From the NCBI GenBank assembly GCA_049323135.1, contig JBMOMH010000313.1, forward strand, positions 1-44,086: a stretch of 44,086 nucleotides of DNA. Direction: 5' to 3'. Position 1 is the stretch's first letter, and each line of letters starts with the position of its first letter. The notes under the pieces were generated by a model. That model had not been told where the DNA came from. It did not search any database and saw only the letters and a program-made list of their open reading frames with translations. Below are positions 1 to 44,086 of the stretch, piece after piece. The DNA is from Actinomycetota bacterium (GTDB lineage: Bacteria; Actinomycetota; Actinomycetes; JBMOMH01). The position numbers were made by a program, and so were the translations under genes.

Positions 1-820
1 CGGGCACGTCGGAGGTCCACCCGTCCTCGGGGCCGCCGGCACCCACCGCCGCGCAGACCGACGGCAGCAGGACGGTGGCGGCGGCGGCGTACCCCTCGGC
101 CGAGGGGTGGAAGCCGTCGGCGCTGAACAGCTCCTTGCGTACGGCGAACTCCGGCCCCAGCACGTCACCCAGCGACACCGACCGGCCCCCGGCCTCCACC
201 ACCGCGATCGTCTGCGCGGCGGCCAGCTGCCGGCTCTGCCGGCGGGCCACCCAGCGCAGCGGCTGCGGGATCGGCTCGACGGTGCCCAGGTCTGGGCAGG
301 TCGCCACGACCACGGCGGCACCGGCCCCGCGGAGGCGGCGGACCGCCGCGTCCAGGGCCCGTACCGCCTGCTGCGGGGGCACCCGGTGCGTGACGTCGTT
401 CGCCCCGATCATGATCACGGCGACCTCGGGGTCGGCGTCCAGCACCAGGTCGACCTGCCGGTCGAGGTCGGCCGACCGGGCCCCGGACACCGCGACGTTG
501 CGCAGCGCGACCGGCCGCCCGGTCACCGCCGCGAGCCCCTCGGCCAGGCGGGCCCCAGGGGTGTCGGCCGGCTGGTGCACCCCCAGCCCGGCGGCGCTGG
601 AGTCACCCAGCAGGCCCAGCCGCAGCGGCGGGCCCTCGCCGCCGCCGTACACCCCGTCCGCCGCCGGCGGCTCGGCGATGCCCACCCGGCGGATGGTCCG
701 CCGGGCCAGCCGGGCCTGCACTGCCAGGAGCGCCGCCGCCCCGGCCCCGACCAGGCCGACCCCACCGCCGCCGAAGACGGCGGTGACGGCGATCCGGCGG
801 GCCTGCCGGGCCCGGCTCAT
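1..820 (-). CDS. SGNH/GDSL hydrolase (Rv1075c-like), 3' end runs off the window
   Basis: Manual translation from ATG at 820 (absent from the ORF track): MSRARQARRIAV..., block I LGDSSAAG, block III IGANDV, block V DGFHPS. Divergent from cbs. Confidence 0.9.
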   Translation of the reverse strand, partial: MSRARQARRIAVTAVFGGGGVGLVGAGAAALLAVQARLARRTIRRVGIAEPPAADGVYGGGEGPPLRLGLLGDSSAAGLGVHQPADTPGARLAEGLAAVTGRPVALRNVAVSGARSADLDRQVDLVLDADPEVAVIMIGANDVTHRVPPQQAVRALDAAVRRLRGAGAAVVVATCPDLGTVEPIPQPLRWVARRQSRQLAAAQTIAVVEAGGRSVSLGDVLGPEFAVRKELFSADGFHPSAEGYAAAATVLLPSVCAAVGAGGPEDGWTSDVP

Positions 821-1040
821 CGGGGCTCCCCGGGCGGGCCGGGGGCGGGGCAGCGGGTCACGGGGCACCCTCCTCCGGGCGGGACGGACGGGCCCTCGAG
901 GGTCGCTGCGCGCCTCTGCGGGCCCCCCTCGGGCCTCGACGGGCACTGTAGCCGGCCGGACCGTAGGCTGACGGGTATCAGCCGGCGCGCACCGGGGCCG
1001 CCGGCCATGGCAGGGCCTGGCAGGCCGTGGGAGGCCCAGC

Positions 1041-2408
1041 GTGGAGGTCTACGAGTCGGTCGTCGACCTCGTCGGGAACACCCCGCTGGTCCGGCTCGGC
1101 ACCGTCGGCGCCGGCCTGCCTGCGCCGGTGCTGGCGAAGGTGGAGTACCTCAACCCCGGCGGGTCGGTGAAGGACCGGATCGCCACCCGGATGGTGCAGA
1201 CCGCCGAGCAGGCGGGCCTGTTGCGCCCCGGCGGGACCATCGTCGAACCGACATCGGGCAACACCGGGGTCGGCCTGGCGCTGGTGGCGCAGCGTCGCGG
1301 GTACCGCTGCGTGTTCGTCGTACCGGACAAGGTGAGCCGCGACAAGACCGACGTGCTGCGGGCGTACGGCGCGGAGGTGGTGGTCTGCCCCACCGCGGTC
1401 CCGCCCGAGCACCCGGACTCGTACTACAACGTCTCCGACCGGCTGGCCCGGGAGATCCCGGGGGCCTGGAAGCCGGACCAGTACGCCAACCCGGACAACC
1501 CGCGGTCGCACTACGAGACGACCGGGCCGGAGGTCTGGCGGCAGACCGACGGCCGGGTCACCCACTTCGTCGCCGGCATCGGCACCGGGGGCACCGTCAC
1601 CGGCACCGGCCGGTTCCTCAAGGAGGCTTCGGCGGGCCGGGTGCGCGTGGTGGGGGCCGACCCGGAAGGGTCGGTGTACTCGGGCGGCACCGGCCGGCCC
1701 TATCTGGTCGAGGGGGTGGGCGAGGACTTCTGGCCGACCACCTACGACCCGTCGGTGTGCGACGAGATCCTCGCCGTGTCCGACCGGGACTCCTTCACCA
1801 TGACCCGGCGGCTGGCCCGGGAGGAGGGGCTGCTCGTCGGGGGGTCCTGCGGCATGGCCGTGGTCGCCGCGCTGCGGGTGGCCGAGCGCGCCGCGCCGGA
1901 GGACCTGGTGGTCGTGCTGCTGCCGGACTCCGGCCGCGGCTACCTGTCGAAGATCTTCAACGACGAGTGGATGGCCGACTACGGCTTCCTCGCCAGCTCC
2001 GCCGAGGTGACCGTCGGGGACGTGCTGGCCCGCAAGGGCGCCCGGCTGCCGCAGTTCGTCCACGTGCATCCCAGCGAGACGGTCCGGGAGGCCATCGACG
2101 TGCTGCGCGAGTACGCCGTCTCACAGATGCCCGTGGTGAAGGCGGAGCCACCGGTGATGGCCGCGGAGGTGGTCGGCTCGGTCGTCGAGCGGGACCTGCT
2201 TGACGCCCTGTTCACCGGCCGGGCCGCGCTGGCTGACCCGCTGGAGCGGCACATGTCCCCGCCGCTGCCCGTGGTCGGCGCCGGTGAGCCGGTGGCCGCG
2301 GCGATGACCGCGCTGGAGAAGGCCGACGCAGCGGTCGTGCTCGACGACGGCAAGCCCTCCGGGGTGGTGACCCGCCAGGACCTGCTGGCCTTCCTGGCCA
2401 CCCGGTAG
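1041..2408 (+). CDS. cbs: Cystathionine beta-synthase with C-terminal CBS domains
   Basis: NPGGSVKDR PLP-lysine motif, EPTSGNTG, GIGTGGT, C-terminal CBS pair. Confidence 0.95.
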   Translation: MEVYESVVDLVGNTPLVRLGTVGAGLPAPVLAKVEYLNPGGSVKDRIATRMVQTAEQAGLLRPGGTIVEPTSGNTGVGLALVAQRRGYRCVFVVPDKVSRDKTDVLRAYGAEVVVCPTAVPPEHPDSYYNVSDRLAREIPGAWKPDQYANPDNPRSHYETTGPEVWRQTDGRVTHFVAGIGTGGTVTGTGRFLKEASAGRVRVVGADPEGSVYSGGTGRPYLVEGVGEDFWPTTYDPSVCDEILAVSDRDSFTMTRRLAREEGLLVGGSCGMAVVAALRVAERAAPEDLVVVLLPDSGRGYLSKIFNDEWMADYGFLASSAEVTVGDVLARKGARLPQFVHVHPSETVREAIDVLREYAVSQMPVVKAEPPVMAAEVVGSVVERDLLDALFTGRAALADPLERHMSPPLPVVGAGEPVAAAMTALEKADAAVVLDDGKPSGVVTRQDLLAFLATR

Positions 2409-2437
2409 GGCCCCCACGGGCCAGCCCGGTCACGGGG

Positions 2438-2893
2438 TCAGGGGGCCGTCCACGACGCCGACACCGGCTGCGGCAGGCCGTCGATGCGCAGCTCGAGCCG
2501 GCTGCCCGGCGGGACCGGCGTACCGAACCGCAGGGTGCCCTCCCGGTGGTGCCCGCCCGGGGGCGCTCCGGTCCAGGTGGGGGCCGCCGCGGCCCGCCCC
2601 TCGACCTGCAGCCGGCTCACGGCAGCCAGGTCGGCGTCCAGGGACCCCGAGTGGGTGTCCAGCACGACCCGGAAGGTCGCGCCCGTGGCGTTGAGCGCCA
2701 CGGGGGTCAGCTGCACCTGGACCGTCCCGGCCGCCACCGTGGTGGTGGGCAGGGCGGCGGGCGTCGCGGGGGTGGCTGGCCACAGCAGCCAGGCGCCGCC
2801 GGCGACCAGGGCGGCCACGGCCACGACCCCGACGAGAAGCCACCGGCGCCGGTGCCGGGCCGGTGGGGCGGGGATGGTCAGGACGTCGGTCAC
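2438..2893 (-). CDS. Membrane-anchored hypothetical protein with His motifs, probably metal-binding
   Basis: One N-terminal TM helix, LDTHSGSL and GGHHREG motifs, GTGA overlap with the upstream gene. Confidence 0.7.
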   Translation of the reverse strand: MTDVLTIPAPPARHRRRWLLVGVVAVAALVAGGAWLLWPATPATPAALPTTTVAAGTVQVQLTPVALNATGATFRVVLDTHSGSLDADLAAVSRLQVEGRAAAAPTWTGAPPGGHHREGTLRFGTPVPPGSRLELRIDGLPQPVSASWTAP

Positions 2894-3387
2894 GAGGCGG
2901 CCCCCCTCGTCGCGGGCAGCGGAGTCCGGCGCAGCTGCCGTACGGCGAGGGCCACGCCCACCGCGTTGGTCAGGATGCCGACGGCCATGATCGGGACCCG
3001 GTAGCCGGTGAGGAACACCGCGGCGCCCGACGCGCCGATGAGCGGGGCGAGGTCGGCCACGTGGTGGGCGCAGCAGGCGACCATGCCCAGGGCCGAGGCG
3101 CCCGCGCCGGTGCCGGCGGCGGCCCGCACGCTGGCCTGCAGGCGCCGCCGGCGCCGCAGCTCGACGAACAGGCCGACCTGCACGCCGAACCCGAGCAGGA
3201 TCGCCGCCAGCCAGGGCCAGTCCGCGCGCACCTGGTCGCCCAGGTGGCTCACGCCCCCCACGCCGCCGACAACGCTGGCGTAGAAGGCGGCCAGCACCGC
3301 CGCGGCCAGCGTCCCGGCGGCCAGGACGCGGGGGCGCAGCCCGCCTGGGGGCGCCGGCGTCGACACCCGCTCGACGGTCGCCGTCAC
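2890..3387 (-). CDS. Integral membrane protein with a CCAHH motif
   Basis: Likely start GTG 3387 overlapping the cupredoxin stop (GTGA). About 4 hydrophobic segments and MVACCAHHVAD. Confidence 0.75.
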   Translation of the reverse strand: MTATVERVSTPAPPGGLRPRVLAAGTLAAAVLAAFYASVVGGVGGVSHLGDQVRADWPWLAAILLGFGVQVGLFVELRRRRRLQASVRAAAGTGAGASALGMVACCAHHVADLAPLIGASGAAVFLTGYRVPIMAVGILTNAVGVALAVRQLRRTPLPATRGAAS

Positions 3388-3707
3388 GGTTCTACGACCA
3401 GCCGGCCGCGCAGCATCCCCATCCCGCAGGTGAACGGGTACACCCCGGGCCGGTCCGGTCGCAGGTCCACGGACACGGTCTGACCCTGTGGCAGCGCCGT
3501 GTCCACGCCGTACTCGGCGAACACCAGCCGCTCCGAGCAGCCGCTGGACTCCTCCCGCCGGAAGTCCAGCCGCACCGGCAGGCCCGCCTTCACGACGAGG
3601 GTGTCCGGCCGGTAGCCGCCGTTGACGAGGACGGTCGCCTCCTGGCGGCCCTCCGGCGTCAGCCGGGCGCGGACCCCGGTCTCCTTCTTCCTGCCGAACA
3701 GCGCCAT
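3384..3707 (-). CDS. CupA-like cupredoxin-fold copper-binding protein
   Basis: GGYxPxxLVVKAGxPVRLxF, upstream Cys (SGCSE), YPFTCGMGMLRG. RBS AGGAGG. Confidence 0.85.
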   Translation of the reverse strand: MALFGRKKETGVRARLTPEGRQEATVLVNGGYRPDTLVVKAGLPVRLDFRREESSGCSERLVFAEYGVDTALPQGQTVSVDLRPDRPGVYPFTCGMGMLRGRLVVEP

Positions 3708-3885
3708 CGCGGCCTCCTAGGGGGGTGACGGGTCGACCCGTGCAGGGTGGCCGGCGCCGGGGTGGGGGGCCATCCGGGCGGGCGACGGAACCGGGTTCGG
3801 GAAAGCCGCAGCATCGCTTGTCCCGTCCGGTCGGGCGGGCGGGGCGCCGCCCCTGCGGCCCGGCTTCGGAGGGCTGGCCGGCGCT

Positions 3886-3967
3886 CGGGGCCCGAGCGTG
3901 GCCGGTCGCTGGCGTACGGCCCCCGGGTCTGGCGGTCCGGGGCCCGAGCGTGGCCGGTCGCTGGCGT
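3886..3967. repeat. Two identical 30-bp direct repeats (3886-3915, 3938-3967)
   Basis: CGGGGCCCGAGCGTGGCCGGTCGCTGGCGT read twice, period 52 bp. Confidence 0.85.
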
Positions 3968-4043
3968 GCCGCCCGTGTCACAGCCTGCCCACCGTCCCCA
4001 GGAGTCACAGCAGATGGCGAAAACTGACAGCGGGACCTATGGC

Positions 4044-4085
4044 TGTGGTAGTTAATGTGGGCTATAGCCCACATTAACTACCACA
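4044..4085. repeat. Perfect 42-bp palindrome (copy 1)
   Basis: TGTGGTAGTTAATGTGGGCTA|TAGCCCACATTAACTACCACA, no spacer. Confidence 0.95.
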
Positions 4086-4229
4086 ACGTCCGATCCCTCT
4101 GCCCGAGTACCGCAACCGGTGGGGCTGATTGGCTTGGCGTGGCCAGCGAGGCCAGTGGGACGGCGGCCCCGGAGGTCACTGGCCCCCCGCTCCCCGGAAT
4201 GCCCGGCAGGCAGCCTCGGACTCGGAGAG

Positions 4230-4883
4230 CTAGCTGGCGACGCCCACCGGGCAGGTGACGCCGGTCCCGCCGAGCCCGCAGTAGCCGTCCGGCACCTTGT
4301 GCAGGTACTGCTGGTGGTAGTCCTCGGCCAGGTAGAACTCTCCGGCCGACACGACCTCGGTGGTCACCTCGCCGTACCCAGCGGCGCGCAGCCGGTCGGC
4401 GTAGGCGTCCCGCACCTCCTCGGCGACCCGCCGCTGCTCCTCGTCGTGGACGAAGACCACCGAGCGGTACTGCGTGCCGACGTCGTTGCCCTGCCGCATC
4501 CCCTGGGTGGGGTCGTGCGACTCGAAGAACAGGGCCACGAGCTGCCGGTAGGTCAGCCGGGTCGGGTCGAAGACGACGCGCACCGCCTCGGCGTGCCCGG
4601 TGCGCCCGGTGCACACCTCCTCGTACGTCGGGTGCGGGGTGAACCCGCCCGCGTAGCCGACCGCGGTCCCGACGACCCCCGGGGTCTGCCAGAACAGCCG
4701 CTCGGCGCCCCAGAAGCAGCCCAGGGCGAACGTCGCCACCGCCGTACCGGGGGGCAGGGGGCCCTCCAGCGGGGTCCCGAGCACCGCGTGCCGTTCCGGG
4801 ACGGGGAAGGGCCGGGCAGCGCGGCCCGGCAGCGCCTCCTCCGGGGTCACCCGACGGGTCTTGGCCTCACCGAACAGTGACAT
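4230..4883 (-). CDS. msrA: Peptide methionine sulfoxide reductase A
   Basis: [44 protein letters not shown] at 4883 after an AGGAGG RBS. Confidence 0.95.
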
Positions 4884-4954
4884 GTCGACCTCCTGACCGG
4901 GGACAACCCTGCCCCGCCCCGACGTGTTCCGGCCGACCGGTAGCGTCCCATCGC

Positions 4955-6109
4955 ATGAGCGCCGCCGAGCCGACCGGGTTCGCCACCCGGGCCATCCATG
5001 CCGGGCAGCCACCGGACCCCGCCACCGGGGCGGTCGTGCCGCCGATCTACCAGGTGTCCACCTTCGCCCAGGACGGGGTGGGGGGCCTGCGCGGCGGCTA
5101 CGAGTACAGCCGCAGCGCCAACCCCACCCGGACCGCGCTGGAGACCTGCCTGGCCGCGCTCGAGGGTGGGGGGCGGGCACTGGCCTTCGCCTCCGGGCTG
5201 GCCGCCGAGGACACCCTGCTGCGCACCGTGTGCCGGCCCGGCGACCACGCGGTGATCCCCGACGACGCGTACGGCGGCACCTTCCGGCTGTTCGCCCGGG
5301 TCCTGGAGCGGTGGGGGCTGGCGTGGACCGCGGTGCCGTTGGGGGACCTGGACGCGGTCCGGGCCGCGGTGCGTCCCGGCCAGACCCGGCTGGTGTGGTG
5401 CGAGACGCCGACCAACCCGCTGCTCGGCGTCGCCGACGTCGCAGCCCTCGCCGACGTGGCTCACGCGGCGGGCGCCCTGTGCGTCGTCGACAACACCTTC
5501 GCCTCGCCGTACCTGCAGCAACCGCTCACGCTGGGGGCGGACGCCGTGGTGCACTCGACGACGAAGTACCTCGGCGGGCACTCCGACGTGGTCGGCGGCG
5601 CCCTCGTCGTGGCCGATGCCGACCTGGGGGAGCGGCTGGCCTTCCACCAGAACGCCATGGGCGCGGTCGCCGGGCCCTTCGACAGCTGGTTGGTGCTCCG
5701 CGGGGTGCGCACCCTCGCGGTGCGGATGGACCGCCACTGCGACAACGCCGAGCGGGTCGTCGCCTTCCTGGCCGCGCACCCGGCCGTGGCCCGGGTCCGC
5801 TACCCCGGGCTGCCCACCGACCCCGGGTACCCGGTGGCAGCCCGGCAGATGCGCCGGTACGGCGGCATGGTGTCCTTCCACCTCGCCGGCGGGGAGTCCG
5901 CCGCCCTGGAGGTGTGCGGCCGGACCCGGCTGTTCACGCTGGCCGAGTCCCTCGGCGGGGTGGAGTCGCTCATCGAGCACCCGGCCCGGATGACGCACGC
6001 CTCGGCCGCCGGCTCGGCCCTGGAGGTACCCGGCGACCTGGTCCGGCTGTCGGTGGGCATCGAGGACGCCGACGACCTGCTCGCCGACCTGGCCGCCGCC
6101 CTGCCCTGA
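4955..6109 (+). CDS. metB: Cystathionine gamma-synthase/gamma-lyase
   Basis: [44 protein letters not shown]. Confidence 0.92.
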
Positions 6110-6166
6110 CCGGCGGGGGGTCGCTCAGCGCCGCTCCCGGCGCCACAGCGTTGGTAGCTTGGGGGG

Positions 6167-6583
6167 GTGACCCGGGGACCGGCGCTGCGGCGCGGCGTGC
6201 TGGTCCTGGCGGTGGCCGCCGGGCTGGCGGTCATGCACGCGCTGGCCGTCGCGCCCCCCGATGCGGCCCGCGGCCCGATGGCCGCGGCGCACGCGGTCGC
6301 CGCCCACCCCGCCGATGCGCCCGCTGGCCTGTCGGCCGGGGAGGCCTCGCCGGCCCTGCCGGACGCCTCGGCCAGCCACTGCGCGCTGGCCGGTTCGGCC
6401 GCCCACGCCCCCGGGCACCCGGCGTCCTGCCTGGCCGTGCCGGGGTGGGGTCAGATGCTGCCCGGCAGTTCCGTCGCGCCCGGTCAGCCCGGCCCTCCGG
6501 CGTACGCCGAGCCGGCGGCACCGCCGGGCAGCGCGACTGGGCCGCCCCCGCCGCTGCTCCTCCTCGGCCGGCTGCGGGTGTAG
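6167..6583 (+). CDS. Small membrane/secreted protein with His/Cys, upstream of the multicopper oxidase (DUF6153-like)
   Basis: N-terminal hydrophobic stretch ending GLAVMHAL, HC and SCLA motifs, Pro-rich end (GPPPPLLLLGRLRV). Confidence 0.55.
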   Translation: MTRGPALRRGVLVLAVAAGLAVMHALAVAPPDAARGPMAAAHAVAAHPADAPAGLSAGEASPALPDASASHCALAGSAAHAPGHPASCLAVPGWGQMLPGSSVAPGQPGPPAYAEPAAPPGSATGPPPPLLLLGRLRV

Positions 6584-6656
6584 CAGGACGGACGGCCCCC
6601 TGCGTGGGGCCGATCGGCCGCTGACCCGTCCCGTCACCGTGAAGGAGCATCACACC

Positions 6657-8156
6657 ATGTCTGTGCCCCACCCTGTCCTGTCCCGCCGTCGACTGCTTCA
6701 GGGCGCCGGCGCGGTCTCTGCCGCCGGCCTGCTCAGCGCCTGCGGCCGGGCCGCCGTACCCGTGGCCGCCATCATCGGGCCGGCCGACCCCAGCGTCGCC
6801 GCGGCCGAGCAGGCCCGCCGGGTCGCCGGCGGCCGGGTGGTCGAGGCCACCCTGACCGCCCGGCCGACCCGGGTCGACCTCGGCGGCCTGGTCGTCGACA
6901 CCTGGGCGTACGACGACGTCGTGCCCGGCCGGCTGCTGCGAGCCCGCGCCGGTGACACGCTGCGGGTCGTTGTCCGCAACCAGTTGCCCGCCCCGACCAC
7001 GGTGCACTGGCACGGGATCGCGCTGCGCAACGACATGGACGGCGTCCCCGGGGTGACCCAGGACCCGATCGCCGCCGGGTCGTCGATGACCTACGAGTTC
7101 GTCGTACCCGACCCGGGCACGCACTGGTTCCACCCGCACGTGGGGGTGCAGCTGGACCGGGGCCTGTACGCCCCGCTCATCGTCGACGACCCGGCCGATC
7201 CGGGCCGGTACGACGCGGAGTGGGTGGTCGTCCTCGACGACTGGGTGGATGGCACCGGGCGCACTCCCGACGACGTGCTGCGCGAGCTGACCGCCGGCGG
7301 GCCGGGCGGTGGCATGGCCGGCATGCCGGGCATGGGGGGGATGGGTGGCATGGGCGGTGACAACCAGGGTGGCGACGTCACCTACCCCCACTACCTGGTG
7401 AACGGCCGGATCCCCTCCGCGCCCGCCACGCTCACCGGCAAACCGGGCCAGCGGGTGCGCATCCGGCTGCTCAATGCCGGTTCGGACACCGTGTTCCGGG
7501 TGGCCCTGGGCGGGCACCCGATGACGGTGACCCACACCGACGGGTTCCCCGTCCAGCCGGTGGAGACCGACGCCGTGCTGCTCGCCATGGGCGAGCGGTA
7601 CGACGTGTCGGTGACGCTCGGCGATGGGGCGTTCCCCCTGGTGGCCCTGCCGGAAGGCAAGCAGGGTGAGGCGCTGGCGGTGGTGCGCACCGGGGCCGGG
7701 GCGGTCCCCGCGCCCGGCGTACGGCCCGCCGAGCTGACCCGGCGCGTCCTGCTGGGCACCGCCCTGCGCGCGACGCCGGAGGTGACGCTGCCGGACCGAA
7801 AGCCGGACCGCACCTACGACCTGGGGCTGTCCGGCAACATGGCCAGCTACGTGTGGACCATCAACGGGCGCACCTTCGGCCAGCACCAGCCGCTGGCCAT
7901 GCGCCGCGGGGAGGCGGTGCGGTTGCGCTTCGCCAACCAGAGCATGATGTTCCACCCCATGCACGTGCACGGGCACACCTTCCAGGTGCGGGGCGCGAGC
8001 GGTCCCGGGCCGCGCAAGGACACCGTGCTCGTGCTGCCGATGCAGGCGGTTGTCGCCGACCTCGTCGCGGACAACCCCGGGCAGTGGGCCACCCACTGCC
8101 ACAACATCTACCACGCGGAGCGGGGGATGATGACGACGCTGTCCTACCAGGCGTGA
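6657..8156 (+). CDS. Multicopper oxidase, Tat lipoprotein (MmcO-like)
   Basis: SRRRLL Tat motif, LSAC lipobox, HWHG, WFHPH, HPMHVHGH, HCHNIYHAERGM, short Met/Gly-rich loop. RBS AAGGAG. Confidence 0.93.
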   Translation: MSVPHPVLSRRRLLQGAGAVSAAGLLSACGRAAVPVAAIIGPADPSVAAAEQARRVAGGRVVEATLTARPTRVDLGGLVVDTWAYDDVVPGRLLRARAGDTLRVVVRNQLPAPTTVHWHGIALRNDMDGVPGVTQDPIAAGSSMTYEFVVPDPGTHWFHPHVGVQLDRGLYAPLIVDDPADPGRYDAEWVVVLDDWVDGTGRTPDDVLRELTAGGPGGGMAGMPGMGGMGGMGGDNQGGDVTYPHYLVNGRIPSAPATLTGKPGQRVRIRLLNAGSDTVFRVALGGHPMTVTHTDGFPVQPVETDAVLLAMGERYDVSVTLGDGAFPLVALPEGKQGEALAVVRTGAGAVPAPGVRPAELTRRVLLGTALRATPEVTLPDRKPDRTYDLGLSGNMASYVWTINGRTFGQHQPLAMRRGEAVRLRFANQSMMFHPMHVHGHTFQVRGASGPGPRKDTVLVLPMQAVVADLVADNPGQWATHCHNIYHAERGMMTTLSYQA

Positions 8157-8184
8157 GCGCCCGCGGGGCGGAGCCGCGGCATGG

Positions 8185-9468
8185 TCACGTGCGGGCGTGC
8201 CGGTCGACGTCCGCGGTGAACTCCGCGACCATGTCCGGGGTCAGCGTGCGGCGCGTGGCGGTGATGGCCGCGAGGAAGTCTTCGGTGCCGGCGCGGGGCG
8301 CGCCGGCACCGAAGACGGCCCGTTCGAACACGAGCTGCGCTGCCTTGCGCGCCGCGAAGTCGATGTCCGCGGGCGTGAACAGCTCCGACGCGGCGACGAT
8401 CGCCGGCAGTTCGATTCCGCCATGCGGCATCGAGTCGACGTAGCGCTGCCAGATGGCTGCCCGGGCGGCCGCGTCCGGGGGGCCGATGGGGATGACGTAG
8501 TCGAACCGGCCGGGGCGAAGCAGCGCGGTGTCGAGCTCGCGCACCGAGTTGGTCGCACACACCAGCAGCCGCCCCTCCCGTTCCCGGAAGGCGGGGATCA
8601 GCTTCAGCATCTCGTTGGTGACGGTGTGGCCGTCGCGTGCCAGCCGACCCTCACGGCGTCCGGCGATCTCTTCGACCTCGTCGATGAAGAGCACGACGTG
8701 TTCCAACTCGGCGACGACGCCGAACGCCTCGGCCAGCCCCGACGCCAGGCCGGAGGGCGTGCCGTCGGCCAGCCGCGAGGGGAAGATCTCGACGAACGGC
8801 CAGCCGAGCCGGGCGGCGACGCCCTTGGCGAAGGTGGTCTTCCCCGTACCCGGCGGGCCGAAGAGCACGATGGCCCGTGGGGGGACGAGACCGGTCTGCT
8901 GGGCCAGGTCCGGGTGGGCCAGGGGCAGGATCACCCGGCGCTCGATGAGCTCCTTCTCCTGGACCATGCCGCCCAGGCGGTCCCACAGGCCCGGGTCGAC
9001 GCGCTGACCGCCGAGCCGGTCGAGCAGGTGCTGGTCGGCGGAGGTGTCCTCCTCCAGCTTCTGGAAGTAGAGGACGCCGCGTCGGACCTGGAAGCCGCAG
9101 TGGTCCAGCGCGGCGGCCCCGACGTCAGACTCGTCGCCGAGCAGCGCGCTGACGCGGCGGACACCGGCGGCGACGAGCCGGCGCTCCAGCTCGGTCAACA
9201 GCTGCGACCCGATGCCCCGCTGGCGCCACCGCGGTGACAGGCTGATCCGCAGGATCCAGCCGTGCTGGCCCTGCACCCGGCTCACCGCGCTGCCGACGAG
9301 CTCGTCGTCGACCGTGGCGACAACGGCCGGGTGCCCCTCACGCACCGCGCTGATCAGGTCGGTGATGCCCGACCAGGGAAGGCCACCGGAGGCGGCCGGG
9401 TCGTCCCAGAGGTGGACGGCCGACTCCAGGTCGTCGGGGTGGAAGGGTCGGACCCGCCATGCGGCCAT
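8185..9468 (-). CDS. GNAT acetyltransferase fused to an AAA ATPase
   Basis: N-terminal RQRGIG acetyl-CoA motif, Walker A GPPGTGKT, Walker B LFIDE, SRH ATNS...ALLRPGRFD. Confidence 0.9.
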   Translation of the reverse strand: MAAWRVRPFHPDDLESAVHLWDDPAASGGLPWSGITDLISAVREGHPAVVATVDDELVGSAVSRVQGQHGWILRISLSPRWRQRGIGSQLLTELERRLVAAGVRRVSALLGDESDVGAAALDHCGFQVRRGVLYFQKLEEDTSADQHLLDRLGGQRVDPGLWDRLGGMVQEKELIERRVILPLAHPDLAQQTGLVPPRAIVLFGPPGTGKTTFAKGVAARLGWPFVEIFPSRLADGTPSGLASGLAEAFGVVAELEHVVLFIDEVEEIAGRREGRLARDGHTVTNEMLKLIPAFREREGRLLVCATNSVRELDTALLRPGRFDYVIPIGPPDAAARAAIWQRYVDSMPHGGIELPAIVAASELFTPADIDFAARKAAQLVFERAVFGAGAPRAGTEDFLAAITATRRTLTPDMVAEFTADVDRHART

Positions 9469-9499
9469 CGTCGAGCGTCACCCGCGCCGGGTCGCGGGG

Positions 9500-9649
9500 C
9501 TACCCGTGATGGGCACCGGAACCGTTGGTACGGCGTTCCTCCGGCGGCAGCCGGTCCACGGCCCGTACCTCCCGCCAGAGGTACCCCAGCACGGCGGCGA
9601 ACAGCAGCAGCGCGCCCACCATCCACAGGCCCCACCACGTCACACCCAT
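9500..9649 (-). CDS. 49-aa single-TM peptide, candidate small oxidase subunit
   Basis: Manual translation MGVTWWGLWMVGALLLFAAVLGYLWREVRAVDRLPPEERRTNGSGAHHG*. Starts 9 nt after the subunit III stop, with AGGGA upstream and GC-rich third positions. Confidence 0.65.
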   Translation of the reverse strand: MGVTWWGLWMVGALLLFAAVLGYLWREVRAVDRLPPEERRTNGSGAHHG

Positions 9650-9658
9650 GCCGGATCC

Positions 9659-10210
9659 CTACACCACGTAGAAGGCGAACCACATCGCCAGCGAGGCCGC
9701 GACGACGAACGTCCAGAAGATCGACACGCCCTCACTCAGGAACCCGGTCTGGGCCGCCAGCCGGCCCCGGGCCGCCTGTACGGCGAACCCGAGCCAGACC
9801 AGGAGTCCGGCCGTCACGTGGGCGACGTCCAGGCCCAGGGCGAGGTAGAACACCTCGCCATAGCGGGACCCGGGCGCCAACCCCACGGTGGCCCACTCGA
9901 CCGCGAACCCGAGGAGGACCACGGCGGCCAGTGCGGAGGTGGCCAGGGCCCAGGGCACCGCCCGGGCCGGTTCGCGCCGGGCGGTGGAGGAGGCGCGGCG
10001 GGCCGACCACACGCTGACGACGAGGACGGCCATCAGCAGGGCGACCAGTGGCTGGTTGAGCCGGTCGGAGCGGCCCGTGCCCGCCAGGACGAAGCGGACC
10101 GCGATGGTGGTGACGAAAAGCATGCCCTCGCTGGCCAGGAAGAGCACGAGTCCGCCCCGGTACATGGCCACCTGGCGCCGCGACAGCGGCAGCGTCGTCG
10201 CCTCGCTCAT
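9659..10210 (-). CDS. ctaE: Heme-copper oxidase subunit III (short, 5-TM form)
   Basis: LFLASE motif, YGEVFY...HV, FWTFV. ATGA overlap with the subunit I stop. Confidence 0.8.
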   Translation of the reverse strand: MSEATTLPLSRRQVAMYRGGLVLFLASEGMLFVTTIAVRFVLAGTGRSDRLNQPLVALLMAVLVVSVWSARRASSTARREPARAVPWALATSALAAVVLLGFAVEWATVGLAPGSRYGEVFYLALGLDVAHVTAGLLVWLGFAVQAARGRLAAQTGFLSEGVSIFWTFVVAASLAMWFAFYVV

Positions 10211-12081
10211 CGGTCGGCGCTCCGCGAAGGCTGGAGCCTCCCACGATCCAGCGAGCCGTAGGTGTAGAAGTCCTGGTCCACGACGGGCTCCTCGTCGAAG
10301 TTCTCCTTCGGCGGTGGGGAGGACGTCTGCCATTCCAACGTCCTACCCTGCCAGGGGTTGGCGCCGGCCCGGGGAGCGCGGGCCCACGCCCAGATCAGGT
10401 GGATGACGTGGCCGACGAAGGAGATGCCCAGCAGGGCGCTGACCAACGAGACGACCAGGTTGACGGTGCCCAGGTAGGCGGGGTACTCGGCCACCCGGCG
10501 GTTCATCCCGTTCGCGCCCAGGTAGAACATCGGCAGGAACGTGCCGTTGAAGCCCAGGAACAGTGCCCAGCTGAGCACCTTCCCCCACCGTTCGTCGTAC
10601 CGGCGGCCGGAGACCTTGGGGAACCAGTAGTACCAGCCGGCCACCCAGGCAAAGATCATCCCGCCGATGATGGTGTAGTGGAAGTGGCTGACCACGAAGT
10701 ACGTGTCGTGCAGGAACAGGTTGGCGGGAGCGTCGGCGAGGAACACCCCGGTGACCCCGCCGATGAGGAAGTTGAACAGGCTCATGAGGACGAGCAGCAT
10801 CGGCGTGGTCAGGCGTATCCGACCTCGCCAGAGGGTGCCCAGTGCGGCCAGGTACATGAAGCCGGTGGGCACGGAGATGAGCTCGGTGGTCGTCATGAAC
10901 GGTACGAGTCGTTCCGCGGCCACGCCGGTGAACATGTGGTGCACCCAGACGATCCCGCTCATGATGCCGACCAGGACGAAACCGGCCACCGCCCAGCGGT
11001 ACGCGAACAGGGTCTTGCGCGCCATCACCGGGATGATCTCGAGCCAGACGCCGAACGCCGGCAGGATGATGATGTACACCTCCGGGTGCCCGAAGAGCCA
11101 GAACAGGTCCTGCCACAGGAGCGGCAGGCCCGACTCTTTGAAGAACGAGGTGGGCACGATCCGGTCGAGCAGTCCCATGACCATCGCCGTGCTCGCCACG
11201 GGGACCCACAGGATGTTGAGGATGCTGGTCACCAGCATGGCCCAGGCGAACATCGGTAGCCGTCGCCAGGTAAGGCCCGGCGCGCGCAGGTAGATGATGG
11301 TTGCGGTCACGTTGACCGCCGTGAGCACCGAGGACGTCCCCAGCGTCAGCACACCGAGGTAGTACAGCAGCTGCCCGCTGGCGTCCGTGGCGGCCAACGG
11401 CGCGTAGCCCGTCCAACCCGTCTGGAAGCCTCCGAGCAGGGGGGTCGCGGCGATGGCCAACACCCCGGCCGGGATGAACCAGTAGCTCAGAGCGTTGACC
11501 CGTGGGAACACCATGTCCTCTGCTCCGATGAGCAGCGGGACGAGGTAGTTGCCGAAGCCACCCACGATTCCCACGACGGCGACGGCAAAGAGCATGAGCG
11601 TGCCGTGGACGCCGACCGCCGTGTTGTACTGCTGGTTGGTGGCGAAGAGCGTACGGTCCGGCGTGGCGAGCTCGGCCCGCATGAACATGGCGACAAGGCC
11701 CGCCAGCAGGAACGTGCCTACCGCTGTCACCAGGTACTGCAGGCCGACGACCTTGTGGTCGGTGTTGAAGCGGAAGTACCTCGCCCATCCGGCGCCCTCG
11801 TCCCAGCGGCGGGTACCCCCCAGGAAGGGCCTCAGACCCGCCTCCCACGCTCCGATCCCCAAGAGCCAACCCGTCAGACCGCCCACGTATCCGGTGGTCA
11901 CGGCCGCCTGGGTGAGCCGGGGAGCCCCCTGCAGGAGGGCCGTGGCAAAGGCGACGAGCGCGAACCCGGTCACGCCCCACAAGAAGGACCGAAGCAGTGG
12001 CGCCAGTGGGTGCCGGCCCAGGCCGGGTGGGGACGAGATGGGCGCCGCGGTGGCCGGGGTCTCGAACACCTCCTCCCTCAC
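10207..12081 (-). CDS. ctaD: Heme-copper oxidase subunit I, A1-type, atypical K channel
   Basis: TDHK, VHGTLM, GWTGYAPL, GHPEVY, WVHHMF, LHDTYFVVSHFHY, GMNRR. Start GTG 12081 overlaps the subunit II stop. Confidence 0.95.
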   Translation of the reverse strand: MREEVFETPATAAPISSPPGLGRHPLAPLLRSFLWGVTGFALVAFATALLQGAPRLTQAAVTTGYVGGLTGWLLGIGAWEAGLRPFLGGTRRWDEGAGWARYFRFNTDHKVVGLQYLVTAVGTFLLAGLVAMFMRAELATPDRTLFATNQQYNTAVGVHGTLMLFAVAVVGIVGGFGNYLVPLLIGAEDMVFPRVNALSYWFIPAGVLAIAATPLLGGFQTGWTGYAPLAATDASGQLLYYLGVLTLGTSSVLTAVNVTATIIYLRAPGLTWRRLPMFAWAMLVTSILNILWVPVASTAMVMGLLDRIVPTSFFKESGLPLLWQDLFWLFGHPEVYIIILPAFGVWLEIIPVMARKTLFAYRWAVAGFVLVGIMSGIVWVHHMFTGVAAERLVPFMTTTELISVPTGFMYLAALGTLWRGRIRLTTPMLLVLMSLFNFLIGGVTGVFLADAPANLFLHDTYFVVSHFHYTIIGGMIFAWVAGWYYWFPKVSGRRYDERWGKVLSWALFLGFNGTFLPMFYLGANGMNRRVAEYPAYLGTVNLVVSLVSALLGISFVGHVIHLIWAWARAPRAGANPWQGRTLEWQTSSPPPKENFDEEPVVDQDFYTYGSLDRGRLQPSRSADR

Positions 12082-12845
12082 TGCGCACCCCCCCGGGCCT
12101 GGTCGGCGGCCCACCCTTGGAAGTCAGCCTCCTGGACGACCCGGGCGGGGGCCGCCATCTGGCCGTGTCCGACCCCGCACAGCTCGGCACACTGCACGCG
12201 GGTTCGCGGATCCTGGGCGGTGGACGTGAGCGTCGAGGGGGTCAACGTCAGGGTTCGCGTCTCCCCGGGAATGACGTCCATCTTGATGCGCATGGAGGGA
12301 ATCCAGAAGGCGTGGATCACGTCCTGGCTCCTCAGCGTGAAGCGGACTGGTCGTCCGAGGGGCATGACCAGCTCGGTGGCGTCACGGACGCCGTAGGCGG
12401 GGTAGCTGAACCGCCACTCCCACTGCCGGGCCAGCACGTCGACCTGCAGTGGGTCGGCGGCGGCGGCGCTGGAGCGGTCCAGCCGGCGAAGCCCCGTCAC
12501 CCCTGGGAAGATGACGACCAGCGTGGCCAGGCCGAGCGTCGTACCGAGCCAGGCGAGGGTGGCCCGACGATCCGTGTCGACCTGGTCGGCTGCGTCCTCC
12601 ACCTCCCCGGCAGGGGCACGGAAGCGGGTCAGCGCGAAGACGAGGGCGAGGGTGACGAAGGCGAACACTGGAACGACCAGTCGCAGCAGGACAACCAGGG
12701 CCTCATCAACCACTGCGCCCTCAGTGCTGGCCAGGAGGGGCAGGTTCCGGGCGAGGACGGTGACCGCCCACTCCCCAAGACCGGTGAGGGCGAGTCCCAG
12801 GACACCCAGCGCCCACCCGGGGTGCGCTCGCCACCACTGTCGCAT
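12078..12845 (-). CDS. ctaC: Heme-copper oxidase subunit II with a CuA site
   Basis: QWEWRFSYP, DVIHAFWIP, CAELCGVGHGQM. Confidence 0.93.
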   Translation of the reverse strand: MRQWWRAHPGWALGVLGLALTGLGEWAVTVLARNLPLLASTEGAVVDEALVVLLRLVVPVFAFVTLALVFALTRFRAPAGEVEDAADQVDTDRRATLAWLGTTLGLATLVVIFPGVTGLRRLDRSSAAAADPLQVDVLARQWEWRFSYPAYGVRDATELVMPLGRPVRFTLRSQDVIHAFWIPSMRIKMDVIPGETRTLTLTPSTLTSTAQDPRTRVQCAELCGVGHGQMAAPARVVQEADFQGWAADQARGGAQ

Positions 12846-12896
12846 CCTGGTCCTCCGTTGCCGTCGCCGCTTGCGTCGATAGCCTCCGCGGCCCGC

Positions 12897-13661
12897 TCAG
12901 CGCACCACCGTCACCTGGCCGCTCATCCCGTTCAGGTAGTGCTGACCGCTCTGCTGGAAACAGGCGAAGGTCCAGGTGCCCGGCAGGTCGGGCACGGTGA
13001 AGTCCAGGGTGACCCGGCCACCCCCGGCCAGGACGACCATGAGGCTGTCCATGCCGGGCACGCTGGCCATGCCGGGCATGCCGGTGGGGCTGGGCGTGGG
13101 GGTCATCCCGGGCATCCCGGGCATCCCGGGCATCCCGGTGGGGCTGGGCGTGGGGGTCATCCCGGGCATGCCGGGCATCCCGGTGGGGCTGGGCGTGGGG
13201 GTCATCCCGGGCATCCCGGGCATCCCGGGCATCCCGGTGGGGCTGGGCGTGGGGCTCATGCCGGTTACCGCGGCCATGCCGGGCATCAGCATCTGCACCC
13301 CCGTCTGATCCAGCACAGCCACGGAGACACCCCGAAAGAAGTCGGTGGCGAACCCATCCTGCGGTAGCCGGCCGACCACCGAGTCAGTCCACCTGACGTT
13401 CTGGCCGAGCATGAACTCGTGTGCCCGCGCCGGGTTGGACTGGCTGTCGTTCACGAGGGTGAGGCGGACCCGCTGCCCCACCGTCCAGACGAGCTGCTTC
13501 GGGGCGAAGCTGTAGTCGTCCATGCGTACGAGCACGCTGTCCGGCTGCTGGCGCACCGTCCGCTCAGTCGCCGAAGGCTGGCCCACCCACCAGACCAGGG
13601 CGATGACGGCGACCAGCGCAGTCACCAGGCTGGCCCCAAGCGAGCGCGTGGCCCGAGTCAT
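12897..13661 (-). CDS. Exported/anchored cupredoxin (CopI/plastocyanin-like) with an internal Met-rich repeat
   Basis: Start ATG 13661 overlaps the ctaB stop. Hydrophobic N-terminus, DYSFAP, HEF, and C-terminal ACF-QQSGQ-HYLNGM (type-1 Cu ligands H, C, H, M). Confidence 0.85.
   Translation of the reverse strand: MTRATRSLGASLVTALVAVIALVWWVGQPSATERTVRQQPDSVLVRMDDYSFAPKQLVWTVGQRVRLTLVNDSQSNPARAHEFMLGQNVRWTDSVVGRLPQDGFATDFFRGVSVAVLDQTGVQMLMPGMAAVTGMSPTPSPTGMPGMPGMPGMTPTPSPTGMPGMPGMTPTPSPTGMPGMPGMPGMTPTPSPTGMPGMASVPGMDSLMVVLAGGGRVTLDFTVPDLPGTWTFACFQQSGQHYLNGMSGQVTVVR
13068..13262 (-). repeat. Coding tandem repeat: four (S/T)PTPSPT units with nested GMP 9-mers
   Basis: On the + strand, CCGGTGGGGCTGGGCGTGGGG occurs four times, separated by (CATCCCGGG)n. 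Confidence 0.95.
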
Positions 13662-14614
13662 GACGCGAGGAACCCTCGTACGAGTACGTCGACCGCCACG
13701 GCGGCGAACAGCAACGTCAGGTAGGAGATCGATCGGCGGAACAGGTCCAGCGACGCAGAGCCGGGTGTCTCTCCCACGCCGTGCAGCCGGTAGGCGGCGC
13801 GCAGCAGGTCGGCGCCGGCGGCGGCCGCTACGGCGGCGTACAGCCAACCCAGACCGGCCACCGGCCAGAGCACAAGTGACGTCAGGACCGTGGCCCAGGT
13901 GTAGGCGAGGATCTGACGTGTTACGACCCTGGTAGGAGCCACCACCGGCAGCATCGGGACGCCGGCCCTCGCGTAGTCGTCGCGGAACCGCAGGGCCAGG
14001 GCCCAGAAGTGCGGCGGTGTCCAGAAGAACACGACCAGGAACATCAGCCAGGGCGTCCAGGACAGCGACCCGGTCACCGCCGCCCACCCCACGAGCACCG
14101 GGAGGCAGCCGGCGGCACCACCCCACACGATGTTCTGAGCGGTACGCCGCTTGAGGACGAGGGTGTAGCCGAGGACATAGCCGACCAGGCCGCCGTCCGC
14201 CAAGGCGACGGCGAGCAGCGGGGTCGTGGCGAGCAGCACGGCGTTGCCCACCACGGCGAGGGCCAGGCCGAAGACCAGCGCGGCCCGCACACTCACGGCC
14301 CGGCTCGGGAGCGGCCGCCGAGCCGTACGGCGCATCAGGGCGTCGATGTCCCGGTCCAGGTAGCAGTTGAAGGTGTTCGCGCTTCCGGCGGCCAGGGCAC
14401 CGCCGAGCAGGGTGCCGATGAGGAGCGGCGGGGCGGGCAGCCGCCCGGCCGCGAGCACCATGGCAGGGACCGTGGTCACGAGCAGGAGCTCGATGATCCG
14501 TGGCTTGGTGAGGGCTAGGTAGGCGTGAAGGGTGTCGGCGGCCGCCCTGGTCGCCGCGGTTACCCGCAGTTCCGTCGTGGGTGCTGTCCCGGCAGCGGCA
14601 CTGTTGGCGTCCAC
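13658..14614 (-). CDS. ctaB: Protoheme IX farnesyltransferase (heme O synthase)
   Basis: LTKPRI, NCYLDRDIDALMRRTARRPLP, LKRRT, FFWTPPHFWAL, DDYARAGVPMLP. Confidence 0.95.
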   Translation of the reverse strand: MDANSAAAGTAPTTELRVTAATRAAADTLHAYLALTKPRIIELLLVTTVPAMVLAAGRLPAPPLLIGTLLGGALAAGSANTFNCYLDRDIDALMRRTARRPLPSRAVSVRAALVFGLALAVVGNAVLLATTPLLAVALADGGLVGYVLGYTLVLKRRTAQNIVWGGAAGCLPVLVGWAAVTGSLSWTPWLMFLVVFFWTPPHFWALALRFRDDYARAGVPMLPVVAPTRVVTRQILAYTWATVLTSLVLWPVAGLGWLYAAVAAAAGADLLRAAYRLHGVGETPGSASLDLFRRSISYLTLLFAAVAVDVLVRGFLAS

Positions 14615-15804
14615 AAGGGGTCAGTGTCACCTTCCCCTGGCCCAGTGGTCACCCTGCCGCGGGTAGCTGTCATCGCATTGTCATGAACGGCGTCCACGGG
14701 CAGCCACAGGCTGAAGCGCGCCCCCTGCCCGGGCGTACCCTCGGCGCCGACCGCACCGCCGTGGGCGCGGGCCACGCCGGCCACGATGGGCAGGCCGAGG
14801 CCAGCCCCCGAGCCCTGATCCCGTCGGGTTCTCCGGTAGAACCGGTCGAACAGGTGGGCGGCTTCGTCGGCGGCGAACCCGACCCCGTCGTCCTCGACCT
14901 GCACCAGGACGGGCGTCGCTGGCCGGCCAGGGTCGTGCCGGGCCCGGACCGTGATGAGGCCCTCCTCGTCGGTCGCGGCCACCGCGTTCTCGACGAGTGC
15001 GTCCAGTGCCGCCTCCAGGCGATCGGCGTCGGCCCACAGTCCGTCGACACCGTCCACCTCGACCCGCCAGCGCCGAGGGACCACGACGGCGAACCGGTCC
15101 ACGCAGGTCCGAAGCAGTGTGCCCAGGTCCACTCGCGTGACGTGCAGGGGGCCGGCGGCGAGGGCACTGAGGGCAAGGAGGCGATCGGCGACCCGGGCCA
15201 GCCGGCTGAGCTCGGCGACCGCGCAGGCCAGGTCCTCGGCCAGGTCAGGACTGTCGGGGCCGGCGGCCTGGGCCAGCTCGACATACCCCCGGGCCACCGC
15301 GATCGGCGTACGCAGCTGGTGGGAGGCCTCCCGGAGAAACGCCTGCTCCCGCTCGAGCGCCTCGCGTTCCGCGGCCAGGGCGCGGTTCGCCGTGACCACG
15401 GCCGCCTGACGCCGCCGCGCGTGCCAGACCATCACCCCGAAGACCGCGGCCATCAAGGGCACCTCGGCCACGATCTGCGGGCCGGCGGCACCCCGGGCCA
15501 GCGGGGGCAGCAGGGCCGCCAGCGACGCGGTGGCCACCGCGGCGGCGAGCAGCAGCGTCCGGCGCCCAGACCACGCCCGGAAGCCGTAGAGCAGCGTGAA
15601 CGAAATCCAGATGACGTGGAAGGGGACCGTCTGGAAGCCAGGGAGGACGAGGATCGCGAGCAGCAGGGCGGCCAGGGCCAGGCCACCCCAGGCCAGGTCC
15701 GCCCCGGCACCCGACAGTGGGGTGCCGAGCCTGAGCCTTGGCGCGAGCCTTGATCTGAGCCGGCCTACCGCGGCGGCGGCGCGTGGCACGGCGATCTGGT
15801 CCAT
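14560..15804 (-). CDS. Sensor histidine kinase, no large extracellular domain
   Basis: About 4 closely spaced TM helices, H-box SHQLRTP, LVENA, VEDDGVG, FDRFYR, GAGLGL. Confidence 0.9.
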   Translation of the reverse strand: MDQIAVPRAAAAVGRLRSRLAPRLRLGTPLSGAGADLAWGGLALAALLLAILVLPGFQTVPFHVIWISFTLLYGFRAWSGRRTLLLAAAVATASLAALLPPLARGAAGPQIVAEVPLMAAVFGVMVWHARRRQAAVVTANRALAAEREALEREQAFLREASHQLRTPIAVARGYVELAQAAGPDSPDLAEDLACAVAELSRLARVADRLLALSALAAGPLHVTRVDLGTLLRTCVDRFAVVVPRRWRVEVDGVDGLWADADRLEAALDALVENAVAATDEEGLITVRARHDPGRPATPVLVQVEDDGVGFAADEAAHLFDRFYRRTRRDQGSGAGLGLPIVAGVARAHGGAVGAEGTPGQGARFSLWLPVDAVHDNAMTATRGRVTTGPGEGDTDPLWTPTVPLPGQHPRRNCG

Positions 15805-16479
15805 TCACGCCTCCAGGGTGTAGCCCAGGTGGCGCACGGTCGCGATGGTCCCTGCGGGCAGCTTCGCTCGCAGGCGACGGACGTAGACATCGACGACGTT
15901 GCTGCCCGGGTCGAAGGTGAACCCCCACACGCTGGCCAGCAGCTCCTCCCGTGTGCAGATCTCCCCAGCCCGGGTCATCAGCTGCGCCAGCAGCAGGCAC
16001 TCCCGCCGGGACAGCCCGATGGACTCGCCGCCGACCGCTACCACCCGACGTCGCCGGTCGAGGGACAGCGTCCCAACCTGCAGTGGTCCGGGCTGGTCCA
16101 CCCGCCGGCTGGTCGGTTCGACGTCCCGCAGCCGGGCGCGCACCCGGGCCAGCAGCTCGGCGAGGGCGAAGGGCTTGGCCAGGTAGTCGACCGCCCCCCC
16201 ATCCAGGCAGCGCACCTTGGCCTGAACCTCGCCGATTGCGGACAGCACGAGGACACGCTGTCCCGGTCGTCGTGCCAGCAGGTGGGCGAGGACCTGATCG
16301 CCCGACATGGTCGGCAGTATCAGGTCGAGCAGCACCAGGTCGTAGGTGGTGGCGTCGGCCCGCTCCAGCGCTTCGGGGCCGTCACTCGCTGCGTCCACGA
16401 GCAGGCCGGAGGAGGACAGGGCGCGGGAGAGGACCCGCTGCATTCCCGGCTCGTCGTCGACGACGAGGACTCGCGCCAT
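15805..16479 (-). CDS. OmpR-family response regulator
   Basis: VLVVDDE, LLDLILP, DYLAKPF, winged helix SNVVDVYVRRLRAKL. ATG at 16479. Confidence 0.93.
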   Translation of the reverse strand: MARVLVVDDEPGMQRVLSRALSSSGLLVDAASDGPEALERADATTYDLVLLDLILPTMSGDQVLAHLLARRPGQRVLVLSAIGEVQAKVRCLDGGAVDYLAKPFALAELLARVRARLRDVEPTSRRVDQPGPLQVGTLSLDRRRRVVAVGGESIGLSRRECLLLAQLMTRAGEICTREELLASVWGFTFDPGSNVVDVYVRRLRAKLPAGTIATVRHLGYTLEA

Positions 16480-16532
16480 GCGCCCACCCCTCTCCCTACC
16501 AGTATGCGCACGGGTGTTCGGCAGCGGGGGAC

Positions 16533-18503
16533 TCAGCCGGCGCGGCGGGGGCGGCGGCCGCGGCGGGACCGCAGGTAGTCCGACACCACGTACTCGCCTA
16601 GCCGGTCCTGGTCCGGCAGGAACACCCGCCCCCCGTTGCGCCGCGCGATCTCCTCTGCGAACGCGGTGAGCCGGGGGTCGTCGTCGAGCTGGAAGACGTT
16701 GATGGTGGCGCCCCGCCGGGTAACCCGGTCGACCTCGGCCAGGGTCCGGGCCACGGTCTCCGGGGCCGGGGGCCAGTCGAAGAAGGCCTCCCCGTCGGGC
16801 AGCAGGTGCGCGGTCGGCTCGCCGTCGGTGACGACGAGCACCACCGGCTCGGCGCCGGGATGCCGGTCCAGGTGGCGGCCGGCGAGCAGCAGCGCGTGCT
16901 GCAGGTTCGTCCCCTGCACCAGGTCCCAGTCCAGCCCCACCAGGTCGGTCTCCCCGAGGACCCGGGCGTGCGAGGAGAACCCGATGACCTGGATGGCGTC
17001 CTGCGGGTAGCGGGTCGCCACCAGCGCGTGCAGGGCCAGCGCCGTGGACTTCGCGGCGCCCCAGGTGCCCCGCAGCACCATCGAGTAGGACAGGTCGACC
17101 AGCAGGCACACCGCGGCGCCGCTGCGCCGCTCGGTCTCCGCCACCTCGAAGTCGTCGACGGCCAGCCGCACCCGCCCGCCGGTCGGCCCGGTCCGTAGCA
17201 GCGCATTGCGCACGGTGCGGGCCACATCCAGCGGCTGCTCGTCGCCGAACTGCCAGGGCCGCGAGCCGCCGGTGAGCTCCCCGGCGGCCCCGCTGCGCGC
17301 CGCGTCGTGGTCGCCCCGCCCGGTGGCGTCCACCCGGGCGAAGATGCGGCGCAGCGCGGTGGCGCCGATGCGGCGTACCGCCTTCGGGGTGAGCTCCAGC
17401 TGCCCGTCCCGGCGGCTGAGGTAGCCCTGCGCCTGCAGCTCCCGCTCGATCCGCCGCAGCGCGGCCAGGTCGTCGACGGCCTGGCGCCCCAGCGCCCGGC
17501 GTACCGCCTCCTCGTCGACGTCGGCCAGGTCGGCGCCCGGGTAGTCCTGCCCGAGGGTGGCGTCCAGCGCGTCGAGGTCGGCCAGCTCCTCCAACGCGGT
17601 GGTCGCGTCCCCCAGGCCGAGGGGGTTCTCCCCGCCCAGCCGCCGGCGTCCGCCCCAGTCCAGGTCGCCGCGCCGGGCCCGCAGCGCGGCGGCCAGCCGG
17701 GCCATCTCCTCGGCCAGGCCGGTGCCCGCCATGGCCTGGGCGACCAGCCCGGCCAGCTCCTCCCGCTGCCCGGGGGACAGGGAGGCGAGCAGCCGGGACG
17801 CGGCGGCGGCCCGCCGGGCCAGGCTGTCCACCAGCTCCTCGAGCGTCGCCGGCTGCTCGGGGAAGAACTCCCCGTGCCGGCGCAGGAACTCGGCGAACTG
17901 CGCGCGGGTGTCCTCCCCGCGGTCGTCGGCCGCGAGCAGCGCGTTGAGGTCGGCCAGCATCTGCTGCAGCCGGCTGAAGGCCGCCGGGTCCTGCCCCCCC
18001 TGGCGCAGCGCGTCCCGCAGCCCGCGGAACTGGCTGTCGAGCACCTCCCGGCGCAGCAGGTCCCGGATCTCCTCGTACGACGCCCGCGCGTCGGCGGAGC
18101 GCCAGTCGTAGTCGGCCAGCTCGCGCACCGCCCGGGCGGTGTCGCCGGGCAGCGCATCCAGCTGGGCCTCGCGCAGCCGGGCGTCGTCGGACGGGTCGGG
18201 GAACAGGGTGGCCCGCTCCTGGCCCACCGCCCGGTCCAGCAGCGCGCGGACCTGCTCGAGCGTGCCGTCGAGGCGCCCGGCGCGGGTAAGCTCGCGGCAC
18301 CGGCGCCGGGCCTGGGCGCGCAGCGCGTCCAGGCCACGCAGCCCGGCCGCGCCGCGGCGCAGCAGCCCGCGCAGCGCCGCTGTGGGGTTGGTGCCGGCGA
18401 GCACCGCGTCGCCCAGCTCGTCCAGCGCCCGGCGCACGTCGTACGGCGGCGCCAGCGGGTCCGGCCCGTCGTGCCAGCTGCCGTACCGGTAGCCGCGCGC
18501 CAT
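16533..18503 (-). CDS. VWA domain protein (Rv0959-like)
   Basis: MIDAS DLSYSM, GTNLQHAL, VTDGEPTAH. N-terminal YRYGSWHDGPDPLAPP. Confidence 0.88.
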   Translation of the reverse strand: MARGYRYGSWHDGPDPLAPPYDVRRALDELGDAVLAGTNPTAALRGLLRRGAAGLRGLDALRAQARRRCRELTRAGRLDGTLEQVRALLDRAVGQERATLFPDPSDDARLREAQLDALPGDTARAVRELADYDWRSADARASYEEIRDLLRREVLDSQFRGLRDALRQGGQDPAAFSRLQQMLADLNALLAADDRGEDTRAQFAEFLRRHGEFFPEQPATLEELVDSLARRAAAASRLLASLSPGQREELAGLVAQAMAGTGLAEEMARLAAALRARRGDLDWGGRRRLGGENPLGLGDATTALEELADLDALDATLGQDYPGADLADVDEEAVRRALGRQAVDDLAALRRIERELQAQGYLSRRDGQLELTPKAVRRIGATALRRIFARVDATGRGDHDAARSGAAGELTGGSRPWQFGDEQPLDVARTVRNALLRTGPTGGRVRLAVDDFEVAETERRSGAAVCLLVDLSYSMVLRGTWGAAKSTALALHALVATRYPQDAIQVIGFSSHARVLGETDLVGLDWDLVQGTNLQHALLLAGRHLDRHPGAEPVVLVVTDGEPTAHLLPDGEAFFDWPPAPETVARTLAEVDRVTRRGATINVFQLDDDPRLTAFAEEIARRNGGRVFLPDQDRLGEYVVSDYLRSRRGRRPRRAG

Positions 18504-18505
18504 GC

Positions 18506-19918
18506 TCAGCCGCCGTACACGGTGCGGCCGTCGACCGCGTCCTTGGCGATGCGCCGCCCCAGCCACAGCCCTTCCAGGGCGAACTCCAGCGCCGCGGCCG
18601 CCAGGCCGGGGGTCTCGCCCTCCCCGTCGGCGTCCAGCCGGGCCATCAGCTGGGCCAGGCCGGGCACCGGCCCCACCCGGTGCAGTAGCTCCCCGGCGGG
18701 GACCAGCTCCCCGGTCTCCACGGTCGCCCCCTCGTCGAAGCGGGCGACCAGGCCGGACAGGTCGGCCCCGCCCAGCCGGCGGCGGAAGGTCTCGGCGGTG
18801 GCCCGGCGCAGCAGGTGGGTCAGCACCTCAGCCTCCCGGCCCTCCTCGCTGACCTCGAACTCCACCTTGCCGCGCAGCGTCTGCACCACCGCGGGCAGGT
18901 CGCAAACCCGGGCTACCGGGGGCTCCTCGCCGGTGAGCGCGGCGCGGCGCACCGCACCGGCGGCCACCGTCTCCGCGGCGGCGATGGCGAACCGGGCGGA
19001 CACGCCGGACCGGGTGTCCACGGCGGGGGACTCCCGAACCGCCCGGGTGAACCGGGCCAGCACCTCCAGCAGGTGGCCCGGCACCGTGGCGCCGGGCCCC
19101 CCGCCGTCTGCGGACCAGCGCAGGTGCGCCTCCTGGCGCAGCAGGTCCAGCTCGTCGTCGAGGGACACCGGGTAGTGGGTGCGGATCTCTGCGCCGAACC
19201 GGTCCTTCAGCGGGGTGATGATGCGGCCCCGGTTGGTGTAGTCCTCCGGGTTGGCGCTGGCCACCAGCAGCAGGTCCAGCGGCAGCCGCAGCGCGTACCC
19301 GCGGACCTGGATGTCGCGCTCCTCGAGCACGTTCAGCAGGGCCACTTGGATCCGCTCGGCCAGGTCGGGTAGCTCGTTCACCGCGAACACCCCGCGGTTG
19401 GTGCGGGGCACCAGGCCGTAGTGCACCGTCTCCGGGTCGCCCAGCGGGCGGCCTTCGGCGACCTTGACCGGGTCGACGTCGCCGACCAGGTCCCCGACGC
19501 TGGTGTCCGGGGTGGCCAGCTTCTCGCCGTACCGCTCCGAACGGTGCCGCCAGGCGACGGGCAGCTCCTCGCCCAGGTCCGCGGCCAGCCGCCGGCAGCG
19601 CACGCACACCGGCGCGTACGGGTGGTCGTTGACCTCGCAGCCGGCGACCACCGGGGTCCACTCGTCGAGCAGGTCGACCAGGGTGCGCATCAGCCGGGTC
19701 TTGCCCTGGCCGCGCTCGCCGAGCAGCACCAGGTCGTGCCCGGCGAGCAGGGCCCGTTCCAGATGGGGGAGGACGGTGTCGTCGAAGCCGACGATCCCCG
19801 GGAAGCGGGGGACGCCGGACCGGAGCCGGGCGAGCAGGTTGGCCCGGATCTCGGACTTGACGCTGCGGTGGGTGTGGCCGATGGCGCGGAGGGCGGCGAG
19901 GCTGGTGGGACGGGTCAC
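18506..19918 (-). CDS. Mg-chelatase-like AAA+ ATPase (Rv0958-like)
   Basis: Walker A GERGQGKT, VNELPDLAERIQV, SANPEDYTNRGRIITPLKDRFG. Paired with the VWA gene. Confidence 0.88.
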   Translation of the reverse strand: MTRPTSLAALRAIGHTHRSVKSEIRANLLARLRSGVPRFPGIVGFDDTVLPHLERALLAGHDLVLLGERGQGKTRLMRTLVDLLDEWTPVVAGCEVNDHPYAPVCVRCRRLAADLGEELPVAWRHRSERYGEKLATPDTSVGDLVGDVDPVKVAEGRPLGDPETVHYGLVPRTNRGVFAVNELPDLAERIQVALLNVLEERDIQVRGYALRLPLDLLLVASANPEDYTNRGRIITPLKDRFGAEIRTHYPVSLDDELDLLRQEAHLRWSADGGGPGATVPGHLLEVLARFTRAVRESPAVDTRSGVSARFAIAAAETVAAGAVRRAALTGEEPPVARVCDLPAVVQTLRGKVEFEVSEEGREAEVLTHLLRRATAETFRRRLGGADLSGLVARFDEGATVETGELVPAGELLHRVGPVPGLAQLMARLDADGEGETPGLAAAALEFALEGLWLGRRIAKDAVDGRTVYGG

Positions 19919-19990
19919 CCGTCGACCGTACGTCGCCGGCCGGGCCGCTGCCCAGGCGCCCGGCTGGGATAGTGCCCGGTCGGGCGCAGC

Positions 19991-20983
19991 ATGATGGGCC
20001 CGGATGCCGTCGACCCCCGGGAGGCCTGGGTGCCGGAGCAGCGGGCCGTCCTGGCGCTCGACCTGGGCGGCAACACGTTCGCTGGGGCGGTTGTCGACCA
20101 GGGCGGTCGGATCCTCGAGTCCGCCCGCGTCCGGGTCCCGCCCGGCGGGGACGCGGAGACGCTGTGGTGGGCCCTGGACGACCTGGTCGGACGGCTGGTG
20201 GACCGATCCCCGGGGCGGTACGCCGGGGTGGGCGTCGGCTGCAGCGGGCCGATGCGGTGGCCAGCGGGGGAGGTGTCCCCGGTCAACGTGCCCGGCTGGC
20301 GGGGCTTCCCGCTGGCCCAGCGGCTGGCCCAGCGCCTGGACTCCCGGCTGGCCGGCGAGGTCGTGCGGGTGCACAACGACGCGGTCTGCGCGGCCGTCGG
20401 CGAGCACTGGCGGGGCGCCGGGCGCGGCACGTCGAGCCTGCTCGGCGTGGTGGTGTCCACCGGTGTGGGCGGCGGCCTGGTCCTCGACGGCCGGCTGGTC
20501 GACGGACCGAGTGGCAACGCCGGGCATATCGGCCACGTCGTGGTCGACCCGGACGGGGAGCCCTGCGGGTGCGGGGGCATCGGCTGCCTGGAGACGGTGG
20601 CCAGCGGCCCCGGGCTGGTCCGGTGGGCCACCGCGCAGGGCTGGCGGCACCCCGGCGGCGACGCCCGTCACCTGGCCCTGGACGCCGAGCGGGGGCATCC
20701 GGTGGCCCAGCGCGCCCTGGCCCGCGCCGGGCGGGCGCTGGGCACGGCCATCGCGTCGGCGACGCACCTGTGCGACCTGCAGGTGGTGACCGTGGGCGGG
20801 GGGGTGGCGCAGGCGGGGCCGCTGCTGCTGGGTCCGGTGGAGGAGGCGGTACGCCGGCACGCCCGGCTGGCGTTCGCCCGGGACGTGCGGGTGGTACCTG
20901 CGGCGCTGGGCATGGACGCCGGCCTGGTGGGTGCCGCCGCCCTGGTCCTCGCCGGCGGCCGCTACTGGTCGCCGGCCCGCTGA
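19991..20983 (+). CDS. ROK family sugar kinase/regulator
   Basis: ALDLGG, HNDA, STGVGGG, GHIGH, CGCGGIGCLE. Confidence 0.9.
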   Translation: MMGPDAVDPREAWVPEQRAVLALDLGGNTFAGAVVDQGGRILESARVRVPPGGDAETLWWALDDLVGRLVDRSPGRYAGVGVGCSGPMRWPAGEVSPVNVPGWRGFPLAQRLAQRLDSRLAGEVVRVHNDAVCAAVGEHWRGAGRGTSSLLGVVVSTGVGGGLVLDGRLVDGPSGNAGHIGHVVVDPDGEPCGCGGIGCLETVASGPGLVRWATAQGWRHPGGDARHLALDAERGHPVAQRALARAGRALGTAIASATHLCDLQVVTVGGGVAQAGPLLLGPVEEAVRRHARLAFARDVRVVPAALGMDAGLVGAAALVLAGGRYWSPAR

Positions 20984-21096
20984 GTGGGCCTACCGGGGGC
21001 GGGGCCGGCGATCTTCGCCAGGGCCGCGTCGACGGTGGCGCCGCCTGGGCGACCGCCCGGGAAGCATACGGGCGGGTGATCGTCTGACCGGCTCCT

Positions 21097-22680
21097 TTAG
21101 CCTTCCATGAACAGCGCCTCGGCCTCCTCTGGTGCGGTGGACGCCGCCTCCCGCTCCCGGCCGCGGAGCCGGATCTCGGGCAGGAACAGGGTCAGCACGA
21201 AGGCCACCACGGTGAACGGGATGGCGGCGAGGAACACCACGTGCAGGGCCCGGACGAAGGAGTCGACGACGGCCTCCCGGACCGGTGCCGGCAGCTGGGC
21301 GATCTGCGCCGGGCTGCCGAGCAGCGAGCCGCCCCGGGGGGCGCCGCCTCCCCCTGCGGGCAGGCGCTGGGCCAGGTAGGCCTGCACCCGGTCGTTGAGG
21401 ATCGCGCCGAACACCGCGGTACCGAAGGCGCCGCCCATGGAGCGGAAGAACGTCGACGCGGAGGTGGCGGTGCCCATGTCCCGGCGGTCCACCGCGTTCT
21501 GCACGGCGAGCACGAACACCTGCATGACCAGCCCGAGCCCGACACCCAGGACGAACATGAACAGGCTGGCCAGCCACGCCGAGGTGGCTCGGTCCAGGTG
21601 GGACAGCAGCCACATCCCCACCGTCATCACCGCGGTACCGACGACGGGGAACACCTTGTACCGGCCCAGCCGGCTGATCAGGCGCCCAGAGGTGATGGAC
21701 GCGCCCAGGATGCCGACCATGAGCGGCAGCAGCCGCAGCCCGGACACGGTGGGCGACACGCCGTCGACCACCTGCAGGTAGATCGGCAGGTAGATGATCG
21801 CACCGAACATGGCCAGGCCGACGATGAAGCTGGCCGCGCCGGACACGGTGAACACCCGGTTCCGGAACAGCCGCGGCGGCATGATCGGCTCCCCGGTCCT
21901 CGACTCCCACCAGGCGAACAGGGCCAGGGCGACCAGGCCGACGGCGCCCAGCCCGAGGACCGAGCCGGAGGTCCAGCCCCAGCTCTGGCCGTTCACGGTG
22001 ACCAGCAGCAGGGCGCTCACCGCGGCCACCAGCAGCGCCGCCCCGGTGTAGTCCACCCGGTGCTCGTGCCGCTGGAACGGGAAGCGCAGCGCGACGGTGG
22101 TGACGGCCAGCGCCAGGATGCCCAGCGGCAGGTTGATGTAGAACACCCAGCGCCAGGACAGGTGGTCCACGAAGAAGCCCCCGAGCAGTGGCCCGGCGAC
22201 GCTGGACACGGCGAACACGGCGCCGAAGTAGCCCTGGTAGCGGCCCCGCTCCCGGGGCGGGATGACGTCGCCGATGATCGCCAGGGCCAGGGCCATCAGG
22301 CCCCCCGCGCCCAGTCCCTGCAGGGCGCGGGTGCCGACCAGCTGCCACATGGTCTGCGAGGCCCCGGCGAGGGCGGAGCCGACGAGGAAGACGACGATGG
22401 CGAACTGGAAGACCTGCTTGCGTCCGTACAGGTCGGAGATTTTCCCGTACAGCGGGGTGGAGGCCGTCGAGGTCAGCAGGTAGGCGGTGACCACCCAAGA
22501 GTAGTGGTCCAGCCCGCCGAGCTCCCCGACGATGGTCGGCAGGGCGGTGCCGACGATGGTCTGGTCCAGCGCGGCCAGCAGCATGCCGAGCATCAGCCCG
22601 CCGAGCACCACCAGGATCTGGCGGTGGCTCATGGTGGGCGTCAACGCGCCCGTGCGGGCGTCGGCCGGGCCGGGGGTCAT
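21097..22680 (-). CDS. MFS drug efflux transporter, DHA2 (EmrB/QacA) family
   Basis: LDQTIVGTALP, GKISDLYGRK, WRWVFYINLPLG, about 14 TM helices. Confidence 0.93.
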   Translation of the reverse strand: MTPGPADARTGALTPTMSHRQILVVLGGLMLGMLLAALDQTIVGTALPTIVGELGGLDHYSWVVTAYLLTSTASTPLYGKISDLYGRKQVFQFAIVVFLVGSALAGASQTMWQLVGTRALQGLGAGGLMALALAIIGDVIPPRERGRYQGYFGAVFAVSSVAGPLLGGFFVDHLSWRWVFYINLPLGILALAVTTVALRFPFQRHEHRVDYTGAALLVAAVSALLLVTVNGQSWGWTSGSVLGLGAVGLVALALFAWWESRTGEPIMPPRLFRNRVFTVSGAASFIVGLAMFGAIIYLPIYLQVVDGVSPTVSGLRLLPLMVGILGASITSGRLISRLGRYKVFPVVGTAVMTVGMWLLSHLDRATSAWLASLFMFVLGVGLGLVMQVFVLAVQNAVDRRDMGTATSASTFFRSMGGAFGTAVFGAILNDRVQAYLAQRLPAGGGGAPRGGSLLGSPAQIAQLPAPVREAVVDSFVRALHVVFLAAIPFTVVAFVLTLFLPEIRLRGREREAASTAPEEAEALFMEG

Positions 22681-23168
22681 CGGGTCTCCTCGGGAGTGGT
22701 CGTGGCGTCCAGGTCGGCGGCCAGCCGGTGGAGCAGGGCGGTGAGCCGGTCGAGGTCCTGCCCCGACCAGTGGGCGAGATGCGCGGCGAAGGCGGCCGCC
22801 CGGCGCGCCTGCGCGGCGTCCAGCGCGGCGCGGCCGCTGGGGGTCAGCGCCAGTACGGCGGCCCGCCGGTCGGCCGGGTCCTCGCCCCGGGCGACGTACC
22901 CCCGTTCGGCCAGCGTGCGGACGTGCCGGCTCACCGTGGACAGGTCCAGCCCGCACCGGCCGGCCAGGTCGGAGATGCGCAGCGGGGCGTCCGGCGTCAC
23001 CAGGTGGCCCAGCAGGTACAGCCCGGCCTGGTCGGCGGGGTCGCCGCCGCCTAGGTGCTTGGCCCGGTGGGCCACCGCGTAGAGGGCCGCGACGAGCTCC
23101 CGCGTCCGTGCGGTCAGGTCGGCGGGGGAGACGGGGGAGTCGGCGGGGGAATCGGTTGCTTGCACCAT
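22677..23168 (-). CDS. MarR family regulator
   Basis: RISDLA...LDLSTVSRHV, DPADRRA, LTPSG. ATGA overlap with the MFS gene. Confidence 0.88.
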   Translation of the reverse strand: MVQATDSPADSPVSPADLTARTRELVAALYAVAHRAKHLGGGDPADQAGLYLLGHLVTPDAPLRISDLAGRCGLDLSTVSRHVRTLAERGYVARGEDPADRRAAVLALTPSGRAALDAAQARRAAAFAAHLAHWSGQDLDRLTALLHRLAADLDATTTPEETR

Positions 23169-23174
23169 GCAACC
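23154..23174. promoter_or_regulatory. Putative MarR operator over the marR start codon
   Basis: Inverted repeats GGTTGC-N9-GCAACC and TTGCA-CCA-TGCAA. Confidence 0.5.
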
Positions 23175-23238
23175 ATAAACCTTGCCGGTGCCGCCCACAT
23201 TCCCGGCCCCGCCGGGAGGGCAGTGGGATGCTGGCCGC

Positions 23239-24459
23239 ATGACGACGGCGGCCCTGCCGGTGGACGTGGCGGCGGTGCACGCCGCCCGGGACCTGCTCCG
23301 TGACGTGGTGCGCACCACGCCCCTGGAGGGGTCCCGCTGGCTGGCCGAGCGGGTCGGCGGGCCGGTGTTCCTCAAGTGCGAGAACCTGCAGCGCGCCGGC
23401 TCCTTCAAGATCCGGGGGGCGTACGTGCGGCTCGCCGGGCTCACCGCGGAGGAGCGGGCCCGCGGCGTGGTCGCGGCGAGCGCCGGCAACCACGCGCAAG
23501 GGGTGGCCCTGGCCGCACGGCTGCTCGGGATCCGGGCCACCGTGCTGATGCCCCAGGGGGCCCCGCTGCCCAAGGTCGCCGCCACCGAGGCGTACGGGGC
23601 CGAGGTGCGCTTCAGCGGGCACACCGTCGACGAGGCGCTGGCGGCGGCGCTGGACCACGCCGTGGCGACCGGCGCGGTGCTCGTGCATCCTTTCGACCAC
23701 CCGGCGGTTGTGGCGGGGCAGGGCACCGTCGGCCTGGAGATCCTCGAGCAGTGCCCGGACGTGCGCACCGTGCTGGTCTGCACCGGCGGCGGGGGGCTGG
23801 TCGGCGGGATCGCCCTGGCCGTCAAGGCCGCCCGGCCCGACATCCGGGTCGTCGGGGTGCAGGCCGAGGCCGCGGCGGCGTACCCGCCGTCGCTGGCCGT
23901 GGGCCACCCGGTCACCCTGGAGTCGATGGCCACCATGGCCGACGGCATCGCGGTCGGCCGGCCCGGGGACCTGACCTTCGCGCTGGTCAGCGCCCTGGTC
24001 GACGAGGTGGTTACCGTCGGCGAGGAGTCGCTGTCCCGGGCGCTACTGCTCTGCCTGGAGCGGGCCAAGCTGGTGGTGGAGCCGGCGGGGGTGGCCGCCG
24101 TCGCTGCGCTGCTGGACGCGCCGCGGGCCTACGAGCCCCCCGTGGTCGTGGTGCTCTCCGGCGGGAACGTCGACCCGCTGCTGCTGTTGCGGCTGTTGCG
24201 CCACGGGATGGCCGCGGCGGGCCGCTACCTGGCGTTCCGGGTTCGGCTGCCCGACCGACCCGGGGCCCTGGTGCGGCTGCTCGCGGCGGTCGCCGAGGTG
24301 GAGGCCAACGTCGTCGACGTCGAGCACGTCCGCACCGACCCGCGGCTGCACGTGGACGAGGTGGAGGTCGCCCTGCAGGTGGAGACCCGGGGCCCCCGAC
24401 ACTGCGACGAGGTGCTCGCCGCCCTGCGGGCCGCCGGGCACCGGGTCCTGTTCGGCTGA
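23239..24459 (+). CDS. ilvA: Threonine ammonia-lyase with ACT domain
   Basis: KCENLQRAGSFKIRGA, ASAGNHAQG, GGGGL, SGGN, C-terminal LPDRPG. Confidence 0.94.
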   Translation: MTTAALPVDVAAVHAARDLLRDVVRTTPLEGSRWLAERVGGPVFLKCENLQRAGSFKIRGAYVRLAGLTAEERARGVVAASAGNHAQGVALAARLLGIRATVLMPQGAPLPKVAATEAYGAEVRFSGHTVDEALAAALDHAVATGAVLVHPFDHPAVVAGQGTVGLEILEQCPDVRTVLVCTGGGGLVGGIALAVKAARPDIRVVGVQAEAAAAYPPSLAVGHPVTLESMATMADGIAVGRPGDLTFALVSALVDEVVTVGEESLSRALLLCLERAKLVVEPAGVAAVAALLDAPRAYEPPVVVVLSGGNVDPLLLLRLLRHGMAAAGRYLAFRVRLPDRPGALVRLLAAVAEVEANVVDVEHVRTDPRLHVDEVEVALQVETRGPRHCDEVLAALRAAGHRVLFG

Positions 24460-24544
24460 CGCCGGCGCCAGTCATCTTTCGGCAAAGGATCTTCCTCCCT
24501 CGCCGGCGGCCTGCCACCGTGACATCAGGACCAGGGAGGCACTC

Positions 24545-25105
24545 ATGTGGCGCCGCTGGGTGGCAGCGACGGCCGTCCTGGCCGTGATCGCCGTTGGCGG
24601 GGTGCTGGCTGCCTCAGGCGGTGCCGGGGCCTCCGGCGGCGCCCTGCCCCCAGCCGAGCAGGTCCTGGCGGCCAAGGCCCAGCAGGACGCGGCGCACGGC
24701 GCCTGGGTGGCACAGAATGCGGTCCCCTGGCGGGCGCCGAAGACCGGACCAGCCGCCCCGACCTCGTGTCCGGTCGCGCTGCCCCAGCCAACCGTGCACC
24801 CCCCGATGGTGGGCGGGCATGACGGGCTGGCCACCCGGCTCAGCCAGGGCGCCACCAGCGCGGCCGGCGTCGCCTACTACTTCACCTCCGGGTTCGCCGC
24901 CCGCGCGCCCGGCACTGGGGCCCTCTTCGTGCTCCGGGACGGACCCGACCCCTGCCGGGGCCTGGGCTCGCAGACCCGCTTCTACACCGTGCCCGGTGGG
25001 CACGGCGCGGTTAGCGTGCTGCAGGTGACCGGAACGGTCCTGGTCCTGCGCAGCGCCGACGGGTCGTCCCAGACGTTGGACCTCGCCACCGGCGTCATCC
25101 GCTGA
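24545..25105 (+). CDS. Secreted hypothetical protein
   Basis: GGGAGG RBS, signal peptide ending AGA, two Cys, beta-rich C-terminus. Confidence 0.65.
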   Translation: MWRRWVAATAVLAVIAVGGVLAASGGAGASGGALPPAEQVLAAKAQQDAAHGAWVAQNAVPWRAPKTGPAAPTSCPVALPQPTVHPPMVGGHDGLATRLSQGATSAAGVAYYFTSGFAARAPGTGALFVLRDGPDPCRGLGSQTRFYTVPGGHGAVSVLQVTGTVLVLRSADGSSQTLDLATGVIR

Positions 25106-25115
25106 GCCGGGGGGA

Positions 25116-25811
25116 GTGATGCCCCTCGGCAGGGCCCGCCGGCTCGTGGTGGTTGCCGTGGTCCTGACCGCCTGTACGGCGACCGGCCCGTCGCCGGGGG
25201 GGACGGCTGGCCCCATCCCCAGCGGGTCACCGGTCCGGCCGTCGGCCACCCCGAGTGCCCGGGTCGACCTGTACCTGTTCGACGCCACCCAGGGCAGTGT
25301 CCTGCGGCCCTTCGACCCCCGCCCGCCCTGCTCGCTCTTCGACCGGTCCGGCACCGTCACCGCCTGCGGCCAAGCCGTGGGGAGCCAGGCCGCGGACATC
25401 GCCGAGTGGGCCGTCCAGCAGCATCCCGGCTCCGGGCCCACGGTGGACATCTGGCTGTCCGCCGGCGGCCGGTGGGCCCTCGGCTCGACCTCCGACGGCG
25501 TCGCCGTCGACGGCGTCGGTGCCGCGACGGCCGGACAGCCGGGGGAGGGACAGGTCATCGTGGTGGGGTTCCACGTGGGCAGCCAGTTGCGCCTGGACCT
25601 GGTCACCGGGCAGGGCCGCACGTCGTACCGGCGCACCTTCGACCGAGCGGTGGTCACCGTGGACGCGGCGGCCGGCGTGGCCGTCTACGAGCCGGCGGCG
25701 GATGGCACGGTCCGCCGGACCGAGCTGTCCTCGGCACCCGGCACGTCCTGGCGGCGGGTGCAGGAGACGGTAACCACCGCGTCGGCGATGCCCCTGGTGG
25801 GGGACGTGTAG
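25116..25811 (+). CDS. Hypothetical lipoprotein
   Basis: RARR + hydrophobic + LTAC lipobox, Pro/Ser linker. Starts about 10 nt after the previous gene. Confidence 0.65.
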   Translation: MMPLGRARRLVVVAVVLTACTATGPSPGGTAGPIPSGSPVRPSATPSARVDLYLFDATQGSVLRPFDPRPPCSLFDRSGTVTACGQAVGSQAADIAEWAVQQHPGSGPTVDIWLSAGGRWALGSTSDGVAVDGVGAATAGQPGEGQVIVVGFHVGSQLRLDLVTGQGRTSYRRTFDRAVVTVDAAAGVAVYEPAADGTVRRTELSSAPGTSWRRVQETVTTASAMPLVGDV

Positions 25812-25903
25812 GCCGGGGAAACCCGGGTGCGCGGGCCGACCCGGGCCCGTACCCTTCCCCAGGGCGGTGCGGGCCGCCCAGGGAGGGTCCAGAGGAGGTC
25901 AGG

Positions 25904-26895
<992 letters not shown>

Positions 26896-26899
<4 letters not shown>

Positions 26900-27723
26900 G
26901 CCAGGCGACGGCGGCCGGCACCGGCCTGCGCGGCGCGGTCTCCGACGCGGTGGTGATGACCTGGCGGCAGCTGCTGCAGACCGTTCGGGTGCCCGAGCTG
27001 CTGTTCTTCGCCACCATCCAGCCGATCATGTTCGTGCTGCTGTTCGCCTACGTCTTCGGTGGCGCGATCCCCGTCCCCGGCGGCAGCTACCGGGAGTACC
27101 TGATGGCCGGGATCTTCACCCAGACGGTGGCGTTCACCACCGGCGCCACCGCGGTGGGGCTGGCCACCGACCTGTCCAAGGGCCTGGTCGACCGGTTCCG
27201 CTCCCTGCCCATGGCCCGCTCCGCGGTCCTCTTCGGCCGGACCCTCGGCGACTCCTCCCGCAACCTGCTGGTCGTCGTGGTGATGCTGAGCACCGGCCTG
27301 CTCGTCGGCTGGCGGATCCACCGCGGCCTGCTGCTCGCGCTGGCCGGGTTCGCGCTGATCCTGCTGTTCGGCTACGCGATGAGCTGGGTGGGGGCGTACA
27401 TCGGGCTGCTGGTGCGCACCCCGGAGACGGCCAACACGGCCGGGTTCGTCTGGCTGTTCCCGCTGACGTTCCTGTCCAACGCCTTCGTGCCGCTAGCCGG
27501 GCTGCCGACCTGGCTCCGGCACGCCGCGGAGTGGAACCCGGTCAGCGCGACCGTCGCCGCCGCCCGTGCCCTGTTCGGCAACCCCAACCCGCTGGCCGGC
27601 CCGTCCGGCGCGGTGCCGTTCCCGCTGGCCCACCCGGTGCTGGTGTCGCTGGGCTGGTCCCTGCTCGTGCTGGCGGTGTTCGTCCCGCTGGCGGTACGCC
27701 GCTACCGGGCGGCGGCGAACTAG
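26896..27723 (+). CDS. ABC-2 permease (DrrB-like)
   Basis: QPIMFVLLFAYVFGGAI, DRFRSLPM, FLSNAFVP, WNPVS. Confidence 0.93.
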
Positions 27724-27757
27724 CCGCGAACGAGCCCGGACGGACCGAGGGCCCGCC

Positions 27758-27807
27758 GCGGAGCGGTCAGCCGGCGTACGGGGCGGAGCCGTCAGCCGGC
27801 GTACGGG
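27758..27807. repeat. 25-bp tandem duplication including the greA stop codon
   Basis: GCGGAGC(G/C)GTCAGCCGGCGTACGGG twice, one mismatch. Confidence 0.85.
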
Positions 27808-28286
27808 GTGGCGTCGACCAGCTCCACGGTCACCTCGTCGCCCCGGGGCGTGGTGTAGCGGGCCTTCTCGCCGACGCGCTTGTCGAGCAGGGCCGCACCC
27901 AACGGGGACTGCGGCGAGAAGATCTCCAGGTCGGGAGCGGAGTCCTCCCGGGAGCCGAGCAGGAACGTCATGGTGTCCGACTGTCCGGCGAAGCGCACCG
28001 TGACGACCATGCCGGGCCGGGCCACCCCGGCGTCCGGCGGGGCCTCGCCGACCTTGGCTCGTTCGAGCAGGGCCTGCAGCTGACGGATCCGGGCCTCCTG
28101 CTTGCCCTGCTCCTCCTTGGCGGCGTGGTAGCCGCCGTTCTCCCGCAGGTCCCCCTCCTCCCGGGCCGCCTCGATCTTGGCGACGATCTCGGCGCGCCCA
28201 GGACCGGTGAGGTGGGCGAGTTCGGCCGACAGGCGGTCGTAGGCCTCCTGGGTGAGCCAGGTGGTGGTCTCGGTCGTCTCGGTCAC
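27792..28286 (-). CDS. greA: Transcription elongation factor GreA
   Basis: [41 protein letters not shown] 28286 after GAGGAG. Confidence 0.96.
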
Positions 28287-28564
28287 AGATGTGCTCCTCG
28301 TCGCGGCGGGCCGTGCAGGGACGGCGTCGTCGACGGTTCGTGGTCGATCGGCGGAACTTACAGGATAACCGTTCGCCAGCCCCAGACGCACACGTGCGCT
28401 GGGCGCAGCCGACCGCCGTCGTGACTCCGGCCCCGGACATGAGGTCGTAACGGCGGGCTACCCGGTCGCCCTGCTCTGCGCGCCGCCCACCGGTTCGACG
28501 CTCCGTCCCCTGTGGCCCCTGTGCTCACACCGGCACCACCCTCAGGAGGGAGGATGGCAGTATA

Positions 28565-28602
28565 TGGTAGTAAATGTGGGCTATAGGCCACACTTACTAC
28601 CA
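28565..28602. repeat. Imperfect palindrome (copy 2 of the element at 4044-4085)
   Basis: TGGTAGTAAATGTGGGCTATAGGCCACACTTACTACCA, 34/38 identical to 4046-4083. Confidence 0.9.
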
Positions 28603-28824
28603 CGGACCTCCCTCTCTCTGAAACTACTGTGACAGGATAAGACCTGTTGGGCCCTTGGGGCCCACCGGCTGGAGGGCGGCTGCCGCGGGACGGCGGGCGA
28701 GGGAGAACGGCGGGCGGTGGGGCGCCCCCGCTGTGGTCCGGACCGACCGGGTCGACCCTGGGCGTCACGGGCGCCGCTCGCGGCGGCGACAATGGGGACG
28801 ACACCGACGGTGGGAGAGGACAGG

Positions 28825-29703
28825 GTGACCGAACAGCTGCGTCTGTTGGCCGTACACGCGCACCCCGACGACGAGTCCAGCAAGGGCGCCGCCAGCATGG
28901 CCCGCTACGTCCGGGAGGGGGTCGACGTGCTCGTCGCCACCTGCACGGGTGGGGAGCGCGGCTCGATCCTCAACCCGGCGATGGACCGGCCCGAGGTCCG
29001 GGCGGACCTGCCCGCCGTCCGCCGGGCCGAGATGGCCCGCGCCGCCACCCTCCTCGGCGTCCGGCACACCTGGCTGGGCTTCGTGGACTCCGGCCTGCCG
29101 GAGGGGGACCCGCCCCCGCCGCTGCCCGAGGGCTGCTTCGCTGGGCTGCCCCTGGCCGTGGCGGCCGAGCCGCTGGTGGCGCTGGTCCGCCGGTTCCGCC
29201 CGCACGTGGTCACGACGTACGACGAGAACGGCGGCTACCCGCACCCGGACCACGTGATGTGCCACCGGATCTCCGTGGCCGCGTTCGAGGCCGCCGGGGA
29301 CCCCGACGCCTACCCGGGCACCGGGGACCCCTGGCAGCCCCTGAAGCTCTACTACCACATGACGTTCCACAAGGAGCGGGTCGTCGCCCTTCACCAGGCG
29401 GCCCTCGCCCGAGGCCTGGAGTCGCCGTACGCCGAATGGCTGGCCCGCTGGGTGGACCGGCCCGAGGACGAGGGGCGGGTGACCACCCGGGTGCCCTGCG
29501 CGGAGTACTTCGCGCAGCGGGACGCCGCGCTGCTCGCGCACGCCTCCCAGGTCGACCCCGAGGGCCGCTGGTTCGCGGTGCCGCTGGCGGTCCAGCAGGC
29601 CGCCTGGCCCACCGAGGACTACCAGCTGGCCCGCTCCCTGGTCGACACAACGCTGCCCGAGGACGACCTGTTCGCGGGCGTTCGCGAGGAGGTGCGGGCA
29701 TGA
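28825..29703 (+). CDS. mca: Mycothiol S-conjugate amidase
   Basis: [32 protein letters not shown]. Divergent from greA. Confidence 0.95.
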
Positions 29704-29930
29704 CGCTCACCACCTCGGCCGTGCTGGCCGGGCCGCTCAACGACCAGACCGTGTCGCCCGGGGTGGTCGGCAGCCTCGTCGTGCTGGTGCTGATCGTGGC
29801 GACCGTGCTGCTGCTGCGCTCCCTGAACCGGCAGCTGAAGAAGGTCCGCTTTCCCGAACCTCCGCCCGGGGAGGGGGGTGACCGTCCCCGGAGGGACCGG
29901 CGTGGTCGTGGGGCTGGCCACCCGCGGTGA
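29700..29930 (+). CDS. Small membrane protein downstream of mca
   Basis: ATGA overlap with mca. VSPGVVG + TM helix + [10 protein letters not shown]. Confidence 0.75.
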
Positions 29931-30910
29931 GGGACGACTTCCAGCCCGACGCGGAAGGCCTACGGGCCGCGCTGGAGGAGCTGATCGCCGCCCGGTCGGC
30001 CGCAGGGGTTCCCCATGCCGCCCCCGCCAGCGGCCTGGGGGGTGTCCTCACCGCGTTGTGGGCGACCCTGGACCTGACCGGAGCCCGCACCGTCGTGGCC
30101 TCGGCGGCGGCGCACCTCAGCGTCCGCAAGGCGGCCCACCTGCTGGGTCTGGCGTACCTGGCCGTCGGCGTCGATGACCGGCAGCGGCTCCGTGTGGACC
30201 AGCTACCCGACGACCTGTCCCGGTGTGTGCTCGTGCTGACCGCCGGGACCGTGGCCACGGGAGCCGTCGACCCCCTCGACGTCGGGGACGGCGCCGCCTG
30301 GCGGCACGTTGACGCCGCCTGGGCCGGACCGCTGCGGCTGACCCGCCGCGCTGGGCTGCTGGATGGCATCCAGGCCGCCGATTCGGTGGCCGTGTCCGCG
30401 CACAAGTGGCTCTACCAGCCCAAGGAGAGCGCCCTGGTGCTCTTCGCCGAGCACGACGCCGCGCACGCGGCGCTGACCTTCGAGGGCGGGTACCTGGCGA
30501 CCCCGAACGGCGTAGTGAACTGGCGGCCTGTCGCCGGCCACCCCGACGAGGTGCGCGGGCGGCTCACCGATGCCTGGGTCAGCCTCACCGACATCGAGGG
30601 GGAGCGGTGGTTCCGCTCGGTGGTGGCCAACCCGATCGCCGACCCGCAGTACGTCGGTCGTGGATCGGGTCCTCGCCGCGGTGTGAAATGCCCGTTGCCG
30701 TTGCCGTTGCCGTTGCCGCTGCCGCTGCCTCGCCGACCGGCAGGGGCGGCGGGCCTGGGCGGCGCCGGCCGGCTCAGTGCTGGGGCGGCTCGAGACGGGG
30801 GAGGGGGTCGACGTCAGGGCTTCCCTGGAGGGCGGCGCGGGCCAGGGTGCGAACGACGCCGGCGGCCTCGGCGGCGAGCAGGTCGGCGTCGGTGGCATAG
30901 CCGCGCATGA
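29927..30910 (+). pseudogene. Group II PLP-dependent decarboxylase, apparently internally deleted
   Basis: AHLSVRKAA, TAGTVATGAVD, HVDAAWAG, SAHKWLY present. Decarboxylase-like sequence spans only about 240 aa, and the frame runs on through a microsatellite into the convergent tetR gene. Confidence 0.65.
30692..30727. repeat. Hexamer microsatellite (CCGTTG)4(CCGCTG)2
   Basis: Read directly. Confidence 0.9.
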
Positions 30911-31451
30911 AGCCACTGCGCGGGAGGTAGGCGTAGCCCTGCACGACGGCGATGAGGCTGCTCAGCAGCCGTTCGGCGGCGGCGGGGTGGCCGGTGACGG
31001 TGCGGGCCGGCCACAGCAGCAGGTCGAACACCCGCCGGGTGGCCTCCCGGCGTCGCTCGTCGGGGAAGTCCTGCAGCTCGTCGGCGAAGATCAGCTCGAA
31101 GCCGGGGCCCCCGCTGAGGGCATACCGGACGTAGACCCGAGCGAGCGCCGCCAGCTCCTCGGCCGCCGCGGCGGCCGGGGTCCCGGTCCGGGCGGCGTTC
31201 GTCCTCCGAACCTCCGCGAGGGCGGCCTGCATCTGCTCGGCCAGCCGCTCCGCCGCGGCCGTCGCGGCGGCGGAGAGCAGGGCGGTGCGGCTGGCGAAGT
31301 GCCGGTAGGGGGCGCCGCCGCTCACCCCGGCCCGGCGGGCGGCTGCCGCGACCGACAGGCCGGCCACCCCGTTCTCCGCCACCAGCGCCAGTGCGGCATC
31401 GACCAGGGCCGCGGGCAGGTCGCCATGGTGGTAGGTGGCCCGCCGCCGCAC
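30774..31451 (-). CDS. TetR family regulator
   Basis: YHHGDLPAALVDAA, ARRAGVSGGAPYRHF. Confidence 0.9.
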   Translation of the reverse strand: MRRRATYHHGDLPAALVDAALALVAENGVAGLSVAAAARRAGVSGGAPYRHFASRTALLSAAATAAAERLAEQMQAALAEVRRTNAARTGTPAAAAAEELAALARVYVRYALSGGPGFELIFADELQDFPDERRREATRRVFDLLLWPARTVTGHPAAAERLLSSLIAVVQGYAYLPRSGFMRGYATDADLLAAEAAGVVRTLARAALQGSPDVDPLPRLEPPQH

Positions 31452-31498
31452 CTGCGCTGCCTCCGCTCGATCTCCCCGGGGTGCCCGGTGAACAGGGT

Positions 31499-31533
31499 TT
31501 GACCCGATGTTAGATGTCTCTTACATTAGGGTC
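31499..31533 (+). promoter_or_regulatory. Housekeeping-sigma promoter with overlapping putative TetR operator
   Basis: TTGACC (31499) - 17 bp - TACATT (31522). Inverted repeat ATGTTAGA-TGTC-TCTTACAT (31507-31526) flanked by GACCC/GGGTC. Confidence 0.7.
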
Positions 31534-31646
31534 CAGGCGTTGGCCCGTTGCCCCGCCGTTGTCCCCTCGGCCGGTCACCCAGCCGGACCGGCCTCCGGCG
31601 GGGCCGTGCCCAGAGAGCCACCGATGGAGAAGGGACCTAGGCCACC

Positions 31647-34128
<2,482 letters not shown>

Positions 34129-34199
34129 CGTAACGCTGAACTGCCGGTGACGCCCCCGCGCCGTCGTTCCGACCGGGCCCGTGCGGGAAGGTGGGGGAC

Positions 34200-34325
34200 A
34201 TGGCCAACCGCCTGGCGTCCGCGACGAGCCCGTACCTGTTGCAGCATGCCGGGAACCCGGTGGACTGGTGGGAGTGGGGCGAGGCGGCGTTCGCCGAGGC
34301 CCGCCGCCGCGACGTACCCCTGCTG
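34200..34325 (+). pseudogene. Orphan 5' fragment of the yyaL-like gene (left att repeat)
   Basis: 126 bp with 3 mismatches to 37718-37843. Encodes [23 protein letters not shown]...DVPLL, then diverges. Confidence 0.9.
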
Positions 34326-34346
34326 CTGTTGGACACTGATTCCGCG

Positions 34347-34374
34347 GCTTCGTGTATCACTCTCGTGCATCACT
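34347..34374. repeat. Putative integrase arm-type sites, left end
   Basis: TCGTGTATCACT (34350-34361) and TCGTGCATCACT (34363-34374). Confidence 0.65.
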
Positions 34375-34410
34375 AGGGCCGGGCTGATCCGGCTGATTCC
34401 CGTCGTCAGG

Positions 34411-34797
34411 TCAGCCGATTTCGGAGATCAGCGGCAGGAGTTGAGCCCTCGTCGGACGATCCGGGCCCATCGAGAAGACGGCGTGGCCGTCGCTCGCGAT
34501 GGTGCGTTCGATGCCGTCGAGGCCGGCGAGCAGGTCCGTCTCCAGTCGGGTGACGTCGAGCAGGTAGTCCCGGAGGATCACGACCGACGGAGTGGCGGCG
34601 CGTTGGGAAGCAAGGTACTTCGTGATCCTCTTGTCCGCGGTGAGGAGCACCGCGTCGTTCTGTCGACACCACGTGAAGATGTCCTCATCGAGGCTGCGTT
34701 CCATGCCCAGATCGCTGGTGTGGCGCGCGTCGTGCCAGTCGGCTGCGAGCCGGACGGCGAGTGTCGACGGGAGATTCTGATCGACGAGGAACTTCAC
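34411..34797 (-). CDS. DUF5615 PIN-like toxin (VapC45-like)
   Basis: MKFLVDQNLP, DEDIF, VLLTAD, PSVVILR. GTGA overlap with DUF433. Confidence 0.85.
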   Translation of the reverse strand: MKFLVDQNLPSTLAVRLAADWHDARHTSDLGMERSLDEDIFTWCRQNDAVLLTADKRITKYLASQRAATPSVVILRDYLLDVTRLETDLLAGLDGIERTIASDGHAVFSMGPDRPTRAQLLPLISEIG

Positions 34798-35042
34798 GCG
34801 GTCTGGGCGGTCGGGAGGTAGAAGTCGCGATCCGCCAAGGCCGCCGCGTAGCCGAGAACCTGGCGCACGTCCTCGATCTCGAGGAAGTCAAAGCTCTCGC
34901 GGATCTCGTCGAACGTCTTGCCCGCCGCTAGGAGCTCCAGCAACTGCTGCGCGCTGAACCGGTAGCCGCGGATGCACGGCTGCCCGCCGAGCTTTCCGGG
35001 CTCCACCGTCAGTCGGTCGAAGCCGGGTACGGTGCTGGTCAT
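34794..35042 (-). CDS. DUF433 antitoxin
   Basis: PGKLGGQPCIRGYR, LEIEDVRQVLGYAA. Confidence 0.9.
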   Translation of the reverse strand: MTSTVPGFDRLTVEPGKLGGQPCIRGYRFSAQQLLELLAAGKTFDEIRESFDFLEIEDVRQVLGYAAALADRDFYLPTAQTA

Positions 35043-35083
35043 GGCAAGATTCTACGCGGGATGTCACGCCGACGGCGCTGTGA

Positions 35084-36172
35084 TCAGAGCAGGCCGGCGA
35101 GCAGGTTCGCTCCGGGCAGTAGCGAGCGTGCCGATGGTCCCGCGGACCAAACCGATCGGGTGCGGGTAATCAGGTCGAGGGCCTGGAGTTGGTGGGACGC
35201 GCTGCGGAGCTCGTCTTCCACGTCCCGGGTGGTGATGGGCTTCCCGTCGCGGCTCCACCCGTGGCCGAGCATAGGGTGCACCTCGGCGGCGATCTCGGCG
35301 AGTTTGAGAGGGCCGCGGGCTGCGACCAGTGCGACGGCGCGCTCGGCGGCCATGGTGGAGAACTCGTCGGTGCTGAACCAGGATCGGAGACGACGTACCG
35401 TCTCGCGTTCGTCGGTTGCCGCCTTCGTGGGTCGCAGCACCCCGCCGGAGAGACGGACCAGCCGGACGTGACGCAGCAGGTCGTGGAGGACGGCCAGGGG
35501 GAGCAGGTCCTCCTCGATCGAGGCGAGCCGGCCCAACGGGTGCCAGCCCGGGCGCTCCTCCTGCACGGCGCGGACAACGGCGCGTGGAAGCCGACCGCCC
35601 GGGGTGAGCTTGACCCCGTCGGCGAGAAGGTCCAGCAGGATGCGGACGCTGCCGGGCACGGCGCCGACAGCGTCGCGGACTCGCTGCGTGGTGGCGTCCT
35701 GGTCGAACGGTCGCAGCCGGCCCCCGACCCAGGCGCCCATCGATTGGTGCTCGCGGCGCCCTGGGTCGGCCAGGGCTTCGAGGAGGTCCGCATACCCGCC
35801 GACGCCGCCGCAGTCCTCGGGTGGGCAGGCTCCCTCGCCGCCGACGCAGCCCGGTTGACCGCCCCCGCTGCCCAGCACCTCGACGTCGTGCTCCCAGCCG
35901 TCGCCGAGGTCGTAGGCGTAGAGGAAGCGGGTCGGCAACATGGATAGTCGTACGCCGCGTTCGTCGATCTCGCCCTCACTCCAGTCCTCGAAGGGGACCG
36001 CGTAGACGGCGTCGTCGGTGCGGAACTGATGCAGGTGGGAGTCGGTCCAGCCGATCGCCACCTGTAACACCTCGTGGAGCTCGTCGAGGGTGATCGCGGC
36101 CGGCACGTCGATGACCCGCTCGACCCGCGGCACGACCTCGCGCATCGTGACCCGCAGCCTGACCGTCCTCAC
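35084..36172 (-). CDS. Plasmid pRiA4b ORF-3 family protein with C-terminal extension
   Basis: LDELHEVLQVAIGWTDSHLHQF, YAYDLGDGWEH, ACPPEDCGG. GTG 36172 overlaps the upstream stop. Confidence 0.85.
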   Translation of the reverse strand: MRTVRLRVTMREVVPRVERVIDVPAAITLDELHEVLQVAIGWTDSHLHQFRTDDAVYAVPFEDWSEGEIDERGVRLSMLPTRFLYAYDLGDGWEHDVEVLGSGGGQPGCVGGEGACPPEDCGGVGGYADLLEALADPGRREHQSMGAWVGGRLRPFDQDATTQRVRDAVGAVPGSVRILLDLLADGVKLTPGGRLPRAVVRAVQEERPGWHPLGRLASIEEDLLPLAVLHDLLRHVRLVRLSGGVLRPTKAATDERETVRRLRSWFSTDEFSTMAAERAVALVAARGPLKLAEIAAEVHPMLGHGWSRDGKPITTRDVEDELRSASHQLQALDLITRTRSVWSAGPSARSLLPGANLLAGLL

Positions 36173-36978
36173 CGCGGGGACTCCTCCGCGCCGGGCGCCC
36201 CGCAGCACTTCGTGTACTTGCGGCCCGACCCGCACCAACACGGGTCGTTGCGGCCCGGGGGCCAGGCAATCTTCCGCGATGGGTCCCGCGCCACGTCGGC
36301 CGCGTATTGGGCCCGCAGCTGCGAGGGGTCTGGCTCGTCTGGGGCGTTGCCTGCGCGCAGCTTGCCTTCCATGCGTCGGCAGTAGACGACGTGGCTGACC
36401 GGTTCGCCCTCCTCGTCATGCAGCAGCGGGCTGTCGCTGAGGTCCGGCCAACGTCGCGGCCAGTCGGCATACTCGTCGGCGGGCAGCCAGGCCAGCGCGA
36501 CCGGCATCAGCGGGGCAGGCTCACGCGCGATGCTGACCTCTCGGTCGATAGGCGTGCTGGTCTTCAGGCTGATCGGCGACTCCCATCGACCGGGAACGGT
36601 GAGAGTCGGAACCGCGGCCTGGAGCTCGTCCGGCTCGCGTCCGAGCTTGGCGAGCGATGCTGCGCGCACGGTCGCCTCCGCCAGCCGGCCGTGCCGGGTC
36701 AGGATCTCGGCTCGGCGGCATCGAGAATCTGGCTCACTCCGGTATCCGTGCTCGGCGAGCGCGTCGGCGTGCCGCAGCGCATCCTCAACCCGGCCGAGCC
36801 GGTCGTAGGCGTCGGCCAGCTCGCTGTGCAGTTCGAGTACGTCGAGGTGTGCCGCCGCGTCGGGGTCGTCGTCACATACGGCGATCGCGCGTTCCAGGAC
36901 CTCGACGTATGCCCCAGCCGGGCCACGACTGGCCCTGCGAATCTCCCGGTCGAGTCGATTCAGATCCGCGGTTCGCAC
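36169..36978 (-). CDS. TPR-like protein with a C-terminal SEC-C motif
   Basis: WPPGRNDPCWCGSGRKYTKCCG, and TPR-like LADAYDRLGRVEDAL. Confidence 0.8.
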   Translation of the reverse strand: MRTADLNRLDREIRRASRGPAGAYVEVLERAIAVCDDDPDAAAHLDVLELHSELADAYDRLGRVEDALRHADALAEHGYRSEPDSRCRRAEILTRHGRLAEATVRAASLAKLGREPDELQAAVPTLTVPGRWESPISLKTSTPIDREVSIAREPAPLMPVALAWLPADEYADWPRRWPDLSDSPLLHDEEGEPVSHVVYCRRMEGKLRAGNAPDEPDPSQLRAQYAADVARDPSRKIAWPPGRNDPCWCGSGRKYTKCCGAPGAEESPR

Positions 36979-36985
36979 CGCGACA

Positions 36986-37309
36986 TCATGACCCAGCCGG
37001 GGTCGCCGGCAGGATCGGGGTTGCCTCGTTCATGCGGAGCGGGGCCGTCGCTTGGGCTGGGGAGCGGGTGGTGACGCAGGTCGGCTCGCGTTCAGGCGCG
37101 ACGAAGGCTTCCAAAGCCGCCTCGGCCAACGCCATGCGCTTCTCCTCCCCTGCCAGGAGCTGGTCGACACGCCAGCGGTCGGGGTAGCTCATCACCGGCG
37201 GCGGTACCAGCTCACGGCCCTTGAGGTGCTGGTAGCCCTTCCTCCTGCCCCAGCTGTAGCGAGTCATCACCTCTCTCGCGCTGAGGAACACGTGGCGCGG
37301 GTCATCCAT
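36986..37309 (-). CDS. AlpA/excisionase-like winged-helix protein
   Basis: [19 protein letters not shown]...VPPPV...RWRVDQLLA follows the AlpA/Xis pattern. Confidence 0.6.
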
Positions 37310-37314
37310 CGTTC

Positions 37315-37601
37315 TCACACCGCCTGGGGCCGACCGATGACGGGTCGGGCGGCAAGGCGCTGCGTGTCCAGCGCGGACTCGGCCTGGGCGCACATCTTGC
37401 GGGCCCTCCTCCACGGAGCTGGCCCGCAGGAGCACTCGCTTCCCCGGCTCGCCGTCGCCGGCCGGCGCGCGGAACATCACCTGCGTACTTGGTGCCGCCG
37501 TCCTCGGGCGCATAGAGCCGCACCCACCACGGCCGCGCCCTGCCGCCCAGGGTCCGCGGCTTGCCCTGCGCGAGCAGCATGGGCTTCCTGCGAGGCGGCA
37601 A
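37315..37601 (-). pseudogene. Frameshifted remnant of a probable integrase N-terminus
   Basis: TTG start after AGGAG. Removing two single extra G bases gives ...[54 protein letters not shown]. It lies next to the right att, and no catalytic domain remains. Confidence 0.5.
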
Positions 37602-37657
37602 CCGGCGTACTCCTAGGCTGGGCAGGTGGGAGTCACGCCAGACTCCCGCGAAGATCT

Positions 37658-37672
37658 GCTTCGTGTATCACT
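37658..37672. repeat. Putative integrase arm-type site, right end
   Basis: GCTTCGTGTATCACT, identical to 34347-34361. Confidence 0.65.
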
Positions 37673-37717
37673 GACCAAGATATTGGGTACACGTGCCACT
37701 CGTCAGGAGTCAAAGGA

Positions 37718-39754
<2,037 letters not shown>

Positions 39755-39798
39755 GCCTGTTCACCGTGCGCCCAGGGCGAACAGGGCTTCCGCCTGCG

Positions 39799-39814
39799 GT
39801 GTAACTGTGTAATC
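39799..39814 (+). promoter_or_regulatory. GTGTAA direct repeat just before the next gene, possible operator
   Basis: GTGTAACT GTGTAATC ending 10 nt upstream of ATG 39825. Confidence 0.35.
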
Positions 39815-39824
39815 GTCTCTCTCC

Positions 39825-40385
39825 ATGAGAGAGCACACGACTGGGCAGGAGTTTCTGGAGCAGGTGCGGGGCTGGCTCACCGGCCGGCTGCCGCAGGACT
39901 GGTTCGACGGCGTCCCCGAGGTGACCGTCGACCGGGAGGAGATCACCGTGGTCGGGCGGCTGGCCCCCCCGGACACCGGTCCGGGCGCCAGCCCGGCCGA
40001 GCGGGCGGCCGCCGTCGCCGGCCGGGTCAAGGAGTTCCGGGAGCGCACCCGGGACCAGCGGATCGGGATCGCCCGGGAGCTGGAGCACCGCACCGGGCGC
40101 AAGGTCGCCTGGGGGGTGGTGTGCGGGGAGCACCGCCAGCTGTTCACCACGCTGTCCGTGCCGGTGATGACCCGGCTGCGGCAGGCCGACCGGTTGGTCC
40201 TCGACACCCTCGTCGAGTCCGGCGTGGCCCGCACCCGCAGCGAGGCGCTGGCCTGGTGTGTCCGGCTGGTCGGCCAGCACGCGGAGTCCTGGCTCGAGCA
40301 GCTGCGTACTGCCCTGGAGGAGGTGGCGCGGGTCCGCGCGGCCGGGCCGGGCACCGGCACGGAACAGGGCGGTTCGGCTGGGTGA
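39825..40385 (+). CDS. Conserved hypothetical protein with an RHH-like C-terminus
   Basis: PVMTRLRQADRLVLDTLVESGVARTRSEALAWCV resembles a ribbon-helix-helix motif. Confidence 0.75.
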   Translation: MREHTTGQEFLEQVRGWLTGRLPQDWFDGVPEVTVDREEITVVGRLAPPDTGPGASPAERAAAVAGRVKEFRERTRDQRIGIARELEHRTGRKVAWGVVCGEHRQLFTTLSVPVMTRLRQADRLVLDTLVESGVARTRSEALAWCVRLVGQHAESWLEQLRTALEEVARVRAAGPGTGTEQGGSAG

Positions 40386-40559
40386 GCCAACAAATTCCTC
40401 GGTCCGCGGGGGCTCCGGCCGCAGGGCTTCCTGATCGCCCCCCGGCCGGGCGGCGTACGATGCCTGCCCATCGGCCCGCCCAACGGCCCGCCCGACGGTC
40501 CGCCCCTGGCCGGCCTGACGGCGACCCGGCGACCCGGACGACGCGGTCCGGACGGAGGA

Positions 40560-42383
40560 GTGACCGTGGCTTACGACGTACCCGGCCTGCACCCTGCCCC
40601 GACCGCCCACCAGGCCCTGCTCGACTGGGTCGGCCAGGTCGCCGCGCTGGCCCAGCCCGACGCGGTGCAGTGGTGTGACGGCTCCGACGAGGAGTGGGAG
40701 CGGCTCACCTCCCAGCTGGTGGCGCGCGGCACCCTGCAGCGCCTGGATCCCACCCGGCGGCCGAACAGCTTCTACGCCGCCTCCGACCCCAGCGACGTGG
40801 CTCGGGTGGAGGACCGCACCTTCATCTGTTCCGAGCGGGCCGAGGACGCCGGGCCGACCAACCACTGGATCGACCCGCAGGAGATGCGCGCCACCTTCAA
40901 GGAGCTCTTCGCCGGCTGCATGCGGGGCCGGACGATGTACGTGGTGCCGTTCTGCATGGGCCCCCTCGGCTCGCCACTGTCCGCGCTCGGCGTCGAGATC
41001 ACCGACTCGGCGTACGTCGTGGTGTCGATGCGGGTGATGACGCGGATGGGCCAGGGCGTGCTGGACCGGCTGGGCGAGGACGGCTTCTTCGTCAAGGCGG
41101 TGCACTCCGTCGGGGCGCCCCTGGAGCCCGGGCAGGCCGACGTGCCGTGGCCGTGCAACCCGACGAAGTACATCAGCCACTTCCCCGAGACCCGGGAGAT
41201 CTGGTCGTACGGCTCCGGCTACGGGGGCAACGCGCTGCTGGGCAAGAAGTGCTACGCGCTGCGGATCGCCTCGGTGATGGCCCGCGACGAGGGCTGGCTC
41301 GCCGAGCACATGCTCATCCTCAAGCTCACCCCGCCGTCCGGGGAGCTGCGCTACCTGGCCGCCGCTTTCCCCTCCGCGTGCGGGAAGACCAACCTGGCCA
41401 TGCTCGTGCCCACGCTGCCCGGCTGGACCGTGGAGACCGTCGGCGACGACATCGCCTGGATGCGCTTTGGGGACGACGGCCGCCTGTACGCCATCAACCC
41501 GGAGGCCGGCTTCTTCGGCGTCGCCCCCGGCACCGGCGAGCTGACCAACCCCAACGCCATCCGCACCCTGTGGGGCAACACCATCTTCACCAACGTCGCC
41601 CGCACCGACGACGGGGACGTGTGGTGGGAGGGTCTGACCGACACCCCGCCGGACCATCTCATCGACTGGCGGGGCCGGGACTGGACCCCGGCCTCGGGCG
41701 AGCCGGCGGCGCACCCCAACGCCCGGTTCTGCGTGCCCGCCGCGCAGTGCCCCACCATTGCCCCGGAGTGGGAGGACCCGCGCGGGGTGCCCATCTCGGC
41801 GATCCTCTTCGGCGGGCGCCGGGCCACCGCGGTCCCGCTGGTCACCGAGTCGTACTCCTGGCAGCACGGGGTGTTCCTCGGCGCCACGGTCTCCTCGGAG
41901 ACCACCGCGGCCGCGGCCGGGGCGATCGGGCAGCTGCGCCGGGACCCCTTCGCCATGCTGCCGTTCTGCGGCTACCACATGGGGGACTACTTCGCCCACT
42001 GGCTGTCCCTGGCCCAGGCCACCGACCCGGCGAAGCTACCCCGGCTGTACCACGTCAACTGGTTCCGCAAGGGTGCCGACGGGCGCTTCCTGTGGCCCGG
42101 CTACGGGGAGAACAGCCGGGTGCTGGCCTGGATCGTCGGCCGGCTGGAGGGCCGGGCGCCGGCCGTGGACACCCCGATCGGCCGGGTGCCGACCCGGGAC
42201 GGGCTGGACGCCACCGGGCTGGACCTCGACGACGCCGCCTGGGCGCAGCTGCTCGAGGTCGACCGGGACACCTGGCGGCAGGAGGCCGCGCTGCTCCCGG
42301 AGCACCTCGAGCGGTTCGGGGACCGGCTCCCCCGCGCCCTGTGGGAGGAGTACCACGCCCTGTGCGCCCGCCTCGACGCCTGA
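40560..42383 (+). CDS. pckG: GTP-dependent phosphoenolpyruvate carboxykinase
   Basis: [49 protein letters not shown]. Confidence 0.96.
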
Positions 42384-42511
42384 CCCCCCCTCGTACCCTC
42401 TCGTATTCTCGTAGCGATCATGCGGCTCTGAAGCCGGTCCCGCCGGGCGCTCGGCGGGGGCGGCGGTAGCCTGCCGGGGGGCGGCCAGGGCCGGCCCGCG
42501 GAGGAGGTGCG

Positions 42512-43273
42512 ATGGGGCTGCGTGACCTCCTCTACGGCGTGTACGAGCGCCGGCTGGAGCGGTCCCTGTCCCCGGAGCAGATGCCCCGGCACGTGGGCGT
42601 CATCCTCGACGGCAACCGGCGCTGGGCGCGGGCCTCCGGGGCCAGCAAGTTCCGCGGCTGGCGGGCCGGCGGCGACAAGATCGTCGAGTTCCTCGCCTGG
42701 TGCGAGGAGGTCAAGGTCGAGGTGGTCACCCTGTGGCTGCTGTCCACCGACAACCTGGCCCGGCCGCACGAGGAGCTGGGCCCGCTGCTGCAGGTCATCG
42801 AGGACGTGGTCGCCGACCTCGGCGCCGCGCGCCGCTGGCGGGTGCACCCGGTGGGCGCGCTGGACCTGTTGCCCCCGTCCACGGCGGCGGTGCTCAAGCA
42901 GGTCGAGGCGGCCACGGCCGGCGTGGCCGGGCTGCTGGTCAACGTGGCGGTCGGGTACGGCGGCCGGCACGAGATCGCCGACGCGGTGCGGGGGCTGCTC
43001 CAGGACCACGCCGCCCGCGGGACCTCCATCGAGGAACTCGCCGAGCTCCTCGACGTGGAGCACATCGCCGACCACCTCTACACCAGGGGCCAACCCGACC
43101 CGGACCTGGTGATCCGCACCTCGGGCGAGCAGCGGCTGTCCGGCTTCCTGCTCTGGCAGAGCGCCCACTCGGAGTTCTACTTCTGCGAGGCCCTGTGGCC
43201 GGACTTCCGCAAGACCGACTTCCTGCGCGCGCTGCGCGACTACGCCGCCCGGCACCGCCGGTTCGGCGCCTGA
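42512..43273 (+). CDS. cis-isoprenyl diphosphate synthase (short-chain, Rv1086-like)
   Basis: HVGVILDGNRRWAR, LSTDN, RTSGEQRLSGFLLWQS. Confidence 0.93.
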   Translation: MGLRDLLYGVYERRLERSLSPEQMPRHVGVILDGNRRWARASGASKFRGWRAGGDKIVEFLAWCEEVKVEVVTLWLLSTDNLARPHEELGPLLQVIEDVVADLGAARRWRVHPVGALDLLPPSTAAVLKQVEAATAGVAGLLVNVAVGYGGRHEIADAVRGLLQDHAARGTSIEELAELLDVEHIADHLYTRGQPDPDLVIRTSGEQRLSGFLLWQSAHSEFYFCEALWPDFRKTDFLRALRDYAARHRRFGA

Positions 43274-43573
43274 CCGCCGCGCCGCCGCGGGCTGCGGCTG
43301 ATCGACTGTGACGCTGTTCGCGTGACACGCCGGTGTCGCCGCGATGAACGTCGCAGTCGATCAGGGTGGGGAGGGCGTGTCACGCCGGCGGCGGCGGGCC
43401 GTCGGCGTACCGTCGGATCTGGCGGTACGGCGACCGGCCGGACCGTCCGGGAGGCCCTCACCGGTGCTGCGGCAGCGGGGACGAAGGGGGCCGGCACCCG
43501 GCCCTCGGGCCCGGTCCCGGTTCCCGTTCCCTCGACGAGTGGGGCGCGGTGCGCGCCCCTGGGAGACGCCGAC

Positions 43574-44086
43574 GTGGCTGCCTCGACGCGTACACCGCGC
43601 ACCTACGTCATCGACACCAGCGTGCTGCTGTCCGACCCCCGGGCCATCCTCCGCTTCGACGAGCACGAGGTCGTGCTGCCCGTCGTGGTCATCACCGAGC
43701 TGGAAGGGAAGCGGAACCACCCCGAGCTGGGGTACTTCGCGCGCAGCGCGCTGCGCATCCTCGACGAGCTGCGCGTCCGGCACGGCCGCCTGGACGAGCC
43801 GGTCCCCGTCGGCGGCGCCGGCGGCACGGTCCGGGTGGAGCTGAACCACACCGACCCCGAGGTGCTGCCGGCCGGCTTCCGCCTGGGCGACAACGACAGC
43901 CGCATCCTGGCCGTGGGCCGCAACCTGGCCGCGGAGGGACGGCAGGTCACCCTGGTCAGCAAGGACCTGCCGCTGCGGGTCAAGGCCTCCGCGGTGGGGC
44001 TGGCCGCCGAGGAGTACCGCGCGGAGCTCGCCGTCGAGTCCGGTTGGACCGGGATGGCCGAGCTGGACGTCACCAGCGGCGAGCTG
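43574..44086 (+). CDS. phoH2: PIN-PhoH protein (PhoH2-like), truncated by the window end
   Basis: Manual translation from GTG 43574: [41 protein letters not shown]. Confidence 0.88.

What the first reader, a model, noticed from the sequence alone, without database searches (positions are those of the whole stretch)
9500..16479. Self-contained eight-gene operon: two-component system, heme O synthase, blue-copper protein and atypical oxidase
Seen: RR-HK-ctaB-cupredoxin-II-I-III-peptide all lie on one strand, mostly abutting or overlapping. The cluster has no heme A synthase, Sco/CtaG, cytochrome c or qcr genes. Established: the housekeeping actinobacterial aa3 oxidase takes electrons from the bcc complex, and CuA needs a one-electron donor. 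Inference: the co-encoded cupredoxin may be the dedicated donor. With its Met-rich Cu(I)-type loop and the neighbouring copper genes, one testable model is a respiratory-linked cuprous oxidase (Cu(I) to cupredoxin to CuA to O2). An inducible stress oxidase with heme o is an alternative.
Basis: inference. Interest (0 to 1): 0.78.

Follow-up and report, generated by a model that had tools for sequence, protein, structure and literature searches.

The report
AcoP-type cupredoxin oxidase operon, methionine-rich
This operon encodes a second, regulated respiratory oxidase together with a membrane-anchored copper protein of the AcoP family known from iron-oxidising acid bacteria, here carrying a long methionine-rich loop that suggests a still untested link between respiration and copper handling.

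Summary
The eight minus-strand genes are real and tightly packed, with three 4-nt start/stop overlaps. The order is response regulator, histidine kinase, heme O synthase, cupredoxin, oxidase subunits II, I and III, and a conserved 49-aa membrane peptide.

The main result is that the cupredoxin belongs to the AcoP family, the "cytochrome c oxidase partner" of the Acidithiobacillus ferrooxidans rus operon. It has the same C-x6-H-x4-M copper loop, and its best PDB match by sequence and by fold is 7z3b. The order cupredoxin-II-I-III-peptide matches acoP-coxBACD. On a subunit I tree, all 13 clade members with usable upstream DNA have an AcoP gene beside coxB.

The genome also holds a housekeeping ctaC/ctaD/qcrB set, ctaA plus ctaB, Sco and CtaG. 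So this is an extra oxidase, and its heme type cannot be inferred.

New here: most AcoP relatives, unlike the studied protein, carry Met-rich inserts. Some partner CoxB proteins carry Met-rich tails. Three of about nine Met-rich lineages examined sit near copper-resistance genes.

The partner or donor role is well supported by homology. Cu(I) oxidation through the oxidase remains a plausible, untested hypothesis.

The parts
15805..16479 (-). OmpR-family response regulator (224 aa)
   Evidence: It has Response_reg plus Trans_reg_C domains. Its best NCBIfam match is the heavy-metal regulator subfamily TIGR01387, at 180.8 bits against a cut-off of 279.2. It is 47-54% identical to regulators beside the sister oxidase clade, but at most 43% identical to any paralogue in its own genome.
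14560..15804 (-). Sensor histidine kinase (414 aa) with a membrane-embedded N-terminus and no sizeable outer domain
   Evidence: It has HisKA plus HATPase_c domains. Hydrophobic segments lie at 37-55, 84-102 and 111-129, with short loops between them. It is 36-43% identical, from residue 57 onward, to kinases beside the sister clade.
13658..14614 (-). Second heme O synthase (ctaB paralogue, 318 aa)
   Evidence: NF003349 scores 411 bits against a cut-off of 246. It is 61% identical to the housekeeping ctaB on contig C370, which lies beside ctaA.
12897..13661 (-). AcoP-family membrane-anchored type 1 copper protein (254 aa)
   Evidence: phmmer against the PDB gives AcoP 7z3b at E 1.4e-19. The family profile gives E 5.8e-46. 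Foldseek's top hit is 7z3b, E 2.9e-13, TM 0.85 on the target. H81, C234, H241 and M246 are invariant in 38 sequences. The N-terminal helix spans residues 2-27.
13044..13298 (-). Met-rich insert within the cupredoxin (residues 122-206; MPGMPGM / TPTPSPTG repeats)
   Evidence: It replaces four residues of A. ferrooxidans AcoP. Tandem Repeats Finder reports arrays of period 54 and 99 at 13050-13287. The model confidence here is below 60 pLDDT, so it is modelled as disordered. The segment between the His and Cys ligands holds 20 Met.
12078..12845 (-). Oxidase subunit II (CoxB, 255 aa) with an intact CuA site
   Evidence: It matches COX2. H178, C219, C223, H227, M230 and W142 are invariant in 18 clade sequences. 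The C-terminal tail is only 25 aa with no Met.
10207..12081 (-). Oxidase subunit I (CoxA, 624 aa) with a conserved N-terminal extension of about 105 aa
   Evidence: COX1 matches at E 1.8e-130 over residues 112-542. It is 43% identical to the housekeeping CtaD. The heme and CuB ligands and the HPEVY motif are present, but the K-channel Lys column holds Met.
9659..10210 (-). Short subunit III (CoxC, 183 aa)
   Evidence: NF050119 scores 47.5 bits against a cut-off of 190, and COX3 matches at E 0.0048. Homologues follow subunit I in relatives.
9500..9649 (-). Single-helix peptide (49 aa), a subunit IV-like component
   Evidence: A small hydrophobic ORF with a WW..W helix followed by an R..RED-like motif follows subunit III in 8 of the 10 relatives where the end of subunit III could be mapped. 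Two pairs among these are near-identical.
6657..8156 (+). Neighbouring copper-resistance-type multicopper oxidase (context only, not shown to be co-regulated)
   Evidence: It has three Cu-oxidase domains. Its best NCBIfam match is copper_res_A, E 9.2e-88, at 295 bits against a cut-off of 479. It has a twin-arginine signal with a lipobox and a GMAGMPGMGGMGGMGG loop.

Best explanation
The operon encodes an additional terminal oxidase of the acoP-coxBACD type, controlled by its own two-component system.

The oxidase is a divergent A-family heme-copper oxidase made of subunits II, I, a short III and a one-helix peptide. Its membrane-tethered AcoP-family cupredoxin sits at the outer face as the partner of the CuA domain. 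The operon brings its own heme O synthase to raise heme supply on induction.

Proposed mechanism:
1. The Met-rich loop of the cupredoxin, with three conserved Met at its base, captures extracytoplasmic Cu(I).
2. The type 1 copper centre takes one electron from it, releasing Cu(II).
3. The electron passes to CuA, then to heme a, then to heme a3-CuB, and finally to O2.

This would remove toxic Cu(I) with the respiratory oxidase as the electron sink. The enzyme may also accept electrons from the ordinary chain.

What is shown: the gene content, AcoP family membership, the conserved pairing with this oxidase clade, and intact redox ligands.

What is inferred, with my odds:
- Binding of the cupredoxin to the oxidase, by homology with A. 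ferrooxidans: about 0.8.
- Cu(I) binding by the loop: about 0.7.
- Cu(I) as electron donor: about 0.35-0.4.
- Induction by copper: unknown.
For: AcoP membership:
- Sequence matches to PDB 7z3b: E 1.4e-19 for the window's protein and E 5.8e-46 for the family profile.
- Fold match: top hit 7z3b, TM 0.85 on the target.
- It has the C-x6-H-x4-M loop that PMC4059628 calls unique to AcoP (passages read).

Pairing with the oxidase:
- In the subunit I tree, the window lies in a 24-row clade with SH-aLRT support of 99. All 13 rows with usable upstream DNA have AcoP beside coxB.
- This clade includes rus-operon-type loci with a cyc2-like gene and a dihaem cytochrome c.
- 25 of 31 AcoP-first loci have coxB/coxA adjacent.

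Published roles of AcoP: it binds the oxidase, is a possible electron donor and/or protector of its copper centres, and rises with copper (PMC10804444 and PMC5328820, passages read).

Copper link:
- 83 of 110 parsable family representatives have at least 5 Met between the His and Cys ligands. The rus type has 0 and the window has 20.
- Met at positions 84, 126 and 208 occurs together in 23 of 38 sequences. These are the ones with Met-bearing inserts (2-22 Met, against 0-3 in the other 15).
- 8 of 18 CoxB partners carry Met-bearing C-terminal tails with 3-34 Met. All eight sit next to Met-rich AcoP.
- Copper genes lie near Met-rich clusters in three separate lineages. These are the window's CopA/PcoA-like MCO, the copper ATPase plus YHS and HMA proteins in L005, and the MCO plus outer-membrane efflux protein in L090/L092.
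- CopI is a precedent: its His/Met-rich region is proposed to bind Cu(I), which the cupredoxin centre then oxidises (PMC13308877, introduction read).
- In CueO, Met-rich domains recruit Cu(I) (PMC11494321, abstract and one passage read).
Against: - No expression or biochemical data exist for this operon.
- A. ferrooxidans AcoP showed no cuprous oxidase activity. It lacks the loop and was tested without the oxidase (PMC11494321).
- No copper genes were seen in the flanks of the other Met-rich lineages examined: L086/L120, L087, L121, L122 and L124. L123 has only a P-type ATPase without a detected metal-binding domain. Copper context therefore holds for 3 of about 9 lineages.
- The window's CoxB has no Met tail.
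- The kinase has no outer sensor domain of the CopS/CusS kind, and both regulators fall below the heavy-metal family cut-offs.
- The MCO is on the other strand and is not shown to be co-regulated.
- Whether a type 1 centre could pass electrons on to CuA depends on potentials that are unknown here.
- Kin are not independent, so the Met co-occurrence counts overstate support.
Confidence: 0.38

Rival explanations
1. Plain electron relay. The AcoP-like protein is a membrane-tethered stand-in for cytochrome c. It carries electrons from the bcc complex, or another respiratory donor, to this alternative oxidase. The operon would be switched on by a redox, oxygen or membrane signal. The Met-rich loop would be a docking or spacer element with no role for Cu(I) as substrate.
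For: - The sister oxidase clade in Actinomycetota has a different membrane-anchored cupredoxin-fold protein ('X') in the same position. X was found upstream of coxB in 48 loci, and its best fold match is rusticyanin at E 2e-5.
- That clade is regulated by a homologous RR-HK pair. This suggests that a cupredoxin partner is a general feature of these oxidases.
- L121 has cytochrome b, a second cupredoxin and NADH dehydrogenase genes nearby.
- The kinase looks membrane-embedded, as redox or quinone sensors often are (the comparison is recalled).
- The genome holds qcrB.
Against: - It does not explain why Met-rich segments recur on both AcoP and CoxB in several phyla while being absent from the iron-oxidiser type.
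- It does not explain the conserved three-Met set at the base of the insert.
- It does not explain the copper genes near three lineages.
Confidence: 0.25
2. Copper collector or chaperone. The Met-rich loop, and the CoxB tails in relatives, capture Cu(I) to metallate or protect the CuA and CuB centres of the co-encoded oxidase. This would extend the protective or chaperone role proposed for A. ferrooxidans AcoP. There would be no net oxidation of Cu(I) as a substrate.
For: - The AcoP authors propose a chaperone-like role. They compare its extended loop with the protruding motifs of Sco and PCuAC, and note that A. ferrooxidans lacks Sco (PMC10804444, discussion passage read).
- The insert sits exactly in that loop region, between AcoP residues 115 and 120.
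- The cluster has no Sco, CtaG or PCuAC, and the genome has no PCuAC match at 90.7% completeness.
- Met/His-rich tails on PCuAC-type chaperones are known (recalled, not checked here).
Against: - The genome has Sco and three CtaG-family genes in trans.
- All four type 1 ligands are invariant. That points to a redox centre rather than a transfer site.
- Met-rich tails on the client protein CoxB itself are not a known chaperone arrangement (the comparison is from my own knowledge).
Confidence: 0.22
3. Heme-o stress oxidase. The operon makes an oxidase that carries heme O instead of heme A. It would be induced by stress such as hypoxia, NO or peroxide, with the cupredoxin as an accessory.
For: - A dedicated ctaB and no ctaA in the cluster.
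- ctaB also accompanies related clusters in L090, L092 and L097 and in the sister clade.
Against: - ctaA is present elsewhere in the genome, beside the housekeeping ctaB.
- The characterised member of this oxidase clade, from the rus operon, is described as a cytochrome c oxidase of the aa3 kind (recalled).
- Nothing in the sequence tells heme O from heme A.
Confidence: 0.08

Closest known systems
AcoP-CoxBACD module of the Acidithiobacillus ferrooxidans rus operon (PDB 7z3b for AcoP)
   Same: - The cupredoxin subfamily is the same: His-Cys-His-Met ligands, C-x6-H-x4-M spacing and an N-terminal membrane anchor.
- The gene order is the same: cupredoxin, II, I, III, small peptide.
- The subunit I clade is the same, including the N-terminal extension.
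   Different: - There are no cyc2, cyc1 or rusticyanin genes here.
- An 85-residue Met-rich insert stands where AcoP has 4 residues.
- The three Met at the base of the insert are Ser or other residues in the rus type.
- The operon has its own two-component system and ctaB.
- The host is a high-GC MAG with no sign of being an iron-oxidising acidophile.
- The D-channel Asp is kept here but replaced in the acidophile forms.
CopI, periplasmic copper-tolerance cupredoxin of Rubrivivax gelatinosus and others
   Same: [quoted passage not shown] The published model is that the segment binds Cu(I), which the copper centre then oxidises (PMC13308877).
   Different: - It is only a weak partial match: NF051440 at 24 bits against a cut-off of 280.
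- CopI is soluble and is not encoded with an oxidase.
- Its electron acceptor is not named in what I read.
- The window's protein is membrane-anchored and co-encoded with a possible electron sink.
Met-rich multicopper cuprous oxidases (CueO; CopA/PcoA)
   Same: A Met-rich flexible segment lies next to a type 1 copper electron-entry site. The proposed chemistry is the same: Cu(I) to Cu(II), with O2 as the final acceptor (PMC11494321).
   Different: There is no trinuclear copper cluster here. O2 reduction would be carried out by a separate heme-copper oxidase in the membrane, which could conserve energy. This is not a member of the MCO family. A true MCO lies 1.3 kb away.
Housekeeping actinobacterial CtaCDEF oxidase with the QcrCAB bcc complex
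   Same: It has A-family subunits I, II and III with CuA, the HPEVY motif and all heme and CuB ligands.
   Different: - Subunit I is only 43% identical.
- All subunits fall below the actinobacterial NCBIfam cut-offs.
- Subunit I has an extra N-terminal extension.
- The K-channel Lys column holds Met.
- It is paired with a cupredoxin, not with qcr.
Cupredoxin donors of other terminal oxidases (sulfocyanin/SoxM, halocyanin, auracyanin, rusticyanin)
   Same: A membrane-associated blue copper protein is encoded with, or feeds, a heme-copper oxidase (recalled). Sulfocyanin-like genes do sit next to AcoP-cox clusters in L008, L097 and L101.
   Different: These are different cupredoxin subfamilies. 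The window's protein matched no sulfocyanin or rusticyanin model at E 0.01 or better.

Membership tests
AcoP cupredoxin subfamily | Cupredoxin fold with His, Cys, His and Met copper ligands | tested here: met
   H81, C234, H241 and M246 are invariant in 38 sequences. The AlphaFold model has pLDDT above 90 outside the insert, and Foldseek's top hit is 7z3b.
AcoP cupredoxin subfamily | C-x6-H-x4-M ligand loop, stated to be unique to AcoP in PMC4059628 | tested here: met
   The sequence reads CFQQSGQHYLNGM. 95 of 110 parsable family representatives share the x6 spacing.
AcoP cupredoxin subfamily | Significant sequence similarity to A. ferrooxidans AcoP | tested here: met
   phmmer gives E 1.4e-19 in two stretches that flank the insert. 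The family profile gives E 5.8e-46.
AcoP cupredoxin subfamily | N-terminal transmembrane anchor | tested here: met
   A helix spans residues 2-27 in the model, and the hydrophobic segment 8-26 has a mean hydropathy of 2.33.
AcoP cupredoxin subfamily | Gene lies in a cytochrome c oxidase cluster, next to coxB | tested here: met
   There is a 51-nt gap to coxB in the window. 25 of 31 AcoP-first loci have cox genes adjacent.
AcoP cupredoxin subfamily | Physical binding to the oxidase; a green, high-potential copper site | not testable with these tools
   These need protein work. The one complex prediction gave no verdict (see Tried and rejected).
AcoP cupredoxin subfamily | Host is an acidophile (the 'A' in the name; published homologues of groups I and II) | tested here: inconclusive
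   The host's habitat is not known to me. Clade relatives are labelled Jiangellaceae, Hyphomonas, Rhodobacteraceae, Anaerolinea and Limnocylindria, which are not known acidophiles (recalled). The trait therefore looks non-essential for the family.
A-family heme-copper oxidase (aa3-type cytochrome c oxidase) | Six His ligands of heme a, heme a3 and CuB, plus the cross-linked Tyr and the HPEVY Glu | tested here: met
   H159, H332, Y336, H381, H382, H466, H468 and E334 stand in the conserved motifs.
A-family heme-copper oxidase (aa3-type cytochrome c oxidase) | CuA site and the electron-entry Trp in subunit II | tested here: met
   H178, C219, C223, H227, M230 and W142 are invariant.
A-family heme-copper oxidase (aa3-type cytochrome c oxidase) | K-channel lysine in helix VIII (the PTGVK motif) | tested here: not met
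   The aligned column holds Met in the window and M, I, A, V or S across the whole superclade. The four canonical CtaD sequences compared have Lys. This depends on the alignment.
A-family heme-copper oxidase (aa3-type cytochrome c oxidase) | Curated NCBIfam equivalog scores | tested here: not met
   CtaD_CoxA scores 566 against 670.75. CoxB scores 132.7 against 147.7. The actinobacterial subunit I, II and III models score far below their cut-offs.
Heme O synthase (CtaB/CyoE) | Equivalog model score | tested here: met
   NF003349 scores 411 against 246, and TIGR01473 scores 301.6 against 210.3.
CopRS/CusRS-type copper-sensing two-component system | Regulator and kinase reach the heavy-metal subfamily cut-offs; the kinase has a periplasmic metal-binding loop | tested here: not met
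   TIGR01387 scores 180.8 against 279.2, and TIGR01386 scores 110.5 against 292.55. The hydrophobic segments are separated only by short loops.
CopI | Equivalog model NF051440 | tested here: not met
   24.2 bits against a cut-off of 280, covering residues 24-88 only.

The most novel reading that the evidence does not exclude
A heme-copper respiratory oxidase works as a 'split' cuprous oxidase. Met-rich segments on its AcoP-type cupredoxin, and on CoxB in relatives, recruit Cu(I). The type 1 and CuA centres strip one electron from it, and the oxidase reduces O2. Copper detoxification would thus be wired into, and might even feed, the respiratory chain. This would be the copper counterpart of the Fe(II)-oxidising rus pathway from which the module is known. 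It would be spread across several phyla of non-acidophiles.
Probability: 0.3. Interest if true: 0.85.

Novelty: new variant of a known kind. Interest (0 to 1): 0.6.

Why it matters
AcoP has been studied only in an extreme acidophile, and its role there is still debated: electron donor, protector of the oxidase at low pH, or copper chaperone.

This window and its relatives show three things:
- The AcoP-oxidase module occurs well outside acidophiles.
- The studied protein is the unusual, Met-free form of the family.
- Most relatives carry Met-rich decorations of the kind that mark Cu(I)-handling proteins.

This argues against an acid-specific role. It also turns the open question of AcoP function into a concrete test: does Cu(I) bind the loop, and does it reduce the copper centre and the oxidase?

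If Cu(I) does feed the oxidase, this would be a new route of copper detoxification, and a new kind of metal-oxidising respiration.

It also defines a large oxidase superclade that lacks the K-channel lysine and always pairs with a membrane-anchored cupredoxin-fold protein. That bears on how Actinomycetota, which lack soluble cytochrome c, feed alternative oxidases.

Tried and rejected
- Complex prediction of the CoxB CuA domain with the cupredoxin domain: no answer, score 0.00. This is not evidence either way.
- RNA evidence: no RNA holder was listed for the operon.
- The four DNA runs laid only showed two things. Contigs break inside the Met repeat. A second study holds identical pieces of the operon.
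- Promoter and terminator scan of 8000-20200: 0 promoter-like sites and 1 terminator-like site inside subunit I, fewer than in shuffles. Operon ends remain unset.
- Search for a shared operator between the regions upstream of the regulator, the MCO and the second cupredoxin: only GC-rich 10-mers that look like chance.
- Plasmid collection searched with the window's cupredoxin and with P0129: no match.
- CopI membership: rejected on score.
- Sulfocyanin and rusticyanin membership of the window's cupredoxin: no match.
- Homology between the sister clade's protein X and AcoP: hhalign probability 1.8%. They are treated as different cupredoxin-fold proteins.
- Contig look-up by exact protein is closed, so the neighbourhoods of about 150 database relatives could not be seen.
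- Supplementary figures of PMC4059628 (the homologue list) were not read.
The survey of the oxidase clade is therefore a sample.
- The first metagenome query, with 38 rows, had no conserved stretch and was repeated with 14 rows.

Full report
**1. The observation**

The window has about 74% G+C, so I chose reading frames by third-position GC. Eight minus-strand genes fill 9500-16479.

- Response regulator, 15805-16479.
- Histidine kinase, 14560-15804.
- Heme O synthase, 13658-14614.
- A 254-aa cupredoxin, 12897-13661.
- Oxidase subunit II, 12078-12845.
- Oxidase subunit I, 10207-12081.
- Oxidase subunit III, 9659-10210.
- A 49-aa hydrophobic peptide, 9500-9649.

The junctions ctaB/cupredoxin and I/III are ATGA overlaps, and II/I is a GTGA overlap. 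The regulator's stop abuts the kinase's start.

The cluster holds no ctaA, Sco, CtaG, cytochrome c or qcr gene.

'Self-contained' is not shown. A chelatase-like AAA gene and a VWA gene precede the regulator on the same strand, with a 53-nt gap. A GNAT-AAA gene follows the peptide after 31 nt. The consensus scans gave no usable promoter or terminator.

**2. What the cupredoxin is**

Pfam and NCBIfam gave only weak partial matches (Cupredoxin_1 and CopI).

A full HMMER pass over 1.84 billion representative proteins found a small family. It has 209 proteins at E 0.001 or better, 73 at 1e-10 and 17 at 1e-30.

An alignment of 38 members has His81, Cys234, His241 and Met246 invariant. The profile of that alignment hits AcoP of Acidithiobacillus ferrooxidans (PDB 7z3b) at E 5.8e-46. 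The window's protein alone hits it at E 1.4e-19. The AlphaFold model has a mean pLDDT of 81.7, above 90 outside the insert. Its best Foldseek match is 7z3b, at E 2.9e-13 and TM 0.85 on the target.

The ligand loop is C-x6-H-x4-M. The AcoP authors single out this spacing as previously unreported (PMC4059628, passages read). Like AcoP, the protein has an N-terminal membrane helix.

**3. The module**

In A. ferrooxidans, acoP lies in the rus operon between cyc1 and coxBACD (PMC4059628 and PMC5328820, passages). The window's order, cupredoxin-II-I-III-peptide, is the same.

A metagenome scan with the cupredoxin alignment returned 20 loci.

- Ten of them (L093-L102) carry the 74-residue, Met-free AcoP form.
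- In those whose flanks I annotated or translated (L094, L097, L101), the AcoP gene is preceded by a 485-496-aa protein and a cytochrome c of about 230 aa. The cluster is followed by ctaB and/or a sulfocyanin/plastocyanin-like gene.
- In L094 the larger protein has one CxxCH near its start and a barrel-like remainder, and the smaller is a dihaem cytochrome c. This is the rus layout.

Their subunit I aligns with the window's from residue 20-28 on. The N-terminal extension of about 105 residues is therefore shared.

On a tree of 97 subunit I sequences (quick IQ-TREE, SH-aLRT only), the window falls in a 24-row clade with support of 99.

- All 13 rows that have usable upstream DNA have an AcoP gene beside coxB.
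- The other 11 rows are ten database proteins with no DNA context, plus L006. The L006 contig starts about 100 nt before its coxB.

Counting from the AcoP side, 25 of 31 loci found through AcoP have coxB/coxA on the same strand within 3.5 kb.

- Two of the six exceptions are cut within 320 nt of the gene.
- One is a tandem array of three AcoP-like genes.
- Three are lone genes.

Many of these loci are near-copies of each other: ten are of the rus type, and L086 matches L120. The count is therefore not a count of independent events.

The 49-aa peptide is also conserved. A small ORF with a WW..W helix and an R..RED-like tail follows subunit III in 8 of the 10 relatives where the end of III could be mapped.

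**4. The oxidase**

Subunit I keeps all heme and CuB ligands and the HPEVY motif. Subunit II keeps the CuA ligands and the entry Trp.

It is atypical in several ways.

- It is only 43% identical to the housekeeping CtaD of the same genome.
- All subunits fall below the curated NCBIfam cut-offs.
- Subunit I has an N-terminal extension.
- Subunit III is short.
- The column of the K-channel lysine holds Met. The four canonical sequences compared have Lys (this depends on the alignment).

The same substitution runs through a sister clade of 49 rows, mostly Actinomycetota.

**5. Is it an extra oxidase?**

The genome is a 2.97-Mb MAG, 90.7% complete. It also has the following.

- ctaC-ctaD with qcrB beside them on contig C55.
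- ctaA next to a second ctaB on C370.
- Sco on C10.
- Three CtaG-family genes.
- No PCuAC.

The cluster is therefore an additional oxidase. Heme A is available in trans, so 'heme o' cannot be read from the gene content.

**6. Origin**

The window's order holds only this genome. Among 400 other genomes sampled from its class, none has a full AcoP-like match. The six hits are partial, with E values of 2e-5 to 9e-4.

In a sample of 400 genomes from the phylum of L005, eight further genomes had one at E 1e-10 or better. Five of these eight lie next to coxB/coxA.

By contrast, the regulator, kinase and ctaB look actinobacterial.

- The regulator is 47-54% identical to regulators beside the sister clade. 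It is at most 43% identical to any paralogue at home.
- The kinase is 36-43% identical to kinases beside the sister clade.
- The ctaB is 56-62% identical to sister-clade and housekeeping ctaB. It is 45-49% identical to the ctaB of other AcoP clusters.

I infer a horizontally acquired acoP-cox module placed under a lineage-typical regulator. This is inference, not a tested history.

**7. The copper question**

The insert spans residues 122-206. It replaces four residues of A. ferrooxidans AcoP. That puts it inside the 'extended loop' region that the AcoP authors think serves partner contacts or a chaperone-like role (PMC10804444, passages).

Met-rich inserts are the rule in the family, not the exception. 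Of the 150 best representatives, 110 could be parsed by my ligand patterns. The other 40 are fragments, long multidomain proteins or differently spaced. Of the 110, 83 have at least 5 Met between the His and Cys ligands, and 68 have at least 8.

- The rus type has none.
- Firmicute acidophile types have 0-4.
- Other lineages have 7-34.
- The window has 20.

Met at positions 84, 126 and 208, at the base of the insert, occurs together in 23 of 38 aligned sequences. Those 23 have 2-22 Met in the insert. The other 15 have 0-3.

Unexpectedly, 8 of 18 partner CoxB proteins carry C-terminal tails of 41-161 residues with 3-34 Met. All eight sit next to Met-rich AcoP. The six acidophile-type CoxB proteins have tails of 21-27 residues with 0-1 Met. 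The window's own tail has none.

Copper-homeostasis genes lie near Met-rich clusters in three lineages.

- In the window: a Tat-lipoprotein MCO of the CopA/PcoA kind, with its own Met-rich loop, 1.3 kb away on the other strand.
- In L005: a YHS protein, an HMA-bearing P-type ATPase, a cation-efflux protein and an HMA chaperone.
- In L090/L092: an MCO plus an outer-membrane efflux protein.

I saw none in L086/L120, L087, L121, L122 or L124.

**8. Reading of the evidence**

Published work gives three relevant anchors.

- AcoP binds the oxidase and may donate electrons to it and/or protect its copper centres (PMC10804444).
- AcoP levels rise with copper, and a role in copper tolerance has been proposed (PMC5328820, citing Navarro 2016, which I did not read).
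- For CopI and CueO, Met-rich segments are thought to recruit Cu(I) to a type 1 centre (PMC13308877; PMC11494321).

Against the cuprous-oxidase idea:

- A. ferrooxidans AcoP alone had no such activity (PMC11494321). It lacks the loop and had no oxidase to turn it over.
- The kinase has no outer sensor domain.
- Both regulators miss the heavy-metal family cut-offs.

My odds are as follows.

- AcoP-type partner of a dedicated oxidase: about 0.85.
- Cu(I) binding by the loop: about 0.7.
- Cu(I) as electron donor: about 0.35-0.4.
- Plain relay: about 0.25.
- Copper collector or chaperone: about 0.22.

**9. Novelty**

The AcoP-oxidase module is known. In the full-text library I found no paper on Met-rich AcoP homologues, Met-rich CoxB tails or a heme-copper oxidase acting on Cu(I).

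- Searches returned only general copper reviews and unrelated work.
- One search listed all 14 papers that hold both 'AcoP' and 'cupredoxin'. None concerns non-acidophile homologues with Met-rich loops.
- PMC4059628 states that close homologues come from acidophiles. It mentions only distant ones in halophiles.

I therefore rate this a new variant of a known kind. The strongest untested reading is a respiratory, 'split' cuprous oxidase.

Noticed in passing
L021-L080 (e.g. L026:6097-6780, L033:6187-6768): The sister oxidase clade is mostly Actinomycetota. It has a different conserved membrane-anchored protein directly upstream of coxB in 48 loci. This protein has no Pfam match and has invariant His, two Cys and Met. 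Its model (pLDDT 85.6) best matches rusticyanin, at E 2e-5 and TM about 0.5. The layout is X-II-I-III-CtaG-ctaB, with a divergent RR-HK followed by thioredoxin-like and Sco-fusion genes.
   Followed up: partly
window 10207-12081 and loci: The K-channel lysine column of subunit I holds M, I, A, V or S across the whole superclade, both the AcoP clade and the sister clade. The D-channel Asp is kept in the window but replaced in the rus-type, Firmicute acidophile and sister-clade forms.
   Followed up: partly
L004, L005, L084, L086, L087, L089, L090, L092 (coxB 3' ends): These CoxB proteins carry C-terminal Met-rich tails of 41-161 residues, with motifs such as MPGMKMP, GMNMNG and SMKMPMP. The four longest-tailed (L084, L089, L090, L092) also have Gln in place of the Glu of the CuA C-x-E-x-C motif.
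   Followed up: partly
window 16533-19918 (-): A chelatase-like AAA gene and a VWA-domain gene lie immediately upstream of the regulator on the same strand. Pairs of this kind insert metals into other enzymes (recalled). I did not see the pair beside related clusters.
   Followed up: no
window 6110-6656 (+): A 547-nt stretch upstream of the MCO's likely start (a Tat signal plus lipobox near 6657) reads as a GC3-rich frame. It seems to encode a small Ala/His/Pro-rich anchored protein. My coordinates for it were off, so it stays unresolved.
   Followed up: no
window 2890-3707 (-): A 107-aa Cupredoxin_1 protein lacks His and ends in CGMGM. It overlaps by 4 nt a 165-aa membrane protein with a CCAHH motif and no family match. 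Peptide methionine sulfoxide reductase MsrA lies at 4230-4883.
   Followed up: no
window 13110-13225: Logan contigs of four runs stop and restart inside the Met-repeat array, so its copy number in the assembly is unverified. A second study holds identical pieces of the operon.
   Followed up: partly
L090, L092, L122, L124, L125, L126: A NarL/LuxR-type regulator sits next to AcoP-like genes in six loci. In five of them (all but L122) a HisKA_3 kinase accompanies it. In two loci (L125, L126) the AcoP-like gene has no oxidase nearby. A YNCE-like beta-propeller protein recurs in L090, L092 and L126.
   Followed up: no
P0138: A very Met-rich AcoP-like protein is Tmar_1594 of the cultured Thermaerobacter marianensis DSM 12885. 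It is 326 aa long, with 40 Met between the ligands, and is annotated only as hypothetical or EfeO-type cupredoxin-like. This is a possible experimental system.
   Followed up: no
G404 (L008, L128, L129) and G403 (L007, L130): Ferroacidibacillus organovorans has three AcoP-coxB-coxA clusters, and a Bacillota MAG has two. One of the Ferroacidibacillus clusters is preceded by a sulfocyanin gene.
   Followed up: partly
window 34411-35042 (-): A DUF433 gene and a PIN-like DUF5615 gene overlap by 4 nt, which looks like a toxin-antitoxin pair. A pRiA4b ORF-3-like gene lies next to them.
   Followed up: no

What the first reader, a model, noticed from the sequence alone, without database searches (positions are those of the whole stretch)
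10207..12845. A1-type heme-copper oxidase with an intact D channel but a dismantled K channel
Seen (manual alignment, bovine numbering): helix VIII reads ISVPTGFMYL against IAIPTGVKVF, so the K-channel lysine K319 is Met (codon 10855-10857). Helix VI reads PAFGVWLEII, so S255 is Leu (11041-11043). Subunit II reads RATLAW where (R/K)LE(I/V)xW is expected, so the channel-entry Glu62 is Thr (12558-12560). D-channel residues (Y19, N80, D91, N98, S101, S156/157, N163, E242), the cross-link Tyr of GHPEVY, all six His ligands, the RR pair and CuA are retained. Established: the K-to-M change (K362M in Rhodobacter sphaeroides aa3) is the classic mutation that blocks O2 turnover while leaving peroxidase-type activity. 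Inference: three coordinated losses in two subunits of an otherwise intact operon suggest a natural subfamily with different proton wiring or substrate, not decay.
Basis: partly seen in the sequence, partly recalled or inferred. Interest (0 to 1): 0.88.

Follow-up and report, generated by a model that had tools for sequence, protein, structure and literature searches.

The report
Lysine-less oxidase with AcoP copper partner
This is a second, intact respiratory oxygen-reducing enzyme whose usual "K" proton path lacks its lysine; that is a shared trait of a whole, already reported lineage of such enzymes, not a quirk or decay of this genome.

Summary
Subunit I (10207-12114, minus strand) has Met420 at the K-channel lysine site and Leu358 at the helix VI serine site. 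Subunit II (12078-12845) has Thr96 at the channel-entry Glu site. The D-channel residues, six His ligands, cross-link Tyr and CuA are kept.

This is a lineage trait, not decay. None of the 120 nearest subunit I homologues has the Lys, and 37 of the 38 nearest subunit II sequences lack the Glu. In a 225-sequence tree, all 135 Lys-less proteins fall on one side and all carry Glu411 and Ser414. The genome also holds a canonical Lys-bearing ctaD.

The trait is in print. A 2020 bioRxiv preprint (Degli Esposti et al.) reports family-A oxidases without K354 and E78 but with a conserved D channel. It lists iron oxidisers, Alicyclobacillales, and Actinobacteria and Chloroflexi MAGs.

The gene just upstream of subunit II is a homologue of AcoP, the oxidase partner of Acidithiobacillus ferrooxidans (PDB 7z3b, E 1.3e-19). 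Here it carries a Met-rich repeat insert and sits among copper-resistance-like genes.

Verdict: a new member of a known kind. The proton route remains untested.

The parts
15805..16476 (-). OmpR-type response regulator. Its best NCBIfam match is the heavy-metal CztR/SilR/CopR subfamily, below the cut-off.
   Evidence: TIGR01387, E 3.5e-53, 180.5 bits against a cut-off of 279.2. The start is inferred from where the match begins.
14560..15804 (-). Sensor histidine kinase.
   Evidence: HisKA and HATPase_c; among many weak matches, the heavy-metal sensor kinase TIGR01386 scores 110.5 bits against a cut-off of 292.55.
13658..14614 (-). Heme O synthase (ctaB). It is the second copy in this genome.
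   Evidence: NF003349, 411 bits against a cut-off of 246; two ctaB copies score over the cut-off (C313 and C370); the only ctaA lies on C370.
12897..13661 (-). AcoP-like membrane-anchored cupredoxin. The His/Cys/His/Met copper ligands are kept, and it has a Met/Pro-rich insert. Its start overlaps the ctaB stop (ATGA).
   Evidence: AcoP 7z3b, E 1.3e-19, with 'ahef' aligned to 'ahqf' and 'cfqqsgqhylngm' aligned to 'cflqtgqhfmngm'; the ATGA overlap. Cupredoxin_1, E 4.8e-05.
13050..13287 (-). Tandem repeat encoding MPGMPGM-TPTPSPTG units inside the AcoP-like gene.
   Evidence: period 54, 4.6 copies, score 308; relatives of 215 and 245 aa differ in repeat number.
12078..12845 (-). Oxidase subunit II with CuA and no cytochrome c domain.
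   Evidence: PF00116, E 2.2e-13; alignment to 2yev_B. TIGR02866, 132.7 bits against a cut-off of 147.7.
12558..12560 (-). Thr96 codon at the K-channel entry Glu site of subunit II.
   Evidence: 'drratlaw' aligned to 'ndrlevvw'; 37 of the 38 nearest subunit II sequences lack Glu here.
10207..12114 (-). Oxidase subunit I, family A, with the Glu of GHPEVY. It has two extra N-terminal helices. The start codon is uncertain.
   Evidence: PF00115, E 1.9e-130; best PDB chain 6adq_F, E 6.2e-119; model pLDDT 83.3, pTM 0.88. A-type oxidases, TM 0.85-0.92 by target length.
11041..11043 (-). Leu358 codon at the helix VI Ser site.
   Evidence: Lys-less set: L 85, N 24, Q 14, M 9, others 3, of 135. Lys forms: S 76, T 14, of 90.
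10855..10857 (-). Met420 codon at the K-channel Lys site.
10873..10884 (-). Codons of Glu411 to Ser414 on helix VIII. Glu411 and Ser414 are the invariant marks of the Lys-less lineage.
   Evidence: Glu in 135 of 135 against 0 of 90; Ser in 135 of 135 against 6 of 90.
10732..10773 (-). Stretch from the Asn448 codon (helix IX) to the Asp461 codon (loop after helix IX). Both are further lineage marks.
   Evidence: N 96% against 4%; D 99% against 0%; helix IX spans 437-456.
9659..10210 (-). Short subunit III-like protein. Its ATG overlaps the subunit I stop (ATGA).
   Evidence: NF050119, E 4.8e-12, 46.5 bits against a cut-off of 190; no Pfam hit; the overlap.
8185..9468 (-). GNAT acetyltransferase fused to an AAA ATPase. 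It lies on the same strand, downstream of subunit III. Its link to the oxidase is unknown.
6261..8156 (+). Three-domain multicopper oxidase, closest to the CopA copper-resistance subfamily. It has a Gly/Met-rich stretch.
   Evidence: three Cu-oxidase domains. TIGR01480, 293.4 bits against a cut-off of 478.95; the translation shows the Gly/Met-rich stretch.
3387..3716 (-). Small Cupredoxin_1 domain protein.
   Evidence: E 2.6e-17.

Best explanation
The window carries a second terminal-oxidase operon, all on the minus strand: two-component system, ctaB, acoP-like cupredoxin, coxII, coxI, coxIII. Its enzyme belongs to the family-A heme-copper oxidase lineage that lacks the K-channel Lys and the subunit II entry Glu as a lineage trait.

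I read it as a working O2 reductase. Electrons most likely reach CuA through, or with the help of, the membrane-anchored AcoP-like cupredoxin. That protein could be fed by the genome's diheme QcrC (inferred). This enzyme keeps every D-channel residue, so pumped protons and at least the oxidative-phase chemical protons would use the D channel (inferred).

For the reductive phase I favour a lysine-free polar route on helices VIII and IX. It would use the retained Thr417 and Tyr347, the lineage-invariant Ser414, and Asn448. On neighbouring helices of the model, Asn448 sits about as many residues from the N-side helix end as Met420 does. This resembles what the B family does without a Lys (recalled; not tested).

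Shown: the residues, their conservation, the clade, the operon and the AcoP homology. Inferred: O2 reduction, the electron donor and the proton route.
For: All metal ligands and the cross-link Tyr are kept in 135 of 135 Lys-less sequences.

Clade-wide co-variation:
- None of the 120 nearest subunit I homologues has Lys.
- 37 of the 38 nearest subunit II sequences lack the Glu, while 73 of the 82 more distant ones have it.
- Paired genes in loci: Lys with Glu 71, non-Lys with non-Glu 13, non-Lys with Glu 1.
- One side of the tree holds all 135 Lys-less sequences. Glu411 and Ser414 are invariant there.

All frames are intact. ATGA overlaps join ctaB to acoP and coxI to coxIII. The canonical ctaD with Lys lies elsewhere in the genome.

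The cupredoxin is an AcoP homologue with its ligands kept. AcoP interacts with the A. ferrooxidans oxidase and sustains its activity, and that oxidase has measured cytochrome c oxidase activity. Sulfobacillus AcoP homologues sit in cox clusters (PMC4059628 and PMC10804444, passages).

The preprint states that the iron-oxidiser COX1 has a hydrophobic residue at K354 and that COX2 lacks E78.

The model is confident (pTM 0.88) and its nearest folds are A-type oxidases. The genome has a diheme cytochrome c next to the canonical oxidase genes.
Against: - No activity or proton-pumping measurement exists for any member with this exact pattern (D channel kept, Met at the Lys site).
- I could not place the A. 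ferrooxidans CoxA sequence in my own tree. That link rests on the preprint and on AcoP.
- The split of all 135 Lys-less sequences from the 90 Lys forms has weak support (SH-like 0.66). Only the main 126-tip clade is strong (0.98).
- AcoP-like genes do not always accompany Lys-less oxidases. Of 12 Actinomycetota genomes with such an oxidase, 1 has a strong hit and 2 have marginal hits.
- No conserved basic residue replaces the Lys in the membrane helices.
- Subunit I and II score below NCBIfam's equivalog cut-offs.
Confidence: 0.65

Rival explanations
1. Respiratory cuprous oxidase. The Met-rich loop of the AcoP-like cupredoxin recruits periplasmic or extracytoplasmic Cu(I). Its type-1 copper oxidises the Cu(I), and the electrons go to CuA and on to O2 in the Lys-less oxidase. 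The module is switched on by the adjacent CopRS-like system. Copper detoxification would thus be coupled to respiration, as Fe(II) oxidation is in A. ferrooxidans.
For: - A Met/Pro-rich repeat is inserted between the copper ligands.
- An independent Met-rich insert (DGQMQ repeats) sits at the same site in the AcoP-like gene beside another Lys-less oxidase (L213).
- Of the 91 parsable sequences among the best 150 family members, 52 have at least 8 Met there.
- The neighbours are a CopA-like multicopper oxidase, another cupredoxin and a heavy-metal-type response regulator.
- Met-rich domains recruit Cu(I) for oxidation at the T1 site of CueO (PMC11494321, passages and abstract).
Against: - A. 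ferrooxidans AcoP showed no cuprous oxidase activity on its own (PMC11494321).
- The regulator and multicopper oxidase matches are below the curated cut-offs.
- The Met-rich loop could equally serve copper loading of CuA, as the AcoP structure paper suggests for its extended loop (PMC10804444).
- There is no expression data.
Confidence: 0.12
2. All protons, chemical and pumped, enter through the intact D channel, and the K region is simply closed. The lineage marks (Glu411, Asp461) serve the exit or loading side, or stability, rather than uptake.
For: - The window and 29 of its 30 closest homologues keep Asp200 and Asn207.
- Leu358 and Met420 are hydrophobic, the entry Glu is gone, and no basic residue is gained.
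- Asp461 lies in the P-side loop after helix IX, and Glu411 lies in the P-side third of helix VIII.
Against: - In 48 of the 104 tips of the window's own subclade, and 57 of all 135 Lys-less sequences, the D-channel entry Asp is itself replaced. The lineage as a whole therefore cannot depend on a canonical D entrance.
- Thr417 and Tyr347 are kept and Ser414 is invariant, which is unexpected for a dead channel.
Confidence: 0.15
3. The enzyme has shifted to another substrate (NO or H2O2).
For: The operon is a second oxidase beside a canonical one.
Against: - The three CuB His ligands and the cross-link Tyr, the marks of O2 reductases, are invariant (the criterion as stated in PMC11214002, passages).
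- The NOR families described there derive from the B and C branches.
- The AcoP-partnered relative is a cytochrome c oxidase.
Confidence: 0.05
4. It is a decaying or non-functional paralogue.
For: It is a second copy, and it scores below the equivalog cut-offs.
Against: - The frames are intact, and third-position GC is 0.86-0.91 for coxI and coxIII.
- All ligands are kept.
- The same pattern is conserved at 48-90% identity across several phyla.
- The genes are translationally coupled.
Confidence: 0.03

Closest known systems
Family-A COX1/COX2 'without the K-channel' of acidophilic iron oxidisers and relatives (Degli Esposti et al., bioRxiv 2020, 10.1101/2020.03.01.968255; see also PMC8239418)
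   Same: - A hydrophobic residue at the K354 (P. denitrificans) site.
- A non-conservative change at COX2 E78.
- D-channel residues kept.
- The same taxa appear among my homologues: Alicyclobacillaceae, Sulfobacillus, Chloroflexi (Thermoflexus), Rhodobacteraceae and Actinobacteria MAGs.
- A cupredoxin gene lies just before COX2.
   Different: - The preprint says these proteins classify as A2. The window's protein has the A1 Glu (GHPEVY), and in my set 119 of the 135 Lys-less sequences keep it.
- I did not find the invariant Glu411 and Ser414 or the Asn448 and Asp461 marks in the passages I read. The supplementary figures could not be opened.
- The window's host is a high-GC actinobacterial MAG, and no rusticyanin was found in it.
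AcoP-CoxBACD module of the Acidithiobacillus ferrooxidans rus operon
   Same: - The AcoP homologue has its Cys/His/Met loop and first His conserved.
- It has an N-terminal hydrophobic anchor and sits immediately upstream of subunit II.
- The oxidase has CuA and no fused cytochrome c.
   Different: - The window's AcoP-like protein has an insert of about 85 residues, rich in Met and Pro, between AcoP residues 115 and 120.
- No rusticyanin was found. Cyc2 and Cyc1 were not searched for.
- The CuA Glu ligand is kept here ('caelcg'), whereas the preprint says proteobacterial iron oxidisers lack it.
- The operon has its own ctaB and a two-component system upstream.
Canonical actinobacterial aa3 oxidase CtaCDEF (M. 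smegmatis 6adq, C. glutamicum 7q21)
   Same: - It is the best PDB sequence match (E 6.2e-119).
- Same fold, same ligands and same D channel.
   Different: - Lys, the helix VI Ser/Thr and the subunit II Glu are present there and absent here.
- About 44% identity to the genome's own CtaD.
- The window's protein has two extra N-terminal helices.
- His residues conserved at window positions 336, 514 and 530 in Lys forms are replaced.
B-family oxidases (T. thermophilus ba3) with a lysine-free K-analogue channel
   Same: A proton path without a Lys is precedented. From recall, a Ser one turn above the conserved Thr on helix VIII corresponds to S309 and T312 of ba3. S309 is named as conserved in PMC11214002.
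   Different: - Sequence matches to ba3 are weak (E 1e-6 to 1e-4, against 1e-119 for A type).
- The window keeps the D channel and Glu345.
- The B family keeps an entry Glu in subunit II (recalled); this lineage does not.

Membership tests
Family A (A1) heme-copper oxygen reductase | Six His ligands of heme a, heme a3 and CuB | tested here: met
   H170, H343, H392, H393, H477 and H479 are present, and each is invariant in all 225 sequences.
Family A (A1) heme-copper oxygen reductase | Cross-link Tyr on helix VI, with the Glu of GHPEVY marking the A1 subtype | tested here: met
   GHPEVY lies at 342-347.
Family A (A1) heme-copper oxygen reductase | D-channel residues: the entry Asp, the Asn and Ser residues, and the Tyr | tested here: met
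   Y127, N189, D200, N207, S210, S261/S262 and N268 are present.
Family A (A1) heme-copper oxygen reductase | K-channel Lys on helix VIII and the entry Glu in subunit II | tested here: not met
   Met420 and Thr96.
Family A (A1) heme-copper oxygen reductase | Scores over the curated family cut-offs | tested here: inconclusive
   Pfam COX1 scores 436 bits against a cut-off of 34.8, so that is met. NCBIfam CtaD_CoxA scores 566 against 670.75, and CoxB scores 132.7 against 147.7, so those are not met.
K-channel-less family-A lineage (Degli Esposti et al. 2020) | A hydrophobic or otherwise non-basic residue at K354 (P. denitrificans numbering) | tested here: met
   Met420. None of the 120 nearest homologues has Lys.
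K-channel-less family-A lineage (Degli Esposti et al. 2020) | COX2 E78 is substituted | tested here: met
   Thr96. 37 of the 38 nearest subunit II sequences are non-Glu.
K-channel-less family-A lineage (Degli Esposti et al. 2020) | Groups in a tree with the lineage's named members | tested here: inconclusive
   It groups with sequences named Sulfobacillus, Alicyclobacillus, Ferroacidibacillus, Thermoflexus and Rhodobacteraceae.
AcoP-type cupredoxin | Sequence homology to AcoP, with the His, Cys, His and Met ligands | tested here: met
   7z3b, E 1.3e-19. The ligand motifs align.
AcoP-type cupredoxin | The gene lies in a cytochrome oxidase cluster, upstream of subunit II | tested here: met
   Gene order 13661-12897, then 12845-12078. 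The published arrangement is cited.
AcoP-type cupredoxin | Binds the oxidase and sustains its activity; green, high-potential copper site | not testable with these tools
   This needs biochemistry. No complex prediction was run.
rus-type iron-oxidation operon | Rusticyanin and the Cyc2/Cyc1 cytochromes accompany the oxidase | tested here: not met
   No rusticyanin (TIGR03095) match in the genome, which is 90.7% complete. Cyc2 and Cyc1 were not searched for. There are no cytochrome c genes in the operon.
B family or NOR branches | Closer in sequence to ba3 or NOR than to A type; loss of the Tyr or of the D channel | tested here: not met
   ba3 chains score E 1e-6 to 1e-4, against 1e-119 for A type. 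The Tyr and the D channel are kept.

The most novel reading that the evidence does not exclude
The Met-rich AcoP-like cupredoxin and the Lys-less oxidase together form a split 'respiratory cuprous oxidase' under copper-responsive control. Cu(I) is captured by the Met-rich loop and oxidised at the type-1 copper, and the electrons are respired to O2. The oxidase takes up its protons through a route marked by the lineage-invariant Glu411, Ser414, Asn448 and Asp461. That would be a proton wiring distinct from the A, B and C families.
Probability: 0.1. Interest if true: 0.8.

Novelty: new member of a known kind. Interest (0 to 1): 0.4.

Why it matters
Textbook accounts give every A-type oxidase two proton channels, and K362M-type mutants are nearly dead. 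A large natural lineage that lives without the Lys and the entry Glu shows that the K channel can be replaced. In the Firmicutes branch the D-channel entry Asp is gone as well.

This lineage offers natural material to ask how chemical protons reach the active site in the reductive phase. The present locus adds three things:
- A neutral-looking, D-channel-intact variant in an actinobacterium.
- A sequence signature to target by mutagenesis (Glu411, Ser414, Asn448, Asp461).
- A link between AcoP-type cupredoxins with Met-rich loops and copper-homeostasis genes.

It does not by itself reveal a new kind of enzyme.

Tried and rejected
- Decay: rejected, because the frames are intact and the pattern is conserved across the clade.
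- Strain-specific change: rejected.
- A compensating Lys, Arg or His elsewhere in the membrane helices: none is conserved. The only gains of charged residues are Glu411, Asp461, Asp244 and Asp336, plus Glu69-type, Glu91, Glu106 and Arg112 in the N-terminal extension.
- Residue-level structural superposition: not possible, because the model's coordinates and Foldseek alignments are not returned. Only global matches were obtained.
The metagenome scan used patterns shared with canonical oxidases. Only 13 of 80 and 2 of 80 loci respectively were Lys-less. The nearest relatives (60-90% identity) were therefore seen only as proteins, without gene context.
- The word-index search for the cupredoxin found only 2 relatives. 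The exhaustive profile search was needed.
- timed out and was repeated. One search failed on a frame containing stop codons, so that stretch was dropped.
- A. ferrooxidans CoxA could not be fetched by name with any tool.
- No complex prediction was run for the cupredoxin and subunit II.
- dN/dS was not computed, because there was no DNA from close relatives.
- Supplementary figures of the two Degli Esposti papers could not be read.


Full report
**What is there**

The window is high-GC DNA (0.67-0.78) from a genome of 2.97 Mb in 391 contigs, 90.7% complete. A run of genes lies on the minus strand between about 16476 and 9659:
- An OmpR-type response regulator and a histidine kinase.
- ctaB (13658-14614).
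- A cupredoxin (12897-13661).
- Oxidase subunit II (12078-12845).
- Subunit I (10207-12114).
- A short subunit III-like protein (9659-10210).

ATGA overlaps join ctaB to the cupredoxin and subunit I to subunit III. A GNAT-AAA fusion follows on the same strand. A CopA-like three-domain multicopper oxidase lies on the other strand (6261-8156), and a further small cupredoxin lies at 3387-3716.

**Check of the observation**

All three substitutions are real and sit at the stated codons.
- HMMER alignment to M. smegmatis CtaD puts Met420 opposite the helix VIII Lys and Leu358 opposite the helix VI Ser. There are no nearby gaps, and the DNA reads ...CCC ACC GGC TTC ATG....
- Alignment to T. thermophilus caa3 subunit II puts Thr96 opposite the Glu of RLEVVW and shows an intact CuA motif.
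- The D-channel positions, the six His ligands, the cross-link Tyr and the Arg pair are all present.
- An AlphaFold model (pLDDT 83.3, pTM 0.88) matches A-type oxidases best, with TM 0.85-0.92 by target length and rmsd about 2.2 Å.
- The model has two extra N-terminal helices (38-62 and 69-97).

A residue-level superposition was not obtainable.

**Is it a lineage trait?**

Yes.
- Among the 120 best subunit I homologues (48-90% identity), the Lys site reads M 43, A 35, V 14, S 12, I 8, F 5, L 2, G 1, and never K. The Ser site reads L 73, N 23, Q 14, M 9, F 1. The Tyr and the His240-equivalent are kept in 120 of 120.
- The genome's other ctaD (contig C55) has Lys.
- Among the 120 best subunit II sequences, 37 of the nearest 38 (the window's own included) lack the Glu. 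73 of the remaining 82 have it.
- I read 104 subunit I frames from fetched loci. Lys goes with Glu in 71, non-Lys with non-Glu in 13, and non-Lys with Glu in 1 (L007, possibly an alignment shift). Of the Lys forms, 3 had a gapped subunit II and 16 had no subunit II in reach.
- These loci were partly chosen by a pattern that contains the lineage motif, and the sequences are related, so the counts are descriptive.

**Tree and signature**

A FastTree of 225 sequences (the window, 104 locus frames and 120 database proteins) puts all 135 Lys-less sequences on one side and all 90 Lys forms on the other. Support for that split is only 0.66. The main 126-tip clade has 0.98.

All 135 Lys-less sequences have Glu411 and Ser414 on helix VIII. 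Among the Lys forms, 0 of 90 have that Glu and 6 of 90 have that Ser. Further marks are Gly378, Asn448, Asp461, Thr481 and Ile482. His residues conserved in Lys forms at window positions 336, 514 and 530 are replaced. No conserved basic residue is gained in the membrane helices.

In the model, Asn448 lies 11 residues from the N-side end of helix IX and Met420 lies 10 residues from the N-side end of helix VIII. By residue count they sit at a similar depth. Whether they face each other is unknown.

**The D channel is not intact in the whole lineage**

The entry Asp is kept in 78 of 135 Lys-less sequences, and the following Asn in 78 of 135. Within the window's 104-tip subclade there are two types.
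- The window's type has Asp, Asn, Leu, mostly Met, and the second Arg. It has 56 tips, with source names Jiangellaceae, Hyphomonas and Rhodobacteraceae. 29 of the 30 closest homologues are of this type.
- The other type is found in Sulfobacillus, Alicyclobacillus, Ferroacidibacillus and Thermaerobacter. There the Asp is replaced, Asn becomes Ser, the helix VI site is Asn or Gln, the Lys site is Ala or Ser, and the second Arg is Trp.

**Distribution**

- I fetched 19 loci from 40 same-class genomes. One (G035) holds a Lys-less form.
- In a sample of 401 genomes of the phylum, 10 of the 28 best non-own loci that could be parsed are Lys-less.
- The distribution across Actinomycetota, Bacillota, Chloroflexota and Alphaproteobacteria (names) implies horizontal transfer.
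- Some tallies include unpublished genomes: G006, G013, G022, G028, G030 and G034, and G041, G057, G086, G158 and G277. Where read, these contributed only Lys forms.

**Known already**

Degli Esposti et al. (bioRxiv 2020; passages and section 8 read) make the following points:
- COX1 of acidophilic iron oxidisers has hydrophobic residues at K354, and their COX2 has a non-conservative change at E78.
- The D channel is essentially conserved.
- Close relatives occur in Thioclava, Acidithrix, Alicyclobacillales, and Actinobacteria and Chloroflexi MAGs.
- These proteins form the deepest family-A branch.

The published version (PMC8239418, passages) speaks of K-channel variants and repeated loss, mainly for archaea. 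A phrase search for oxidases without a K-channel found only the preprint and one unrelated paper. I did not see the Glu411/Ser414 signature in the text I read. The supplements were closed.

**The cupredoxin**

It is an AcoP homologue (7z3b, E 1.3e-19). The first His and the Cys-His-Met loop align, and about 85 extra residues sit between AcoP residues 115 and 120. These are MPGMPGM-TPTPSPTG repeats encoded by a tandem DNA repeat. Their number differs in relatives of 215 and 245 aa.

AcoP is the membrane-anchored partner of the A. ferrooxidans oxidase. Its gene precedes coxB, and homologues in Sulfobacillus lie in cox clusters.

The family is large: 1198 representatives at E up to 1e-3, 247 up to 1e-10 and 44 up to 1e-30. 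Among the best 150, 91 could be parsed, and 52 of those have at least 8 Met between the ligands, with unrelated repeat units.

AcoP-like genes lie beside Lys-less oxidases in L003 and L213. They are not universal, however.
- Of 12 Actinomycetota genomes with such an oxidase, 1 has a strong hit and 2 have marginal hits.
- None of the 40 same-class relatives has one.

**Genome background**

The genome has two ctaB copies, one ctaA and no rusticyanin match. A diheme cytochrome c lies beside the canonical oxidase genes.

**Reading**

The enzyme is a member of a reported Lys-less family-A lineage, coupled to an AcoP-type cupredoxin, and most likely reduces O2. The proton route is inferred. I favour the D channel plus a lysine-free polar route on helices VIII and IX. 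The rival is that the D channel carries everything.

The copper-gene neighbourhood and the Met-rich loop allow a bolder reading, a Cu(I)-oxidising respiratory module. I rate that at about 0.1.

Noticed in passing
window 13050-13287 (inside the AcoP-like gene 12897-13661); L213:10425-11180; proteins P0243-P0392: Met-rich low-complexity inserts with unrelated repeat units (MPGMPG/TPTPSPTG, DGQMQ, MDMSD, GMQMEG) recur at the same loop of AcoP-like cupredoxins. 52 of the 91 parsable sequences among the best 150 family members have at least 8 Met there. Repeat number differs between 70%-identical relatives.
   Followed up: partly
Subunit I homologues P0068, P0070, P0088, P0092, P0094, P0104, P0110, P0115 (Sulfobacillus, Thermaerobacter, Alicyclobacillus and Ferroacidibacillus names): In the Firmicutes branch of the same subclade the D-channel entry Asp is also replaced (G/S/T/E/K). 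The next Asn is Ser, the helix VI site is mostly Asn or Gln (Met in P0094), and the second Arg of the RR pair is Trp. Neither canonical channel entrance is present there.
   Followed up: partly
window 6261-8156 (+), 3387-3716 (-), 14560-16476 (-): The neighbourhood looks copper-related. It holds a CopA-like multicopper oxidase with a Gly/Met-rich stretch, a small Cupredoxin_1 protein, and a two-component system whose regulator best matches the heavy-metal CopR/SilR subfamily. All of these NCBIfam matches are below the curated cut-offs.
   Followed up: partly
window 8185-9468 (-): A GNAT acetyltransferase is fused to an AAA ATPase, directly downstream of subunit III on the same strand. Its function and its link to the oxidase are unknown.
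   Followed up: no
Subunit II of loci L009-L011, L016, L018, L025, L034, L069, L084: In the deep-branching Lys-less group (contig titles name Solirubrobacterales, Gaiellaceae and Acidimicrobiaceae), the subunit II entry Glu is replaced by Gln in 9 of 9 loci. In the window's group it is replaced by small or hydrophobic residues.
   Followed up: no
Names attached to P0008, P0017, P0025, P0039 and others: Public annotation labels many of these family-A, CuA-partnered subunit I proteins 'cbb3-type cytochrome c oxidase subunit I'. That could mislead metabolic reconstructions.
   Followed up: no
window 16536-20989 (-): Two large frames upstream of the regulator: one with a weak von Willebrand A match, below the Pfam cut-off, and one with weak AAA/Mg-chelatase-like matches. 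The long frames in this GC-rich stretch may be over-extended.
   Followed up: no
L069:5824-7720: The Lys-less subunit I of this Actinomycetes MAG is split into two overlapping frames (230 and 478 aa). This is either a frameshift or an assembly error.
   Followed up: no
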